64,000 nt of DNA from an uncultured Candidatus Saccharibacteria bacterium (lineage in GTDB: Bacteria > Patescibacteriota > Saccharimonadia > Saccharimonadales > 2-12-FULL-41-12): positions 118,101 through 182,100 of the forward strand of contig CAZYMH010000002.1 in NCBI GenBank assembly GCA_964648105.1, read 5' to 3'. Each line of letters starts with the position of its first letter. The stretch's first letter is position 1. Of the stretch, positions 1 through 64,000 are shown in pieces. The position numbers and the translations under genes are program-made. The notes beneath the pieces are model-generated. The model was not told where the DNA came from, searched no databases, and saw nothing but the letters and a program-made list of their open reading frames with translations.

Positions 1-500
1 AACAACTAAATGGGGAAGGGGTGCTGGCGACGACTGCTTGGCCGCTTGAGCCTAGTTTTGATCAATCAAAAGCCAAGCAATTTATTGAAGTCCAAGCAAT
101 TGTCGAGGAAGTTCGCCAAATAAAAACTAGGCTCAAGCTCCAAAAGGGAAGCTTGACTTATAGTTCTAACCAATTACTGAGTGATAACAGATTATTAGTC
201 CAACAGATGTCAAAATTAGATGAAGTTGTAGAAAGCACTACAAAAGACGGAATAATCATTGCTTCCGCCGAAGGTGACTGTCGATTTGTGATGAGTAGCG
301 AAATGCTTGAGCAACTAAAGGACAGTTTATCAAGTGACAAAACTCGCCTAGAGAACTCCATCGAGAACTTAGATCAAAGGTTAAGCAACCAAAATTACCT
401 CGATAAAGCCCCAGCCGCATTGGTGGAGCAATCGAAACAAGAGCTGCAAAAAGCTCAAATCGAATACCAAAAAATAGTTAAACAACTAGCTCAATTTTAG
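1..500 (+). CDS. valS: Valyl-tRNA synthetase, C-terminal fragment (5' part outside window)
   Basis: The frame is open from base 3 to the stop at 498-500. The tail ...NQNYLDKAPAALVEQSKQELQKAQIEYQKIVKQL resembles the ValRS C-terminal coiled coil with its N-x-x-F/Y-x-x-KAP-x-x-V motif. Confidence 0.65.
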   Translation, partial: QLNGEGVLATTAWPLEPSFDQSKAKQFIEVQAIVEEVRQIKTRLKLQKGSLTYSSNQLLSDNRLLVQQMSKLDEVVESTTKDGIIIASAEGDCRFVMSSEMLEQLKDSLSSDKTRLENSIENLDQRLSNQNYLDKAPAALVEQSKQELQKAQIEYQKIVKQLAQF

Positions 501-513
501 CTTTTGTTAATAT

Positions 514-957
514 CTAGAAATTGACTTTGAGATCATCAAAGTTGACTCGTTTACGGGGGTGAGGGCCAAATTGATTACGATGCTTTTTGCCAGGAATCAG
601 GCAAATTGTCAGCACAATTAACATGCCTAGCAAATTGAGCAGCCAAATATCCATCACTCGACCAATCGCCATCAAGCCAAAAAAGACTACCACAACTAAC
701 AATCCTGGTAAATTAATGTCGTGTAACCGCCTAACCATCAAAACTACAAAGTAAAATAACCATAACATCAGGGGTAAAATCAAAATTTTTACTAGCAAAC
801 TGACACCTTCATCGAAGAGTTTGCTATGTAAAACTAGGCTCAAAATAGCTAAGGGAATCATGATTAAAGCACACACAAATATCAATGCACCGATGGCAAT
901 CACATTACCGACGATATATGTTCTTCGATTTAGTCTTCCGCTTAGTGCATTTAACAT
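514..957 (-). CDS. DUF805-family integral membrane protein
   Basis: Multiple TM helices plus an RRLHDINLPG motif typical of DUF805/YhaH-like proteins. Confidence 0.55.
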   Translation of the reverse strand: MLNALSGRLNRRTYIVGNVIAIGALIFVCALIMIPLAILSLVLHSKLFDEGVSLLVKILILPLMLWLFYFVVLMVRRLHDINLPGLLVVVVFFGLMAIGRVMDIWLLNLLGMLIVLTICLIPGKKHRNQFGPHPRKRVNFDDLKVNF

Positions 958-1001
958 ATCTTATATTTTATGACGCTTGAGGCAAATATCCCAAAATTTG
1001 T

Positions 1002-1844
1002 TCAAAATTCTAGTGCCTGACGTACTTTATCGCTTGATTCGTGGGGACGATAATCATCAAACCATGACACTCGCCAACCCTGTTTTTCGGCGGCCATAAG
1101 GTTAGAACGTGAGTCATCAACTAATAAAATTTCTTCTGGTTTTACGCCCGATCGTTCGGCGGCCAGTTCGAATATGCGAGCTTCTGGCTTGATCGAGCCT
1201 ACCTCTGACGAATCAATTATTTGGTCGTAGTTGAGCGAAGGTATGATGTCTCGCTCAATCATTTTATTGATCAGCCCTGGCATGATATTGCTAAGTAGTC
1301 CAATATGATAATTTTCTGACGCCCAAGTGATTAGCTCGCGAGATTCTGGGATTGGATCGACCGAAGACAGGTAATATTCGGCCCAATCAAACTTATCTAG
1401 ATTGAATATTCTAGCCAACTCTTGGTTATATTCGTCGATAGTCATTTCGCCCTTACAAACTATGTCATTGTAGTGCCAACAAGTAGACTCAACAAAATCA
1501 AGTGGCAGGGAGTAATCAACCGAAATTTTAGTAAATGCACGATGAAAAAAGCCCACCAAACAACCGTTGATATCAAAATAGACGAATTTTATGCCAGTGT
1601 TGGAGGTTTTTTTGGCAGGTGAGGGCGGAGCGAGCGAATCGACGCCCATAAGATTGTCGATACTCGTGCCTAACACGGCGGCGATTTGTTGAATCGTAAA
1701 AATAGATGGCGATTTAATCGCTCCGCGTTCAATTTTGGCCAAAGTTGAATAACTAAGGCCAGATTTTTGGCACAAATCTTGCTGTGTTAGCCCTGCTTCC
1801 TTGCGTGCTTTTTGTAAACGCAAGCCCAAACCCTTTTCGTTCAT
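1002..1844 (-). CDS. XRE-type HTH domain fused to HAD-like hydrolase domain
   Basis: N-terminus LRLQKARKEAGLTQQDLCQKSGLSYSTLAKIERG is an HTH_3 pattern. C-terminal half has a VYFDINGCL motif I-like DxD variant and LLVDDS (HAD motif IV-like). Confidence 0.6.
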   Translation of the reverse strand: MNEKGLGLRLQKARKEAGLTQQDLCQKSGLSYSTLAKIERGAIKSPSIFTIQQIAAVLGTSIDNLMGVDSLAPPSPAKKTSNTGIKFVYFDINGCLVGFFHRAFTKISVDYSLPLDFVESTCWHYNDIVCKGEMTIDEYNQELARIFNLDKFDWAEYYLSSVDPIPESRELITWASENYHIGLLSNIMPGLINKMIERDIIPSLNYDQIIDSSEVGSIKPEARIFELAAERSGVKPEEILLVDDSRSNLMAAEKQGWRVSWFDDYRPHESSDKVRQALEF

Positions 1845-1900
1845 TAGCCATATAATACCACTAAAAAAGCTTGAAATTCAACAAAACTAGCCTAAAATGG

Positions 1901-2089
1901 CTAATTTTTGCCAATCATACCATCGGCTGTTAAAGCCAAGGTATAAACTACGATAAACACTACTAGTGCCAAAGCGGCGGCGGCAATTACCGAATTTTTG
2001 GTATTATTGCCAGTTGACCTCATAAATTTGGTATACAGCCAAGTGCCTGCACTTATAGCTGCTAAAAGTCCTACAATCCAATTTGCCAT
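1901..2089 (-). CDS. Small two-TM membrane protein, unknown function
   Basis: 62-aa ORF with two hydrophobic helices. No recognisable motif. Confidence 0.35.
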   Translation of the reverse strand: MANWIVGLLAAISAGTWLYTKFMRSTGNNTKNSVIAAAALALVVFIVVYTLALTADGMIGKN

Positions 2090-2155
2090 AATAGTTATGA
2101 TTATATCAAATAACTCAAGAAGTAAACAGCTATATGTAACATCTGTGGTTTAGTT

Positions 2156-2247
2156 TGGCGGAGGAGGCGGGATTCGAACCCGCGGTGCCGATTGCTCGGC
2201 ACAACTGTTTTCGAGACAGTCCAGTTCAACCACTCCTGCACTCCTCC
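2156..2247 (-). tRNA. tRNA-Ser (anticodon CGA), type II with long variable arm, CCA encoded
   Basis: The reverse complement GGAGGAG..ACTGT-CTCGAAA-ACAGT..GCGGGTTCGAATCCCGCCTCCTCCGCCA folds as a 92-nt cloverleaf. The anticodon loop is CU-CGA-AA. Confidence 0.9.
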
Positions 2248-2467
2248 ATAATAATTATCTAATCATAAAACATCTAAGCAGATTTTAGAATCTATCAGTG
2301 GAAATAATCGAATATTTTAAGAGGTGATAAGTTGATTTTTTAAAAATATAAATATATTGTAAAATAATTTTAAAGATTAAACAAATAATTTTTGTATTCT
2401 GGGTTACATATTTTTAATTTAGATGAAATTATAGTTCTAATTACTATTAAAACAAGGAGAAAATAAA

Positions 2468-2716
2468 ATGAATATAATAGTTTGGATAATCTTTGGTGGT
2501 CTAGCTGGCTGGATCGCTTCAATGATAGCAGGAACTGACGCTCAACAAGGTGTTCTTATGAATGTGATTGTTGGTGTGATTGGTGCCTTTATCGGTGGAT
2601 TTATCATGGAAAAACTTGGTAAATCTGGTGTAGATGGATTCAATCTATATAGCTTCGTAGTAGCTGTACTTGGTGCAGTGATCCTACTATTTTTGTACCG
2701 TATGATTGCAAGATAA
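2468..2716 (+). CDS. GlsB/YeaQ/YmgE (transglycosylase-associated) family small membrane protein
   Basis: MNIIVWIIFGGLAGWIASMI... with glycine-zipper TM helices typical of the family. AGGAGA RBS lies upstream. Confidence 0.8.
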   Translation: MNIIVWIIFGGLAGWIASMIAGTDAQQGVLMNVIVGVIGAFIGGFIMEKLGKSGVDGFNLYSFVVAVLGAVILLFLYRMIAR

Positions 2717-2738
2717 TTAATACATACAAATTATAAAT

Positions 2739-2762
2739 AACCCCTGTGAATTCACAGGGGTT
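2739..2762. terminator. Perfect palindromic hairpin, probable bidirectional intrinsic terminator
   Basis: AACCCCTGTGAATTCACAGGGGTT is flanked by A/T-rich runs on both sides, immediately after the 2468-2716 stop codon. Confidence 0.6.
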
Positions 2763-2780
2763 ATTTGTTTGGGTTAAGTG

Positions 2781-2936
2781 AGAAAGGAAGGAAGAGAGAG
2801 GGATTCGCCCCATCTGTCAAAAAGCTTTGCTTTTTGCAGCTCGGCAGGTCTCACGGTTTGCCGAATATCGGCAAACATCGTTCCGACCGTTCGAATCCCA
2901 CGAAAGCCAAGCAGTTGGCTTTCTTCTTTCCTCTCC
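2781..2936. other. Unannotated, highly structured ~155-nt element with tRNA-Ser-like termini (candidate ncRNA, MITE or tRNA-derived relic)
   Basis: An 18-nt purine/pyrimidine closing helix pairs 2781-2798 with 2919-2936. A perfect 8-bp helix pairs 2800-2807 with 2892-2899. Three perfect hairpins lie at 2818-2836, 2857-2875 (extendable to 2847-2888) and 2902-2923. It is visibly more GC-rich than the flanking AT-rich backbone. There is a 15-nt identity (2793-2807) to the tRNA-Ser T-arm/acceptor. Confidence 0.4.
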
Positions 2937-2984
2937 ACCAAAACTAAAAACCCACCCACAAGGGGCGGATTCTTAGTTTGGCGG
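2937..2984 (-). other. Displaced 3' trailer and terminator hairpin of tRNA-Ser(UGA), preceded by CCGCCA (attL side of element 1)
   Basis: The minus-strand sequence CCGCCAAACTAAGAATCCGCCCCTTGTGGGTGGGTTTTTAGTTTTGGT matches 45 of 48 aligned columns of the CCGCCA+trailer of tRNA-Ser(GCU) at 33867-33912. Confidence 0.75.
2979..2984. repeat. TGGCGG junction core, left copy (element 1)
   Basis: The same hexamer is found at 19708-19713. It lies exactly at the AT-rich to GC-rich transition. Confidence 0.6.
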
Positions 2985-3091
2985 CCCTCGCGCGATTGAG
3001 GTTGAACCTGAACACCCCGTCCCAATCCGCTTCGCCCCGACCTAGACGCGATCGCGCCAATCGTGGGTAGCCGGGGCTAATCTCTGCGGGT

Positions 3092-3706
3092 ATGGCCGAG
3101 GATCTCGTTGGGCTCCGAGGCGGCGCCGAGCTTGGCGTTACCGCCCTCGCTGCTGCGATCGACCGCATCCATAGCGCGAACGCCAATCTCCTCCGAGGTG
3201 GCGGAGCTGCTCCGACCGCCGCTGCATTGGGGGAAGGGTTGTTCTGGATCGCTGCTCTCGACGACTTCTTTGTCAGCGCCCAACCACCAGGCGTCTACAG
3301 GCGATCCCGAGCGAGTGACACACGAGGGCAGACGGTCGGCGGGCTGATCTACGCGCGGAACGGCCTCGGGCATGGTCTCCACATCGCTGCCGCCGTGCGA
3401 ACTGTGGTGCACTCCCCGACGGTGGTGAAGAGAGACGGACAGGTCACTGTCCAATGGGCTCGTCTTCCCGGTCGCGAATATGGCGCACCGAATCGCGGGA
3501 CCGTGCTCTCGATGCAGTTTGTCTGGGCTGAGCCCGACGTCCTGCCCGTAGCGCCCGGCCGCCAGCACGGGCGGGACCTTTGGTACCGCGACCGTGTGTC
3601 CGGGCGTCCGCTAACCCAACCCCTGACGGTGGGTCTGGACTGGTTCCGCGCCCAGCGGACTTGGCTCCGGGCGTTCGCTCCAGCCGTGCCCACGCCCGCC
3701 GAATAA
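3092..3706 (+). CDS. Hypothetical protein with a possible HEPN-like RNxxxH motif
   Basis: 204-aa ORF with protein-like composition, unlike the overlapping Arg/Pro-rich alternative frames. The motif YARNGLGHG lies at codons 88-96. Confidence 0.45.
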   Translation: MAEDLVGLRGGAELGVTALAAAIDRIHSANANLLRGGGAAPTAAALGEGLFWIAALDDFFVSAQPPGVYRRSRASDTRGQTVGGLIYARNGLGHGLHIAAAVRTVVHSPTVVKRDGQVTVQWARLPGREYGAPNRGTVLSMQFVWAEPDVLPVAPGRQHGRDLWYRDRVSGRPLTQPLTVGLDWFRAQRTWLRAFAPAVPTPAE

Positions 3707-3831
3707 CCCGTGGAGAGCATCGCGGTGACGCCACGGGGGCCGCGACTGGCCCATCAGGTCCGGTCGCCAGCCTGAGATCCAGCTTCCGGGCACGTACACC
3801 TCCCGTCCAGGCAGCGCGCTATCCTCGAAGG

Positions 3832-3963
3832 GTGTCTAACGACTCCGAAAAAGAGCCGGATCCTCCTCCGCCCCCGCCAGCTCCGCCCGAGCCACGCCCG
3901 GACGGTCTTCAGTTGATACAGGAGAGCGATCAGCGGCCCCGAGAGACTCGTGAGCAGCGATAA
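3832..3963 (+). CDS. Proline-rich micro-protein, paralog 1 (43 aa)
   Basis: GTG start 6 nt after a TATCCT -10-like hexamer. It shares VS(N/S)D..., PPEPRxDGL and RPxExRxxR-stop with the next ORF, with synonymous-type DNA differences. Confidence 0.4.
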   Translation: MSNDSEKEPDPPPPPPAPPEPRPDGLQLIQESDQRPRETREQR

Positions 3964-4120
3964 GGACGAGGGCACCCAGCCTAAGCCGGCGGCCACCCCT
4001 TCGGGAGCCAAGCGACCAGCGCCTACGCCCCCTGAGCCGAGGGCAGATGGCTTGAAGACGGTTATCGGAAACGTCTTATGGGAGCCGATCCGGCCCAAGG
4101 AGGACCGTTCGGAGCGCTAG
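3950..4120 (+). CDS. Proline-rich micro-protein, paralog 2 (56 aa)
   Basis: GTG start overlaps the end of paralog 1 in the +1 frame. Same three conserved blocks as 3832-3963. Confidence 0.4.
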   Translation: MSSDKDEGTQPKPAATPSGAKRPAPTPPEPRADGLKTVIGNVLWEPIRPKEDRSER

Positions 4121-4920
4121 AGGTACGGCTCGACGGCAATCAGGGCGAGCAGGTGAAGAACCTGCACGGCCAAGGCGGACATGGCCAGTCGAGCCCAAAG
4201 GGTCTTCGCACCGTCCGTGATCTTGGACCTCCTCGCCGCTTCGGCCCGAAGCGCTACGAGCTGAGCTTGAAAGTCCTGCGGGTTCTGGTAGTAGTCCGCG
4301 TACGCCATCTGTTGCAGACCCTGAGCGTCAAGCAGAACCTGGTGCTCCGTGAGCCGCCAGTCTCCGAGCGCACAGAACGCGGTGAGCGCAAACAGGAGGA
4401 GATTGGTGCCCAACAGGACAGCCATGGCGTGGTCACCATCGGATCGTGAATAGACGGTACTCGCCGCCCCGGCGGCGACGGCCGCAAAGGTGAGAACTTG
4501 CTGACCGCGCGCCGTCAGGTGGCGGGCGTGGGTCAAGCGCCGCTCGTCTGCCCTTGCCGACTCTTGGTCGAGCAGCGCAAGCGTCCCCGCCGACATCACT
4601 GCTTCACCCTTCGGATCCGGGTGAGACTGGGCTTCAGCCGGATTGACCTCGCCAGCAGCCTTCTCGAATTCGTCTCGGCTGACGGCTTTGGCATGCGCCG
4701 GCAGGGTGACGAGCAGCGCGACGGTCGCCAGAAGGAAAGCGAGAGCACCGCTCCCCGCGCAAAGGACGACCGCTCCAGGTCGTGGGACCAGTACCACCAT
4801 GCCGATGGCGACCGCCGAAGCTCCCGCAGCGGCAGCACCAACTGCCACCGACGAACGTTCTTGGGAGACCAGCCAGGCATCCAGCTTTGTCCACACGGCC
4901 TCCAGAGTAGCGGGAACCAC
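4117..4920 (-). CDS. Polytopic membrane protein, unknown function
   Basis: 267 aa with about 5 hydrophobic helices separated by charged loops. GTG start is the first start after the upstream stop. Confidence 0.55.
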   Translation of the reverse strand: MVPATLEAVWTKLDAWLVSQERSSVAVGAAAAGASAVAIGMVVLVPRPGAVVLCAGSGALAFLLATVALLVTLPAHAKAVSRDEFEKAAGEVNPAEAQSHPDPKGEAVMSAGTLALLDQESARADERRLTHARHLTARGQQVLTFAAVAAGAASTVYSRSDGDHAMAVLLGTNLLLFALTAFCALGDWRLTEHQVLLDAQGLQQMAYADYYQNPQDFQAQLVALRAEAARRSKITDGAKTLWARLAMSALAVQVLHLLALIAVEPYL

Positions 4921-4998
4921 GCGGTCGGCGACTTCCGGGTCGTTGACGGCTGAACCCTCCGCCAGCTGGCCAGCTTCACCACGACGTGGCGTCGTTGG

Positions 4999-5496
4999 TC
5001 ACCAGCGTTCGGGATTCTCCTGACTGGTGTTCGCCGAGACCAATCGGAGATTGGGCGCAAGCCGGAATCTATGCTCGTGACGTTCGATGTAAGCCGATAG
5101 GGCCGTGAGCGCTTCCTCCGCAGCCTCGACCGCCGCCTTGCGGTTCTCGGACCCGGCTCCGATGATCTCGGCTAGCTCGATCTGCACATACGCGGCAGCG
5201 ACGGTCGCGAAGGTGTCGTTGTCAATGAGTGGCGTGAGAGACACCCCGTGATCGCGCCAGCAGTAGCGCTCCGGTCGGAAGGAGCGGGCAAGTCTTAGTC
5301 GATTGAAGTGAGAGGTCTCCGCGAACGCGTCCAGACGGACGCGATTCCGCGCCAGTTCTTGCACGATCAGCTTCGCCGCGGCGACACTCTGGGTTCGCTG
5401 TTGATGGTTGGTGGCGAAATATCCGCCGAGCGTGGTCGCCCCTCCGCCCACCAAAGCTCCGAGGATGGCGGCGAATGCTTCAGAAGAGAAGGACAC
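4999..5496 (-). CDS. Membrane-anchored helical protein, unknown function
   Basis: 165 aa with an N-terminal glycine-rich TM helix (AFAAILGALVGGGATTLGGYF) followed by a helical soluble part. Same strand as, and adjacent to, 4117-4920. Confidence 0.5.
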   Translation of the reverse strand: MSFSSEAFAAILGALVGGGATTLGGYFATNHQQRTQSVAAAKLIVQELARNRVRLDAFAETSHFNRLRLARSFRPERYCWRDHGVSLTPLIDNDTFATVAAAYVQIELAEIIGAGSENRKAAVEAAEEALTALSAYIERHEHRFRLAPNLRLVSANTSQENPERW

Positions 5497-5605
5497 GGGT
5501 CAGCCTTGGGTCATGTCGACTCAGTTGGGTGCCCCCGCCGCCTCACCACCGAGCGGGGGCACCCGTGAGGCCGAGCTTCCGTTGGTGCTCAGCGACCTCG
5601 TCCTG

Positions 5606-5785
5606 CTAGCGCCGGGTGGCGTCCACCAGGACGTACCCGATCTCCCCGGGGCGGGTCGGCGGGAAGGGCTCGCCCTTCACGCACGTCACCTCCCGCGTCT
5701 TGCGGTAGCTGGAATCCACCGCGGCGTACTGGCCACTGATCGGCACAGTCTGGCCGGGGCGGTACAGCGTCTTGGAAGTCGTCAT
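5606..5785 (-). CDS. YjzC-like small protein (59 aa, below ORF-track cutoff)
   Basis: ATG preceded by AGGAGG. Translation is MTTSKTLYRPGQTVPISGQYAAVDSSYRKTREVTCVKGEPFPPTRPGEIGYVLVDATRR. The PGQ..P.SGQY...EVT..KGEPFPPT pattern matches the YjzC family. Confidence 0.6.
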   Translation of the reverse strand: MTTSKTLYRPGQTVPISGQYAAVDSSYRKTREVTCVKGEPFPPTRPGEIGYVLVDATRR

Positions 5786-6133
5786 AGGTCCTCACCTCCT
5801 TCCTGGCAGCAATGCCGTGATCTGGTGATCCGCGAGGGTCTCGGCCGTCCAAATCGGACGGGTGGTGATGAGGCTGTCCCGCGCAGTTCTGCAAGCGTAC
5901 CGACAGGGTCGGACGCACTGAGGCGCGGATGCGCAAGCGGCTCGGTCACCACACCAAGCCGCTCGGCGATCACCAGTCACAGCTGCACCAGGAACAGGCC
6001 CCCAGGCGACTGTGGTCGCGAAACTACTTGGTCAGTCGGACGATTCCTCCATGACGTTCGACGTCTCGCTGTGGCCGAAATGTCACCACGGGGGTCGAGG
6101 ACCTTCATCCGGCATGCCAACTAGGCTTCCGCC

Positions 6134-7435
6134 ATGGAGCCAGTGGGAGTGGTCGACCTGTTCTGTGGTGCCGGCGGCCTGTCTGAGGGCTTTCGCGCTG
6201 CAGGAGCCCGGATTCTGGCCGGGACCGACCACGACCCAGATGCCTGCGCGACCTACGCCGCCAATTTCCCGGAGGCGATCGTGGTGTGCGGCGACGTCCG
6301 GGAGCCGGCGATCAGAGAGCGCATTCTGGACGCGGCCGCAGGGGCTCGGGTCGTAGTCGGAGGCCCTCCGTGCCAGGCGTTTTCGCAGGTGCGGAACCAC
6401 GTCCGGATGATCGACGACCCCCGGAATGCGCTCTATCGCGAGTTCGTCGGGATTGTGGATCAGCTCGAACCGGACATCTTCGTGATGGAGAACGTCCCCG
6501 GCATGGACCAGATGGGCGTCCGCGACCAGGTCCTTGCCGACCTGGAGCTCGACGGGCACTACGTGGTCAGGGCTCGACTGCTTGATGCCGTCGACTTTGG
6601 GGTCCCACAGACCAGGAAGCGCATCGTCTTCGTCGGCGTGCGCAGCGACCTGGCTGTGGAGCCGCCCGTCGTCGCTGGTACGGGAGTCGTCGACACCCTG
6701 ACCCTTGCACGCCGGAATGGGACCGAGCCGGTGCACTATGAGGTTCAGGGACCGGGGAGTGGGCTGGCTGCCTGGCAGGAGCGCCTCGTCGACCCCAGGG
6801 ACCTGAGCGTCGTCACGGCCGCTCAGGCGATCGGTGACCTGGCCGCGCTGACTGCGGGCGAGCGGCGTGACAGTCGGCCGACGATCGATTTGGGTCCGGC
6901 GTTGTCGGCCTACCAGGAACTGATGCGTCGAGGCTTGGGGTCCGAGATCACAAACGTCAGCGTTCCTCGGACGAATGCCGACACGGTTCTCCGCCTGAAT
7001 GGCGTCCCGCAGGGCGGGAATCACCGGGACCTGGCTGACGAGCTTCGAGAGCGGTACCTGACGGGGCAGCGCTGGGGGCCAGATGCCGGCAATGGACGCC
7101 TGTCGCGGAGGCACTACTACGCCTACCGGCGTCTGCATCCCGACTTCTGGTCCTGGACGCTCAATACCAAGGCCGACTCCGTCTACCACTACGCCGCAGC
7201 CCGGGCGCTCAGTGTCCGGGAGTTCGCGCGGCTCCAGTCGTTCCCGGATCGCTTCACGTTCACCACGGACGGCCGACGCGGTCCTTTGCCAGGTCGTATT
7301 GAGGGCGGGGCAGCCCACAGTCGCTACCGCCAGGTCGGGAACGCCGTCCCGCCGCTGCTCGCGCAGGCCATCGCCCAGTCGGTGCTCGCGGCGCTCACTG
7401 AGATCCCGGTCCGGAGTGTGGAGACGCTTGCCTGA
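6134..7435 (+). CDS. DNA (cytosine-5)-methyltransferase
   Basis: Motif I DLFCGAGGLSEGF, motif IV GGPPCQAFS, motif VI ENV, motif X QVGNAVPPLLA. Confidence 0.92.
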   Translation: MEPVGVVDLFCGAGGLSEGFRAAGARILAGTDHDPDACATYAANFPEAIVVCGDVREPAIRERILDAAAGARVVVGGPPCQAFSQVRNHVRMIDDPRNALYREFVGIVDQLEPDIFVMENVPGMDQMGVRDQVLADLELDGHYVVRARLLDAVDFGVPQTRKRIVFVGVRSDLAVEPPVVAGTGVVDTLTLARRNGTEPVHYEVQGPGSGLAAWQERLVDPRDLSVVTAAQAIGDLAALTAGERRDSRPTIDLGPALSAYQELMRRGLGSEITNVSVPRTNADTVLRLNGVPQGGNHRDLADELRERYLTGQRWGPDAGNGRLSRRHYYAYRRLHPDFWSWTLNTKADSVYHYAAARALSVREFARLQSFPDRFTFTTDGRRGPLPGRIEGGAAHSRYRQVGNAVPPLLAQAIAQSVLAALTEIPVRSVETLA

Positions 7436-8477
7436 CAGCCTGACGGAGGCGCTCCAGCGCCCCTTCGGCGCAGCGAGCCGCAAAGAGCTCCTCGAGGAGT
7501 ACTTCGCCTCGGCGGGTTCGATCACCGCAGACAACGCCTGGCAGCACGTCTACCGGTTGCTGCTCTGGACGGACCAGACGACCGGACTGGCCCACTGCTA
7601 CGAGAGCGACAAGACGCAGCCCGGCCGGCCCTGGTACGCGCGGTCGCTGGCGTTCCATGGATGGGCAGCGGATCAACTCGGGTCGTCGCCGGCCGAGCTG
7701 TCGTTGGCGATCGACTGGCTGTTCCGGCGGGGCACCGAACGTCTGACTGAAGCGCTCGCGTCTCGGGAGGGACGGCTGGCGAAGCAGGCCGCCAAACAGC
7801 GCACCGGGTTCGAGGACTACCCGGTCCCAGGAGAGGATCCGGAGCTTGAGAAGTTGCTCTTGGAGGACTTCGGCGGGTGGCTGCGGGAGAGGCCTTCGGA
7901 AGAAGCACTCCTCGCCATCACTCGTCGTCTGGGCGCCTACTTCCGCCTAGAGAACAAGCGAAAGAACCTCGTTGGGGAGGGGTTCGAGGACGTCCTGCAA
8001 GCCCTCGTCCTCCGGTTGCGCACCAGCTCGACGGTCTTCGTGATGGTTCGCCCCGTCCTCCACGACGTCCCGGGGTTCCGACACCCACCGGCAAACGAGA
8101 AGCCCCGGAAGGTTGATCTGGTGATCATCACCCAGACCGGCAGGCGCATCTTGGTCTCTGCCAAGTGGAGTGTCCGGGCCGACCGGGAGGAGCAGTTCGA
8201 GGTCGACTATGCGACCTATGCTCGGTTGGAGGAGCACGGCGAAGACTTCGACTTCGTCCTGATCACCAACGAGTTCGATGCCGCTCGACTCGGAGCCGCC
8301 TGCGATCGCCGCCGAGAGGGGCGGGCCCTCTTCTCGTCCGTCGTTCACGTGAACCCAGAAGGTCCGCTCGCAGCCTACGGCTCCGAGCTTCGACGGTCGG
8401 CTGAGCGCCTGCCCGTACTGGTCGAGAGCGGCCGACTGGCTAGCCTTGGGGCATGGCTCAAGAGCCTGGAGCTGTAG
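7416..8477 (+). CDS. Putative type II restriction endonuclease (PD-(D/E)XK-like), start uncertain (GTG 7416 or TTG 7428)
   Basis: It overlaps the methyltransferase stop and sits between the M gene and vsr. The pattern EGFEDVL...KVDLVI...VSAKWSVR is consistent with a D...(D/E)xK core. The ORF-track N-terminal extension from 7083 lies inside the M gene in another frame. Confidence 0.55.
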   Translation: MWRRLPDSLTEALQRPFGAASRKELLEEYFASAGSITADNAWQHVYRLLLWTDQTTGLAHCYESDKTQPGRPWYARSLAFHGWAADQLGSSPAELSLAIDWLFRRGTERLTEALASREGRLAKQAAKQRTGFEDYPVPGEDPELEKLLLEDFGGWLRERPSEEALLAITRRLGAYFRLENKRKNLVGEGFEDVLQALVLRLRTSSTVFVMVRPVLHDVPGFRHPPANEKPRKVDLVIITQTGRRILVSAKWSVRADREEQFEVDYATYARLEEHGEDFDFVLITNEFDAARLGAACDRRREGRALFSSVVHVNPEGPLAAYGSELRRSAERLPVLVESGRLASLGAWLKSLEL

Positions 8478-8911
8478 GCCGGACGATGCCGACGCCTGGC
8501 CGGTCGCGGAACATGGCGGCCATTCGAAGCAAGGACACCAAGCCGGAGCTTCTCTTGCGGCGGGCACTCTGGGCCGCGGGTCTGCGGGGCTACCGGTGCC
8601 ATCATCCTGGCTTGCCCGGGAAACCGGACATCGCCTTCACCAAGCAGAAGGTAGCGATCTTCGTCGACGGGGCCTTCTGGCATGGCCACCCCGAGCACTT
8701 CGCGTTCGGGAAGCTGGGCGCGTACTGGGACGAGAAGGTGAGGCGAACCCAAGAGCGGGATCGGCTTCAGCAGGAAGCGCTAAACGCTTTGGGCTACCGA
8801 GTACTGCGGTTCTGGGACTTCGAACTCCAAGTCAGCACCCGTCCTGCGGTTGAGCGTATAACGGCAAGACTCACCGGTCGAAAACTAGCTGGCGCCCGCA
8901 GATCGAATTGA
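8453..8911 (+). CDS. vsr: Very-short-patch repair endonuclease
   Basis: RSRNMAAIRSKDTKPELLLRRALWAAGLRGYR...GKPDIAF...VAIFVDGAFWHGHP is the Vsr signature. The true start may be the ATG at 8486. Confidence 0.9.
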   Translation: MAQEPGAVGRTMPTPGRSRNMAAIRSKDTKPELLLRRALWAAGLRGYRCHHPGLPGKPDIAFTKQKVAIFVDGAFWHGHPEHFAFGKLGAYWDEKVRRTQERDRLQQEALNALGYRVLRFWDFELQVSTRPAVERITARLTGRKLAGARRSN

Positions 8912-9328
8912 TCGAAACGTATCGGGTGCGACACTGATGCGAAGGGTTCCATCAGCAGCGCGCGAGAAGCTGCTATTGCCGACTGCGTCCAATGAAATCC
9001 GCCCCAGAGCCAGGGCTCGAATCGCTTCAAGAGCCTCCAGGCCTTCGGGACCGTCAAGACTCACGCCATCGCCATCGCCATCGCCATCGGCGTCGCCATC
9101 TGCCGGCTCGGGGTCTGCGTCTGCGTAAGGATCGTCGTCCAGGGCGTCCGGAAACGCACGCAGGTATTTTTCTAGCTCCGGCGCCATAATCCCGGTTCGC
9201 TTCTTGGCTGCTCGATAGAGAGCAGCAAGGTTCGCTTCATCTACGGCGGGCACGGCAACTACCTCAAACCCCATCTCCTCGGCACTAGCCTGCTCGGCCG
9301 TTCTCCGAACCCACTGCCAGCCTAGCAT
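8885..9328 (-). CDS. Acidic protein with (DG)n repeat, unknown function
   Basis: 147 aa with a central DDDPYADADPEPADGDADGDGDGDG tract. It has its own AT-rich upstream region (9329-9395). Confidence 0.45.
   Translation of the reverse strand: MLGWQWVRRTAEQASAEEMGFEVVAVPAVDEANLAALYRAAKKRTGIMAPELEKYLRAFPDALDDDPYADADPEPADGDADGDGDGDGVSLDGPEGLEALEAIRALALGRISLDAVGNSSFSRAADGTLRISVAPDTFRSIRSAGAS
9065..9100. repeat. Hexanucleotide tandem repeat (GCCATC)4-GGCGTC-GCCATC
   Basis: Read directly from the sequence. It encodes the DG repeat of the 8885-9328 ORF on the minus strand. Confidence 0.8.
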
Positions 9329-9395
9329 GTCACCCTTTCAGATTTATTCATATTCTCTCACTATACACACCTGCGCCCGTGATTGCAACTTATGC

Positions 9396-10259
9396 CTACA
9401 CCGCGAGTGAGCTCGCCATAGTCCTAGCGAGCTCCGCAAGACGAGCTTGCGCTTTCGCATCTTCGGTGAGCGGTGTCGATCCGCGCAGGCAGCTGTTAGC
9501 ACTAATACTCACGCAGCCGATAGCTTCGCCGCTATCAGCGTCGTGAACAATCTGAGCGATCACATAACGGTACTTTGCGGCAAGGGCAACTGCTTCCTCG
9601 CGACTGAGGCCGTGAGTACGCGCTGGCCCAAGAGCTGCCCATGCCTGGTCGGAGCCCAACGCCGAGGCGTAGGGCTCCTTGGTCGTGTCGAGACCAAGAC
9701 AGGCCGCTTCTACGTCGTCATCCGTTACGCCCGCAAGGCACGCGCCGACGATTCCTCGCCCCTTCGCGAAGCGAATATTGGTTGGAGCCGGCTTAACGAG
9801 GGCGGCTGCGGCTGCGCGTCCCAACGTTGGTCGAAGAGCGTATTTGGCAAGCCTCGCCCACCGGGGGGTGGATGCCCGCCTTCGCAACCACTGGCGGAGC
9901 CGGAAGGGAAAGAGGCGGCGGTACCAGACCGGCACCTCCCAAACATGTACCACGACATTCAATGTCACCGGCCCCAGTCGCCTATTTTTGCACACAGCGA
10001 GAAGCGTCTCCTGCGCTAGGGCGTGAATGCGATCTCCTCTAAGGGGCCGCTTTGGCCGAACAAACTGCAGCAACACACGCGCGCGTTGAATCGCTGCAGC
10101 TGCTCCCAAGACTATGGCTGAGCCAACTCCCGTCCACGACACAGGCGATAGGCTGAGCGAAAGCGAGATGGCGAATGCTGCAACGACGATGGCAATGCCG
10201 ACGGACGCGCCGATGAGACGACCCGGGGTCACAGCGACGTCTCCCGACAGCCGCTCCAT
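9396..10259 (-). CDS. Two-TM membrane-anchored protein with GAF-like C-terminal domain
   Basis: The N-terminus has two hydrophobic helices. The C-terminus has KGRGIVGACLAG and a terminal ...IAQIVHDADSGEAIGCVSISA pattern resembling GAF domains. Confidence 0.4.
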   Translation of the reverse strand: MERLSGDVAVTPGRLIGASVGIAIVVAAFAISLSLSLSPVSWTGVGSAIVLGAAAAIQRARVLLQFVRPKRPLRGDRIHALAQETLLAVCKNRRLGPVTLNVVVHVWEVPVWYRRLFPFRLRQWLRRRASTPRWARLAKYALRPTLGRAAAAALVKPAPTNIRFAKGRGIVGACLAGVTDDDVEAACLGLDTTKEPYASALGSDQAWAALGPARTHGLSREEAVALAAKYRYVIAQIVHDADSGEAIGCVSISANSCLRGSTPLTEDAKAQARLAELARTMASSLAV

Positions 10260-10278
10260 CGACTCATGGTGAGATCAC

Positions 10279-10779
10279 TCACTCGCGTATCCGATTCACG
10301 ACGTAGAACGGCATCCCGGAGTGTTGCTCAAATCCGAGTCGAATCAGTGCATGGTGAAGCTCTTGATTGAGTTGAGTGATGCACGCCACCCCACGGAGTG
10401 GAGATTCCGGGCGACGACGGTTGAGGCTGTCGGCGAAGTCGAAGCCATGTCTTACCAGCCGGGCAAATGCTGGGGTATTCTGGAACGCCCTATCTACACC
10501 AACGGCAGGGACGAGCAGATAGCGCCCTATCGCATCTGATCCTGGAACGGTCAGTTCAATCTCGGAGAGAGCGATGTAGGCGATGACCTCGCGATCGGGT
10601 CTTGCCAGGGCGTAGGCGGTTGCGCCGCCGCCGGATAGGAGCTCGGAGTGGAGAGCACGAAGCTCCGCGTTGAACGCCTCGCTTCCACAATCAAAGCGAT
10701 CGACTATGTGGTGCGTGCAGAGATTCTCCAGGTTGAGATCAGATGGCAGCAAGAAAGGCGTCCCTATCCCATTCCCCAA
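10279..10779 (-). CDS. GNAT-fold protein resembling TacT/KacT-type acetyltransferase toxins (acetyl-CoA motif degenerate)
   Basis: The N-terminal DRFDCGSEAFNAELRAL matches the F-x-C-G-x-x-x-L-N/D-x-x-L signature. The later VGVDRAFQNTPAFARLV lacks the usual Q/RxxGxG/A. Confidence 0.5.
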   Translation of the reverse strand: MGNGIGTPFLLPSDLNLENLCTHHIVDRFDCGSEAFNAELRALHSELLSGGGATAYALARPDREVIAYIALSEIELTVPGSDAIGRYLLVPAVGVDRAFQNTPAFARLVRHGFDFADSLNRRRPESPLRGVACITQLNQELHHALIRLGFEQHSGMPFYVVNRIRE

Positions 10780-11566
10780 CCCGCGCCAGTCGGTACCGCA
10801 GCTCCCGTGCCTGCGCCTCGGTCACCTCGCCGCTCCATCCGGCGAGCCGGATCAGTCCTTCGGCGCTGAACTCCGCCTCGCCGTGGAGGATGGCGCTGCC
10901 GTAACGCACCAAGTAGCGGTCGAGGTTGGTCAAGAGCCGAGCCAGGAACCACAGGGCGCCGCCAGCCGCCTCTTGGAAGCGGGCGTCCTCGCCTTCGACG
11001 TCCCGCCACCGTTCTCGCTCGATGAGCTCGGCCCGGAGTCCGTAGACATCGCTCCAGATCCGGCTCAGGAGCACCTCGTGCTCAGCGCGCTCCGGATCTG
11101 CGAGGTCTTCGGGCTCGATCGTCGGGGTATCGCCGGAGGCTTCGGCGGGAGGCTGCTTCCGTCCCCGGGGCACGTACGTCAGCGAGTCCTGGTGCAGGAG
11201 CCACGCGAGGTCACTCAGGATCTTGGGCTCGATGCGCTTCCGAAAGTGGTCGGCGTCGTAGCCAAGGGCTGAAGCGGCGCTCTGGCGCCGGGTGGTCAGG
11301 TTCTGGCCACTGGTGCCGCCAATGCCGAAGAGCGCCTGTGCTGCCGCCTGACGGTCCCGTCCCCCGGGGAGCCGGCGCAGCTGCTGTCGAGCGAGCTTGT
11401 CGAGGGCGGCGACTTGGGCCAGCTGATCGTCCGGGTTCACCGCTCGGGCTGCAACGCCTCGCAGATCGAGGAGGCGCTCATCAGCGGTGTCGGGGGTGAT
11501 AGGCAAGCCGCGTCTCAGGGTCGTCCGGAGGGCGGAGACGAGCGGATCGAGGTCCGGTTCGGCCAT
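10739..11566 (-). CDS. Hypothetical protein (275 aa), first gene of cargo operon
   Basis: The internal ATG at 11566 is preceded by GGAGGAG. The ORF-track extension up to 11773 is Arg/Pro/Cys-rich and unlikely to be coding. The gene overlaps the GNAT gene start by 41 nt. Confidence 0.5.
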   Translation of the reverse strand: MAEPDLDPLVSALRTTLRRGLPITPDTADERLLDLRGVAARAVNPDDQLAQVAALDKLARQQLRRLPGGRDRQAAAQALFGIGGTSGQNLTTRRQSAASALGYDADHFRKRIEPKILSDLAWLLHQDSLTYVPRGRKQPPAEASGDTPTIEPEDLADPERAEHEVLLSRIWSDVYGLRAELIERERWRDVEGEDARFQEAAGGALWFLARLLTNLDRYLVRYGSAILHGEAEFSAEGLIRLAGWSGEVTEAQARELRYRLARVGEWDRDAFLAAI

Positions 11567-11752
11567 CTCCTCCGTCCAGTTGCGGTTCAGCGGCGCAACC
11601 GTACTACGGGCGGCGGCCGTTCCGAACCTGGACGGACGAGCAGGACGCCCAGGATGTGCCCACTCGCACGCCTGGAGAGTGCCCAGTCCCGGGTCGCATC
11701 CTCTGGCCCAGATCGGTTCAACAGGAGAACCGCACGGGCTGGCGAGGGATGC

Positions 11753-12061
11753 ATGTCGAACCTCATTCCCCAAGGTCTTGGGCCTTCGGGTCTGCCTGCC
11801 CGGGTGGAGCGTCAGCTCTCCCGGCAGGTGGCCACGATTCAGGCCAGGGCGGTCGTTCAGGCGGCTCAGCAGTCGTCGAAGGTGGCGGTGATCGAGGAGG
11901 TGGTGGAGTCGGCGATGCTGGCTACCGCCCGTGTCGGTCAGCTGGAGGGGCTGCTTAGTGCCCAGACTCCGGAGGTTGCCGGGCGGCTGCGGTTCATCGC
12001 TGAGGCCGGCGCCCTCGGGATGGGCGGGGTCGTCCAGCAGACCGCCCGGAAGGTGATGTAG
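11753..12061 (+). CDS. Hypothetical protein (102 aa), first gene of transfer-side operon
   Basis: ATG within the 11414-12061 frame. Ala/Gln-rich helical sequence. It is followed 2 nt later by the next ORF. Confidence 0.45.
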   Translation: MSNLIPQGLGPSGLPARVERQLSRQVATIQARAVVQAAQQSSKVAVIEEVVESAMLATARVGQLEGLLSAQTPEVAGRLRFIAEAGALGMGGVVQQTARKVM

Positions 12062-12063
12062 CC

Positions 12064-12285
12064 ATGTTCATCCTGGGCTTCATCGTTGGGGCTGTGGTGA
12101 TCGCCGCGGTGTTCGTCGCCCTGGTGCACCTGGTCGGGCGGAACGAGGAGTCGCCGCAGATGGCGGCGCTGTTGGCCCGTCGCCGGATCGATGAGCTGGA
12201 GCGGCAGACGATCGCGCGGATGCTGCGTGAGGCGGAGATCCAGCGTGGCTTTGGCGGTGACTTCATCGAATCGGACGCCTCATGA
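12064..12285 (+). CDS. Small single-TM protein
   Basis: MFILGFIVGAVVIAAVFVALVHLV... followed by a charged tail. ATGA overlap with the next ORF. Confidence 0.5.
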   Translation: MFILGFIVGAVVIAAVFVALVHLVGRNEESPQMAALLARRRIDELERQTIARMLREAEIQRGFGGDFIESDAS

Positions 12286-12440
12286 AGCTCTACGGCCCAC
12301 TGGTTCAAGGGCTCCTGGTGCTCATGGTCTTTGCCGTGGCGGTGCGAGCGGTGTGGGAGCTGCTCGCACCGGCCCTGATGCCCATGAGCATCGTGGCCGT
12401 GGTGGTCACCGCCCTCGTGGCGCTATGGAAGCGACGGTGA
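12282..12440 (+). CDS. Small two-TM protein (52 aa, below ORF-track cutoff)
   Basis: MKLYGPLVQGLLVLMVFAVAVRAVWELLAPALMPMSIVAVVVTALVALWKRR. Start is coupled (ATGA) to the previous stop. Confidence 0.45.
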   Translation: MKLYGPLVQGLLVLMVFAVAVRAVWELLAPALMPMSIVAVVVTALVALWKRR

Positions 12441-12662
12441 CGCGTGCTCGCGCCGAGCGTTCACAAGGCCTGTATGGAGCGCGTTCACCGCTTCGAGCCG
12501 GTGCTTGTTGTCAATTCCACATGCACAAACGTCTTGACTGTCGTGCGTGTGCGACGCATAACAACAAGTAGGGGTTGTCCATGTTGGGCATCGCACCGCA
12601 GGAGTGTGCGGCGGGCGGTGGGCATGGACGCCCCTTGTATGTGTAAGTGGAGGGACTCATGG

Positions 12663-13247
12663 ATGAGACAGATCGAGGAGGGGAACGGACTCCCTGAAGG
12701 GCTGGCGGTACCGACCGCCGATCAGGTGTTCATGGAGCTGCAGCTGGTCACCCGGCGGCTGCGCAGCGTGCAGCGGCTCATCGGGCCGCTGGCGGTCAGC
12801 GAAGCCGGTCCGGAGTGGGCCGAGCTGCAGGAGCACTGTCAGGTGGCGCTGGGCGCACTCAGCGTGGCCGGGGCGATGGTGCCGGATGCGCTGCCCGAGC
12901 ATGAGCGGACTTCGCGTGTCCTGGTCGTCCGGGATCTGACAGTGGATCAGCATGCTCACCGGGCATGGTTCGGAGAGCAGGAATTGGAGCTGGCCGGGTT
13001 GGAGTTCGGCCTGCTCGGCGCCTTGGCAATCGACCCGCTGCGCGTCCGTTCCAAGCAGGAGCTGCTGCGCAGCGTGTGGGGGTATCGCGGCACGCCGCGT
13101 ACCCGCACGGTGGACAGCCACGCCTCGCGGCTTAGGCGAAAGCTCATCGACGCTGGTGCCGGGGGCCATGAGTGGGTGGTCAACCAGTGGGGCGTCGGAT
13201 ACGCCCTGCTGCGGCCAGCCGAGATCTCCGGGGAGGTGCCCCGGTGA
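12663..13247 (+). CDS. Winged-helix (OmpR/Trans_reg_C-type) DNA-binding protein
   Basis: GGAGGG lies 8 nt before the ATG at 12663. The C-terminus LELAGLEFGLLGALAIDPLRVRSKQELLRSVWGY...RTVDSHASRLRRKL...VVNQWGVGYAL is a Trans_reg_C pattern. Confidence 0.7.
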   Translation: MRQIEEGNGLPEGLAVPTADQVFMELQLVTRRLRSVQRLIGPLAVSEAGPEWAELQEHCQVALGALSVAGAMVPDALPEHERTSRVLVVRDLTVDQHAHRAWFGEQELELAGLEFGLLGALAIDPLRVRSKQELLRSVWGYRGTPRTRTVDSHASRLRRKLIDAGAGGHEWVVNQWGVGYALLRPAEISGEVPR

Positions 13248-13420
13248 CCCGACGCAGTGTTCGCGTGCGCCCCATTCCGAGAACCAACGTCGATGTGCCG
13301 AGGCTCAGCCGGGCGCTGTTGGCCATGGCGCGGGAGCTGGAGGCACAGGCCGACGAGGACGCTGCCCAGGCCCGGGAGCAGCAGGTAACGGTGTCGCCTT
13401 CGACGGAGGAGGCGGCGTGA
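13244..13420 (+). CDS. Small hypothetical protein (58 aa)
   Basis: GTG start overlaps the previous stop (GTGA), and its own stop overlaps the next GTG start. Confidence 0.4.
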   Translation: MTRRSVRVRPIPRTNVDVPRLSRALLAMARELEAQADEDAAQAREQQVTVSPSTEEAA

Positions 13421-15669
13421 TCGGCGTCGCGGTCTTCGTGGTGGCGGCCCTGGTCATCGTCGGACTGGTTGCGGCAGCTCGAGCGCTTGACGCGGCTACC
13501 TGGCGAAAAGGACTGGTCGTCTACCGCGTCCGCTTTCCCAGAGGCGTGAAGGCCGAGCAGGTGGCGTCCTGGTTGTCGGCGTTGCCTCCCTCTTCAGGGG
13601 TGCTCGGCCAGGCCCCCATTGGACTGGAGGTGACGGCCACCGAGGCGGGCATCGTCCACCATCTGCTGCTGCCCAAGAAGCAGGCCGAGACCCTGTGCGT
13701 TCAGCTCCAGACGGCCATCGGCGGCGTGCGCTTGGAGAAGACCGACAAGGAAGTCCTGGGCGCCGCGAGCCAAATGCGAGGGGTTGAGCTGCGGGCGACG
13801 TCGCGGAGCTTCCCGCTGGCGGTTGACCGTGTGGAGTCCTCGGCCGCCGCCTTGCTGGCCTCATTAGTGCCGCTATCGCGCGGTGAGGTGATACGGCTGC
13901 AGTGGCTGCTTGTCGGTGCACCTGTTCCGGGGGTGGTGCGGCGTCGGAAGAAGAACGACTCAACGTTCGACCTTGGCCGGCTGTCGGACAGCGAGGAGCT
14001 GCGGGGACTTCGCCAGAAGCACAGTGCGCTGCTGCTCAACGCGACCCTGCGCGTCGGGGTGACGGCCTCGGGTGAGGGCCGCCGCCGGCAGCTTGTGGCC
14101 CGGGCACGGGCTGGGCTGTCGGTGATGGATGCGCCGGGCATGCGCCTGCGGGCGTCGTGGGTTCCGTCGGGTGTTGTGGTGGAGCGGATCCAGCGGCAGG
14201 TGCTGCCGCTGTTGGTCTGGCCGTTGAGCCTCAACGTTCGGGAACTGGTGGGGCTGCTTGGGGTCCCGATCGGGGAGGTGGACTTGCCGGGACTGTCGCT
14301 GGGGGCGGCCCGACAGGTTGCCGCTCCGGTTGGAGCGCTGCGGCGAGGGGTGCTGGTGGCGCGCAGCGATCACGCCCTGACCTTGGACCGGGAGCTGCGC
14401 CTGGAGGTCGATGACCGGCTCCGGCATCTGCACGTCATCGGGCCGACCGGGGTTGGTAAGAGCACGCTGCTGGCCTCACTGGCCCTGCAGGACATTGCAG
14501 CGGATCGGGCCGTCGTGGTCATCGACCCCAAGCGGGACCTGGTGGAGACCATCCTGCGGCGGGTGCCGGAGAACCGGATCGGTGACGTGGTGGTGCTTGA
14601 CCCGGTGGATCTCTCGCGTCCGGTGGGCCTGAACGTGCTCGCCGGTGGCAGGTCGGTGGTCGGGCAGGAACTGGCGGCCGAGCACCTGCTCGGTGTACTG
14701 CGCGATGTCTTCGCTGAAGCGTGGGGACCGCGGACGGACGATGTTCTTCGCGCGGGCCTAAGAACCCTGACGGCCACCAAGGCCAGGGACGGGTCGCGGT
14801 TCACGCTGTGTGAGCTGCCGGAGCTACTGAGTGATCCGGGGTTCCGACGCTCGGTGCTCTCGCAGCCCTCGGTGCCGGAGGCGCTGCGGGGGTTCTGGCA
14901 GTGGTTCGAGGCGGTCAGCGAAGGCGAACGGGCCTCGGTGGTCGCTCCGCCGCTCAACAAGCTGCGGGCCTTCACCACCAGGACCCCAATCCGCCTGTGC
15001 CTCGGACAGAGCGAGGGGTTCGAGCTGCGGCGGGTGTTCACGGATCGCAAGATCCTGCTGGTGCCGCTCTCGGGAGGGGAGCTCGGGGCAGCGACCTCCC
15101 AGCTGCTGGGCGCCCTGATCGTGGCGGGGTTGTGGCAGGCCACCCTCGCCCGGACTCGCGTCGCTGCCGAGCGGCGTCATCCGGTGTTCGTGTTCCTGGA
15201 TGAGTTCCAGGACATCGTGCGGTTGCCGTTGCCGATCGGCGACATGCTGGCCCAGGCCCGAGGGCTCGGGGTCGGGCTGACGCTGGCCCATCAGTACCTC
15301 GATCAGCTGCCGAGGGACGTGCGCACCGGGGTGATGGGAACGGTGCGGTCCCGGGTGGCCTTCCAGCTCGGACAGGACGATGCCCGACACCTGGAGGCCG
15401 GATTCGCGCCGGCACTGGCCGCGGAGGACCTGCGGGGGCTTCCCGCCTGGCACGTGGCACTGCGAGCCGTTGACCACGGGGAGGTGCTGCGACCGGTCAC
15501 CGGGCGAACCGACCCTCTGGCGGGGCCGAGTCTGGCTGCCGGCGTCGTTGCGCGCCTGAGCCGCGAGGGCTTCGGGACACCGCGTGCGTCGGTGGAACGG
15601 GCTCTGCGAGAGCGGGTCGCCGGAGCGGTTCAGGACGTACCGCTGGGCAGAAAGCGAGACGCAGCGTGA
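13417..15669 (+). CDS. Type IV coupling protein (TraD/VirD4/TcpA-like, TraM-recognition-domain type)
   Basis: GGAGGAGG RBS and an N-terminal TM helix. Walker A is VIGPTGVGKST and Walker B is VFVFLDEFQD. The ORF-track extension from 12952 overlaps upstream genes. Confidence 0.8.
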   Translation: MIGVAVFVVAALVIVGLVAAARALDAATWRKGLVVYRVRFPRGVKAEQVASWLSALPPSSGVLGQAPIGLEVTATEAGIVHHLLLPKKQAETLCVQLQTAIGGVRLEKTDKEVLGAASQMRGVELRATSRSFPLAVDRVESSAAALLASLVPLSRGEVIRLQWLLVGAPVPGVVRRRKKNDSTFDLGRLSDSEELRGLRQKHSALLLNATLRVGVTASGEGRRRQLVARARAGLSVMDAPGMRLRASWVPSGVVVERIQRQVLPLLVWPLSLNVRELVGLLGVPIGEVDLPGLSLGAARQVAAPVGALRRGVLVARSDHALTLDRELRLEVDDRLRHLHVIGPTGVGKSTLLASLALQDIAADRAVVVIDPKRDLVETILRRVPENRIGDVVVLDPVDLSRPVGLNVLAGGRSVVGQELAAEHLLGVLRDVFAEAWGPRTDDVLRAGLRTLTATKARDGSRFTLCELPELLSDPGFRRSVLSQPSVPEALRGFWQWFEAVSEGERASVVAPPLNKLRAFTTRTPIRLCLGQSEGFELRRVFTDRKILLVPLSGGELGAATSQLLGALIVAGLWQATLARTRVAAERRHPVFVFLDEFQDIVRLPLPIGDMLAQARGLGVGLTLAHQYLDQLPRDVRTGVMGTVRSRVAFQLGQDDARHLEAGFAPALAAEDLRGLPAWHVALRAVDHGEVLRPVTGRTDPLAGPSLAAGVVARLSREGFGTPRASVERALRERVAGAVQDVPLGRKRDAA

Positions 15670-16619
15670 GCGCCGATCGCTCTACCGGTCGCGTTGAGTC
15701 CGCTGCGAGCGGATCACCTTGGTCACGCGGCTCCGCCGCGCTTAAGGCCGCCGACTACTACCGAAGTGTTCCTGGTCGTTCTTCATCGGGACGGCGGCTG
15801 AGCGCCCGGCGGTTGGTGCTCATCGCTGAGGAGCTGTCGGAGCGGGACGACGCGGTCCTGCAGGCGTTGGCGCGGGTGCGGGTCCTGACGGGTGCTCAGC
15901 TTGAGCGTCTGCTGTTCTCCGACATCGCGGTGGCTTCCCGTGGGCGGACGCGGCGGCGGGTACTCGGGCGTCTGGTGGACCTGGGGCTGGTGGTCACCTT
16001 GGAGCGCCGCATCGGCGGGGTTCGCGCCGGGTCGGCAGGGCTGGTTTACGGACTCTCGGGCGCGGGACAGAAACTGGCCGGGCGGGCGGTGGCCGGTGGG
16101 TCTTCGCCTCGGCCCAGAACCACGGCCACGCCCTCGGCCTTGTTTCTGGCCCACGCCCTGGCGGTCGCCGAAGCGTACGTCGCCACCATGGAAGCGCTGC
16201 GGGGAGTCCCTGGGGTGGCGCTCGCCGGGTTCGACGTGGAGCAGAACGCCACCTGGCCGACGGGGCGTGGGCCGAAGGACCTCCTCCGGCCGGACGCCCT
16301 GGTGGTGCTGACCCGGGAGGAAGTCTCGGACGTCTGGTGGCTGGAGGTCGACCGGGACACCGAGAGCCTGCCAAGGATCGTCCGCCTGCTGCGGCGCTAC
16401 CTGGCGTTCGCCCGCTCCGGACAGGCGGGACCGCGTGGCGTGGTCCCGAGGATGCTGCTCAGTGTCCCCAGCCCGGACCGCCTGGCAGGCGTGCAGACCG
16501 AGATCGCCCGGCTGCCGGCGCCAGCCGCGCAGCTGTTCGCGGTCTGCATGGAGTCCGAGGTGGCTGCGCTGCTGGTAAGCGAGATTTTGGACGACGGCTC
16601 ACCAGTAAGGGAGGCGTAG
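15666..16619 (+). CDS. Replication-relaxation family protein (putative relaxase/initiator of the element)
   Basis: LTGAQLERLLFSD...RRVLGRLVDLGLVVTLERRIGGVRAGSAGLVYGLSGAG matches the Replic_Relax winged-helix N-terminus. GTGA coupling to the T4CP gene. Confidence 0.65.
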   Translation: MSADRSTGRVESAASGSPWSRGSAALKAADYYRSVPGRSSSGRRLSARRLVLIAEELSERDDAVLQALARVRVLTGAQLERLLFSDIAVASRGRTRRRVLGRLVDLGLVVTLERRIGGVRAGSAGLVYGLSGAGQKLAGRAVAGGSSPRPRTTATPSALFLAHALAVAEAYVATMEALRGVPGVALAGFDVEQNATWPTGRGPKDLLRPDALVVLTREEVSDVWWLEVDRDTESLPRIVRLLRRYLAFARSGQAGPRGVVPRMLLSVPSPDRLAGVQTEIARLPAPAAQLFAVCMESEVAALLVSEILDDGSPVREA

Positions 16620-16759
16620 TCATCACTGGACGGATCGTTGTCCATTTCACACGACATTCGTGTTGACGGCGGAACTAATGGCCATGGGACAATGTATGTA
16701 CACACATACCAACCAACGCTTCGCTCATTCGTGAAGCAGAAGGGCACGACGGACGACGT

Positions 16760-17164
16760 ATGACGGCATCCCATCCCCAGTCGAGTTCAGGAAGACACAC
16801 GGACCCGGTGCGGCTGGAAGGCGTCCTGAAGACCGCTCGGGAACAGCAGGGGCTGTCGATCCGTCGTCTTGCTCAGCGTGTTGGTGTCCACCACGCCAGT
16901 CTTGCCCGCATTGAACTGGGTGAGCAGCATCCTTCGACCGGAACTCTTCGCAAGCTGGCCGGAGTGCTGGAACTCGATGAGACGGACCTGTTCGCCTTGG
17001 CCGGCTACCAGCCGCCGGAGCTCCTGCCGTCGTTCCCGGCCTACCTGCGGGCCAAGTACAACATGCCGCCAGAGGCCACCGAGCAGCTCAATGAGTACTT
17101 CAGCTACCTCGCCGAGAAGTACGACATCACGCCGGATGACGCCGAACCACCGACCCAGCGGTAA
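16760..17164 (+). CDS. XRE-family HTH transcriptional regulator
   Basis: LKTAREQQGLSIRRLAQRVGVHHASLARIELGE is an HTH_3 pattern. Confidence 0.8.
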   Translation: MTASHPQSSSGRHTDPVRLEGVLKTAREQQGLSIRRLAQRVGVHHASLARIELGEQHPSTGTLRKLAGVLELDETDLFALAGYQPPELLPSFPAYLRAKYNMPPEATEQLNEYFSYLAEKYDITPDDAEPPTQR

Positions 17165-17229
17165 CCGGCCAGCTCTTCTTCTTTCGCCTCACCACTCTTC
17201 ACTAACAACAATGAAAGGAGGTCATTCTC

Positions 17230-17916
17230 ATGACCATCAACAACACCACACCAGGCAGCGTGCTCGGCTTGCTTCGAGCGCTCATGCCGCCACGGGCCCT
17301 GGAGGTCCACGAAGCCGAAGGCGTCGCTGAACGTCAAGCCCTCAAGCTGCTGTCGCTACTGGACCAGCATTCGCCGGCCGTCGACGTGGCGGCGATCGCC
17401 GAGCTGCCGCGCATCGAGGTGCGGGTCGAGCCGAGGCTGCCGGTGTCCGGGTTCTCGCAGTGGAGCCGCGGGCGGTGGCTGATCGGCATTAACCAGGACG
17501 ACGCCCCAGTGCGCCGCCGGTTCACGCTCGCGCACGAGTTCAAGCACGTCCTGGATCACCCGTTCATTGATGGCGCCTACCTGGACCGCCGCAGACGACC
17601 ATCCGACGCCAGAGCCGAGGCGATCTGCGACGTCTTCGCAGCCTGCCTGCTGATGCCCCGGCCATGGGTCAAACAGGCCTGGATCGGGGGCATCCAAGAC
17701 CAACGAGCCTTGGCCCAGCTGTTCGGGGTCTCTGAGGCGGCGATGGCGCTACGGCTGCGGCAACTCGGGATCACCGGGCCACGCAGCCGCTGGACGAACC
17801 TCACCGGAGAGGACTCCGGAGGCGTTGGCCGCTACTTCCGACGTCCTGCGTCGTCCGTGTCGCTGACAGCGGCTAGGGTCGGGATTCGGTTGCCGGTCAT
17901 GAGCGGAGGCAGCTAG
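17230..17916 (+). CDS. ImmA/IrrE-family metallopeptidase
   Basis: HEFKH zinc-binding motif (LAHEFKHVLDH) immediately downstream of the XRE gene. This is the classic ICE/prophage induction pair. Confidence 0.8.
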   Translation: MTINNTTPGSVLGLLRALMPPRALEVHEAEGVAERQALKLLSLLDQHSPAVDVAAIAELPRIEVRVEPRLPVSGFSQWSRGRWLIGINQDDAPVRRRFTLAHEFKHVLDHPFIDGAYLDRRRRPSDARAEAICDVFAACLLMPRPWVKQAWIGGIQDQRALAQLFGVSEAAMALRLRQLGITGPRSRWTNLTGEDSGGVGRYFRRPASSVSLTAARVGIRLPVMSGGS

Positions 17917-17918
17917 CG

Positions 17919-19802
17919 ATGCACCAGGAAGAAACACCCATGGAGCCCACGGCGGACGGTGGTTCGGTGGCGGTGCCGACGAAGACCGCGGTGATCTACC
18001 TGCGGGTCTCGACCTCGGCACAGGCCGACACCGACTACAGCAGCGAGGGGTACTCCATCCCGGCCCAGCGGGAGGCCTGCCGGCGCACCGCTGAGAATCT
18101 CGATGCCCGGGTGGTGGAGGAGTACGTCGACCGGGGGGAGAGCGCTCGCTCGGCTGACCGGCCAGCTCTGCTGTCCATGCTGGAGCGGCTGCGGACCCAG
18201 CGGGACGTCGACTACGTCATCGTCCACAAGGTCGACCGCTTGGCCCGGAACAGGGCCGATGACATTGAGATCGCCCTGGCGATTCGCAGTGCCGGGGCGG
18301 CGCTGGTGTCGGCCACCGAGAACATCGACACCACCCCCTCGGGGGCCTTGCTACACGGGATCATGGCCACCATCGCCGAGTTCTACTCGCAGAACCTGGC
18401 GGCGGAGGTCAGGAAGGGCCTGCTGCAGAAGGTCCGCCTCGGGGGCACACCGACCCGTGCGCCGCTTGGGTACCTGAACGTCATCGACCGGGTTGAGGGC
18501 CGTGAGATCCGCAGCGTGCGGACGGATCAGGAGCGGGCCCCGCACATCCAGTGGATGTTCGAGGCCTACGCCTCAGGGGACTACCTCATCCGAGAACTCG
18601 CCGACGAACTGGCAGAGCGAGGACTCCGGACCCGGCCCACACCGAAGCGACCGACCGGCGTGCCGGTGACCACCTCCATGGTCGAGCGGATGCTCGCCAA
18701 CCCGTACTACGTCGGGGTGGTGCTGTTCGAGGGGGTGGAGTACCAGGGCCGGCACGAGCCACTGATCTCCCGGGAGCTGTTCGAGGCGGTACAGACCTTG
18801 AAGGCATCCCGGCGCCTGTCCAAGGAGAAGCCCTACCAGCATCCGCACTACCTCAAGGGCACGGTGTTCTGCGGAACCTGCGGTGAACGGCTCGGGGTGA
18901 TGAAGGCCCGGAACCGTCACGGCCAGACCTACCCGTATTTCTACTGTTTGGGTCGGCAGAAGCACCGGACCCGGTGCGACCAGCCCTACGTCTCCATCGA
19001 CGTTGTGGAAGACCGCGTCGAGGCCCTGTGGCAGTCAGTGGTCCTGCCGGAGGATGTCTGTGCAGCCATCCGTCGGGCGGTACTGGATCTCGCCGGGCGA
19101 ATGCATGTCGAACAAGCCCAGGAGATCGACCGACAGGCCAAGGCTCTGGCACGCCTGGACTCCGAGCGAGAGAAGCTGCTCCAGGCCCACTACGCCGGTG
19201 CCGTTCCCCTGGACCTCCTCAAGCGGGAGCAGGAGCGGATCGCGCGGGAGATGGCCCGGGCCGAGAGCATCACCGGTCGACTGAACGCCGAGATCGGGGA
19301 CGTGGAGCGCGGGCTGGAGGAGGCACTGGGGCTCCTCGGTGACGCCAACCGGCTCTACCAGCTGGCACCACATCACATCCGACGCCAGCTCAACCAGGCC
19401 GTCTTCGAACGCATCCTGGTCGACAGCGATTCCATGCCCTACGGGCGCCTGGCGGCACCCTTCGGGCAACTGCTGGAGCTGGCGGAACGGACCGAGACAC
19501 GGAACGTCGAGGAGCAGGTCGCCGAGGAGCGACTCCAGCGCTACCTGCGCACCGGACCACCGCGAAGACGAAGCCGCAAGGCGATGGAAGCTGCCGTCGC
19601 GCGGATCTTGGGCGACGGCGAGGGCGGGGCCATCACGACGAACAGCTCCGAAAACGACGAGAACCCCGACCGATCTGCGATCGGCCAGGGTTCAAACGTC
19701 GTACTAATGGCGGAGAGAGAGGGATTCGAACCCTCGGTACCGTTGCCGGCACGACGGTTTTCAAGACCGTTTCCTTCAACCACTCGGACATCTCTCCATT
19801 GA
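17919..19802 (+). CDS. Large serine recombinase (integrase of element 1); last ~30 codons lie in tRNA-Ser antisense sequence
   Basis: VIYLRVSTSAQ catalytic-Ser N-terminus, a recombinase domain, a zinc ribbon (CGTCGERL...YYCLGRQKHRTRCDQPY) and a coiled-coil region. The frame has no stop before the junction at 19707/19708. Confidence 0.9.
   Translation: MHQEETPMEPTADGGSVAVPTKTAVIYLRVSTSAQADTDYSSEGYSIPAQREACRRTAENLDARVVEEYVDRGESARSADRPALLSMLERLRTQRDVDYVIVHKVDRLARNRADDIEIALAIRSAGAALVSATENIDTTPSGALLHGIMATIAEFYSQNLAAEVRKGLLQKVRLGGTPTRAPLGYLNVIDRVEGREIRSVRTDQERAPHIQWMFEAYASGDYLIRELADELAERGLRTRPTPKRPTGVPVTTSMVERMLANPYYVGVVLFEGVEYQGRHEPLISRELFEAVQTLKASRRLSKEKPYQHPHYLKGTVFCGTCGERLGVMKARNRHGQTYPYFYCLGRQKHRTRCDQPYVSIDVVEDRVEALWQSVVLPEDVCAAIRRAVLDLAGRMHVEQAQEIDRQAKALARLDSEREKLLQAHYAGAVPLDLLKREQERIAREMARAESITGRLNAEIGDVERGLEEALGLLGDANRLYQLAPHHIRRQLNQAVFERILVDSDSMPYGRLAAPFGQLLELAERTETRNVEEQVAEERLQRYLRTGPPRRRSRKAMEAAVARILGDGEGGAITTNSSENDENPDRSAIGQGSNVVLMAEREGFEPSVPLPARRFSRPFPSTTRTSLH
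19708..19713. repeat. TGGCGG junction core, right copy (element 1), equals the CCGCCA 3' end of tRNA-Ser(UGA)
   Basis: Identical hexamer to 2979-2984. It lies exactly at the GC-rich to tRNA transition. Confidence 0.6.
19708..19797 (-). tRNA. tRNA-Ser (anticodon UGA), type II, CCA encoded
   Basis: The reverse complement GGAGAGATGTCCGAGTGGTTGAAGGAAACGGT-CTTGAAA-ACCGT...CGAGGGTTCGAATCCCTCTCTCTCCGCCA is 90 nt. The last 29 nt are identical to tRNA-Ser(GCU) at 33844-33872. Confidence 0.9.
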
Positions 19803-19884
19803 TTTATAAAACTGATCGCTTTACAGGGGTATATTGTACACTATTTTACGGTCTTTATCTATAAAAATAGTTTATAATTAGATT

Positions 19885-20145
19885 ATGGCGAGAGGAATAG
19901 CACAATTTATTTCGGATAAAAGGGCAGAGGGTAAAACTGACAGTCAAATTACCCATATTTTACTTGATGCTGGCTGGCACATGGACTTAATCCACAAAGC
20001 CATGCATACCGATCTGCTTCATAAGCGTGAGCTTAAGCCTATCTTAAAGAAAAGAAATAATCATAAACAATACATCATATTGGCGTTAGCTGTGTTATTT
20101 TTTGTGGCTTGTGCCATTTATGTATTAACTAGTTTGAGGAGTTAA
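19885..20145 (+). CDS. Small C-terminally membrane-anchored protein
   Basis: 86 aa with a C-terminal TM helix (YIILALAVLFFVACAIYVLT). Confidence 0.4.
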   Translation: MARGIAQFISDKRAEGKTDSQITHILLDAGWHMDLIHKAMHTDLLHKRELKPILKKRNNHKQYIILALAVLFFVACAIYVLTSLRS

Positions 20146-20146
20146 T

Positions 20147-20659
20147 TTGGACGACGGAGATTACGAAGTCGATATTTTAGATGAGTCGGGCAAGTACGCC
20201 AATAAAAAGCTCAGGAAAAACATCATAAAAGGCCAAGACATCTACCACGCTGTGTACTGCGTTTTGACTACACCAAATCAAGAAATTATTCTGAACTTAA
20301 TTGCCAACAGATCAGACATGCCCAATTTGCACGCTGGGTCTTATGGAGCATCGGCGGCAACTATCAAACGAGTCGGCGAAACGAGCGAGCAGGCTATGCA
20401 GCGAGCCTTAGCAAATGAGCTTAAGATCGCTAGTTCAACACCTAAATTACTCTGGGAAAATATGATGGCAATAGATAATACTTATCGAAAAGTTGGCTTA
20501 TACCATTTAACTTCGGCGTTGCCCCAAAACTACAACAAACAAGATATCGAAGAACTAGTTGTGGTCACAAAAGCTGAACTTTTGGGTATACAAAAGCAAA
20601 CTCCGCATAAAATCACCCCTGTTTTAGGTATATTTATCGAGAAATATTTAAATATTTAG
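20147..20659 (+). CDS. Hypothetical protein, possibly degenerate Nudix/IDI-like fold
   Basis: TTG start. GETSEQAMQRALANELKI only loosely resembles a Nudix box. Confidence 0.3.
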   Translation: MDDGDYEVDILDESGKYANKKLRKNIIKGQDIYHAVYCVLTTPNQEIILNLIANRSDMPNLHAGSYGASAATIKRVGETSEQAMQRALANELKIASSTPKLLWENMMAIDNTYRKVGLYHLTSALPQNYNKQDIEELVVVTKAELLGIQKQTPHKITPVLGIFIEKYLNI

Positions 20660-21888
20660 CTGCGAGACTTTACGAAAGTTAAAGCTACGCCAGTTTTGCC
20701 ACCACGTCCTGTACGCCCAATCCGATGGACATAGTCGTCGTAGTTACTTGGTTCGTCGTAATTAATAACGTGCGTAACGTTAGGTATATCAAGTCCGCGA
20801 GCCGCTACATCGGTAGCCACTAAGACATTTAATTCGTTTGACTTAAATGATTTCAAGACTCGAGTTCGTTGGCTTTGGTTTTTGTTGCCATGAATGGCAT
20901 TGGAGGCAATGCCTGCTTTTAGCAATTTGTCTGATAGCCTTTGGACACCAAATTTGGTTTCGCCAAACACAATCACTTTCTCAAATTCTGACTGTTTGAG
21001 CATTTCGATCAGTTGATCTTTGCGATGATCATCATCTTGATAGGTAACTACATCTTGATAGATATAATCGTTGGTTTCGGCCTTCTTAACAGATATAGTT
21101 ACTGGACTAATCATAAAATCTTGAGTAAGTTTCTCGACGGCTGGACTCATTGTGGCACTAAAACACAGTGTTTGTCTGTCGGTCGGTAGCAACCCAACAA
21201 TTGAGCGGATATCATTAATAAAACCCATGTCGAGCATACGGTCGGCTTCGTCTAAAACAAGCGTATTTATGCTGTCTGTTTGCAGTAAATTACGATTTTG
21301 TAAATCTTTTAGTCGGCCAGGCGTACCAATAATCACCTGGACACCCCGCTTAAGTTGCTTGATTTGGCCACCGATGTTAACTCCACCTACACAAACTGCC
21401 GAATATAGCCTCATGCCAAAAGATAATCGCTTAAACTCAGCGTCAATTTGCTGAGCTAGCTCTCTGGTAGGGGCCATAATAAGAACTGTATTGTACTTTT
21501 TGTTGGTGTGCAGTTTTTCGATGATTGGCAGCAAAAACACAGCAGTTTTACCAGTACCAGTATTGGCCAAGCCAACAACATCTTTGCCTTGTAATACAAG
21601 CGGCAGAGCCTTATCTTGAATCGGGCTAGGTGTGACTAAGCCTGCTTGAGCCAAATTATCGGCTAAAGTTTGGTTAAAATTAAAGTCGGTAAACTTATGA
21701 TCAGGCGTATGCTCTGGTTCAGTTGATTTTTCTTTGATATTTTTGTTTACGAACAGCGAAGGGTTAATAAGCTGTTTGCGGCCGCGACGTTTGACAGGGC
21801 GACTGCGATTATTTCTAAAATTAGAATTATTTTTTGGCCCACTAAAAGACCGCTTTTTTGTATATGACATGAATACCTTTCGACACAT
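20656..21888 (-). CDS. DEAD-box ATP-dependent RNA helicase
   Basis: Q-motif region PSPIQ, motif I NTGTGKT, motif II VLDEAD, SAT, and motif VI HRIGRTGRGG. Basic N-terminal tail. Confidence 0.9.
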   Translation of the reverse strand: MCRKVFMSYTKKRSFSGPKNNSNFRNNRSRPVKRRGRKQLINPSLFVNKNIKEKSTEPEHTPDHKFTDFNFNQTLADNLAQAGLVTPSPIQDKALPLVLQGKDVVGLANTGTGKTAVFLLPIIEKLHTNKKYNTVLIMAPTRELAQQIDAEFKRLSFGMRLYSAVCVGGVNIGGQIKQLKRGVQVIIGTPGRLKDLQNRNLLQTDSINTLVLDEADRMLDMGFINDIRSIVGLLPTDRQTLCFSATMSPAVEKLTQDFMISPVTISVKKAETNDYIYQDVVTYQDDDHRKDQLIEMLKQSEFEKVIVFGETKFGVQRLSDKLLKAGIASNAIHGNKNQSQRTRVLKSFKSNELNVLVATDVAARGLDIPNVTHVINYDEPSNYDDYVHRIGRTGRGGKTGVALTFVKSRS

Positions 21889-22011
21889 CAGTTAAAGATG
21901 AATCGCTATTGCTATTAGTAGAGCATCCATCCGAATTTTACAAAAATTTAAGTAAAGAGACGTAAAATTAAATAAATTATAGCATACTTAAAATAATTTG
22001 TAAACTCGTGT

Positions 22012-23415
22012 TTATGCTATGTCGGGGTAGGGTAGGATTTTATTGTTATTTTTGCGGAGATATTGCCGCAATATTTTGTATGTATCGATATCGAATCCAT
22101 TAGAGATCCTCTCTATAAATGGTTCGAATTCGTGGTGCATGATACCCTCGATAATCCACTGATTGATTATTAGAGATTTGGTTTCGCTAATTTTGACCGA
22201 GATTTTTGATTTGAATGGCCAAGAATCAATCTTGGACCTCTCGAGGGCTAGCTCAACCCTTAAGTTGTAAGTTTCCTCAGGTTCTTTGCCTATACACGCC
22301 CCCTTACATAGTCCAAGTTGGTAACGGAAACACGCCGCCACGGCGTTTTCTAACCCCATAAGCTTAGGGCAAAGTGAAAAAGTTTTGGTTAGCTCTTCTA
22401 GCCGTTTTTTGGCCTTGGCCCTAGATGTATATACGCCGTAAATATTTGTTATATCGGTGTTGTCGTTTAAGTCTTGGCTTTCGACGGTGATCGTCGCGTA
22501 ATTATTTTCGTTGTTACTCTTTTTGAGGATTGATTGTTGGGTTTTTCGACGTAATTTCCTGTTGAGAAGTGGGCTAAGCTCCTTAACTTTGGCCGACTCC
22601 AGCAAAAGTGCCTCGATTTCGGTATCGGTTACCTCAAAATCGATTGAATAACTTCTTTGAGCTAACTTCATTTCTTTGATAATTCGTGTGTCACTGGTGA
22701 AGTGAGATTTTACGCGTTCCCGAATATTTACACTTTTGCCAATATAGAGCGGCGAGCCACGTTCATCATTAAAGATGTAAATCCCTGGTTGCGAAGGTAG
22801 ATTCTCGACAGTTGATTGATCTACATTAGGTGGGAGTGAGCGAGTTTTTAGTTGGTTTAATAGATTGTTTTCGAATGCATCGATACCATGTTCGCTAATT
22901 GCTAGTTGGGTAAAATCGTACATTGCTTTAGCATCGTCATATGCTCGGTGGCGACTACTGGTTTGTATGCCATGACGTTGGATAATTTTCTCTAAACTAT
23001 GACCTCTGTGATTGGGGTATAAAGCTCGCGACATACGGACAGTGCAAAATAATTTTGGTTTATAGTCATAGCCAGTTGCTTTGAAATGCGACTTCAAAAA
23101 AGAATAGTCAAATCGGACATTATGAGCTACGAATATTGCCCCACTAAACAAATCTTTTAATTTTTCGGAGATTTCGTCGAAATAGGGAGCATGAACCAAG
23201 TCGTTATTTGAGATACCTGTAAGCTGTTCTATCGAGGTGGGTATATTGCCACCTGGATTCACTAACGACTGATATATTTCAGTTATTTCGCCTTGTTCGA
23301 CTCTGATAACACCAATCTCAATAATTCGGCCCTGGATACCCATCTTGCCGTTCGTCTCTATATCAACAAATACCATCGGTGCATTATGCATGCCTAATAT
23401 TATAACGCTTAGCAA
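22012..23415 (-). CDS. DnaQ-like DEDD 3'-5' exonuclease fused to GIY-YIG (UvrC/Cho-like) nuclease domain
   Basis: N-terminus VFVDIETNG...FVAHNVRFDYSFL...HRAYDDA (Exo I-III). The middle has PGIYIFNDERGSPLYIGKSVNIRERVKSHF (GIY-YIG). Confidence 0.8.
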   Translation of the reverse strand: MLSVIILGMHNAPMVFVDIETNGKMGIQGRIIEIGVIRVEQGEITEIYQSLVNPGGNIPTSIEQLTGISNNDLVHAPYFDEISEKLKDLFSGAIFVAHNVRFDYSFLKSHFKATGYDYKPKLFCTVRMSRALYPNHRGHSLEKIIQRHGIQTSSRHRAYDDAKAMYDFTQLAISEHGIDAFENNLLNQLKTRSLPPNVDQSTVENLPSQPGIYIFNDERGSPLYIGKSVNIRERVKSHFTSDTRIIKEMKLAQRSYSIDFEVTDTEIEALLLESAKVKELSPLLNRKLRRKTQQSILKKSNNENNYATITVESQDLNDNTDITNIYGVYTSRAKAKKRLEELTKTFSLCPKLMGLENAVAACFRYQLGLCKGACIGKEPEETYNLRVELALERSKIDSWPFKSKISVKISETKSLIINQWIIEGIMHHEFEPFIERISNGFDIDTYKILRQYLRKNNNKILPYPDIA

Positions 23416-23518
23416 TTTATTAAAGCATTAGTAGATTATAAAAATAATCTTAATCTCTATATGCTATTGCATTGTGCCACAGCATTATTGATGAAATCAG
23501 AATCAACTATTCTATTGG

Positions 23519-23989
23519 TTAGGATAAAAATTCTTTAGGAAAATCTAGAAGAAATTCCTTAGTGGGGGTTTGTTCCCAGGTATTAAGTGCTTCATCAAAT
23601 ACGAATTGATATACCTCTTTGGTATTATCAAATATCAAATCACTTGGAAGTTCATCTAACTCAGCTTTGGTTAGCCATCGTAAATCTAATGATTCTTCCT
23701 CATGAGGATTCATTTCCGGATTATTTTTAGCCACGAATGCGTACTCAATATCGGTGTGAAAATGTTTAGACGGTATGTCATGAGTGTTCATCGCAAGCGG
23801 GTAAGGATGCTGGACGACTTTTGTCATCTTTCTAATGCGAGATTTTGGCTGCAATATGTCGAGTTGAGTTAATACATAACCCGATTCCTCAGTTATCTCA
23901 TGAGAGATTGCTTGCCAAGGAGTTTCTGATAGCTCAACGTGTCCTCCAATCGGCAAAAGAATATTCAGTTTCCGATGCATATGTAGCAA
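23519..23989 (-). CDS. Nudix hydrolase (5' end/start codon uncertain)
   Basis: Nudix box GGHVELSETPWQAISHEITEESGY. The frame stays open upstream to a stop at 24050-24052 and encodes a typical N-terminal strand (SSAYIVRVDGPEPRALL) without a canonical start codon. Confidence 0.7.
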   Translation of the reverse strand: MLHMHRKLNILLPIGGHVELSETPWQAISHEITEESGYVLTQLDILQPKSRIRKMTKVVQHPYPLAMNTHDIPSKHFHTDIEYAFVAKNNPEMNPHEEESLDLRWLTKAELDELPSDLIFDNTKEVYQFVFDEALNTWEQTPTKEFLLDFPKEFLS

Positions 23990-24131
23990 CGCTCTGGGCT
24001 CAGGACCATCTACTCTAACTATATATGCTGAACTGTAAGGTCGTGTTCGTTATCGTTAGTGTGAATGTGTGGCATGATTAAATTATAGCAATAAATAGCC
24101 GCTATTCTGGTGTCTACTAATTAAACCTGAT

Positions 24132-24138
24132 TGGTACA
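24132..24138. repeat. TGGTACA candidate junction core, left copy (element 2)
   Basis: The 7-mer is identical to the tRNA-Arg 3' end at 32964-32970. It lies in a 200-bp ORF-free gap. A chance match is not excluded. Confidence 0.35.
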
Positions 24139-24193
24139 GCATACTAGAGCAGGTTAGGTCATTGTTCCTTGCTTATCATAGGTCAAATGCCCT

Positions 24194-24415
24194 ATGAGCT
24201 ACCCACCCACCATACCTACCTATATAGTCTATACTCCTATCACAATAATATGGGAGCAGATTATGCGTACAATTACGGGCAAAGATTTAGAAGAATGGAA
24301 AGTGGCTTTTGCCAAGTCTGGTATTACATATGACACTGACGAAGAATACCAAGAGGCCATTTATAACTTAGTGGGCTACATTGACACACTTATACGAATG
24401 GATCAGCAGCAATAG
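24194..24415 (+). CDS. Small hypothetical protein (likely starts at the ATG at 24263)
   Basis: ORF track. The internal start MRTITGKDLEEW... is preceded by GGGAG. Confidence 0.3.
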   Translation: MSYPPTIPTYIVYTPITIIWEQIMRTITGKDLEEWKVAFAKSGITYDTDEEYQEAIYNLVGYIDTLIRMDQQQ

Positions 24416-24463
24416 GCGGTGGAAAAAGCGAAAATTAGCTAACCACCGTGCTTACCTATATAG

Positions 24464-24751
24464 TTACAAGCTTTGTTCTTGTAGGCTTATTTTTCCTAAT
24501 GCCCTGTTTCTTTCAGCAGAAAATCGCTCTGCTGCTTCACGAGTCCATACTAGATTCTCATCATCGACTATACCGTGCGGGACTGGCAAGCCACCGGCAT
24601 CTTTTAGCTGACTTACTCGTTGCTTAGAGACGCCGAGTATCTTCGCCAAGCCGCTTTGACTGACAAGTTCCACCGATTCAGTTGCTGGTTCTTGTGACAA
24701 ACGCAATTCGGACATTAAAAATATTCTCTGATTTAGTAACGTATTTTGCAA
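24464..24751 (-). CDS. Small HTH DNA-binding protein (excisionase/regulator-like)
   Basis: GLAKILGVSKQRVSQLKDAGGLPVP is a helix-turn-helix pattern. Confidence 0.5.
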   Translation of the reverse strand: MQNTLLNQRIFLMSELRLSQEPATESVELVSQSGLAKILGVSKQRVSQLKDAGGLPVPHGIVDDENLVWTREAAERFSAERNRALGKISLQEQSL

Positions 24752-24830
24752 GGATAAGCAAAAACAAATACATATTGCCGTTCATTAAATACCGCTTAGG
24801 TGGCTTATATAAGTCCCATTTGAACAACTC

Positions 24831-25550
24831 TTACTTAGGTTGAGTCTGCTCTAACTTAAATACTTCGTGATGCTTCAAGCCAGACTGCTTTTCTATTATT
24901 AAGGGAACTATTTGACTGTTGCTAAACTCTGCATTCGCAGCTGTAATTGAGTCTCTTGTAAACCACTGATACTCAAATTTATCATTATTTTTTGGCATGT
25001 ATTGTTCTGGCAACGAAAGCTTAAAGATATGTGAAATCGTATGATGTACAAATCCATCATCGTATGTAATTATAGCCTCGGCTATGGTTACAAGATTGGG
25101 CTTAGGAGTTTCTTCAGTAAATAAATCTTCTATGACTTTTCCTATATTCTCTAAGGCCGACCTTCCAGCATGATGTAAACCACCAGGCAGCATGTATTCG
25201 TTGAGGTGACTTTTCATACTTCCCGTTCGTTTTGCGACTAAAATTGAGTCGCCTGATAAAATAATGCATTGTACAAGTGGTCTTGGGAGTATTTCTTTCC
25301 CAAGTAAATTTGAACCTGTGTAATTTACCCAACGAGCACCCTTAGTTGTAAGCTGAAATCCATCTTGATGCTTTTCTATCAAACCCCTGTCAATAAGCTT
25401 ATTAGCGTGGTACATGAATAGACTATTTTCAACTCCGTCTTCTTTGAGTTCGCTAAAGCGTATAGGACTTTCGTTAGTGGCTAACTGTTGAATAATCTGT
25501 GCCTGTAAGAAGTGGTCAACGTACTGTTTGGTTAAAAAATCACTTGTCAT
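24831..25550 (-). CDS. Winged-helix domain fused to a degenerate Nudix-fold domain
   Basis: N-terminus IRFSELKEDGVENSLFMYHANKLIDRGLIEK..GFQLTTKGARW is MarR-like wHTH. The C-terminus LVQCIILSGDSILVAKR...LPGGLHHAGRSALENIGKVIEDLF is Nudix-like but lacks the catalytic REx2EE. Confidence 0.45.
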   Translation of the reverse strand: MTSDFLTKQYVDHFLQAQIIQQLATNESPIRFSELKEDGVENSLFMYHANKLIDRGLIEKHQDGFQLTTKGARWVNYTGSNLLGKEILPRPLVQCIILSGDSILVAKRTGSMKSHLNEYMLPGGLHHAGRSALENIGKVIEDLFTEETPKPNLVTIAEAIITYDDGFVHHTISHIFKLSLPEQYMPKNNDKFEYQWFTRDSITAANAEFSNSQIVPLIIEKQSGLKHHEVFKLEQTQPK

Positions 25551-25649
25551 TACATAGCATCATAGCAAAATTTGGTAAAAATGTTTTGACTGCTTTTGTA
25601 CGCCTCCTTAAGTACACTAGCTTCGTAACCTAAGGAAAGGAGTTACTAG

Positions 25650-25982
25650 ATGGAGAAACCAAACCTTAGCAGTGAGCAAGAAGCCCAAACAGTAGAAATA
25701 GTACAGAGACTTGATGGTCAGGATTTTGCGCTTACTCAAAGAATAGAGATACGGCGTAGGGAAGCTCCTCGCAAGATAGGACATGTTGCGATGTCACCAC
25801 GTACTGTAGCACCAGACTCTAGAGATGACTACCTGCCATCGGATGACTTTGACATGCTCCACTATACCGCAGGAGATAGCGATAGAGCATCTAGAACAAC
25901 TAGTAAGCCACGGAATCCTGTTGGCATGAGCGATAACTTCAGCCATGACTTTGATGCACCTTGGTATCAGGGGCGAATATAA
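25650..25982 (+). CDS. Hypothetical protein
   Basis: 110-aa ORF with a GGAAAGGAG RBS-like sequence upstream. No motif recognised. Confidence 0.4.
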   Translation: MEKPNLSSEQEAQTVEIVQRLDGQDFALTQRIEIRRREAPRKIGHVAMSPRTVAPDSRDDYLPSDDFDMLHYTAGDSDRASRTTSKPRNPVGMSDNFSHDFDAPWYQGRI

Positions 25983-26059
25983 GATGTTCAAAATACCCTC
26001 AAATGTATATGAGACCATAAACGTGATACAATACACGAGGATCAATAGGAAAAACAAAA

Positions 26060-27523
26060 ATGAGTGAAAAACCCCTAAATCCAGATGTTAACCTGCAATC
26101 TGATAAGATGGAGGTCTTTGAACGTGGTCGTGAGATTGTCCTTGCTGCACCTCAGTTATATGTAGATGTTGATGTGGAAGCAGACGGCATAGCTGGTCAC
26201 GGCTCCATGCTCTCAATAGGTGCTCAAAGTCCAACAGGCGAATCTTTTTACAGTGAAATACGGCCTATAACCGATGACTTCAAGCCTGGTAATCGAGAAT
26301 TCTGTGAACAACATGGATTACAGAGAGAAAGGTTACTACAAGAAGCTCCTGACGCAACTGAGGTAATGACCAAGTTCCACGCATGGGTAGCTGAGGTTTC
26401 CGAAAAGACTGGCAAACCACCAGTATTTACTGCTTTTAACGCTGCATTTGATTGGGCATTTGTTGACTTATACTTTATCAAGGCTGGCTATGAGAAGAAC
26501 CCTTTCGGAATCGCACCGTTTGACCTTAAATCCCTTGCTCTGCCTCTAACTGGTGAGTGGGACTGGACTCAAACGTCAAAGAATAAACTGCCCCAAATTA
26601 TTATCCCCGAAGGAGACTTTACGCATCATGCACTCGAAGATGCACAATACCAACAAAAGCTTCATTTCGGAATGGCTTCATTATTAGGAGCAAGGAATTA
26701 CCAAGAGAATATTTCTGGAGGTTCCCCTGATACAAATGAAGCTGTTGGCAAACGTGCACAAGAAGTCAACGAAACCTCTATCGAAGAAGAATCTACGAGA
26801 GAAACCGTAGCTAAAATTATTGAGCTTCTACAACGTAACTTTGATGATAGCTATGATGGTGAGACTGTTGGCGGGATACAAGCAAGAGGCGGGCAGTCTC
26901 CACGTATGCAAGCGTTGGAGCAAGAAAGAGACGGTTTAGTACATGAACTATTATCAAACGGAGATATTAACCTACTAGCCTCGGCTTTAGTTGAACAGGG
27001 CTATGGATCAGCCGTATTTAAGTATGGTGAAGATTTAGACATAGATTGGAACGGATTTGGACAAAAATTGTTAGATAATAATAAACCCGAAGAAGTTGCT
27101 AGGCACCTCGACAAGTTTCCGAATGTTGATAGGAATATGCTGGCTAATGCACTAGTGCAAAGAGGAGCTCCCCACTTAATTGTAAGTAATCTTGATGAGT
27201 TTCCAGATATAGACCAGAAAGTACTTACCGCAGGATTGTTAAAATCAGGGAGTGGGTTCACAGATAGTCTTAATGCCGTACTCGCTCGTGATATAGACCG
27301 AGAAGTGCTTGGACAAGACCTCATAAATGCGGGCTACGGAATAAATGTGGTTATGGACAGGCTTGACCAGTTTCCCGAATCTGTCCGAGTAGCTCTTGCT
27401 AAAAATCTAGCACGATACAAATTTGGACAAGATGTGCTTGCACACAACTCAGATAAATTTGTAGGTATAGATATTCAAGAACTTATACATACCGAGCCAA
27501 CAGAGAATACAACCAGCGTATAA
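26060..27523 (+). CDS. DEDD-type 3'-5' exonuclease domain with C-terminal helical-repeat region
   Basis: YVDVDVEADG (Exo I), FNAAFDWAFV (Exo II) and HHALEDAQ (Exo III). The C-terminal half has repeated L..AL...G......NLD.FP.ID units. Confidence 0.6.
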   Translation: MSEKPLNPDVNLQSDKMEVFERGREIVLAAPQLYVDVDVEADGIAGHGSMLSIGAQSPTGESFYSEIRPITDDFKPGNREFCEQHGLQRERLLQEAPDATEVMTKFHAWVAEVSEKTGKPPVFTAFNAAFDWAFVDLYFIKAGYEKNPFGIAPFDLKSLALPLTGEWDWTQTSKNKLPQIIIPEGDFTHHALEDAQYQQKLHFGMASLLGARNYQENISGGSPDTNEAVGKRAQEVNETSIEEESTRETVAKIIELLQRNFDDSYDGETVGGIQARGGQSPRMQALEQERDGLVHELLSNGDINLLASALVEQGYGSAVFKYGEDLDIDWNGFGQKLLDNNKPEEVARHLDKFPNVDRNMLANALVQRGAPHLIVSNLDEFPDIDQKVLTAGLLKSGSGFTDSLNAVLARDIDREVLGQDLINAGYGINVVMDRLDQFPESVRVALAKNLARYKFGQDVLAHNSDKFVGIDIQELIHTEPTENTTSV

Positions 27524-27744
27524 CCCTTTCCTCATCTTTTGCCCTAAAACCCTTCCTACGACCCCTGGAGAGTTCACAGAGGGCGTATAAAACCGTTCAT
27601 CTTTTATTGCTAAAAATTAGTGCGTAATGCTACACAAAATTTTTGGCCAGATTTCCGAACCCTAACGCCATTTTTCATTATTCACCAGCTAACAATTACG
27701 GAACACCACTTTTATTAAAATCATGTGCGAATCAACTAGTTAAT

Positions 27745-27975
27745 TTAGGAGAGTGTACCAAAATTAAATGACACTTTGTCACGGCACTCTATCGCATAAT
27801 TCATTTTGGTTGCAAAGACTACATTATTGTTCATGTGTCGGTAGTAAGTTGTTCTGCCAACCTTAGCCCATTTACAAGCGTCAGTTACGCTGTAGTTGTT
27901 CTTCAATGCGTCAGCTAACTTAACCATAGTCCTGATGTTCATTTTTGTGGGTCTTCCCACAGGATTGTTAAACAT
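27745..27975 (-). CDS. Small HTH protein (terminase-small/transposase-HTH-like)
   Basis: GRPTKMNIRTMVKLADALKNNYSVTDACKWAKVGRTTYYRH is an HTH pattern. Confidence 0.45.
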   Translation of the reverse strand: MFNNPVGRPTKMNIRTMVKLADALKNNYSVTDACKWAKVGRTTYYRHMNNNVVFATKMNYAIECRDKVSFNFGTLS

Positions 27976-28110
27976 AATAAAACTCCTTTTGTTTTTTTGT
28001 CTTAACTCTCTATATCTATTATCTCAAATCGGGCTTTTTAGGAGCTTCATGCAAACAAATTCTCAACTGCTATGGTTTGTACTAAGACAATGCTCCATAA
28101 TAATTAACGT

Positions 28111-29199
28111 ATGGACACAATACCTTACTGGGACGATGAAACACTGCTTATTTACGGGATACTTGTTGGCTTCATCTCACTCAATCCTCAAGAGGCCATT
28201 AAGTCACTTAATTTGGTCGTGAATCAGGAAAGCAATGTCTTAACCAGTATCCATGTGTTAGCAGCACTAGAGGGTAAACAGAAGATTAAAACAGGTGAGG
28301 TCTGGCTTAACTTCAGAAAATATCTTCATCAGCTTGGTGATGCAAATGATCCAGAAGCGAATAAGCTGGACGAAGTAATTGCTAAAGTTCGTAAGATTGC
28401 CGATTGGGAAGCTGATGACAGAGAGGTGCTTAGGTCAAGCTTTAGTGAACTGCTTCAACAACAAGATATTCTGACGGAATCACTTCACGGTTGCCTCGAA
28501 TTTAATATCAAGGTGCTTGACAAGTCGTGGATACGGCAGCTCGTTCGAGATTATTTAGAGCACTACCGCAATGACAAACTATTTACACCCACCGCACCTA
28601 CCTATATACCTTACGGCGAGCAATACGTAGCTATCACAAACCTACTCGAAGATTCAAAATATCCTGCAAAAATCACACGATTCCATGTACCAGACAATGT
28701 GAGGTTCTTTGAATCGCTTTATGACTTGGTAGATAAAGAAAAGATTGTTCTAACAGAAATGAGCAACCCGAATAACTCGGTCAATGACCCTAGATTCGGC
28801 CTAATTGTAGGTTCAGATAAAAAGAACCCCTTACGCTCAGTAGACAGAAGCTATGTAAGTGTGGAAGCTAAGAACTATGACCCAGCCTCTGGTATTTTGA
28901 CAGTCGTTGGCCAACAGATACATATTATTGGCCAAGTAAACAGATTAGGCAAAAGCAAAGCGAGTAAGCAATCTAAACTCATGCGTGAGTTGTTCTATGA
29001 GTATAAATTTCCCAAAGCAGCAGCCTTACGACACATCTACCCCTATAAAGGCGAGCGTTATCCACAGGATATTATTAAAAAAGCACGTGAATTAACTGCT
29101 GAAATTAACAGAAAAGTTGCTAAAAAAATAGGAGTAGACGACTTAATAATTTCCGATGACTGGAAGTTCGAAATCAACCCTGATTATCTGAAAGATTGA
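28111..29199 (+). CDS. Hypothetical protein (362 aa)
   Basis: Long ORF with normal composition. No motif recognised. Confidence 0.45.
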   Translation: MDTIPYWDDETLLIYGILVGFISLNPQEAIKSLNLVVNQESNVLTSIHVLAALEGKQKIKTGEVWLNFRKYLHQLGDANDPEANKLDEVIAKVRKIADWEADDREVLRSSFSELLQQQDILTESLHGCLEFNIKVLDKSWIRQLVRDYLEHYRNDKLFTPTAPTYIPYGEQYVAITNLLEDSKYPAKITRFHVPDNVRFFESLYDLVDKEKIVLTEMSNPNNSVNDPRFGLIVGSDKKNPLRSVDRSYVSVEAKNYDPASGILTVVGQQIHIIGQVNRLGKSKASKQSKLMRELFYEYKFPKAAALRHIYPYKGERYPQDIIKKARELTAEINRKVAKKIGVDDLIISDDWKFEINPDYLKD

Positions 29200-29276
29200 C
29201 AGAAAACTTTTCTGCCAGACCATACGATAGGCTTAGCTCGTAACAATAAATTACGAGCATTTTTTATGTTCAGAAG

Positions 29277-29489
29277 GTGGTGAAAATCATGGCCGAGAAA
29301 GACAGCCAAACACATATATTAAATCTAACAAGCGAGGAGCTTAATGCAGTCAGCTTTGGCATCCAATGGGGTTATGCCATAGCAGCAAATTCTCCGACAG
29401 TGCGTGAATGGAAGCAAAAACGCAAAGTCATTGAAAGCGTACTCAAGAAGATAAAACTCCTGCAAAAGGAGGGTCGCAAAAATGGATAA
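29277..29489 (+). CDS. Small hypothetical protein
   Basis: ORF track. Overlaps the next ORF by 8 nt (operon-like). Confidence 0.35.
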   Translation: MVKIMAEKDSQTHILNLTSEELNAVSFGIQWGYAIAANSPTVREWKQKRKVIESVLKKIKLLQKEGRKNG

Positions 29490-29757
29490 ACCAATTGAAG
29501 CTCAAGGTATAACTACTTTTGACGTATACGACTTTGGACTAGCTGCCGTGCTGCTGCACTTGGGCTATGAACTAGTAGACATGCACACAAAAGATGATTG
29601 TAAGTGCCCTGTATTCCATTTCGAAGATACTCCAACCATAGAACAAGACGCAGAAACTTATATAAGCGGCAATCTGTCGGTAAACGCTAAACATTATTTC
29701 ATGGCATATGAGCACATCTTAGACACCTTGTACGGAGGTTCTCATGACGAGGATTAG
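29482..29757 (+). CDS. Small protein, possibly DUF5659-like
   Basis: FDVYDFGLAAVLLHLGYELVDM......FHFEDT pattern recalled from phage-associated DUF5659 proteins. Confidence 0.35.
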   Translation: MDKPIEAQGITTFDVYDFGLAAVLLHLGYELVDMHTKDDCKCPVFHFEDTPTIEQDAETYISGNLSVNAKHYFMAYEHILDTLYGGSHDED

Positions 29758-29914
29758 TGAAGACAGTATCACCAAACTCCAAGCGATTCTAAAGCAGCAT
29801 TTTAACTTGGACTACGACAACGAACAGGCACAAGCTGCTGGCCGTGCAATCCTGCGTCTAGTCGGTCTAAAACTGCAACAGCAACTAAGCGAGGAATACG
29901 AAAATGAATCCTGA
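29744..29914 (+). CDS. Small hypothetical protein (56 aa, below ORF-track cutoff)
   Basis: The ATG at 29744 overlaps the previous gene, and the stop overlaps the ATG at 29904 of the next. Translation is MTRISEDSITKLQAILKQHFNLDYDNEQAQAAGRAILRLVGLKLQQQLSEEYENES. Confidence 0.3.
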   Translation: MTRISEDSITKLQAILKQHFNLDYDNEQAQAAGRAILRLVGLKLQQQLSEEYENES

Positions 29915-31172
29915 AACCGAAACAACGAAAGACGAACTGCGTAAGGCACTAAACGGCATTGACCAGAAGCTCTACCCAGAAATGTCCAAGCAACAATTAC
30001 TAGATGTATTGGACATGACGATTAAAGAAGATGACGTATGTAAGCTCATTACGTTTTACTGTATGCTCTCGGCCTACACCCGTGATTCCCAAATAAACGT
30101 TAGCTTCAATGCGCCAAGTGCATCTGGCAAGACCTACATAACTACTGAAATTGCCAAGCTATTCCCAGATGAAGACAAGATTGAATCTAGTGGTGCCAGC
30201 CCTACGTCCTTCTACCATACTGAAGGCATTGAAGATGAGGAACGTAACGCTAAGATAGTGTCGTTTGAACGTAAGATATTATTGTTCTACGAACAGAGTA
30301 ATCCAGTCCTACAGACTAAACTACGCCCCATACTGTCACACGATAGCTGGGAGATTAACTATCGCATTACTAACAAAAACAAGTCTGGCAAAAACCATAC
30401 CGAGCTCATTATTCTGGAAGGCTTTCCTGCAACAGTATTTTGTTCAGCAGGACTACGCCTAGACGAGCAAGAAGCAACCAGAGCAATACTGCTAAGTCCC
30501 GAACCAAGCCAAGCAAAACTACGTGCAGCGATTGAGTTGCAGAACAAGCGTGGTAAAGACGAGAAGGCTTACTATGAGTGGCTAGAATCACAGCCAGAAC
30601 GTGTAGACCTAAAGGAGCGTATTCTGGCGATCCGTGAGGCGTATGTAGAGCACATTAAGTTACCCGACAATGATGCAATCAAAGAGCGTTTCTATGGCAG
30701 CTTTCCAAAACTCAAGCAACGTCATACCCGTGACTTCACACACCTACAGCAGCTTATTAAGGTCATTGCATTACTGAACCTATGGCATCGTAAGCAAACT
30801 GATGGTTCTATTGTGGCTAACCAGTCTGACATTGACCAAGGATTTGAGCTATGGGAGCAACTCGCTCAAAGCCAAAACTTAGGAATACCACCGACAGCCA
30901 TCCACTTTTACAAGACATATATTCTGCCTACTTTCTACGATTTAGTAGCAGCTCATCCGAACACAGACCCATACAGCATAGGCATAAGCCGTGAGCAACT
31001 TGCTCGTGAGTATTTGTACCTAGAAAAGACCATTTTGCCCGACACTTATTTGCGTAAGGAGGTTCTGCCACAGCTTGAGAATGGTGGCCTAGTAATTCAG
31101 AAAGCACCTGAGTTCGGTGATAAACGCACCCGCCTAATCTACCCCCAGTGGTTCCCAGAGCAAACTAAATAG
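29904..31172 (+). CDS. P-loop NTPase, putative replication/maintenance protein of element 2
   Basis: Walker A-like NAPSASGKTYITTE. A hydrophobic strand ending in an acidic residue (KILLFYEQS) is a possible Walker B. Confidence 0.45.
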   Translation: MNPETETTKDELRKALNGIDQKLYPEMSKQQLLDVLDMTIKEDDVCKLITFYCMLSAYTRDSQINVSFNAPSASGKTYITTEIAKLFPDEDKIESSGASPTSFYHTEGIEDEERNAKIVSFERKILLFYEQSNPVLQTKLRPILSHDSWEINYRITNKNKSGKNHTELIILEGFPATVFCSAGLRLDEQEATRAILLSPEPSQAKLRAAIELQNKRGKDEKAYYEWLESQPERVDLKERILAIREAYVEHIKLPDNDAIKERFYGSFPKLKQRHTRDFTHLQQLIKVIALLNLWHRKQTDGSIVANQSDIDQGFELWEQLAQSQNLGIPPTAIHFYKTYILPTFYDLVAAHPNTDPYSIGISREQLAREYLYLEKTILPDTYLRKEVLPQLENGGLVIQKAPEFGDKRTRLIYPQWFPEQTK

Positions 31173-31370
31173 GTTCACCCTGTTGGTGCACCATTTACAG
31201 GCTCTTTTTAACAAACTATAATAGTAATGTTTCCGCCCAACAGTATTTACGCTAGTCGTATTTTTGTTTCTGCTCGTCAAGGGCAGCATGGTGCAGAAAG
31301 AAGCGATTAGCGACTGGAAGCGGAAACAGCCATGCTGTCCTTTTTGATGACAGCGAGAAGGAATAAAACA

Positions 31371-33029
31371 ATGAGTGAATATCTAAACGATAAAACTAAT
31401 AAACTACGCTACATACTGTACGTGCGTAAGTCTACTGAGGACGAAGAAAAGCAAGTATTGTCTAAAGACGCACAAAAAGATAAGTGTGAAGAACAATTCA
31501 AAAATCTGAACATTGTAAAAGTCTTAGATGAAAGTAAGAGTGCATTTGAGCCAGATAAGCGTGATGTCTTTAAGCAAGTTCTAGAGATGTTAGATAACAA
31601 CGAGGCTGACGCTATTATGGCGTGGCACCCTGACCGCCTCTCAAGGAATGAAGTAGACGCTTCATCTATTACATGGCGTATTCGTAAAGGTACGATTAAA
31701 GACCTCAAGTTCGCCAGCTTTAGCTTTGATAACTCACCCGAAGGCGTGATGATGTTACAAATGACTATGAGCCAATCACAATACTTCTCAGCCAAACTAA
31801 GTAAAGACGTGAAGCGTGGCAACGCACAAAAGCGTAAAACTGGTGGTATAACTGGTATCGCCCCAGAAGGTTACTTAAATGACCGTGTAAACAAAACTGT
31901 CTATAAAGACCCAGAACGCTTTCCCTTACTGCGTCAAGCGGTAGATTTAATGCTGACTGGCGAGTACAGCGTCCAGCAAATCTTAAACATCATGAATAAT
32001 GAGTGGGGCTATCGCACCGTTAAACGTAAAAAGGTCGGCGGTAAGCCGATTGGTCGTTCATCACTCTACTATATGTTCCGTAACGTCCGTTACGCAGGTT
32101 GGGTGCCTGATCCTTATGATGAAGACAAATTGTATCCAGCAGATTTCCCAGCTTTAATGACCCAAGAAGAATACGATAAAATCCAACTCCTACTAGGTCG
32201 TCATGGCAATAAGCGTTTCGCAACTCGTAAACAGTTCGTTTTACGTGGCTTTATACGCTGTGGCGAGTGTGGTTGTATGATTACCGCCCAAAGCAAGGAA
32301 CGTACTAACAAACAGGGTGTGACTCACGTAAACACTTACTATCACTGTACAGGTAAACGCCCATGTAACCAGAAACAATACGGGTATAAAAAAGAAGCTG
32401 AGCTGTTTCAAGAGTGCGTAGATGAGCTGAATAATTGGGAGCTAATCCCAGAACTATATGAGTGGAGCATGGACGCTATTAGTCAAATGGCTCAAGCTGA
32501 CATTCCAGAGCGTAAGAATGTAGAAACTATGCAGGAACAAGCTATCAAGGGCTTAAAAGACCAATTAGACACTCTGTTAGACATGTCTACTCGTAAACTC
32601 GTAGACGAAGATACCTTTATTGAAAAATCCGCCGAGCTCAAGGCTGAATTAAAAGAGCTGCATAAGCAACAGGCTACCAGTAATGAAAACACTGAAAGCT
32701 GGTACGACTATATGACAGACTTAATAAGTAAGTTCATGAATGCTAACGCTAAGTTCGTAAACGGCGATATTGCTGATAAGAAGGAAATCCTGCTGGCATT
32801 AGGTCAGAACCCAGTGCTATTAGACGGGAAACTCCAAATAACACCTTATGAGTGGTTGCTACCCTTGCGTGATAATACAAAACATTTTGTAGCTCAATTA
32901 AATGAGGTTAGAACAATGTCTCAACAGATGAAAAAGAGCCTTCTTGAGGCTCTCCGTCTAGAATGGTACACGCGGCAGGAGTCGAACCTACGACCTTCAG
33001 TACCGCAAACTGACGCTCTATCCAGCTGA
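31371..33029 (+). CDS. Large serine recombinase (integrase of element 2); last ~20 codons lie in tRNA-Arg antisense sequence
   Basis: RYILYVRKSTEDEEKQ...DAIMAWHPDRLSRN resolvase-type N-terminus, a recombinase domain, a zinc ribbon (CGECGCMITA...YYHCTGKRPC) and a coiled coil. AGAAGGA RBS before the ATG at 31371. Confidence 0.88.
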   Translation: MSEYLNDKTNKLRYILYVRKSTEDEEKQVLSKDAQKDKCEEQFKNLNIVKVLDESKSAFEPDKRDVFKQVLEMLDNNEADAIMAWHPDRLSRNEVDASSITWRIRKGTIKDLKFASFSFDNSPEGVMMLQMTMSQSQYFSAKLSKDVKRGNAQKRKTGGITGIAPEGYLNDRVNKTVYKDPERFPLLRQAVDLMLTGEYSVQQILNIMNNEWGYRTVKRKKVGGKPIGRSSLYYMFRNVRYAGWVPDPYDEDKLYPADFPALMTQEEYDKIQLLLGRHGNKRFATRKQFVLRGFIRCGECGCMITAQSKERTNKQGVTHVNTYYHCTGKRPCNQKQYGYKKEAELFQECVDELNNWELIPELYEWSMDAISQMAQADIPERKNVETMQEQAIKGLKDQLDTLLDMSTRKLVDEDTFIEKSAELKAELKELHKQQATSNENTESWYDYMTDLISKFMNANAKFVNGDIADKKEILLALGQNPVLLDGKLQITPYEWLLPLRDNTKHFVAQLNEVRTMSQQMKKSLLEALRLEWYTRQESNLRPSVPQTDALSS

Positions 33030-33040
33030 GCTACGCGTGC
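32964..33040 (-). tRNA. tRNA-Arg (anticodon read as GCG), CCA encoded
   Basis: The reverse complement GCACGCGTAGCTCAGCTGGATAGAGCG-TCAGT-TTGCGGT-ACTGA-AGGTC-GTAGGTTCGACTCCTGC-CGCGTGT-ACCA forms a 77-nt cloverleaf. Confidence 0.85.
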
Positions 33041-33097
33041 AAAACTACCTAAATTAACAGATGTGATTATAGCATTTTTTGATTGGAATTGCTAGCT

Positions 33098-33700
33098 CTA
33101 GAAGCGGATTAACTTGGTGAAGCGGTCGATTAAATCTTCTTTTCGCTGCTCGTTTGGCAAATAATCGGCTAAAATATCGAGGATTTGACGCTCATTTTCT
33201 GGTGGAAAATAGATTGACAGCTCATTGTGTAAGCGGTGGAGGGGAAGTAGGTTTACATAGCCAATTGCACCATGATGATGGTAAGAAAACGACTTATAGT
33301 CTGAGAAGAAGTAGCTTTTTTGGCCAATTCGAACACCTTGGTCATCTATATAGTACTGAAGTTGGCGAGGGCGACGAGTGGCCATAACTGCAAATAAAAT
33401 ACCCATAATTATCACAAAAACTATTGATATAATGTCTTTGCTGATCAGATAAATAACCGCCGAAATTATCAGAAGTACGACCCCTAAAGCCATAAACCAC
33501 AGGGGGCTTTTGTAGTTTTCCATAAATTCCGAACCGGACCAAGACACAGATTCTGCTTGCTCGGGAGTTGGCTGAGAAGAGTTATCTTGAACTGCAACAT
33601 TTTCTTGAGTAGGCGACGAGGCACTATCTGGTGTGTACGTCCAACTGGTATTAGGCTCTTGCTGCATATGCTTACATTGTACCATTTTCTCTTGAATCAA
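33098..33700 (-). CDS. Membrane protein with two central TM helices and PH-like C-terminal region
   Basis: 200 aa. WFMALGVVLLIISAVIYLI and IVFVIIMGILFAVMA helices sit between soluble segments. Confidence 0.4.
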   Translation of the reverse strand: MIQEKMVQCKHMQQEPNTSWTYTPDSASSPTQENVAVQDNSSQPTPEQAESVSWSGSEFMENYKSPLWFMALGVVLLIISAVIYLISKDIISIVFVIIMGILFAVMATRRPRQLQYYIDDQGVRIGQKSYFFSDYKSFSYHHHGAIGYVNLLPLHRLHNELSIYFPPENERQILDILADYLPNEQRKEDLIDRFTKLIRF

Positions 33701-33779
33701 AAGTCTGCTATAATTACCCCTGTAACAAATACTTTTTTGTTTATCTTATTAGACAACTTAATAGATAAGGTCTACATAC

Positions 33780-33872
33780 GGAGAGGTACCCAAGTGGCTG
33801 AAGGGGACGGTTTGCTAAATCGTTAGAGGGGCGAGAGTCCCTGCGAGGGTTCGAATCCCTCTCTCTCCGCCA
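33780..33872 (+). tRNA. tRNA-Ser (anticodon GCU), type II, CCA encoded
   Basis: GGAGAGGTACCCAAGTGGCTGAAGGGG-ACGGT-TTGCTAA-ATCGT-...GAGGGTTCGAATCCCTCTCTCTCCGCCA, 93 nt. Confidence 0.9.
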
Positions 33873-33912
33873 AACTAAGAATCCACCCCTTTGGGTGGGT
33901 TTTTAGTTTGGT
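33873..33912 (+). terminator. Intrinsic terminator/trailer of tRNA-Ser(GCU)
   Basis: CCACCC-CTTT-GGGTGG hairpin followed by a GTTTTTAGTTT T-run. Confidence 0.6.
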
Positions 33913-33948
33913 AGGGAAAAATAGTGACTTGGATAAATTTATTATATT

Positions 33949-34611
33949 TTAAGCCTGGGCAAAGACAATTGCATCAACCGATTTGGCTCCTGCTTGTTTG
34001 AATAAACGGGCTAATATCTCTAAAGTTGCTCCTGTTGTTGTAACATCATCTACAATTAGGATATTCTTAGCTTTTATATCTGTTTTGTTCAACTCAAATG
34101 CCTCAGCAGCTTGTAAAAACCTCTGTTTACGCGAGCTACCGACTTGGCGTGAATTATTTGTCCGATTTATTAAGCTGCGGTAAGGCAAATCAACTAATTT
34201 TGCGAGGTGTTTGGCGATTAACTTTGATTGATCGTAGCCTCTTACTCTTTGACGAGAAAACGCCGTTGGTACATGGCAAATAATAGTTTGCTCACTTAGC
34301 ATGGGTAGTTTGTCGGCCATTGCCTGAGCAATATCTCTAGAGGCAAACATCGCTCGCTCAAATTTTAATAATTCTACAATGTCTTTGGCCAACCCCTCAT
34401 AATACGCTACAACCCAGACGTGCTTGAGTCTTGTTACATGACGACAATCGGTGCATACTGCCGACTGCGAAGTTACTTTATGACACCTATAACACCGAGA
34501 AGGGGCATGTTCTAGGACGTTATCTATGCATACTTCACACAGAATATGACCAATTTGCTCACAGCTCAGGCAATAAAACGGAGCAAAACTACCAACAATT
34601 TTATCTAACAT
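33949..34611 (-). CDS. comFC: ComF family protein (ComFC-type phosphoribosyltransferase-like competence protein)
   Basis: N-terminal Cys-rich zinc-finger (CLSCEQ...CEVC...CYRCH...CTDC) and a C-terminal PRTase motif ILIVDDVTTTGATL. Confidence 0.8.
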   Translation of the reverse strand: MLDKIVGSFAPFYCLSCEQIGHILCEVCIDNVLEHAPSRCYRCHKVTSQSAVCTDCRHVTRLKHVWVVAYYEGLAKDIVELLKFERAMFASRDIAQAMADKLPMLSEQTIICHVPTAFSRQRVRGYDQSKLIAKHLAKLVDLPYRSLINRTNNSRQVGSSRKQRFLQAAEAFELNKTDIKAKNILIVDDVTTTGATLEILARLFKQAGAKSVDAIVFAQA

Positions 34612-34790
34612 TCTAGCTATAGATTAGAGGTTTTTGGCAATAATTTAAAGTGTAGTAATTTTTGTGTTGTAAATAATTATGCTTTTATCGCATATATTTG
34701 AAAAAATAGGTTATACTGTATTTAAGATAAAAATACTATTCAATTAAAACCTAGATAACCTAACTACTTTTATGAATATTGGAGGAAAAA

Positions 34791-35285
34791 ATGGCACGAC
34801 GTAATCGCGATGAAGACTTACTTATGGAAGATGAGCTGACAGCAGCCTTTTTGGGCGATGAAGATTTGATGTCACCACAACAGCCGAATAATCAACAAGG
34901 GCCAGTCGACGATTCTTCTAGCCAGCAGCCAGCTGACGAATGGGAAGAAGACGAAGCCGTGCCTGGGCAATTGGCGGTTGATGTATATGAAACTAAAGAA
35001 CGATTAGTGGTTAAGGCTCGCACTGCAGGTGTTAATAAGCATGATCTAGATGTTAGTATTGCAGATAATACACTAAGCATTCGGGGAACTTTGAGTGCGG
35101 GTAGCGAAGAAGATGTCGAAAATTATTTTGTCCAAGAGTGTTATTGGGGTGAATTTAGCCGAAGTATCGCTTTGCCAGTGGCTGTTAAAGAAGATGAGAT
35201 TGAAGCTGTATTAAAAGATGGTGTGTTAACAGTTAGCTTTACTAAAGTTAAACAAGATACTGTTAAGAAAATACAAATTCTGTAA
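34791..35285 (+). CDS. Hsp20/alpha-crystallin small heat-shock protein
   Basis: GQLAVDVYETKERLVVKARTAGVNKHDLDVSIADNTLSIRG...GEFSRSIALPVAV...AVLKDGVLTVSF. The ATG at 34791 follows GGAGGAAAAA. Confidence 0.85.
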   Translation: MARRNRDEDLLMEDELTAAFLGDEDLMSPQQPNNQQGPVDDSSSQQPADEWEEDEAVPGQLAVDVYETKERLVVKARTAGVNKHDLDVSIADNTLSIRGTLSAGSEEDVENYFVQECYWGEFSRSIALPVAVKEDEIEAVLKDGVLTVSFTKVKQDTVKKIQIL

Positions 35286-35368
35286 AGAATTAGAAGTATA
35301 AACTAAAATCGAGCTTTTGAAATAAGCTCGATTTTTTATAAATTAAGAGTAAGTTGCCGAACTTTTTT

Positions 35369-35788
35369 TTACTGGGCAGTTTTGCCGATGATAAACCTGA
35401 CGATAAACTGAGCAAAGGCGACAATCAATAGACCAACTAATGCATATATAATGGTGTTCTTGGCCGAAGCGACTCTGTTGGAATCACCACCAGAGGTGAC
35501 GTACTTAAAGCCACCGAAGATAATCATAATTACAGCTGCAATTCCAACAATTACAGAAACTACATTAACAATGGTTTCTACAAGTTTATCTAAAGTCTTG
35601 GCCGGGGTTCCAGTTCCAGTACCTTTACAATTGGTTCCTGGATTATCGAAGCTCAAATTAGCCCCTTTACATAACTCTGTTTGAGTATCTTGAGCAGCTA
35701 CAGTTCCAACGCCACTAAAAGCGACTGGCACAGCCAAAAGCGATAGAACTAACAGGCTTGATAAAATATAGTTTTTTAATCTTTTCAT
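35369..35788 (-). CDS. T4SS pilin-like (VirB2/TrbC-type) small secreted membrane protein, paralog 1
   Basis: Signal peptide, a variable region with 2 Cys, then TM-FGGFKYVTSGGDSNRVASAKNTIIYALVGLLIVAFAQFIVRF-TM. Confidence 0.65.
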   Translation of the reverse strand: MKRLKNYILSSLLVLSLLAVPVAFSGVGTVAAQDTQTELCKGANLSFDNPGTNCKGTGTGTPAKTLDKLVETIVNVVSVIVGIAAVIMIIFGGFKYVTSGGDSNRVASAKNTIIYALVGLLIVAFAQFIVRFIIGKTAQ

Positions 35789-35810
35789 TATATTTAGAAT
35801 TTAAGTTTTA

Positions 35811-36239
35811 CTAATTAGCTAGGCCAGTGCTTTTGCCTAGGACAAACTTGACAATAAACTGAGCGAGAGCAACGATTACTAATCCAATGACGGCATAAAC
35901 AATGGTGTTTTTGGCTGAAGTAACTCTGTTGGAGTCACCGCTAGAGGTGATGTACTTGAAACCGCCGAAAATAATCATAATTACAGCGACAATTGCCACA
36001 ATAACAGATACAATATTGACTATTTTGGTAACTAAATCATTAACTCTACCTTGAGCATCATTGCCATTGGCGTCGGCACAGGTTTTGTCACCGCCAAATT
36101 TGAGGTCAGAACCTTCACATAGCGAACCTTGAATGTCGGCCTGAGCAAAAACCGTACTAGTAGCAAAAGCCACTGGAACTGCTGCCATACTCAGTACAGC
36201 AACTAGTGCAATTAATGAATTTTTTAATCTTTTTATCAT
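35811..36239 (-). CDS. T4SS pilin-like protein, paralog 2
   Basis: Same architecture as paralog 1. The start is taken at the internal ATG (MIKRLKNS...). Long near-identical DNA stretches are shared with paralog 3. Confidence 0.65.
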   Translation of the reverse strand: MIKRLKNSLIALVAVLSMAAVPVAFATSTVFAQADIQGSLCEGSDLKFGGDKTCADANGNDAQGRVNDLVTKIVNIVSVIVAIVAVIMIIFGGFKYITSSGDSNRVTSAKNTIVYAVIGLVIVALAQFIVKFVLGKSTGLAN

Positions 36240-36301
36240 AGAATTTCCTTTATTAATGTTTTTTATTTTATAACACGAATTACTTATAACTTTCAAGTAC
36301 T

Positions 36302-36733
36302 TTAGGAGGTCAGGCCAGTGGCTTTGCCCAAGACAAACTTGACGATAAACTGAGCGAGAGCAACGATAATCAAACCAATAATCGCGTAAAGAATGGTGTT
36401 TTTGGCCGAAGTGATATTGTTGGAATCACCACCAGAGGTAATGTACTTGAAACCGCCGAAAATAATCATAATTACGGCGACAACAGCCACTATAACAGAG
36501 ATAATGTTTACAATTTGGCTAATCATTTCGTTCATACTTTCTTGAGGTGAGCGACCAGTACCTGATGAACAAGTTCGGTCACCACCAATCCGAAGATCGG
36601 CTCCTTCACACAAAGATCCTTTTATATCTGGACCAGTGGCTTGAGCGTTAGCAGAACCAATAACTGTAACTGGAACAAGTAGTGGGGAGAGTAAGCTAAT
36701 TGCTAAAAATAATGATTTTAGTTTATTAATCAT
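36302..36733 (-). CDS. T4SS pilin-like protein, paralog 3
   Basis: Signal peptide, a Cys pair and the FGGFKYITSGGDSNNITSAKNTILYAIIGLIIVALAQFIVKF core. Confidence 0.65.
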   Translation of the reverse strand: MINKLKSLFLAISLLSPLLVPVTVIGSANAQATGPDIKGSLCEGADLRIGGDRTCSSGTGRSPQESMNEMISQIVNIISVIVAVVAVIMIIFGGFKYITSGGDSNNITSAKNTILYAIIGLIIVALAQFIVKFVLGKATGLTS

Positions 36734-36777
36734 ATATTACCTTTCTATAAATAATTAAATTAATTATACCAGATTAC

Positions 36778-37167
36778 TTATGTTTTGCCGATTACAAACC
36801 TAACAATAAATTGAGCAAATGCCACAATAACTAAGCCAACTACAGCATAAATTATGCCCTTACGAGCATTAGCCACGGCAGTTGCGTCACCACCAGATGT
36901 GACCAGCCTAAAACCGTTGATGATAATTACAATTACAGCAGCAATGCCCACCACAACAGTAAGTATATTGATAATTGCTTTTATTAACCCTTCTACAGAA
37001 CCACCAGCACTAGAATCACACTTACCATCCTTGGTTAAATCAGCTCCACTACACGCTTCTCGCGTAGCACCGTCGAATGGACCTGCATAAACCAAAGAAG
37101 GGCTTGCAATACCAACTAAGCCGACCGTTAAGAATATTGATGCAATAAATAATTTTATTTTGTTCAT
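36778..37167 (-). CDS. T4SS pilin-like protein, paralog 4
   Basis: Start taken at the internal ATG (MNKIKLF...). Core is INGFRLVTSGGDATAVANARKGIIYAVVGLVIVAFAQFIVRF. Confidence 0.6.
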   Translation of the reverse strand: MNKIKLFIASIFLTVGLVGIASPSLVYAGPFDGATREACSGADLTKDGKCDSSAGGSVEGLIKAIINILTVVVGIAAVIVIIINGFRLVTSGGDATAVANARKGIIYAVVGLVIVAFAQFIVRFVIGKT

Positions 37168-37174
37168 GAAGTTA

Positions 37175-37579
37175 TTATAGCTTAGATAAAACAAGCCTAA
37201 CAATAGCCTGAGCTATCGCTGCAATAAATACCCCTATGACAGCATAAATAATCATTTCACGAGCTTTGGAGACTTCTTGAGGGTTACTACCAGAAGTGAT
37301 AAATTTGAGGCCAGCAAAAATTATAGTGAAGATCGCTGCTATACCAACAATTATGGTTAAAATGTTGATGATTTTGGTAATTATGCCATCTTTGCCGTAC
37401 AGTGGGTTGGTGTTGCCAGCCGAGTCTTGACAAGCAGCTGGGTTTTTGGCCTTAGCCTGTGGATCGTTACAAACATAATTGTTGCCAAATAAGTCAGCCG
37501 CGTAAGAGGCGTGAGCCAAAAAGGTAAATGGGGCAATAATAGCCATGCAGAGACATAATGAAATAATTAATCTACGCAC
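37175..37579 (-). CDS. T4SS pilin-like protein, paralog 5
   Basis: Signal peptide, a Cys pair and the core FAGLKFITSGSNPQEVSKAREMIIYAVIGVFIAAIAQAIVRL. Confidence 0.6.
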   Translation of the reverse strand: MRRLIISLCLCMAIIAPFTFLAHASYAADLFGNNYVCNDPQAKAKNPAACQDSAGNTNPLYGKDGIITKIINILTIIVGIAAIFTIIFAGLKFITSGSNPQEVSKAREMIIYAVIGVFIAAIAQAIVRLVLSKL

Positions 37580-37583
37580 TAGC

Positions 37584-37883
37584 TTAGACCCTTCCTAACA
37601 CAAAGTTGACTACTGCGGCGGCGGTAACAATTATCACTAGCCCAAGCAGAGAATAAATAATTGCTTTTTTGGCCCGCGAAATTTTGTCGGGGTCACCCTC
37701 GTTGGAGGCTAAGTTAATCGCTGCCAAAATAATCACCAAAACTGCCAAAGTGCCTGCAATCCCAAAAACGATATTTAGCAGACCTTCGATTGACTGAGTA
37801 TTGCCACCAACTTTAGGGATACCAATATCATCGGCTTTTGGGGCAACTACTTGAGCTAAGGTATAGAGTGAGTTTAGTGTCAT
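37584..37883 (-). CDS. T4SS pilin-like protein, paralog 6 (short, no Cys pair)
   Basis: Two-TM core with ASNEGDPDKISRAKKAIIYSLLGLVII. It lacks an obvious signal peptide. Confidence 0.5.
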   Translation of the reverse strand: MTLNSLYTLAQVVAPKADDIGIPKVGGNTQSIEGLLNIVFGIAGTLAVLVIILAAINLASNEGDPDKISRAKKAIIYSLLGLVIIVTAAAVVNFVLGRV

Positions 37884-37891
37884 ATTTTGCC

Positions 37892-38314
37892 TCAGACGCT
37901 CTTACCAATAAAGTTCACTACCGCTACGGCCGCGATTGCAATAAAAAGTCCGATTAAGGCATCAATAACTGCGGTTTTGGCCTGAGTTATTTTGTCAGAA
38001 TTACCTCTAGAGGAAATATATTTGAAGCCACCGAAAATTAAGTATGCAATAGCCGCTAGTACGGCAACTCGAAGTAACATCTCGATAACCGCCAGCAATA
38101 TTAGCCATAGGTCGCTAATGTGATCTAGGGACGGGGCGCAACCACCGACTTCTCTTTGGCCTTCCAAATATTTGTACCAGGTAGGGAAGCCAAAAAAACC
38201 GTTACTTTCATCGAGAGTACATTTCTGAATTGCAGCAAAATTATCTAGCATATTGACGACTAGTAGTTTAGTGTTGATTAGACTAAGAGTAAAGTTATCG
38301 ATCATGTTTGTCAT
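37892..38314 (-). CDS. T4SS pilin-like protein, paralog 7
   Basis: Divergent N-terminus with 2 Cys. Core is FGGFKYISSRGNSDKITQAKTAVIDALIGLFIAIAAVAVVNF. Confidence 0.55.
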   Translation of the reverse strand: MTNMIDNFTLSLINTKLLVVNMLDNFAAIQKCTLDESNGFFGFPTWYKYLEGQREVGGCAPSLDHISDLWLILLAVIEMLLRVAVLAAIAYLIFGGFKYISSRGNSDKITQAKTAVIDALIGLFIAIAAVAVVNFIGKSV

Positions 38315-38341
38315 ATTATATCTTTAAGTATTAGCTTAAAA

Positions 38342-39208
38342 TTAGCCATTAAACAAGCCTCCGGGTACCAAAAATTGAATAGCCGCAAAGATTAACAGAT
38401 AAAAGACCAGCCCGATAATGGCATTTTGGATACGATTTTTGGCAGCTTGGGTAGCTTCGGGGTTACCCTGCGATGAGCTGTACTGTATACCAGCCCAGAT
38501 AATCGAAGCTGCTAAAACTAACCCTACTCCGAATGAGAAAAACTTTAGAAGGGCGTAGGCCATATCAATAATTGGGTTTTCGACTTTGCCTGTGCAGCCG
38601 AGGTCGATACGAGTTTTGACAGCGTCTTCACCGCTACCGCAGGTATACTGTTTTCCTACTCCTTTAGTAGTAAGCTGAATGTCTTCTTTGGTGGCCTGAG
38701 CCTCAGATTTTTTGTAAGTAGCCGCTTGAGCATTCAGACATTTCTGAATTTCGGCTCCAGTTTTATTGTTACAACTGTTTTTGGCATCGGTATTGCAGCC
38801 TTGTGGGTTATCGGCAGAACGGCAAGCAAAAACTATATTGTCATACTTTGAGGCAATTTTGGTAGCACAAGCTGAATCCTTACAATTATTTTTGAGAATT
38901 TCGTTGATGCAAGCTTGTTTTTTATCTTTAAATTGGCATAAATTTGATGCCTGAGAGCCTCCGCCGGTAAAATCCCCTCGCTGAGCGACTGTTGATTCGC
39001 AAGCGGCTAAGTCGGCTCCTGTTTTGCCGCTACATGCTTGTTTGACGGTATTTTGGCAAGCTTGCGGATCGGAGGTAGAGCTACAAGTTTTGGCTGTTTG
39101 GGCAAAAACTTGGGGAGTAACTGCGACAAAAAAGAATTGGCCAGCAAAAAAGCCAATTAAGAAAAGAATTTTTATATATATGACTGCTTGGACTTTTTTT
39201 ATTATCAT
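38342..39208 (-). CDS. T4SS pilin-like protein, paralog 8, with long Cys-rich ectodomain (288 aa)
   Basis: Signal/TM N-terminus, about 190 aa containing many Cys, then the pilin core WAGIQYSSSQGNPEATQAAKNRIQNAIIGLVFYLLIFAAIQFLV. Confidence 0.55.
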   Translation of the reverse strand: MIIKKVQAVIYIKILFLIGFFAGQFFFVAVTPQVFAQTAKTCSSTSDPQACQNTVKQACSGKTGADLAACESTVAQRGDFTGGGSQASNLCQFKDKKQACINEILKNNCKDSACATKIASKYDNIVFACRSADNPQGCNTDAKNSCNNKTGAEIQKCLNAQAATYKKSEAQATKEDIQLTTKGVGKQYTCGSGEDAVKTRIDLGCTGKVENPIIDMAYALLKFFSFGVGLVLAASIIWAGIQYSSSQGNPEATQAAKNRIQNAIIGLVFYLLIFAAIQFLVPGGLFNG

Positions 39209-39292
39209 AAACGCTTATTTAATATAGTAAGTATAAAATAGATGCACACAAAAGTCTAAGCTATAAAATATATGGTACAATTTTAATAAATC

Positions 39293-40015
39293 ATGAACGT
39301 AAAATATAAGTTGGCTGTGGGCATTTCAATCTTTGCAATGCTATCTATGTTTTTTGCTCCATTTTTTAGCCAAAAAGTTTATGCAGCACCAGCAACTAGC
39401 AAGGCTCAGTTAGAGAGTTTGGCGAAAAGTCTAAAGTTCAAAGACAAAGATACAATTGAAGGCAAAATAGGCAATAATGTAATCACGTTCAAAAAGAAAG
39501 TTGATGGCAACAATACTACAACAGGACTAACAGGTATAAATGTAGTTACTTACGAAGCACCTGAGCTTGCCTGTGACGGGTTTAATGCAGTTATAAGAAA
39601 TGGTTATTTAGTTGATAGTTCATCCGTATTTTTAGTAGCTAAATATAAGGATGGGGGCGGATGTTCGGACGCTCAGCCAATTAAAACTTCTTCAATCGGA
39701 CAAGCTGACTACAATACAAACACAGAAGCCGATAAAAACGCCGCTCCGAAAGGCAATAACGATGAGCCGAACTGCGATACTCAATTATCTAGTGTAATGA
39801 GCTGGATACTTTGCCCAGTAATTGATGGTAGCTTGGCAGCTACACGCTTTATGTTTGAGAATATTATTTCACCATTCCTTGAGGATGTACCTGTAACTAC
39901 CGACCCTGAGGATGCGTCTTATAAAGCTTGGAAGAACTTTCGATTGATAGGTAATATTGTGCTAGTTGGTACCATGCTTGCAGTAGTATATGCACAAATA
40001 AAGGGTAGTCGCTAA
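39293..40015 (+). CDS. Secreted protein with C-terminal TM anchor, T4SS-associated
   Basis: Signal peptide (..FFSQKVYA-AP) and a C-terminal helix IGNIVLVGTMLAVVYAQI. First gene of the plus-strand T4SS operon. Its stop overlaps the next start. Confidence 0.45.
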   Translation: MNVKYKLAVGISIFAMLSMFFAPFFSQKVYAAPATSKAQLESLAKSLKFKDKDTIEGKIGNNVITFKKKVDGNNTTTGLTGINVVTYEAPELACDGFNAVIRNGYLVDSSSVFLVAKYKDGGGCSDAQPIKTSSIGQADYNTNTEADKNAAPKGNNDEPNCDTQLSSVMSWILCPVIDGSLAATRFMFENIISPFLEDVPVTTDPEDASYKAWKNFRLIGNIVLVGTMLAVVYAQIKGSR

Positions 40016-41883
40016 TGCTCGATGCTTATACTGTACGCAAAGCCGTACCAAGGATAATAATTGCGGCGATAGCGATAAATTTGTCAATTTATTTGTGTGT
40101 CATGGCAGTCGATATAGTAAATATCATTGGCCACGGCTTATCGAACCTGGTTGTTGCACCGTTTCTAGACCAAAATAAAGAGTTTAGAGACTTAGCAATT
40201 CAAAGCAATACGACTAACAATATTGCCGGGGTAATGGGACTAGTAGCGTTAATTTCGGGTGTTGGAGGAGCATTAGTATTTCCTGGAGCAGCTGCAACTT
40301 TGGCAGCTGGAGCAGCCTTAGCTTTGCTACCTATTATCGGTGCTTTTTTGATAAGTGCTTTTTTGATTGTAATTGCAGTAGTTTTTACTATCATACTTAG
40401 GCAAGCAATTATCATCTTCTTGATTATTTCATCGCCTATAGCTATTGCCTTGCTAGTTTTACCTGGTACCGAAAAATATTTCAAAAAATGGCTAGACTTG
40501 TTTGTGACAACACTTATGGTATACCCAATTATTTCAGCAATTTTTGCTATGTCGACTGTATTTACCACTATTCTTATTGGAACGGCCGCCAAATCACCAG
40601 ATGCGATTGGACTAGCTAAACTGCTAGCAGCAATTGTAGTGGCCTTTGCACCACTGATAATGATACCGTTTGCCTTCAGATTAGCAGGAGGAGCAATCTC
40701 AACCATCATGACTGCTGGTGCAGGACGAGGCCGAACACTAGCCGGAAGTGCTCGAAAAGGCATGCAGAGCATGAGAGATAATCAAAATACAGCGTATGGT
40801 AAAGCATATAGCGAGAATAAGTCCAGTAGAATAAATAAGGGCCTTTCGGGTAGACAGATCTGGGCTAGCAGGCTGGGTGGTGGTGCTGAAGCACGTGCCG
40901 AAAGAAAAAGGAGTGCAAGATCTCTCGATGATTTTATACAAAGGTCAACTGTACAAGATTCCTATCGATTTAAAGCAAAAGGTGAAGATAGTGATGTTTT
41001 AGACTCATTAGTTATGACCGAAGATCAAGTAGCAAAAGACAGAAAGTTCCAACAAGAAACAATTAGAGATAATTCAGCCATACTCAACAATGTAAGAAGT
41101 AGTGCAAAAGCAAAGCAAGAAGCTCAAAACAAAATTTATGCTGCTCAAAGAGCCTTAGATGCTCACTCTGATGCAGATATGATAGGAAGGAATACACAAA
41201 CTGCTCAGGCAGCATTTAATAATGCATCTAGAATCAAATTTACTCAAAATTCTCACTCTGAAGAAATTGATATTGCTAGAAGACTTTATGGCGAAGAAGG
41301 TGCTGCAGAAGCTATGAACGCACATCAGGCAATAGCCAAAGGTCCTGCTATGCGACCAGATTTATCGGGTTCGTTGTATAGTCAGAGTTATGATCTTGAT
41401 AGAGCTACTTCTTCGCAGTCAACATATACACTTATGAACCAAGCTAGGCCTGATGCTATCAAAAACTTAATTGATGGCCATATGGGAAGATTAAGAGACA
41501 GTACCTCTTCTGATGAAGAAAAAGCTCGGTCTGCTGCATGGTTGACAGCAGTTAAATCGTCTAAAGGAAGTGGTACTGAAGCAAATAATCAAGTTATTGT
41601 TGAAAAAATGGATGGTATAGATAAAGAAGTAAATAAATATATAACTGACCAAGGAAGACTTGAAGCGGCAGCTAGTCCTTCACACTTAGAAAGAATGGTT
41701 GAAGTACAAAGACCCAACCCATCAGCACCTGGAGAAATGATAACTACCCGAGAAACACAAAAAGCTCCATTAACTGACCCTGCTCAAATAAAAGCATGGG
41801 GGGAAGCTCAAGCTAAGGCTAAATTACAACAAAGAGCAATGGGTTACTATCAACCGAACCCAAGAGAACTTGAAGAAAAATAA
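40015..41883 (+). CDS. VirB6/TrbL-like polytopic inner-membrane T4SS protein
   Basis: About 6-7 TM helices in the first 240 aa, then a hydrophilic C-terminal domain. Its position in the T4SS operon supports the call. Confidence 0.55.
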   Translation: MLDAYTVRKAVPRIIIAAIAINLSIYLCVMAVDIVNIIGHGLSNLVVAPFLDQNKEFRDLAIQSNTTNNIAGVMGLVALISGVGGALVFPGAAATLAAGAALALLPIIGAFLISAFLIVIAVVFTIILRQAIIIFLIISSPIAIALLVLPGTEKYFKKWLDLFVTTLMVYPIISAIFAMSTVFTTILIGTAAKSPDAIGLAKLLAAIVVAFAPLIMIPFAFRLAGGAISTIMTAGAGRGRTLAGSARKGMQSMRDNQNTAYGKAYSENKSSRINKGLSGRQIWASRLGGGAEARAERKRSARSLDDFIQRSTVQDSYRFKAKGEDSDVLDSLVMTEDQVAKDRKFQQETIRDNSAILNNVRSSAKAKQEAQNKIYAAQRALDAHSDADMIGRNTQTAQAAFNNASRIKFTQNSHSEEIDIARRLYGEEGAAEAMNAHQAIAKGPAMRPDLSGSLYSQSYDLDRATSSQSTYTLMNQARPDAIKNLIDGHMGRLRDSTSSDEEKARSAAWLTAVKSSKGSGTEANNQVIVEKMDGIDKEVNKYITDQGRLEAAASPSHLERMVEVQRPNPSAPGEMITTRETQKAPLTDPAQIKAWGEAQAKAKLQQRAMGYYQPNPRELEEK

Positions 41884-42013
41884 AGTTTTTAGCTGAAATT
41901 CTATTTTTATAAATACTATTTATATATTAATAGTTTAGTGAAAAGTATTAGAGAAAATAGAGGCAGATAGATTAGATTGACATAATGTTGATGTTCATGT
42001 TAAACTTGAAGTT

Positions 42014-42262
42014 ATGAAAACTATTAATGCTGTCTACCTCCGCAAAAATTTGGGTGATGTCATAAAAAGAACGCAAAATGGCGAGAGTTTTTTGATAACT
42101 TATCGCAGTGGTATACGCGTAAAATTACAACCAGAGAATGTTCAGGCAGTTGGCACACCAGGCCTAGATGCACTCAATAAAGTTATTAAAACCAACCCTT
42201 ATCAAAAAGCAAATCTTAAACAAGAATACCGAAAATTAATCAACCAAAAATATGCCTCATAA
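42014..42262 (+). CDS. Type II antitoxin (Phd/YefM-like)
   Basis: 82 aa. MKTINAVYLRKNLGDVIKRTQNGESFLITYRS... is antitoxin-like. It overlaps the downstream PIN gene by 11 nt. Confidence 0.6.
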   Translation: MKTINAVYLRKNLGDVIKRTQNGESFLITYRSGIRVKLQPENVQAVGTPGLDALNKVIKTNPYQKANLKQEYRKLINQKYAS

Positions 42263-42647
42263 CACCTCTAGTGATAAAGTGTTTTTTGATGCCAATATAG
42301 TGCTTGAGTCATTACTAAATAGAAAATTTAAGCCACAGACCGACAAGCTTATAAAAGCGACTCCTGCTCGCTATATATCAGCGTTGTCGGCTCATCTCGT
42401 AATGTATTTTGGCATAAAAGTTTATAATAAACAGATACTTAACCAGTTTCTGAATGATTTTGTAATTTTACCCTTAACTCAAGACGAATTTATTAAAGCC
42501 CAAAAAGATAGTTACGCTGACTTTGAAGATGCCCTACAAATGGCTACAGCAATCAATAATAGCTGTAACAGATTTTATACCTTAGATAAAAAAATGCGCA
42601 CTCATTATAAAAACCAGACCGATACTCGGGTGATTTTGATTGATTAA
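42252..42647 (+). CDS. vapC: PIN-domain toxin (VapC-like)
   Basis: VFFDANIVLESLLNR (first acidic PIN residue) plus later D/E residues (ADFEDALQMATA). Confidence 0.7.
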   Translation: MPHNTSSDKVFFDANIVLESLLNRKFKPQTDKLIKATPARYISALSAHLVMYFGIKVYNKQILNQFLNDFVILPLTQDEFIKAQKDSYADFEDALQMATAINNSCNRFYTLDKKMRTHYKNQTDTRVILID

Positions 42648-42787
42648 ATTATAGTTAAATACCTATAACAGATGGCCTGTGTATATATGGTTGTAAATCT
42701 AGCTGATACTAGTGAAGTTAGGTATATAAATGGTACAATAAGCACTAAAGGAACCGCATTCCTTAGATTGTTATTTTAACTAAATTT

Positions 42788-43816
42788 ATGGCAACGTATA
42801 AAGTAATTCAAGATATTGAGGCAGAAGATAAGTTTTTAGGGCCAATGAGCCTAAAGCAATTTATCTTTTTTGTGGGAGGGGCTTTGGCTGCCTACATGAG
42901 TTTTATATCGCTGACCAAAGGCTTTGGGGTGGCGGTAGTTTTGTTTGGACCAATTGCTCTTTTGGGCTTCTTTTTGGCAGTGCCATGGAGCAAAGACCAG
43001 CCAACTGAGGTGTGGGTGCTGGCAAAGCTGAAATTTTATTTTAAATCGCGTAAAAGTATTTGGGATCAAAGTGGTGTAGAAGAGTTGGTAACTATAACTG
43101 TACCCAAAAAAGAAGAAAAGCAACTAACCGACAACTTGTCGCAGAACGAGGTTAAAAGCCGCTTAAACGCACTGGCCAAAACTATTGATAGTCGCGGCTG
43201 GGCAGTCAAGGAAGCTACCTTGGCGTACGGTGCTTATAGCCCGCGCAGTACCGCCGAAAGTGACCGCTTGGTAGGTGTTGAGACTTTGCCAGAGGAAGTG
43301 CCAATAATTGATACAAGTTCGATACCTGACGTTTATGTCGACGATACAGTCACTTCACAAAATCTTGATAGAATGATCGAACAAAGCAACGAACTGCGAC
43401 GTATGCAAAATTTGAACAAAATGGATAAGGTAAGAGACGGTGTACCGATCGACAAAGTTCGGACGCCTGATGTTCATATAACTCCCCCATCTGTTGCCAA
43501 CCAACTTAGTCCAGCTGATGAGAAGAAATTGACCGAAGATTTAAAGCGTAGCTCAGCTCCAAACCATATTGCTACCTCAAATATGCGTACCCTCAATCCA
43601 CTGGGTCAACCGAGTACAGATAAAAAAACTGATCATGGTCCTGCTAAACAAAAACCAACCCATTCTCCGTCCCACACAAATCAACCTGCCAAAAGTAAGC
43701 TGTCTGCTGATATAATGAATCTAGCGAACAATAATGATTTGAGCGTAGAGACAATTGCCCATCAAGCCAAAAAAGAGCAAGATAAAGACGACGAAATAGT
43801 GGTGTCTCTACATTAA
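42788..43816 (+). CDS. PrgI-family (VirB3-like) T4SS membrane protein with long hydrophilic tail
   Basis: YKVIQDIEAEDKFLGPMSLKQFIFFVGGALAAYMSF followed by a second TM helix matches the PrgI-family N-terminus. Confidence 0.6.
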   Translation: MATYKVIQDIEAEDKFLGPMSLKQFIFFVGGALAAYMSFISLTKGFGVAVVLFGPIALLGFFLAVPWSKDQPTEVWVLAKLKFYFKSRKSIWDQSGVEELVTITVPKKEEKQLTDNLSQNEVKSRLNALAKTIDSRGWAVKEATLAYGAYSPRSTAESDRLVGVETLPEEVPIIDTSSIPDVYVDDTVTSQNLDRMIEQSNELRRMQNLNKMDKVRDGVPIDKVRTPDVHITPPSVANQLSPADEKKLTEDLKRSSAPNHIATSNMRTLNPLGQPSTDKKTDHGPAKQKPTHSPSHTNQPAKSKLSADIMNLANNNDLSVETIAHQAKKEQDKDDEIVVSLH

Positions 43817-43839
43817 AATATCAGGGTGGAAAAATATAA

Positions 43840-44787
43840 GTGAATCCAAATCAACAACCATACTATCAGCAAAACAATTCGGCTCAGCCTACTCAGCCAC
43901 AGCCTATGGCGGCGGGACAATACCCACAAAATCCGAGTATGGTAGGCGGGCCAGTTCCTGGAAGCTACATGCCCCAGGCTGGCCCAAACGGGATGATACC
44001 AAGTCAAGTGCCTGTTCAGGCTAGCGGCCAGCCAATCACTCAACCGAAAAATCCGGTTAACCCCAATAGTACTCAAAATCATCTGTTAATTGCTGAAATT
44101 CGTGATGGAATTGTGATTATGAACGATGGCTCATACCGTGCGGTGATTATGGTAAAATCGATAAATTTTGACCTGATGAGTCCCCAAGAGCGGGAAGCTG
44201 TCGAGTTTAGTTACCAAGGGTTTTTGAACTCACTATACTTTCCTGTGCAGATATTTATTCGCTCGCAAAAGGTCGACCTGCGGCAATATATCGATAAACT
44301 CGACAAAATTCGGGTCGAGCATGAGAATATGCTGCTAGCTATGCTAATGGACGATTATATTGGCTTTATCGACGATTTGGCGGCCCAAACCAATATTATG
44401 GACAAGCATTTTTATGTGGTGATCCCGTATTTTCCAATCGCCGAGAGTACCAAGCCGCTAGCCCAAAGTAAGGGCCTGCTCGATGGAGTAGTTAGTATGT
44501 TCGGTAGCTCAAAAACTCATGTGGTTATTAATGAAGCAGACCTTGAGGCGGCCAAAACCGAGCTACGCAACCGTGTTCAAGCGGCTTTGGGGGGACTTAT
44601 GCAGTGTGGTATACAGGGTTTGCCGCTCGACACCCAAGAATTAATTGAGCTGTATTACGATAGTTATAATCCCGACACGGCTACTCGTCAGCAACTTAAG
44701 AATTTTAATGACCTAAATGCACCTGTTATTACCAAAGGTCAGGGTCAGGCACCGCAACCTAATTTAGATAGGGAAATGGTACAGTAA
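43840..44787 (+). CDS. T4SS-associated protein with Q/P-rich N-terminus
   Basis: GTG start. The core LLIAEIRDGIVIMNDGSYRAVIMVKSINFDLMSPQEREAVEFSYQGFLNSL resembles the N-terminal domain of VirB4/TrsE-type ATPases. Its stop overlaps the virB4 start. Confidence 0.4.
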   Translation: MNPNQQPYYQQNNSAQPTQPQPMAAGQYPQNPSMVGGPVPGSYMPQAGPNGMIPSQVPVQASGQPITQPKNPVNPNSTQNHLLIAEIRDGIVIMNDGSYRAVIMVKSINFDLMSPQEREAVEFSYQGFLNSLYFPVQIFIRSQKVDLRQYIDKLDKIRVEHENMLLAMLMDDYIGFIDDLAAQTNIMDKHFYVVIPYFPIAESTKPLAQSKGLLDGVVSMFGSSKTHVVINEADLEAAKTELRNRVQAALGGLMQCGIQGLPLDTQELIELYYDSYNPDTATRQQLKNFNDLNAPVITKGQGQAPQPNLDREMVQ

Positions 44788-46703
44788 TGGGACTTTTTGG
44801 AGGTAAAAAACCAACTTTTGACCCTGTGGCAGCGGCTCAGGCTCAACAACTCCGCGAACAACAGGAGGTTGATGCCGCATTTCGTAAGGGCATAACTGCT
44901 TTACGTGATTTCATTGCCCCAAGCTCGATTGAGCTAAACTCGAATTATTTCCAACTTGGCACACGATTTGCTCGAACTTACTATGTTTATGGCTACCCAA
45001 GGCAGTTAACAACAGGCTGGTTGTCGTCGATGGTGAATTTGGACGAAGTTTTGGACTTGTCGATATTTATTTATCCTGTCGAAAGCCAGGTAGTCCTAAA
45101 AAATTTGCAAAAAAAGGTAGCCCAGCTCGAGGCGGGTGTAATGATTGATAGCGAAAAGGGGAGAGTTCGTGACCCAGCCAAGCAGTCGGCGATTGTCGAT
45201 GCCGAGGAGATGCGTGATAAGTTGCAAGTAGGCGAGGAGCGGTTCTTTCGACTAGGACTATACTTTACGGTGTATGCTGGCTCGGTAGATGAAATGGAGT
45301 TTGTGTCGCATAAAATCGAATCGATCTTGGGGCAACAATTAGTTTATTCTAAACCCGCTACGTCTCAGCAAGAGCAAGGCCTCAATAGCACGATTCCTCA
45401 GTTTACTGATCAGTTGCAAATTCGCCGTAACATGAATACAGGGGCAATTAGTACCAGCTTTCCATTTACTAGTGCCGACCTGACTCAAGACAATGGCATT
45501 TTATATGGCATAAACATGCATAACTCGGGGTTAGTGATTTTTGATAGATTTACTCTAGAAAACGGTAATGCTGTGGTTTTTGCCAAGTCTGGTGCTGGTA
45601 AATCGTTCACTGTTAAATTAGAAGCTCTAAGAAGCATGATGATGGGGACCGAGGTGTTTATTATCGATCCCGAAAACGAGTATCAGCGAATGTGCGAAGC
45701 AGTTGGCGGAGCATATGTACGGCTGAGTTTGTCGTCGGCGACTCGCATCAATCCGTTTGACCTACCTCAAGTCGTCGACACCGAAGAAGCCGATAATGCC
45801 CTAAGAAGCAGCTTAATTACTCTGCACGGGCTACTCAGGTTAATGATGGGTGGAGCTCAAGCTCAAATGAGCAACAATGGAGCCATGATGGCCCCACCGA
45901 TGACTCCTAGCGAAGAAGCCGACCTGGATGCAGCTTTGATAGAAACTTACGCCAAGGCAGGTATTACCAACGACCCATTAACTCATCAGTCAATACCACC
46001 AACGATTAGTGATTTGTATGACACACTGCTGCACATGGGCGGCAATGGCCCTCAATTGGCCCAAAGATTACGCAAATACACAAGCGGCACATTTGCGGGG
46101 ATTTTCTCGCAGCAAAGTAATATCAATATCAACAACCCGATGGTCGTCTTTAATATTCGTGACCTTGAGGACGAACTACGACCAGTTGCTATGTTTATTG
46201 TGCTTAATTATATCTGGAACAAGACCAAAACCGACCAAAAACGTCGCATCATGATTGTCGATGAAGCTTGGCAACTGATGAAGTACGAGGATAGTGCCAA
46301 CTTTATGTTTAGTTTAGCTAAACGAGCCCGTAAATATAACTTGGGCATCACGACTATTTCGCAAGATGTCGAAGATTTTATGGGAAGTCGCATGGGCCGA
46401 GCAATCGTCGCTAACTCATCGATGCAAATTCTGCTCAAACAATCGCCATCGGCAGTTGATGTATTGGCCGACGTCTTCAAGTTAACTAGCGAAGAGCGGA
46501 AGCGTCTTAGTCAATTCCCAGTTGGTCAAGGGTTATTTTTTGCTGGCCAAAACCATGTTCATATTCAGGTTACAGCTAGCCCAACCGAGACTAGCTTAAT
46601 TACAACCAACCCTCAGCAAGTTCAACAAATGAATCAATATGGCGAAATTTCTGGCAACCAAGGTACTATCGACCTCCAAAATCGTCTATCGCCTGGGGTA
46701 TAA
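44787..46703 (+). CDS. virB4: VirB4/TrsE/PrgJ-type T4SS ATPase
   Basis: Walker A FAKSGAGKSFTVK and Walker B RRIMIVDEAWQLM, plus the N-terminal IAPSSIELNSNYFQLGTRFARTYYVYGYPR pattern. Confidence 0.85.
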   Translation: MGLFGGKKPTFDPVAAAQAQQLREQQEVDAAFRKGITALRDFIAPSSIELNSNYFQLGTRFARTYYVYGYPRQLTTGWLSSMVNLDEVLDLSIFIYPVESQVVLKNLQKKVAQLEAGVMIDSEKGRVRDPAKQSAIVDAEEMRDKLQVGEERFFRLGLYFTVYAGSVDEMEFVSHKIESILGQQLVYSKPATSQQEQGLNSTIPQFTDQLQIRRNMNTGAISTSFPFTSADLTQDNGILYGINMHNSGLVIFDRFTLENGNAVVFAKSGAGKSFTVKLEALRSMMMGTEVFIIDPENEYQRMCEAVGGAYVRLSLSSATRINPFDLPQVVDTEEADNALRSSLITLHGLLRLMMGGAQAQMSNNGAMMAPPMTPSEEADLDAALIETYAKAGITNDPLTHQSIPPTISDLYDTLLHMGGNGPQLAQRLRKYTSGTFAGIFSQQSNININNPMVVFNIRDLEDELRPVAMFIVLNYIWNKTKTDQKRRIMIVDEAWQLMKYEDSANFMFSLAKRARKYNLGITTISQDVEDFMGSRMGRAIVANSSMQILLKQSPSAVDVLADVFKLTSEERKRLSQFPVGQGLFFAGQNHVHIQVTASPTETSLITTNPQQVQQMNQYGEISGNQGTIDLQNRLSPGV

Positions 46704-46713
46704 TTAATAGATT

Positions 46714-49700
46714 ATGGCCCTCAGGACACCGCATGACCAAACCGATAATCTTCATGGCGAGCAAGAAAAAGAACCATTATTTAGTGGCGATGAAGGACTA
46801 GATAACGGAGCAATTTATGACGATCAAAAAACGCCACTGGGCGATGACTCGGACCCTCGCGGCGAAGATAATATTGGGGCTGGTAAATCAAGCGACCCGC
46901 GTAACGAAGCTTTAAACCCTGAACAACTAGCCGATAAAGAAAATTCTGGTAGCGATGATGAAAATTCTAGCCAAGCCGAAACCGACGAAAAAAACAGCCT
47001 CTATACAGGTACCGAAAAACCAGGCAAACTAAGTAGCTTTCGCCAAAAATTCACCATCAAAACCACCCGCCGCAAAGCAAGTATTGGAATTGTTGCAGCC
47101 ATGTTGGGGCTTGGTGGTTTTGGGGGTTTTGCCATACTTCAAGGTCCAATGCAATTTGTACATATGGCACAGTTACTACAAAAGCACTTTCGGTTAAACG
47201 AAGATTTTGGCGATGAACGAGGCAGTAAAGTCTTGCTTTACTCTCTATTAGACAAAGGAGCACAAAATGGTCGCTTAGGCATGGCTGGCAATAAAGCAGC
47301 AGATAAGTGGGAAAAAAATTTACTTGAAAATACTGGTATGCGACCAGTTTATACAGACGGAACAAGAAGATTTGCTGGATTTGAAATAGTTGACGAAGAG
47401 AAAGCATTTAAATTTCTTGATTCTCAAGACGGCAAAAATCGACAACGTATTGAGAATTCTATGGGTAAGGGTGCAGAAATTGCTAATGGAAATAATAAAG
47501 TCATAAACTCGGACGGAGAAAGATTGGGTAGTGATCGGAGATTTCTTGACTTATCAAACGTTAATTTTTCGGAAAGACGAAAAATGATAAAAACTATCGG
47601 CAAAGCTACTTCCATATATAAAGTCCCCGGCAGTGTTGCTTCTCGTTTACTTATAAAACGTGGTGGCGTGAACTTCCACCCCTTAAATAAGATAAAAGAC
47701 AAAACCGATAAAGGAGTTGCAGATTTTTTAGAAAAACGTAATAAGAATATTACTGACGGATCACTGGAGGCTGATGGACCTAATGCAAAAACTCAAACAA
47801 ATGCCGATGGCAAAGAGGTCACGCCTGAAGCAGACGTAAAAGCTTCGGGTGATACAAAAAGTTTTATCGATGATTTTAAAAAAACTGGAGCATTCAAAAC
47901 TGCTAGTAGTGGAGCGGTGGTGGTCGGAGTCTTATGTACAGCAAAATCTGTAGGAAATAATGTAGCTGACTACAAATATAAAAGTAACTATTTGCCAATG
48001 CTGAGGTTAGGTGGACAGGTTGTTACAACTGGTAACCAAGTGATGAGTGGAGATGATTTAAATATGGATTCTTTAAAGGTTATGAATCAGTTTATGTATG
48101 ACAAACAAAAGAAAACATCATGGACTCAAGCTGCCAGTGTAAGGGCCGAAAATGGTCAAACTGGCGGGGTTGCGATGCCAAACGAAGCTAGACTTAGTAG
48201 CATCGAAGATAAACCAAAGTTGTTTGATGTACTTGATAAAATACCTGGTCTTGGAGAAGTTTGCGGAGTGCAAGATACAATCAGTAACTTACCAATAATC
48301 AGCAATGTGTCGAATCTTGCTGGCTCAATAGTTCAAAAGCTAGCCGATCAAGCACTTAGTTTAGGGGGTACTAGCACCAATGATCTTATGGAGTCGGCGA
48401 TGAAAGCTATCGCAGGTAAAGCGGTCGACCCTAATGCTAAAGGTGCAGATTTTGGCAACCTAGCAAATGCAGGAGCTTTTTATGCAGCTAATGATGCAGC
48501 TCGAGCCAGAGGTGGACTTAATATGACAGCTCAAGAAACTGCAACTCTTAATAATTTATTACATAATGAAGAAAATTCAGAAAATAATCAAAAGAGCTTT
48601 TATGCTAAGTACATTGACCCAAAAAACTCAATGACTATTTTTGGGTCATTGATTGATTTACCAGCTCAGTCTATAGTGAGTTCGAACTTTGAAAATTTAA
48701 GTAATTTTCCTTCGATGTTTTTTGCCAAAACTTATGCTCAAAATCAAACAACTGGTTACGATTATGGGGAAACGAAAGTTGGATTTAGTTTAGAAGAACG
48801 TGCAGACCCTAGATTTGAAGATCCTTTTGCAAACGCTAAAATTGTCATACCACAACTCGACGAACTGAATGCAAGATATAGCAAATGTTTCGGAATGAAA
48901 ATTACTGTAGAGGATAATAAGCCTGTAATCGAAAATGGCGAGACGGTTAATCCTTTTTCAAACGACTACAAAGATGAATGCAAAAAAAATAATGATGAAA
49001 TGTTTTTACGATATAGATTTTATATAAACGATGTAGTGACTGGCTTATCACTAGATTGCTACGAAGGCGATGAAGATGCTTGTCAACAGTTATATCCATC
49101 TGGCAGCAATACAGTAGTAAGTGAAGATCAAAATAATAATGCTGGCATAGCTGGAGATTTGCTAAAAACAATCACTATTAGCTCACCTGGCGAGTTTATT
49201 ACATTACCAAAAAAATATTCTTGCCCAGGAAGAACTACCGAGATTGATTCAAGAATTGCTCCCGCACTAGCTTATATCCTTGATACTTATAATATGTGTG
49301 CTGATGATGGACTAAAAAATGGACATCGAAGCCATGGAGCAGGATTTGGTGTTGACGTAAGACCAAAAGACCAAGCAAAACAAAATGATAAAAATGAATG
49401 GAAAAATACTGCCGAAAAATTCCTAAGGGATATAAATTGGTGGGGTGCATCTGCAGATCAAGGAAATATAAAAGGTTGTGCTTTCTACAGTGGCTACGGG
49501 ACCTGTGTAGGTGGAGCAAGTGGCCCCAACGGAAAAATACCTACATGGGTAAGATGGTTAGGCTATAACGGAGATATAGATCACGGTGACCCATGGCATG
49601 TTTTTGGTGGTAGCTACGCACATATACATATTGGATGGCAAAATCCGAGTGGCGATACAGTCTCTCCGAACATAATATCGAGTCCTAGGTCTAATGCTTA

Positions 49701-50274
49701 CACTTTTGCCGTACCAATACCAGATGATATAAAAGGACTTTTGTCAGATAAACTATTACAGGAACTTCAGGCGAAAAGCCCAGATCCGATGACTCAGTCA
49801 GAAAATATCGGCTCAGGTTCATCTGACTTAACCCAACTTGCACAACAACTAATCCAGATGAGTAAAAATGGCAAAATTAACATAGCAAACTACTCGACTA
49901 ATCCATCTTCAGACACTAAAGATCGATCCTTAGCCTCATTGCAGCTTGCCGACCTTGCCGCTGGTAAAAAAATAAATCTTTCAACCAGATGTAGCGATAG
50001 AAACCCCTCAATTTCAAGTCCAATTACTCCGAACCCAAAAATACTCCAATTCTTGGTCGAATTAGGCCAATCCTCTCATTACGAATTAAACACTTTGGCT
50101 GGCCAATGTCATCGTTCAAATTCCAATCATTATCATGGAACAGCAGTAGATTTTGGATGTTCGACTACTAACACCTCTGAAGCCGATAAAATTGGGATAA
50201 AATATGGCATTTCTAGAAATAATGAAAATTGTGCAAATAATGGTCATTGGCATTATTCAATCGGAGGCAACTAA
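46714..50274 (+). CDS. Giant (1186 aa) membrane-anchored protein with two C-terminal LAS/M15-type zinc peptidase-like domains
   Basis: Disordered acidic N-terminus, a TM helix at IGIVAAMLGLGGFGGFAIL, then GHRSHGAGFGVDV...HIHIGW and SNHYHGTAVDF...GHWHY (SxHxxGxAxD + H motifs). Confidence 0.6.
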   Translation: MALRTPHDQTDNLHGEQEKEPLFSGDEGLDNGAIYDDQKTPLGDDSDPRGEDNIGAGKSSDPRNEALNPEQLADKENSGSDDENSSQAETDEKNSLYTGTEKPGKLSSFRQKFTIKTTRRKASIGIVAAMLGLGGFGGFAILQGPMQFVHMAQLLQKHFRLNEDFGDERGSKVLLYSLLDKGAQNGRLGMAGNKAADKWEKNLLENTGMRPVYTDGTRRFAGFEIVDEEKAFKFLDSQDGKNRQRIENSMGKGAEIANGNNKVINSDGERLGSDRRFLDLSNVNFSERRKMIKTIGKATSIYKVPGSVASRLLIKRGGVNFHPLNKIKDKTDKGVADFLEKRNKNITDGSLEADGPNAKTQTNADGKEVTPEADVKASGDTKSFIDDFKKTGAFKTASSGAVVVGVLCTAKSVGNNVADYKYKSNYLPMLRLGGQVVTTGNQVMSGDDLNMDSLKVMNQFMYDKQKKTSWTQAASVRAENGQTGGVAMPNEARLSSIEDKPKLFDVLDKIPGLGEVCGVQDTISNLPIISNVSNLAGSIVQKLADQALSLGGTSTNDLMESAMKAIAGKAVDPNAKGADFGNLANAGAFYAANDAARARGGLNMTAQETATLNNLLHNEENSENNQKSFYAKYIDPKNSMTIFGSLIDLPAQSIVSSNFENLSNFPSMFFAKTYAQNQTTGYDYGETKVGFSLEERADPRFEDPFANAKIVIPQLDELNARYSKCFGMKITVEDNKPVIENGETVNPFSNDYKDECKKNNDEMFLRYRFYINDVVTGLSLDCYEGDEDACQQLYPSGSNTVVSEDQNNNAGIAGDLLKTITISSPGEFITLPKKYSCPGRTTEIDSRIAPALAYILDTYNMCADDGLKNGHRSHGAGFGVDVRPKDQAKQNDKNEWKNTAEKFLRDINWWGASADQGNIKGCAFYSGYGTCVGGASGPNGKIPTWVRWLGYNGDIDHGDPWHVFGGSYAHIHIGWQNPSGDTVSPNIISSPRSNAYTFAVPIPDDIKGLLSDKLLQELQAKSPDPMTQSENIGSGSSDLTQLAQQLIQMSKNGKINIANYSTNPSSDTKDRSLASLQLADLAAGKKINLSTRCSDRNPSISSPITPNPKILQFLVELGQSSHYELNTLAGQCHRSNSNHYHGTAVDFGCSTTNTSEADKIGIKYGISRNNENCANNGHWHYSIGGN

Positions 50275-52157
50275 TGAGGTTTGATCTTTGCCTAAACATT
50301 AATAAATTTTTTTTATATATTATTTTTTTAATATTTTCAGCCATCATACTATCACAACCATACACAGCTCAAGCCCTCACCGAACAACAACGAAGGTTGT
50401 CACAAAAAGGCATTTACTATTACGATATAGAACAGAATGGTTGTGATCCTTCCTCTGACAACACTACTACAAACGATCTTAGCCCAGGCAATGGCTCACC
50501 AAACGGAACAGAATTTCCAAAACTGGATCCTTCCTCAATGGCAAATGCGATAAATAAATATATAGAAAAAAACTATCCAAATAGCACCTTGAAAGGATTG
50601 GGGGAGACAATTGTAGCAAGTTCTAGCAATTCAAACATCAACCCGTTCTTGATTGTTTCGATAGCTCAGAAAGAATCTCAGATGGCAGACGCAGGAGACT
50701 ATAATGTCAGAAACGGAAATAATGGATTTGGAAGAACTGCAACCTCTAGCCAACCTCACTTTATTGGTGCTAGAACATGGTATAAATGGTCGTCACCGAA
50801 AGCTAGCGTTGACTACACAGCACCAGAAAATAAGAAAACCAAAATTGGAGATATGCCAAGTTACCTTAGGAATTCCGGTTTTTACACTAAAGCTCTAAAA
50901 ACTAATGATATTACAAAATTAATGAAGACTTACGCACCACCAAGTGAAAACGATACGTTGGGTTACGTAAATGAGATCAAAAAAACTACCGCTAGTTTAA
51001 CGGCCTTAGCAAACGGGTCTACGGTTGATTCACCGAGCGATAACCCAGCTGCTAATGATGTAGGTACCGTCAGTGGCGGTGATGGTTGTTGTGCTATCCA
51101 ATCAGACGTTAGTGTTGACGGTGTCGACCCTAAATCAAAAATTTGGAATATGTTAACTCAAGAGATGGGCTTTACTCCTCTTCAAGCGGCAGGAATAATG
51201 GGTAATATCGAACAAGAAAGTGGATTTAATCCAACTGCCTTAAACCCGAGTTCAGGTGCCTACGGTATCGTTCAGTGGCGAGAGAACAGAAAGACAGCTC
51301 TTGAGCAAAAAGCTAGCCAAAAAGGCGTACCAATTAGTAATATCGATGTACAGCTTGAGCATTTTAAGGACGAGCTTAACACTTCTTATAAATCAAGTGT
51401 CACAGACCCTATCAAAAAGTCGAATAATCTAGCAGAAGTTACAAGAATTTTTCTAGAAAAATTTGAGGTACCGTGTACGCCTGGAAGTAGTGCGTGTGAT
51501 AATGAAATGAATATTCGGCTGCCAAATGCCCAAAAATTACAAAACGGACCAGCTGGAAGTACAGAAATTAGTGCTACACCTGCAAGTGTATGCGGAAATA
51601 ATACTCCGATAGTTTTATCGAATATTGAAATAAAAAAATTGCCAAGACCAATGGCTACCCCTGGAGGCAAAATTACACCAAAAGGCATAACGCTACACTG
51701 GTGGGGAACAAATACAGATAGTTATAAAGGTAATGGCATACAAACACTTGTAAGCTGGTTAGGCGGAAACTCTAGTTGTGGTGCAGGTGGCTGCTCTGTA
51801 CAGGTTGGCATTACGAAAGAAGGCGAAGTTTATCAAATGACAAGAGATTTACTTGATCTAACTTATCATGCAAAAGGCGGTAACAGTACTACAATCGGAA
51901 TAGAAATTGAAGGTGGACCTGGCGATTTTGGAAAAGACGGCATAGCCAAACAACCCAAAAAGTATGCAGCCGTTGTGGCTACTGTTAAAGCATTGATGGA
52001 AAAATATAATATACCACTCGAAGGTGTTATTGAATGTGATAATGTTTCTGGTGTTCACTCCCACAAAGACTTAGCTAAATGTGGCAATCAAGGTAAAACC
52101 GATATAGACAATTATTATTTCGATCAAGTTATTAAAGATATAAAGGGTGCAAATTAG
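50274..52157 (+). CDS. Multidomain peptidoglycan hydrolase (lysozyme/glucosaminidase-like + phage-tail-lysozyme-like + Amidase_2)
   Basis: The ATG at 50274 follows GGAGG and overlaps the previous stop (TAATG). Motifs are SIAQKESQ, GIMGNIEQESGFNPTA...GIVQWRENR, and ITLHWWGT...HAKGGNSTTIGIEIEG...HSHKD. Confidence 0.7.
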   Translation: MRFDLCLNINKFFLYIIFLIFSAIILSQPYTAQALTEQQRRLSQKGIYYYDIEQNGCDPSSDNTTTNDLSPGNGSPNGTEFPKLDPSSMANAINKYIEKNYPNSTLKGLGETIVASSSNSNINPFLIVSIAQKESQMADAGDYNVRNGNNGFGRTATSSQPHFIGARTWYKWSSPKASVDYTAPENKKTKIGDMPSYLRNSGFYTKALKTNDITKLMKTYAPPSENDTLGYVNEIKKTTASLTALANGSTVDSPSDNPAANDVGTVSGGDGCCAIQSDVSVDGVDPKSKIWNMLTQEMGFTPLQAAGIMGNIEQESGFNPTALNPSSGAYGIVQWRENRKTALEQKASQKGVPISNIDVQLEHFKDELNTSYKSSVTDPIKKSNNLAEVTRIFLEKFEVPCTPGSSACDNEMNIRLPNAQKLQNGPAGSTEISATPASVCGNNTPIVLSNIEIKKLPRPMATPGGKITPKGITLHWWGTNTDSYKGNGIQTLVSWLGGNSSCGAGGCSVQVGITKEGEVYQMTRDLLDLTYHAKGGNSTTIGIEIEGGPGDFGKDGIAKQPKKYAAVVATVKALMEKYNIPLEGVIECDNVSGVHSHKDLAKCGNQGKTDIDNYYFDQVIKDIKGAN

Positions 52158-53704
52158 TGAACTATAATAATTTCTTAACATCTATAACAAAAAATAAAAA
52201 ATTATTATTTTTCGGCTTCGGATTTGTCGTTATTTTATATATATGCTCTCAATTTGGACTAGTTATTATACAAACCGAAGATAACTCAAATAAAAAAGTT
52301 TTTATAAATAAAATACTATCCAACTCTAAACAAACAAAAGGTTACGATATAAAAAAATCAAAAACAATGATTGTAAAAAAGGGAAATTACTCTTTTGATA
52401 TGTATAAAGACAATCAAACATCAACCGTATATTCGAAAATTAAAGGATTTTGGGTTAAAAAACTTTTTATTAAAAATTTTAATCAAAAGAGTTCTGAATA
52501 CGTAGGGGAAAGTGGTTTTGACTGCATGAACGCAAAAGGTGAGAATGTTTTACTTTATTCTTGCAAAAATAACATAGACACAAATAGTGTTGGCATAGAA
52601 CTAGTTAACTCAGAAAGTGGTATAAAAAAATCGGTATTTAATTACGACTACTTAGACTCCTACACAAACCTTGACGTTGATCAAAATGGAGGTATAACTA
52701 TTAAAAATATTAGCGATGGTTTGATAATTTTCTTAAAGAACAAAGCTGGAAAATTACTTTCTATAAAAGTTAATTTTAGTGGCCAACTCGAAAATCCGAA
52801 AACTTTTGAAAATGTTGATGTTAAGACTGTAATTAGTGACAAAAACATCGATACAAATACAGAGGGAAGTAGTTTTTCGGCTTTATTTGGAAATGAGTTA
52901 TTTTATAGCGAAAATAATCAAATTAAAAAGATTAACGTTAATAGCAGTGTTACAAATTACAGAATAGTGTACCTTGATAGTTCAATTTATCTTTTTGATG
53001 ACCAGCAGGCAATCGATAATATAGGAGCAGAACACATGGGCAAAAATAATGTTAATAAATCTGAAAAAACAGAAGTTGTAAGAATCGATAAAAAGTCTAA
53101 CAAAGTAAAAAATATAAAACTTGATGAGAATTTTATGATCAATTATTTTTCAAAGAACGATAAAAGCCTTTTATTGTTTGCGGCAAACACAACAAAACGT
53201 CCAATTATGCTTGATGATAATGGCAAGAAATCAGAATTGCTTATTGATACCAACAACATAATAAGTCCGTGCTTATCAAGCGACTTTTTTTATTTCGTCT
53301 CTTCTGATCGTATGTTTATCTACCAATATTCATTTAAAGACTCATTGTCGAAAGTACTTTACCAAACTCAGAAATTTTCGATTAATAGTATTAGTTGTAT
53401 GAATGATGTAGTTGGAATTAATTCGCTCGATAATAATACTTCAGATTCTCTAAATAAACTATTTAGGTTATCCGATGAACAAATTGGCTATGAAACACGA
53501 ATCACTGAGTTCCTGCCGATGACATACACTTATAAGTCTGATACTTATGATTTATCCTTGATGGGCAAAAAAATTGTTGTAAAGCTATCATATGATAGCG
53601 ACGGAAACGGAAGAAGTTCGGATAAAGATTTAACAGACGAATTTAATAAAATTTTTTCAGAAAAAGGTCTAAACACCACAAATTTGCAGTATATTTTTCA
53701 GTAA
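52157..53704 (+). CDS. Membrane-anchored Asn/Lys/Ile-rich protein, unknown function
   Basis: GTG start overlaps the previous stop. N-terminal TM helix. Very AT-rich coding sequence. Confidence 0.4.
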   Translation: MNYNNFLTSITKNKKLLFFGFGFVVILYICSQFGLVIIQTEDNSNKKVFINKILSNSKQTKGYDIKKSKTMIVKKGNYSFDMYKDNQTSTVYSKIKGFWVKKLFIKNFNQKSSEYVGESGFDCMNAKGENVLLYSCKNNIDTNSVGIELVNSESGIKKSVFNYDYLDSYTNLDVDQNGGITIKNISDGLIIFLKNKAGKLLSIKVNFSGQLENPKTFENVDVKTVISDKNIDTNTEGSSFSALFGNELFYSENNQIKKINVNSSVTNYRIVYLDSSIYLFDDQQAIDNIGAEHMGKNNVNKSEKTEVVRIDKKSNKVKNIKLDENFMINYFSKNDKSLLLFAANTTKRPIMLDDNGKKSELLIDTNNIISPCLSSDFFYFVSSDRMFIYQYSFKDSLSKVLYQTQKFSINSISCMNDVVGINSLDNNTSDSLNKLFRLSDEQIGYETRITEFLPMTYTYKSDTYDLSLMGKKIVVKLSYDSDGNGRSSDKDLTDEFNKIFSEKGLNTTNLQYIFQ

Positions 53705-53707
53705 TAC

Positions 53708-54757
53708 CTACAGTAAGATTGTGCTGACGGATTTGGTGAAGTTTTTCAGTATGATGTCGGCGTCGGTGGTAGTGATTATGGTCTGATAGTCTTTTAGGTA
53801 GTTAGTTAGGCTTTTGCGGCGGGAGCCGTCCAGTTCGCTAAATACATCGTCAAGTAAAAGCAGTGGCCTTTTGGCGGTTTTTTCCTCTAAAATTTGGAGT
53901 TCGATTATTTTTAGAGCTAGCATGAGAGTGCGGTTTTCGCCGCGTGAAGCCACTACCGAAAAAGGGCTGTCGTCTTTAAAAAATTCTATATCATCTCGGT
54001 GTGGCCCGCGACTAGTGTAACCACGGGTTTTATCGATATTTATTTGGTCTTCGAGCTGTCCGACCAAATCAGAAGCATAGTTACTAAGCGGTGTTTTACT
54101 TTTATAAATTAGGCTTACTTGTGTTGATTTACCAGCGATAACTGAGTAAATATCGCTGATTTTTTGATTAAATTCGGCAAGTAATGCTGTACGAGCCTTG
54201 ATAATTACGCTGGCTAGGTTAGACAAACGCACGTCCCAAGCAAACATTTCGGAGCTACTGCTAGCTTGTTTAAGTAGGGCGTTACGCTGAGCAACGACTC
54301 GTCGATAGTCGGCTATAACTTTGGCGTAGTTTTGATCGTACTTTTCGATAATATTATCGATAAATTCTCGCCGATTAGCTGGTTCTGAGCCTAAAAGATA
54401 TAAATCGTCGGGTTCAAATAATACCACGGGCTGAAGACAATCTTTAGGGATTTTTTTGTAGGTTTTGCCGTCTAACTCAAAAGTTTTAGATAGATTAAAT
54501 TCACTGGCTATTTTGATTACTCTGTTTTTATTATCATCACTATAAGCATCAAGCCTAGCCCAATCACATGATCGTTTTATCAAGGCGTAGTCTTTGGCCC
54601 GATATGATTTGCCGCTAGCAACCACCATTAGAGCTTCGAGTAAATTAGTTTTGCCAGCTCCATTTGGTCCAACGACAACATTTACGCCGTTGCCAATTTC
54701 AAACGATTCATCTTCGTACGAACGAAAATTCTGCAAACGAATATTGGTAAAAATCAT
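53708..54757 (-). CDS. recF: DNA replication and repair protein RecF
   Basis: LQNFRSYEDESFEIGNGVNVVVGPNGAGKTNLLEAL Walker A and C-terminal LLLLDDVFSELD. Confidence 0.9.
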   Translation of the reverse strand: MIFTNIRLQNFRSYEDESFEIGNGVNVVVGPNGAGKTNLLEALMVVASGKSYRAKDYALIKRSCDWARLDAYSDDNKNRVIKIASEFNLSKTFELDGKTYKKIPKDCLQPVVLFEPDDLYLLGSEPANRREFIDNIIEKYDQNYAKVIADYRRVVAQRNALLKQASSSSEMFAWDVRLSNLASVIIKARTALLAEFNQKISDIYSVIAGKSTQVSLIYKSKTPLSNYASDLVGQLEDQINIDKTRGYTSRGPHRDDIEFFKDDSPFSVVASRGENRTLMLALKIIELQILEEKTAKRPLLLLDDVFSELDGSRRKSLTNYLKDYQTIITTTDADIILKNFTKSVSTILL

Positions 54758-54778
54758 TATGTTTATATTATAAGATTT

Positions 54779-55867
54779 TTAGCTTTTAAGCGGCATAATT
54801 ATATGAACATAATCTTGGTCACTGCCCTTAATAACACATGGCTCAAGCTTACCATTAAAACAAATCGATACTTTTTGGTCATTAATAACATTTAAAGCAT
54901 CGCTAATATAACGAGAATTAAGGGTGATCGAACCAGACCCAACAACTTCGGCTTCGGCCGTGGCGGTATTTTCGCCAAGTTGAGAAGCAACTGATTGAAT
55001 ACTGATTTGGTTTTTTTCATCATCGGCATTTAGGGTCACACTGCCTGCACTTTCACGGGCAAAAAGCGAAGACACCTTAGTTATATTAGCCAGTTCATCG
55101 CGGCCAATAGCGGCAGTTGTTTCAAACTTTATTGGAATCAACGAGCGATAGGGTGGATATTTACCATCAATTAGCCGAGTAACAAGCTCAACGTCTTCGA
55201 TCTCGAATAATACTTGCTGTTCGTCGTGAGTGATCGAAACAGTCTGATCTTTATCGCCAATTATTCTTAACAAATCTGCCACAGCCGAAGCGGGGATAAG
55301 CAGTGATACTTCTTGTTTGAGCGGTATCACCTTGCGTTCGGCTAAACGATAACTATCGGTGGACACGACATACAAATCACCGTCTAATGTATAAAAATAA
55401 ACGCCAGTAAGCACAGGTCTGGTGTCGTCATTGCTAGCTGCAACAACAACTTGTTGCAAAGCTTTTTTGAGCTTAAGTGAATTTATTGTCCAGGTTACGC
55501 CGTTGTCAATTTTGGGCATGACAGGATAATCTTCGATTGGAGAGCCGTTGATAGTCGAATTGTAGGCTGGGGTAGTGATATGAATTTTGGTATCCTGAAC
55601 TTCAAAATTAATCACCCCACTAGGCAAACTAGACACAAATTCTTGCAAAAGCTTAGCTGGGACGGTTATCGAGCCTTCCTCGCTAACTTTCGAGCCTATG
55701 TAGTGCGTAATGGCGATATTTAGGTTGGTTGCTGCTATACAAACTCGATTATCAATTGTTTTGATTAAGACATTAGATAAAATCGGTAGGGCATTGCGAC
55801 TAGACGCAACTCTGGCAACATTATTTAGAGCTTTGTTTAGGTTTTCTTGTGTGACTTGTAATTTCAT
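54779..55867 (-). CDS. dnaN: DNA polymerase III beta sliding clamp
   Basis: MKLQVTQENLNKALNNVARVASSRNALPILSNVLI... is a typical DnaN N-terminus. Position between dnaA and recF. Confidence 0.9.
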   Translation of the reverse strand: MKLQVTQENLNKALNNVARVASSRNALPILSNVLIKTIDNRVCIAATNLNIAITHYIGSKVSEEGSITVPAKLLQEFVSSLPSGVINFEVQDTKIHITTPAYNSTINGSPIEDYPVMPKIDNGVTWTINSLKLKKALQQVVVAASNDDTRPVLTGVYFYTLDGDLYVVSTDSYRLAERKVIPLKQEVSLLIPASAVADLLRIIGDKDQTVSITHDEQQVLFEIEDVELVTRLIDGKYPPYRSLIPIKFETTAAIGRDELANITKVSSLFARESAGSVTLNADDEKNQISIQSVASQLGENTATAEAEVVGSGSITLNSRYISDALNVINDQKVSICFNGKLEPCVIKGSDQDYVHIIMPLKS

Positions 55868-56128
55868 TGGCTTAGGCTTTCCTTATCTTTATACTATTTA
55901 TTAATTAGTAGTAGTTTTAGTAGACTATGTGGATTGTGTTCAAAACTTGAATTTAACAGATGTAAAACACGATTTTTAATGTGTAAAAAAACTCTCAAAA
56001 ACTGAGTACAAAAATGTGTACAACGCTCATCTATCCACTGCGAGTATTTTAGCCAAAATTGAACCAGCGGAAAACTCATACTTAATAAACATTTTTTAAG
56101 CAACATAGACACAGCTCGTCCACAATCT

Positions 56129-57535
56129 TTACACATACAACTTTTCCTTAATTTCTTCTAAAGCATTTTTGATTTCTTCATCATAAACTTTTTCTTTGTC
56201 GATTTTGTCAATCGAATGAATCGCCGTGGTGTGATCTTTGCGACCTAATTCGCGGGCAATTTTTGGAAAACTCAGGTGCAGTTCGTTTCTGAGCATATAC
56301 ATAGCAATTTGCCTTGGCACTACAATATCGCGGTCGCGTTTGGGACCGAGAATATCCTCAATTGATAAATGAAAATACTTGGCGGTTTTTTCAATAATTT
56401 GTTTGGCAGTGATATGTTTCGGGCGGCCTTTACTCTTGCCAATCATAGCCTCGGCTGCTTCGAGAGTCGGTGGAATATTATGGAGTTCACAAAAGGCTAA
56501 GATGCGATTAAGTATTCCTTCTAGTTCGCGAATGTTACTTTTTACAAAACTTGCTAAGTATTCCACTAAGTCATGGGGCAAGCTAAGCCCCTGAGAGGCG
56601 GCTTTAGTTTGAACGATTGCACAACGAGTTTCAAAATCTGGTGCCTGCATGTCAATCGCCATACCCCATTCAAACCTCGATCTCAATCTATCGGTCAAAG
56701 TTGGTATATCTTTTGGCATAGTGTCGCTAGTAATAATTATTTGTTTATTAGCTTGATGCAAGGCATTGAAGGTGTGAAAGAATTCTTCTTGAGTTTTTTC
56801 TTTGCCAGCAATAAATTGAATGTCATCGACAATCAATACATCTGCACCCCTGTAATAACCAGCAAAAGCAGTATTTTTCTTGAACCTAATAGCATCTAAA
56901 AATTCTTGAACAAACTGCTCACTCGATATATAGACGATATTGGCATGTTTATTCTTTTTGGTAATTTCGTTACCAACTGCTTGGATTAAGTGAGTTTTGC
57001 CGATGCCAACTCCGCCATACAAAAACAACGGATTATATTTTTGGCCTGGCATACTGGCGACGGCTTGGCAGGCAGCATATGCTAGCTCATTGCCAGAACC
57101 AACAATAAAATTTTCGAATGTATATTTTTCATTTATACCTAAGCGATAAGTGTGAGTTAAGCTAGCTTTTTCGCTCGAAAAATTAGTTTTGGGAATTGTA
57201 CCTACAGAAGCATTTGAATTTGAGGTGTTAGAAGCTGAAGGGCTGTTAAGAATCACAACTTCGTCACTAACTCGTCGATTGAGCGACGAAACAGGTAATA
57301 TTTTATATTCGATCGACTCAACTTTAATTCCGTTATTAATCAGAGTTTTTTCAATTAAATCGTTAAAGCGATTTTCTAAATGTTGCTTAATAAAGACGTT
57401 CGGACTACCAATTACGGCTCGTCCCTTATCGAGTTTTAGTAGTCTAGTATTTTTAAACCACGTTACATAGTTGCCCTTTGAGAGTCCTAACTCTATTTCT
57501 CCCAGCACCGCCTGCCATATACCAATGGTATCCAC
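56129..57535 (-). CDS. dnaA: Chromosomal replication initiator DnaA
   Basis: AAA+ motifs LFLYGGVGIGKTHL and LIVDDIQF. C-terminal DNA-binding VPRQIAMYMLRNELHLSFPKIARELGRKDHTTAIHS. Confidence 0.95.
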   Translation of the reverse strand: MDTIGIWQAVLGEIELGLSKGNYVTWFKNTRLLKLDKGRAVIGSPNVFIKQHLENRFNDLIEKTLINNGIKVESIEYKILPVSSLNRRVSDEVVILNSPSASNTSNSNASVGTIPKTNFSSEKASLTHTYRLGINEKYTFENFIVGSGNELAYAACQAVASMPGQKYNPLFLYGGVGIGKTHLIQAVGNEITKKNKHANIVYISSEQFVQEFLDAIRFKKNTAFAGYYRGADVLIVDDIQFIAGKEKTQEEFFHTFNALHQANKQIIITSDTMPKDIPTLTDRLRSRFEWGMAIDMQAPDFETRCAIVQTKAASQGLSLPHDLVEYLASFVKSNIRELEGILNRILAFCELHNIPPTLEAAEAMIGKSKGRPKHITAKQIIEKTAKYFHLSIEDILGPKRDRDIVVPRQIAMYMLRNELHLSFPKIARELGRKDHTTAIHSIDKIDKEKVYDEEIKNALEEIKEKLYV

Positions 57536-57932
57536 TATTCTAACTACCCTCCTTATTAAATGTTTGATAAATTAATAGACCAAAAACCCACATTAATAGT
57601 CGCAAATTTTTCTAAACTTGTACTAAAAATAGTAGCAGTTTTTGCTAAAGTTTTCCACATGTATATACAAAATAACTACATTTATGTGCCAAAATTTCAA
57701 AAACACTAGTAAGTTTTTACACACACCATAAACATATCTGTTAAATTTGTGGATAAAATTAACGGTAGGGTGGATAACTAATCAAAATAGTGGCAAAAAC
57801 CATGTAAAAAAATCTACTTTTAGCTAGTCTTGTTTAACCAAAAAAGTTGGACTAGTCAATCAGACCAATGTAGTGTATAATAATCTCTAAAGTTTTAAAT
57901 TATTATAAAAATTCAGTAAGGACCGTGTATTT
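57536..57932. promoter_or_regulatory. Probable oriC / dnaA-rpmH intergenic region with DnaA boxes
   Basis: Perfect TGTGGATAA at about 57748-57756. One-mismatch boxes TTTTCCACA at about 57651-57659 and GGTGGATAA at about 57769-57777. AT-rich surroundings. Weaker boxes lie in the dnaN-dnaA spacer (55868-56128). Confidence 0.6.
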
Positions 57933-58070
57933 ATGCCTAAGCGAACTTTTCAGCCAAAAAAACGTCATCAAGCCAGAGAACATGGCTTTTTTAAGCGTAT
58001 GGCATCGAAAGCTGGTCGAAACGTACTTAAGCGACGCCGACTAAAAGGTCGCGTTCGCTTGACCCACTAA
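57933..58070 (+). CDS. rpmH: 50S ribosomal protein L34 (45 aa, below ORF-track cutoff)
   Basis: [45 protein letters not shown]. Confidence 0.92.
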
Positions 58071-58088
58071 TTGCTATAATAAAAATAT

Positions 58089-58436
58089 ATGATTAGTAAA
58101 ATCCATCGTTTTCATGGCCACGGTGCTTTGAATTACTTGTATCGAAATGGTAAGACCGTTCGTAGTGAAGCGATAAACTTACGTTTTTGCTCAGGCAAAA
58201 ATGACCAGTTTCGTATGTCGGTTATCGTTAGTAAAAAAGTTAGTAAATCGGCAGTCGTTCGCAACCGAATTCGACGCAGAATATACGAAATAGTTAGAAA
58301 TAGTTACAAAACAAGTCGGCCAAAAAGCTCGCATGACTTTGCATTTATTGTGTTTAGCGATAGTTTAGCGACTATGCCTAGCCAAGAACTAGACTCGTTA
58401 ATAAATGGCATTCTCAAAAAAGCAAATATTATTTAA
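58089..58436 (+). CDS. rnpA: Ribonuclease P protein component
   Basis: Position after rpmH. Basic RNR-motif region KKVSKSAVVRNRIRRRIYE. Confidence 0.85.
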   Translation: MISKIHRFHGHGALNYLYRNGKTVRSEAINLRFCSGKNDQFRMSVIVSKKVSKSAVVRNRIRRRIYEIVRNSYKTSRPKSSHDFAFIVFSDSLATMPSQELDSLINGILKKANII

Positions 58437-58521
58437 GTTAGTTTAAACTGGCCTATAAGTTGCAGATTTTTTAGGTTTATATCTGGTAAAGCTGCCCAAA
58501 AAGTGTTACAGTAAACCATAC

Positions 58522-59535
58522 ATGATTGAGTTTTACCGAGTGGTTATTGAACGACCAATATTTAATTTACTAGAGCTAATTTACGGGCTTATACCTGGCC
58601 ATGACTTAGGTTTGTCGATAATAATATTTACGGCTTTGATTCGGTTTGCCATGTGGCCGCTAGTTAAGAAGCAGCTTAATCACTCCCAAAAAATGAAAAA
58701 ACTAGCTCCCGAGCTTAAAAAAATTAAAAAACAAGCAGCCGGCGATCGTCAACAAGAAGCTAGGCTACAAATGGAGTTCTATAAAGAACATGAAATTAAG
58801 CCGTTCAGCACAATTGGTACGTTGATTGTGCAAATTCCTGTTTTTATTGGTTTGTATAAATCTGTAATTAAACTAATTCATGATCCAAATATTTTACAAA
58901 CATATGCTTATCCTTGGGTTAAGAATTTGCCATGGATTCAAGATTTGGCTAAAAATCCGCAAGATTTTCATGCAACATTCTTCGGCATGGTAGACCTAGC
59001 TCACAAAGGTATCACGCCAGGTCAAAACTTATATATTCCAGCATTAATTTTGGCATTATTAGCGGGTGCGATGCAGTATGTTCAAAGCAAACATTTACTC
59101 TCGGACCAAAAAGATAGCCGTAAATTGTCTGAGATTCTTAAAGCGGCAGCTAACGGCGAACAAGCAGATCAAGCAGAAATGACCGCTGCAGTGAGTAAAA
59201 GTATGCTGATATTTATGCCACTGATGACTGCTATCTTTTCACTTAATTTGCCGTCGGCACTATCATTATATTTTATCACCAGCAGCACGGTTGGTTACTT
59301 GCAACAACGCAAAATTTTCGCCGAGGATCAAGATGTTATGCAAAAAATTGCCGATAAACCGCTCAAAAAATCTACTAAAAATAATTTACCAACTAAGCAG
59401 TCTGTTGAGCCAACCGAAAATGTTAAACACCTAAAAACCAGTGACCCAAACATAACTGTCACTGTCACAAGATCATCAAGCACTAAAACAAATACCAACT
59501 CACCTACCAAAAAATCTAAAAAAAGGAGGAGATAA
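58522..59535 (+). CDS. yidC: Membrane protein insertase YidC (short Gram-positive type)
   Basis: GLSIIIFTALIRFAMWPLVKKQ...MKKLAPELKKIKKQ... is the YidC/Oxa1 core. Basic C-terminal tail. Confidence 0.85.
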   Translation: MIEFYRVVIERPIFNLLELIYGLIPGHDLGLSIIIFTALIRFAMWPLVKKQLNHSQKMKKLAPELKKIKKQAAGDRQQEARLQMEFYKEHEIKPFSTIGTLIVQIPVFIGLYKSVIKLIHDPNILQTYAYPWVKNLPWIQDLAKNPQDFHATFFGMVDLAHKGITPGQNLYIPALILALLAGAMQYVQSKHLLSDQKDSRKLSEILKAAANGEQADQAEMTAAVSKSMLIFMPLMTAIFSLNLPSALSLYFITSSTVGYLQQRKIFAEDQDVMQKIADKPLKKSTKNNLPTKQSVEPTENVKHLKTSDPNITVTVTRSSSTKTNTNSPTKKSKKRRR

Positions 59536-59541
59536 ATAATT

Positions 59542-60009
59542 ATGAATAATCAAAAAGAAGAATCAATCGGCTATGCCAAAAAGTACTTAGAAGATTTGTT
59601 GTCGTTTTTTGGATTGAACACTGATGTTTATGCTACTTGCGAGGACGAAAACGTTATCGAACTTGAAGTGCCGTCAACTCATATGAACGGTTTTTTGATT
59701 GGTCAAAAAGGCGAGACAATGCATTCGTTGCAATTTTTGGTTAGTTCTGCACTTAGGGCTAAAGAATATGAGCTAAACCGAGTCAATGTTGATATTGCCG
59801 AATATAAAAAACAGCGAGCAGGTCGCTTGAGTGAAAAGGCCATGGAGTGGATAAAAACCGTCAAGGACTCTGGTGAGCCAATGCATCTTCGTCCTATGAA
59901 CGCTTCTGATCGTCGAACTATTCACAAAACTGCCGAAGAATACGGCTTAACAACCGAGTCAGAAGGCGACGGCCGCGATCGGCATATTGTACTTAGGCCA
60001 AAAGACTAA
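59542..60009 (+). CDS. jag: Jag/KhpB-like KH + R3H RNA-binding protein
   Basis: GFLIGQKGETMHSLQFLV (KH-like) and a C-terminal R3H (NASDRRTIHKTAEEYGLTTESEG). Position after yidC. Confidence 0.8.
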   Translation: MNNQKEESIGYAKKYLEDLLSFFGLNTDVYATCEDENVIELEVPSTHMNGFLIGQKGETMHSLQFLVSSALRAKEYELNRVNVDIAEYKKQRAGRLSEKAMEWIKTVKDSGEPMHLRPMNASDRRTIHKTAEEYGLTTESEGDGRDRHIVLRPKD

Positions 60010-60017
60010 ACGCCTTA

Positions 60018-60527
60018 TTAGCGGTGATTTTTCTTCTTTTTAGTTTTTGATTTTTTCTTAGAGGTTTTGGTAATTTGTGGCGGAGAAGTTTTAGCTTGCC
60101 TAGATACTGGCTTTATTTGTTCTGGGGGTAATTCGACTAGTGACATTTCGTTATTTGATCTTCTAAAGTAAAAAATATAGATAGCAATACACAGCAAAAT
60201 AATTAGAATAATACTAGGCAGTAACAGATCACTTTTTTTGTTAGTTTCGGTCATAGACGTTTGATTATTCTTCGAATCGACAGTCACATTTGGTTCAAGT
60301 TGATTAGGGCTAGAAACCACTCCAAGATTTGACGGTTGGTTGTTCATTAGGGTTTCGCCAGCGTTGCTTTGCTGGAGCGAACCAGTTTGGTTTTGTAAAC
60401 TTTGAGTATTTTGAGACGACTGACTTGTTTGCTGCAGATTTTGAGTTGTTTGCATAGCTAGAACAGACTGACTGAAGCTAACGATAATACTGGTCGCGAC
60501 TAGACTTAATAGAATCTTATATTTCAT
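60018..60527 (-). CDS. Secreted Q/S/N-rich protein with C-terminal TM anchor and basic tail
   Basis: Signal peptide, low-complexity Q/S/N repeats, the TM helix LLLPSIILIILLCIAIYIFYF and a Lys-rich end. Confidence 0.4.
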   Translation of the reverse strand: MKYKILLSLVATSIIVSFSQSVLAMQTTQNLQQTSQSSQNTQSLQNQTGSLQQSNAGETLMNNQPSNLGVVSSPNQLEPNVTVDSKNNQTSMTETNKKSDLLLPSIILIILLCIAIYIFYFRRSNNEMSLVELPPEQIKPVSRQAKTSPPQITKTSKKKSKTKKKKNHR

Positions 60528-60557
60528 AAATATATTTTACCAAAAGCGTTAGCCAAA

Positions 60558-61685
60558 TTACGAATATTGTTTTAAAATTTTGTGAATCTCGCTAGACATT
60601 TTTTGCCATGAATATTTCTTGAACTGAACTTGCCCTAGCTCGGCCAAGTTTTTTTGAATTAACTTTGAGCTTATTACATTATCAATTTTTTGGGCGATAT
60701 CATCTACATTAAGCGGGTCAAAATATTCAGCTGCTGGGCCGTATACTTCTGGTAGGCAGGTAGCGTCAGAGCTGACTAGCGGGCAATTATAGCTCATTGC
60801 TTCGAGTCCTGGCAGGCCAAAGCCCTCGCTTAAAGACGGCAAAACATAACATTCGGCTTCTTGGTATAACCAAACTAACTCTTGGTCGGTTATGTAGCCT
60901 GGTATATGAATGTCGGATGAGTGCTTTCTGTTTTTTAGCCAGTTTTCTAGCTCATCGAAGTATTGTTCTTTTTTGCCTGCTAAAACCAGCTGAAGTTCGG
61001 GCTGACTAGATTTAAGCTTCTCAAATGCCAAAACTAAATTATGGATATTTTTGTGAGGAAATGGACTGCCGACATGAAAAATAAATGGCTTGGTAATATT
61101 TTTTAGCGGACTAGATTTAAGAGATGAGGCTATATCGCCAGCTTCATATACGCGGCTAATTTTATTTTTTGTAGATGGATAATGACTGGCTAAATCTTGG
61201 CTGACATAGTCAGTCGGAACAATTATTTGCCTAGAAAAATAATTTCCTTTAAAAAACATAAGTCTATAGCCAAACATGCGAATTTTGTGTAGCCAGCTTG
61301 GGTATTTGCCAGGCCTGACAAACCGTAGCATGGTTAAATCGTGCGTAAAAGTCACATTTTTGCCAAAGAAAAACAGTGGTGCAAAGCCAGTCATCGTAAA
61401 AAAAACTAAATTTGGCTTAAGTCGGTAGAGTAACCAAGAAAACGATATTTGGTGCAAAGGATTCATCGAAAATCTTGGTATATCAATTTTTTTAACGTTA
61501 ATATTTTGAGCGGGCGAGGTATAATCGTCGGTTTTTTCGACTAAAATTGTGTAAGTATTTATTTTATCTAACTCTGGCAAATACTCCAAAAAACGCTGGA
61601 CTGGCCTACCTGTACTAGCTCTGCGGATACGAGCATCAATCACAATATGTTTTTTGTCGGCTGTCATATTGGTACAATTATACAT
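60558..61685 (-). CDS. Glycosyltransferase family 4 (GT-B, GT1-type)
   Basis: C-terminal E-x7-E region VLPSLSEGFGLPGLEAMSYNCPLVSS. The start may be the internal ATG at 61667. Confidence 0.8.
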   Translation of the reverse strand: MYNCTNMTADKKHIVIDARIRRASTGRPVQRFLEYLPELDKINTYTILVEKTDDYTSPAQNINVKKIDIPRFSMNPLHQISFSWLLYRLKPNLVFFTMTGFAPLFFFGKNVTFTHDLTMLRFVRPGKYPSWLHKIRMFGYRLMFFKGNYFSRQIIVPTDYVSQDLASHYPSTKNKISRVYEAGDIASSLKSSPLKNITKPFIFHVGSPFPHKNIHNLVLAFEKLKSSQPELQLVLAGKKEQYFDELENWLKNRKHSSDIHIPGYITDQELVWLYQEAECYVLPSLSEGFGLPGLEAMSYNCPLVSSDATCLPEVYGPAAEYFDPLNVDDIAQKIDNVISSKLIQKNLAELGQVQFKKYSWQKMSSEIHKILKQYS

Positions 61686-61686
61686 A

Positions 61687-63006
61687 ATGTTCTATAAACA
61701 AAACATCTCATCATACTTATATAAAGTGGCCTTAGGTCTGTTTATATATATGCCATTTCATGTTTTTTTGTCACAATGGTTAAGCACTTACACTGGGTAT
61801 TTAGAGTTTTGGAAGATTTTTAAAGATTTACTAACTTTTTTGTTAGCTGGTTTATTGGTTTTGGCTGTTTATGTGTGGCGACGATCGAACAGGCTGTTTA
61901 ATTATTTGTTTATTTTGATTAGTCTTTATGCGGTTATTCATCTAATAATTGGGTATTTCACGCACCAGCCCGAGACGACTTTTGTATTGGCACTTGTTTA
62001 CAACTTGCGGATTTTTGCCTATTTACTAATTGGCTATAGCTTAGTCTTATTGCTTCCGACTAAAAAAGTGCTTGTATATAGGTTCATGAAATTATTGATT
62101 ATCATTAGTACGATAGTTAGTTTATTGGCGATTATTCAGCGGTTTTTGCCAAGTGATTTTTTGACACATTTTGGATATTCGATCAATCGCGGCGTAAAAC
62201 CTAATTTTTTTATCGATGATAAATCTGATTTGCCACGAGTTTTCTCGACACTACGCGACCCTAATTCATTAGGAGTTTTCTTAATTTTGCCAATCATTTT
62301 TTTGGTTTCAAAATTAAAGCAAGATTATAAAACCGACAAACGAAATTTGTTACTTGGACTTATTATGCTGCATTTTTTGGCATTATTTTTGACTTTTTCG
62401 CGGAGTAGTTTGCTCGGAGTAATTGTGGCTTTCGGGTGTTGGTTTTTGTTAACCAATTTTAAACATATAGGAAACTTAATTACTGCAAAGCTTTTAGTTA
62501 TTTTTGTGTCAATTGTAGTAGTAATCGTCGGGCTAGTTTTTATAAATAAAGACCAATATTTTGTCCAAAATACCGTTTTTCATGCCGACGAAACTACCAA
62601 ACTCGAAGATCCAAATAGTTTAAGAATTAGTCTACTGAAAAAAACCACTAAAGGGATTATTGATCAACCGTTAGGTCATGGTCCTGGGACGGCGGGGTTA
62701 GTGTCAACTAGGTTGCCAAACGGACTACTCACCGAAAATTACTACCTCCAAATTTTGTACGAAGTCGGAGTACTTGGATTTTTGGCGTTTGTAGCAATAT
62801 TATATTTAGTTGTCCAAAACTTATATAAAAACCGCCTCCACGGTAGCCTTAACAATGTTTTACTTGCCAGTTTGTTGGGGGTTGGCGTGACAAGCTTGTT
62901 TTTCCATACATTGTCTAACGAAGCTTTATCAATGAGTATGTTTATGATTATTGGATTGGCTCTGGTCTGTCAAAAAACAGTCTCAAAAGTGCCGCACAAA
63001 CGTTAA
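61687..63006 (+). CDS. O-antigen ligase/polymerase-like (Wzy_C) polytopic membrane protein
   Basis: About 10 or more TM helices with a central loop ...FSRSSLLGVIVAF... typical of O-antigen ligase family proteins. The start is taken at an internal ATG to avoid a divergent overlap. Confidence 0.6.
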   Translation: MFYKQNISSYLYKVALGLFIYMPFHVFLSQWLSTYTGYLEFWKIFKDLLTFLLAGLLVLAVYVWRRSNRLFNYLFILISLYAVIHLIIGYFTHQPETTFVLALVYNLRIFAYLLIGYSLVLLLPTKKVLVYRFMKLLIIISTIVSLLAIIQRFLPSDFLTHFGYSINRGVKPNFFIDDKSDLPRVFSTLRDPNSLGVFLILPIIFLVSKLKQDYKTDKRNLLLGLIMLHFLALFLTFSRSSLLGVIVAFGCWFLLTNFKHIGNLITAKLLVIFVSIVVVIVGLVFINKDQYFVQNTVFHADETTKLEDPNSLRISLLKKTTKGIIDQPLGHGPGTAGLVSTRLPNGLLTENYYLQILYEVGVLGFLAFVAILYLVVQNLYKNRLHGSLNNVLLASLLGVGVTSLFFHTLSNEALSMSMFMIIGLALVCQKTVSKVPHKR

Positions 63007-63967
63007 TTTGGTCATGCCTGATTAAACTTCTATGGCTGGATAAAGGGTCATTTTTATTAACCTCTGAAATTTCCGGTGACAAAAAATTGCCAGAAATTGC
63101 CGTAAAAGTAGCATTTTTAAACTTATCTTTAGAGGTGTTAACTGGCTCTTCGCCGTCTTTTATGTAATTTTGAGTAACTTGGTGGCTAGCTCGGCCAATA
63201 TTATATAAAACTACATCAATTTTAATTTTTGCATAACGTTCTAGCTCCTTGACGTAGTCAACAACATGATAATTTTTTGTCTCGAGTGGCTTGTTTACTA
63301 GGTTGGCGACATAGATTATTTTTGCCTTAGAGTGCTTTAGGGCTTCAACAGTGCCGTTAACCACAAATAATGGAATTAGGGATGTGTAAAGACTACCTGG
63401 AGCAATAATGATGAAGTCAGCCTGTTCAATCGATTTTTTGGCTTTGCGGTTAATATTGACTGGTTGGTCATAGCTAATCTTTGGTTTCATATCAATCGCA
63501 TAATCGGTATTTTCAATCTGGTTTTCGCCAAATATTTTTTGGCCATTTGGGTCGGTGTAAACTAATTTACATTTTTCGAGAGTGATTGGCACGACCCGAC
63601 CATTTATTTGCAAAATATCAGCCGCCACATCGACCGCTGTTTCAAAATTTTTATGTTGAATCTCGAGTGCCGAGAGCAGTAAATTCCCAAAAGAATGCCC
63701 ACCAAATGAGCCATCAGGAAAGCGAAAATTAAACAGTTCTCGCAGATGCCGAGAGTCACTTAAAGCTACTAAGCATTGCCTAATATCACCAGGCGGCAAT
63801 ACGCCATATTCATCGCGAAGTTGCCCAGTCGAGCCGCCATCATCGGCCATACTAACAATCGCCGTTATATCAATCGGCTGGTCCTTTAGAGCCGACAGCA
63901 ACATAAAACTACCAGTCCCACCACCCATAACCACAACCTTCGGCCTACTCACGATCTTTTTTTTCAA
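62948..63967 (-). CDS. YvcK/CofD-like (UPF0052, gluconeogenesis factor family) protein
   Basis: N-terminus VVVMGGGTGSFMLLSALK and DDGGSTGQLRDEYGVLPPGDIRQCL are signature motifs. Confidence 0.85.
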   Translation of the reverse strand: MKKKIVSRPKVVVMGGGTGSFMLLSALKDQPIDITAIVSMADDGGSTGQLRDEYGVLPPGDIRQCLVALSDSRHLRELFNFRFPDGSFGGHSFGNLLLSALEIQHKNFETAVDVAADILQINGRVVPITLEKCKLVYTDPNGQKIFGENQIENTDYAIDMKPKISYDQPVNINRKAKKSIEQADFIIIAPGSLYTSLIPLFVVNGTVEALKHSKAKIIYVANLVNKPLETKNYHVVDYVKELERYAKIKIDVVLYNIGRASHQVTQNYIKDGEEPVNTSKDKFKNATFTAISGNFLSPEISEVNKNDPLSSHRSLIRHDQINVCAALLRLFFDRPEPIQ

Positions 63968-64000
63968 CTATTTCAACCATTTCTTTATAAACCGTTTCTG

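Follow-up and report, generated by a model that had tools for sequence, protein, structure and literature searches.

In the 64,000-nucleotide stretch of a Saccharimonadales genome (Saccharibacteria, CPR) analysed here, which we call the window, a large serine recombinase (LSR) gene runs into the 3' end of a tRNA-Arg gene. The LSR open reading frame (31332..33029, plus strand, 565 aa) is element-encoded up to 32963; beyond the WY core, its last 19 codons come from the antisense strand of tRNA-Arg, and the antisense overlap amounts to 66 nt. The original prediction had the gene ending inside the tRNA at 33029, as it does, and starting at 31371, which is an internal methionine (Met14) used by gene callers, the frame being open from 31332. 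The catalytic-serine domain is present (Resolvase, PF00239, 3e-21, residues 28-172), with a YVRKSTEDE motif visible in the translation, and so are the Recombinase domain (PF07508, 2.5e-5, 24.9 bits, above the cut-off of 21.1) and the zinc ribbon (Zn_ribbon_recom, PF13408, 6.9e-5, 23.6 bits, slightly below the cut-off of 25.3) of serine integrases; the protein also matches PHROG 95 "integrase" (6e-67). The tRNA-Arg(gcg) gene (32964..33040, minus strand), on the attB side, is intact. Its alignment with five relatives contains a compensated acceptor-stem pair, and the tRNA remains whole after the insertion, the element lying directly 3' of it and adjoining its CCA end. On the tRNA strand, within the LSR frame, a predicted hairpin with a U-run (32930..32954, minus strand; 8-bp centroid stem, -11.4 kcal/mol, z -1.56) is possibly a replacement terminator for the tRNA; it was not listed by the terminator scan, and is weak or missing in the variants from G211, G180 and G130.

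Gene Content of the Element

All the proteins originally listed upstream of the LSR were recovered: an HTH protein, a winged-helix protein, a second HTH protein, a DUF5659 protein and a P-loop protein. Comparison with related elements from other Saccharimonadales genomes and contigs (the sisters, described below) separates a conserved module, formed by an HTH protein, small proteins, a helicase and the intact LSR, from a variable slot. The conserved HTH protein (27745..27975, minus strand, 76 aa) is divergent from the replication operon and has 60-95% identity in the five of five sisters that have the region; its PHROG and NCBIfam matches cover the HTH regions only, and it is a candidate regulator or directionality factor. 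Close to the left end, a small conserved gene (24263..24415, plus strand, 50 aa) has 86-90% identity in G211 and G223 and 56-61% in L068 and L073, elements of the Gly and Lys type, with no family match in Pfam and NCBIfam searches. Three more small genes fill 29277..29914 (plus strand) and code for proteins of 70 aa, 91 aa (Pfam DUF5659, E 8e-8) and 56 aa, with identities in the sisters of 92-95, 41-78, and 84-98%, the last of which bears out the proposal of an untracked ORF at 29744-29914. The 362-aa protein encoded before them (28111..29199, plus strand) is element-specific, with only 26 homologues found, no family matched and a poor AF2 model (pLDDT 58), and G211 and G130 have a different gene of 266-269 aa in its place. 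The variable cargo slot lies beside the left end (24464..27523), and its region is present in none of the sisters. It holds genes for an HTH protein (24464-24751, minus strand) and a winged-helix and Nudix-like protein (24831-25550, minus strand), a 110-aa ORF (25650-25982) and a gene for a DEDDh exonuclease with a long C-terminal extension (26060-27523); the slot gave matches to Pfam DUF7347 (7e-7) and PADLOC "Effector, Exonuclease" (3e-36). In the sisters, the same slot is taken up by genes of purine synthesis, an aminoacyl-tRNA synthetase, Mrr or AbiEii.

The P-loop protein turned out to be an MCM-like AAA+ helicase (29904..31172, plus strand, 422 aa; AF2 pLDDT 91), which makes up the replication module. 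Its top Foldseek matches in the PDB are all MCM chains (MCM2-7 and archaeal MCM; E 1e-10, probability 1.0, TMq 0.41-0.49), G75 and K76 are invariant across 31 sequences, and the model terminates in two short strands following helices, so that Walker A, MCM-like fold and C-terminal winged helix, the parts of an MCM-type AAA+ core, are all there. The N-terminal OB-fold/zinc domain of cellular MCMs is missing, the protein starting ca. 60 residues before the P-loop, and in its relatives this place is occupied by primase domains (8 of the 12 longer homologues scanned) of the Toprim, RepB primase, AEP, PrimPol or PriCT type. The helicase had no match among GenBank phages or PLSDB plasmids, and no origin, primase or initiator was identified in the element.

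The absence of capsid and transfer genes, which had also been claimed, was confirmed by Pfam, NCBIfam, and PHROGs. Among the element proteins, these searches gave no capsid, portal, large terminase, tail or lysis genes, as a prophage would have, and no relaxase, coupling protein or T4SS genes, as an integrative mobilisable or conjugative element would have. A phage satellite of the PICI kind, packaged and transferred by a Saccharibacteria helper phage, would share the small size, the lack of structural genes and the set of integrase, regulator and replication module, and small-terminase PHROGs do match two of the HTH proteins. However, these matches are limited to the HTH part and, with structural genes lacking, do not amount to the packaging functions of a PICI; the same three databases gave no capsid-size-redirecting gene either, and neither the attP junction motif nor the related LSR P0188 had a match in viral_contigs. 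We consider a satellite unlikely.

Ends of the Element and its tRNA Target

The original prediction placed here a second LSR element at tRNA-Arg, ca. 8.8 kb long, with TGGTACA junctions and a left boundary at 24132. The 7-mer alone is no evidence of this, as it occurs 13 times in the window (5.1 expected), an extra copy, also on this strand, lying within the element at 25408, and there is no direct repeat of the tRNA longer than the 7-mer in 19.5-34.5 kb. It was the comparison with the sisters that delimited identical ends, and with them the left boundary and the size. In all eight readable sisters similarity to the window starts, past unrelated flanks, at the attL core TGGTACA (24132..24138, plus strand; TGGTGCA in L063) with the shared left start TGGTACAGCAT..., except that in G130 a weak similarity continues 26 nt farther left. 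At the right end, ...GTCTAGAA abuts the TGGT(A/G)C of a tRNA, again in 8/8 readable sisters, and the attR core TGGTACA (32964..32970, plus strand) is the complement of the tRNA terminal ...UGUACCA. In G130, G223, L055, and L059, position 7 of the core differs between the two ends, with A at attL and G or C at attR; judging from these sequences, the crossover must fall within TGGTAC. The TCTAG/CTAGA half-site symmetry described around the core is present (TCTAGAATGGT-AC-AGCATACTAGA, 9 of 11 positions by inspection), the right-hand CTAGA copy being TATAGA in four of nine left ends and ATCGA in one (L063), and tRNA-Tyr variants have GC at the central position of the dyad, which is palindromic. 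The element had been called AT-rich, which holds relative to element 1 of the same prediction but not against the host contig, the GC content of element and contig alike being 41.7%, and its composition is not distinct from that of the host. The proposed CPR host agrees with the relatives that bear sisters, which are titled Candidatus Saccharibacteria or Saccharimonadales.

The Nudix gene to the left of the element had been taken for backbone, which it is not. The block from 20147 to 24131 (a Nudix-like gene, a DEAD-box helicase, a DnaQ-GIY-YIG gene and a Nudix gene) is itself accessory, since in genomes of the same genus no more than 0.6-1.2 kb, occupied by other genes, separates the 86-aa gene from tRNA-Arg; it is missing there in G001, G005, and G015, and is probably older island material. 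The absence of this block and the element together between the 86-aa gene and tRNA-Arg in these three genomes would also fit a larger mobile unit (ca. 20147-32963, 12.8 kb) in which TGGTACAGCAT... is an internal site, and a DEAD-box helicase with 73-74% identity to that of the window does sit just outside the G223 left end and shares the G031 contig with a left-end remnant. Yet the flanking DNA left of TGGTACA shows no relation to this block in G211, G180, G130 (26 nt excepted), and G141, and equally in L063, L065, and L067, all seven flanks being mutually unrelated; moreover, the two ends of the 8.8-kb element have exact copies of the core, and the window has no second left-end-like site. Such a unit is very improbable in our opinion.

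Unoccupied targets are available for comparison: tRNA-Arg(gcg) is found beside the same membrane-protein gene, without an LSR, in 5/5 readable loci (G001, G004, G005, G009, and G015). An empty site joining 24131 to 32964 was not found among the genomes compared; as none of them shares the left flank, we infer this join from the sister elements. Elements of this type are found at tRNA-Arg (gcg, tcg, and tct) and once at tRNA-Tyr in eight other families, and in 17 of 21 further LSR loci (a count that leaves out the unpublished G056) the tRNA 3' end overlaps that of the LSR. To reach the present arrangement, the LSR would have recombined an attP site ...GTCTAGAA-TGGTAC-AGCATACTAGAG... with the final six bases of tRNA-Arg(gcg), which take in the first acceptor-stem base, the discriminator and the CCA.

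Sister Elements and Horizontal Spread

LSRs with 86-90% identity to that of the window occur across eight families other than the window's own; the hits in G211, G180, G243, G130, G141, G133, G223, and G028 (8 of 400 genomes, in 8 families) have 86-89% identity, and sister DNA is 80-85% identical to the window over 1.3-5.0 kb. ComF is only 49-58% identical in same-genus genomes. An LSR identity so far above that of the backbone indicates that the element moves horizontally, and an identity of this level across eight other families indicates recent transfer. In the G141 and G223 copies the LSR is broken and the helicase is missing, which implies that many copies are dead.

These two clearly decayed sisters raise the question of whether the window might hold a fixed remnant, a domesticated island that no longer moves. 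The excised form was not detected in the contigs and genomes searched: the 20-nt attP junction is missing from viral_contigs, metagenome_contigs, the 400 genomes of the order and the window's own assembly, and among the contigs of the runs holding the element the integrated form alone was seen. On the other hand, the copy in the window has kept its LSR, its helicase and both of its ends intact, and identical pieces of the element's own cargo are present in a run of another study (X4), in which one contig diverges from the window's flank precisely at 24131. A remnant thus seems to us distinctly improbable, and we hold, with a probability of about 0.85, that positions 24132-32963 (8,832 bp) are an intact integrative element. 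It is a real and mobile element of ca. 8.8 kb, with a serine recombinase, a tRNA-Arg 3' end as target and a spread between families.

A Probable Attachment Site Inside the Recombinase Frame

The P' arm of attP (24138..24197, plus strand) corresponds, in the circle, to the last 19 codons and stop of the LSR (SILEQVRSLFLAYHRSNAL). As attP would thus lie inside the LSR reading frame, integration would swap these codons for antisense tRNA, and the LSR made from the circular form would end in a conserved tail of 19 residues (SILEQVRSLFLAY...). From its pattern of variation, the displaced tail looks protein-coding and conserved. The stop is at the identical codon in 9/9 left ends, the variable sites per codon position are 9/3/12, with position 2 the least variable, and the ratio of synonymous to nonsynonymous differences is 126:125 in frame vs. 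56:190 and 29:219 in the other frames. Relatives that target Gly, Asn, and Trp tRNAs have homologous tails at their left ends (WCTVLAEVRTALLTYSIA, WLPVVMEVRTALIAYAL, and WQGVLVQVRTLLTTVTV, each followed by a stop), the peptide motif being retained through different codons in these subfamilies. In five database proteins (P0187, P0188, P0189, P0191, and P0207) the LSR runs uninterrupted into such a tail, so the attP form of the gene exists on real contigs. Integration would move the native tail 8.8 kb off and put tRNA-antisense residues in its place, which would most likely alter the stability or directionality of the recombinase with integration state.

The overlap of frame and attP might also be incidental, there being no stop before the core, with the left end kept as a DNA site and a tail that regulates nothing. 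The first ca. 25 nt past the core must stay conserved for recombinase binding regardless, a GTTAGRAC motif is repeated in direct orientation on both sides of the core (in the tail and ca. 55 nt upstream), and the tails of the integrated state are plainly accidental, varying with the tRNA and sometimes ending after 1-3 codons. In this small and related sample, tail conservation could in part be a DNA constraint on the P' arm. However, the invariant stop, the constrained second codon position, the synonymous excess in this frame only, the motif kept with other codons and the five ORFs that read through the tail all speak for a coding tail, and we give an incidental overlap somewhat less than an even chance. 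Just past the tail stop, the motif ACCCACC-N-ACCTATATAGT (24200..24228, plus strand) is kept in 9/9 left ends; it belongs to a repeat family with more copies at 24436-24464 and 28582-28610 and is possibly a promoter or operator.

Comparison with Known Systems

The model serine integrases of phiC31, Bxb1, and A118 use a short core with imperfect dyad arms and insert into protein-coding genes. The Saccharibacteria LSR has in common with them the domain set (Resolvase, Recombinase, zinc ribbon), and its site, with a short core and what look like imperfect dyad arms, may be comparable, whereas the clade it belongs to inserts at the CCA end of tRNAs of many kinds. In the SSV-type integrases, which are archaeal tyrosine recombinases, attP lies inside the integrase gene and integration into a tRNA gene partitions it into two large parts, whereas only 19 codons are exchanged in the Saccharibacteria element. 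Archaea also have small integrative plasmids with MCM-type helicases. Among mycobacteriophages, tRNA attB sites are used by tyrosine integrases only (PMC9262239). The same text describes BPs and Brujita (Broussard et al., 2013), in which attP is in a coding frame and attB overlaps a tRNA; integration replaces the C-terminus of the repressor, which thereby loses an ssrA-like degradation tag, and a tag of this kind is also present on the integrase, a tyrosine recombinase whose common core is 35 bp long (PMC9262239). Our element resembles this integration-dependent immunity in having attP in a coding frame and a protein C-terminus replaced by integration, but the split gene is here the serine recombinase itself and there the repressor.

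The closest known kinds are tycheposon-like elements. Tycheposons of Prochlorococcus and other marine bacteria are described as small integrative elements that carry cargo and occupy the proximal end of islands seeded by tRNA genes. They combine modules for integration and for replication (primases, helicases) with cargo that varies, and distal to the tRNA there is a build-up of older material and of flanking DNA of foreign origin; 27 of the 937 integrase-carrying elements surveyed there (tycheposons and cryptic) have a large serine recombinase (bioRxiv 10.1101/2020.12.28.424599). By that description the Saccharibacteria element is alike in its small size, its place at the tRNA-proximal end of an island, its integration module, its replication module (by way of the MCM-like helicase, no primase having been found in the element), its variable cargo between conserved modules and its distal older material. 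It differs in that the recombinase is always an LSR, in that only 6-7 nt at the CCA end are common, with no longer repeat, vs. a partial tRNA copy of roughly 40 nt, and in its MCM-like helicase, its CPR epibiont host and the location of attP inside the recombinase ORF. A satellite or mobilisable island had been suggested as a possibility; that the element brings an MCM-like helicase module of its own speaks instead for an integrative cargo element that replicates itself. Going by the fold of this protein and the domain fusions of its relatives, the excised circle would replicate in the manner of a plasmid, and its movement from cell to cell would take place by DNA uptake or with machinery borrowed from another element.

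Element ends and tRNA targets

The window covers 118101-182100 of contig C2, in an assembly of 889 kb and 17 contigs with ca. 40% GC. It carries tRNA-Arg(gcg) at 32964-33040 on the minus strand, and the plus-strand frame of the large serine recombinase (LSR, 31332-33029, 565 aa) stays open antisense through 66 nt of it. Resolvase, Recombinase and zinc-ribbon domains are present in the protein, and among the PHROGs it matches number 95, "integrase", at 6e-67; against PDB sequences its sole match lies in the catalytic domain, and the tail cannot be placed on a solved structure. The original prediction had set the left end by the heptamer TGGTACA, found at 24132 and 32964. Taken alone this means nothing, as there are 13 copies in the window (5.1 expected), one of them a further copy inside the interval, and a direct-repeat search over 19.5-34.5 kb found the tRNA not repeated beyond these seven nucleotides.

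The ends were located instead by comparison with sister elements, whose LSRs, 86-89% identical, occur in eight families among the 400 genomes of the order searched (G211, G180, G243, G130, G141, G133, G223, and G028). Six of these eight loci were fetched for the junctions, and L063, L065, and L067 added further left ends. By blastn, similarity to the left end of the window begins at 24127-24131 in four of the five loci reaching so far, and at 24105 in G130. All eight sister left ends have an unrelated host flank, except for 26 nt that G130 has in common with the flank of the window, and all begin with TGGTACAGCAT(A/T)(C/A)TAGAGCAGGTTAGG, with the variant TGGTGCA in L063. On the other side, the element stops with ...GTCTAGAA in eight of eight sisters (L055 and L059 included), followed at once by TGGT(A/G)C of the tRNA. 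Judging by this comparison, the ends are real and delimit an element of 8,832 bp (24132-32963), with 41.7% GC, equal to that of its contig.

The target is tRNA-Arg(gcg) in the window, G211, G180, and G141, tRNA-Arg(tcg) in G130, L055, and L059, tRNA-Arg(tct) in G223 and tRNA-Tyr(gta) in G243. At attR, position 7 of the core depends on the tRNA, being A, G, or C, and at attL it is invariably A, so that crossover must fall within TGGTAC, which spans the first acceptor-stem base of the tRNA, the discriminator and CCA. The reconstructed attP is TCTAGAATGGT-AC-AGCATACTAGA, a dyad at 9 of 11 positions by our own reading, with AC as candidate central dinucleotide; the Tyr-type core would place a palindromic GC centrally. 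The right-hand CTAGA is replaced by TATAGA in four of nine left ends and by ATCGA in one (L063).

Conserved module and cargo slot

What the sisters have in common is the first 100-290 bp, a 76-aa HTH gene with its divergent intergenic region, and the run that leads to the recombinase (362-aa gene, 70-aa gene, DUF5659, 56-aa gene, 422-aa gene, LSR), although in G211 and G130 a different gene of 266-269 aa takes the place of the 362-aa one. For the 362-aa protein no family was found, its AF2 model (pLDDT 58) was too poor for a structure search, and the protein atlas gave unnamed CPR clusters only. For the 422-aa protein, 1,384 representative clusters were found at E<=0.001, a large family, and of its longer homologues 8 of the 12 scanned have an N-terminal primase domain (Toprim in three, AEP/PrimPol in three, RepB primase in one and PriCT only in one). 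Its AF2 model (pLDDT 91, pTM 0.90) has as best PDB structure matches exclusively MCM2-7 and archaeal MCM proteins (E down to 1e-10, probability 1.0, TMq 0.41-0.49), and we read it as a probable MCM-like replicative helicase lacking the cellular N-terminal domain. A language-model look-up, useful as a lead only, led to clusters that bear the label of a Methanothermobacter plasmid protein family, and no match to the helicase was found among GenBank phages and PLSDB plasmids. The pairing of helicase and LSR is kept in L056 and L057, where LSR identity is only 34-55%. No capsid, terminase, portal, relaxase, or T4SS genes were found among the proteins of the element. PHROG matches to "terminase small subunit" extend over HTH segments only.

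The stretch 24417-27515 is found in the window and not in the sisters, and represents a cargo slot. Here it contains an HTH protein, a winged-helix and Nudix-like protein, a 110-aa ORF and a DEDDh exonuclease (PADLOC "Effector, Exonuclease", 3e-36). In G211 the slot is occupied by a CAP-domain protein, T5orf172-FtsK-gamma, Mrr, and DUF4352, and in G130 by AbiEii, a PEP-utilising enzyme, a histidine phosphatase and a class I (Trp/Tyr) tRNA synthetase; in the latter locus (L051) the synthetase and the 866-aa PEP-utilising enzyme, at 7008-8006 and 8623-11223, lie beside the AbiEii-like gene. Saccharibacteria are epibionts with reduced genomes, known to miss pathways such as purine synthesis. The slots of G141 (L052, 3949-9381) and G223 (the homologous stretch of L054) hold purM-, purQ-, purSL-, and purN-like genes, 93-95% identical between these two genomes of different families, within sister elements that are decayed (helicase missing, LSR broken). 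Going by these loci, purine-synthesis genes travel on this type of element, in a phylum in which these pathways are known to be missing.

The motif ACCCACC-N-ACCTATATAGT occurs three times (24200-24228, 24436-24464, and 28582-28610), and its first copy is kept in nine of nine left ends immediately after the stop codon of the LSR tail described below. It may be a promoter or operator. Promoter-like sites were no commoner than in shuffles (14 vs. 18.9 expected).

The reconstructed attP site within the recombinase frame

The LSR frame stays open up to the core, and after integration its residues 547-565 come from antisense tRNA, TRQESNLRPSVPQTDALSS. In the reconstructed circular join, ...RLE-WY would continue for 19 codons into the left end, SILEQVRSLFLAYHRSNAL, up to a stop at 24195-24197, which has the same codon position in the window and in eight of eight sister left ends. 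Across these nine sequences the variable sites of the tail fall 9/3/12 on codon positions 1/2/3, with 126 synonymous vs. 125 nonsynonymous pairwise codon differences, compared to 56:190 and 29:219 in the other two frames, both with stops. One rival explanation is that the tail sequence is conserved through a constraint at the DNA level on the P' arm, and GTTAGRAC, a motif present in the tail and also ca. 55 nt upstream of the core, speaks for it. Distant relatives that target other tRNAs, whose left ends were placed with the help of the 6-nt tRNA core and of where pairwise homology stops, encode the same kind of tail with different codons: WCTVLAEVRTALLTYSIA in two Gly-type elements, WLPVVMEVRTALIAYAL in the Asn-type and WQGVLVQVRTLLTTVTV in the Trp-type, each followed by a stop.

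An encoded tail is also found in databases. In four of 30 homologues of the C-terminal part of the LSR (P0187, P0188, P0189, and P0191) it comes directly after the core W, one example reading ...LRLEWYTILDQVRSLYLL..., and P0207, a cluster mate, is a fifth native-tail protein. Therefore, an uninterrupted attP-form LSR gene exists on real contigs. The remaining homologues of the 30 end in tRNA-antisense residues or stop just within the tRNA. Tails of the integrated state vary with the tRNA, some having only 1-3 residues, and look accidental. In L072 (G250) there are two left-end-like sites 1 kb apart (2486 and 3494), upstream of one Asn-type LSR, both with a TGGCTC core and an EVRT-type tail, which may be a tandem or nested insertion.

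As for what the tail swap could do, the closest known precedent is the integration-dependent immunity of mycobacteriophages, as outlined in section 9 of PMC9262239, where integration strips an ssrA-like tag from a repressor whose gene contains attP; a functional tail swap would be a serine-recombinase counterpart of it. By this analogy, the tail may act as a degron, or else as a helix affecting directionality. Small non-polar residues stand at the end of several native tails (-NAL, -SIA, -YAL, -SAA, and -PAA). ARAGORN found no tmRNA in the assembly, which leaves no host ssrA tag for comparison. A 50-aa gene (24263-24415), co-oriented with the LSR, would directly follow it on the circle. Integration parts the two, which would uncouple the 50-aa gene from the LSR transcript, and it points LSR transcription head-on at the tRNA gene. 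On the tRNA strand, a hairpin of 8 bp followed by a U-run (32930-32954, within the LSR frame), unlisted by the terminator scan, could be a new terminator for tRNA-Arg; a clear hairpin is wanting in three sisters.

Our most far-reaching reading, tentative and with a probability of roughly three in ten, is that a widespread Saccharibacteria LSR clade has its attP within its own frame, so that the circle alone would encode the full enzyme with a conserved C-terminal helix or degron. Integration would swap the tail and uncouple the 50-aa gene, the physical state of the element would set LSR stability or directionality, and the same vehicles would move purine-synthesis and aminoacyl-tRNA synthetase genes between families.

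Distribution of the recombinase family

LSR relatives at E<=1e-50 were found in 81 of the 400 genomes of the order, and to judge from their distribution the element family is common and crosses family boundaries. Among 21 further loci from the order (LSRs 37-64% identical to that of the window; L031 from the unpublished genome G056 left out), the 3' end of the LSR overlaps the 3' end of an opposite-strand tRNA in 17, the tRNAs being Gly, Trp, Tyr, Arg, Asn, Lys, and Gln. The other four have no tRNA, two of them ending at a contig edge. L057 is located at tRNA-Asp.

Element 1, the separate LSR element at tRNA-Ser(tga) in the same window, has the same plan. It covers 16.7 kb (2979-19707) between TGGCGG at 2979, where GC jumps from ca. 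38 to 67%, and at 19708, the CCA end of the tRNA, and its LSR frame (641 aa, 17877-19802) reads through the whole tRNA-Ser(tga). With ca. 67% GC in a 40% GC genome, its composition is foreign to Saccharibacteria. Six short contigs of the assembly (C8, C10, C12, C14, C16, and C17) have 50-67% GC vs. 36-42% in the rest, and did not match element 1 by megablast.

The target site in relatives and the left flank

tRNA-Arg(gcg) without any LSR, beside the same membrane-protein gene, tRNA-Ser(gct), ComF and Hsp20, was found in three genomes of the same genus (G001, G005, and G004, the last rearranged) and two of the same family (G015 and G009). From the 86-aa gene to the tRNA there are 0.6-1.2 kb of unrelated genes in G001, G005, and G015 (pilin-like or carbamoyltransferase-like ORFs, by our own reading of the translations), and 12.8 kb in the window. 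The Nudix gene that the original prediction took as backbone thus belongs to a block (20147-24131; Nudix-like, DEAD-box helicase, DnaQ-GIY-YIG, and Nudix genes) that is itself accessory. Since none of the other genomes examined has this block beside a tRNA, no true empty site for the insertion, with 24131 joined to 32964, can be read. The left flank of the window is missing from the relatives, and the DnaQ-GIY-YIG gene was found only in genus g2, in other contexts. The likeness of the G005 tRNA-Arg 3' flank to the right end of the element is better explained by two terminator hairpins than by homology.

The DEAD-box helicase gene (20656-21888, the only one in the window) is 73-74% identical to copies in G223 and G031, from other families, vs. 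only 46-49% in four of five same-genus genomes and 62% in G005. The G223 gene (L054, 9957-11284) lies 0.1 kb outside the left end of the sister element, and in G031 (L018) the gene (4668-5891) and a degenerate left-end remnant (74-117) are on one contig in the same orientation. The helicase gene resembles either flanking DNA that the element took with it or a cargo of older date. On the other side, a tandem array of paralogous membrane proteins of 140-160 aa with a conserved GGFKY..SGGD..R motif (35369-38100) adjoins Hsp20 and is kept in all relatives read (L006-L011).

Activity and transfer

The LSR, the helicase and both ends of the element are intact. Contigs of three sequencing runs that contain the stretch (possibly its source) show only the integrated form, no RNA data set is among the runs listed for it, and runs X1-X4 gave no joints; one record joining 32996 to 26528 was rejected as a chance match of 18-24 nt. 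The attP junction motif, with one mismatch allowed in the 400 genomes of the order, gave no hits there, in viral_contigs, in metagenome_contigs or in the assembly itself. This absence is not evidence of immobility, because contigs drop rare variants. No related loci were found in viral_contigs with P0188 as query. Run X4, from another study, has 100% identical pieces of the cargo (24552-26340) and a contig of 178 nt in which an exact match to 24131-24261 is preceded by 47 letters unlike the flank of the window; from their sequence, these would be either a different flank or the circle. Saccharibacteria are naturally competent (PMC10187176) and a conjugation-type T4SS is described in Patescibacteria (PMC12102498), both of them possible routes of transfer.

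Relation to known elements and significance

Tycheposons, as described in bioRxiv 10.1101/2020.12.28.424599, are tRNA-seeded elements with integrase, replication and cargo genes, in which older material accumulates distal to the tRNA. The element is likewise tRNA-seeded, combines the same three components and works like one, and the accumulation model also fits the block 20147-24131. It differs from tycheposons as described there in recombinase type, 6-nt CCA-end core, MCM-like helicase, host and split recombinase frame. As a candidate tool for site-specific integration, the att/LSR pair could be used in Saccharibacteria, which are naturally competent (PMC10187176).

No description of this type of element was found in the literature searched, supplements and subscription journals being outside the search. 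To our knowledge, the mobile elements of CPR bacteria are almost uncharacterised, and for one of them we supply here exactly delimited att sites, together with a cargo slot and a conserved module for integration and replication. If functional, the tail swap would give a serine integrase a novel means of sensing whether it is integrated. The sister copies bring metabolic genes (purM, purQ, purSL, purN, and a class I tRNA synthetase) to organisms known for missing such pathways.
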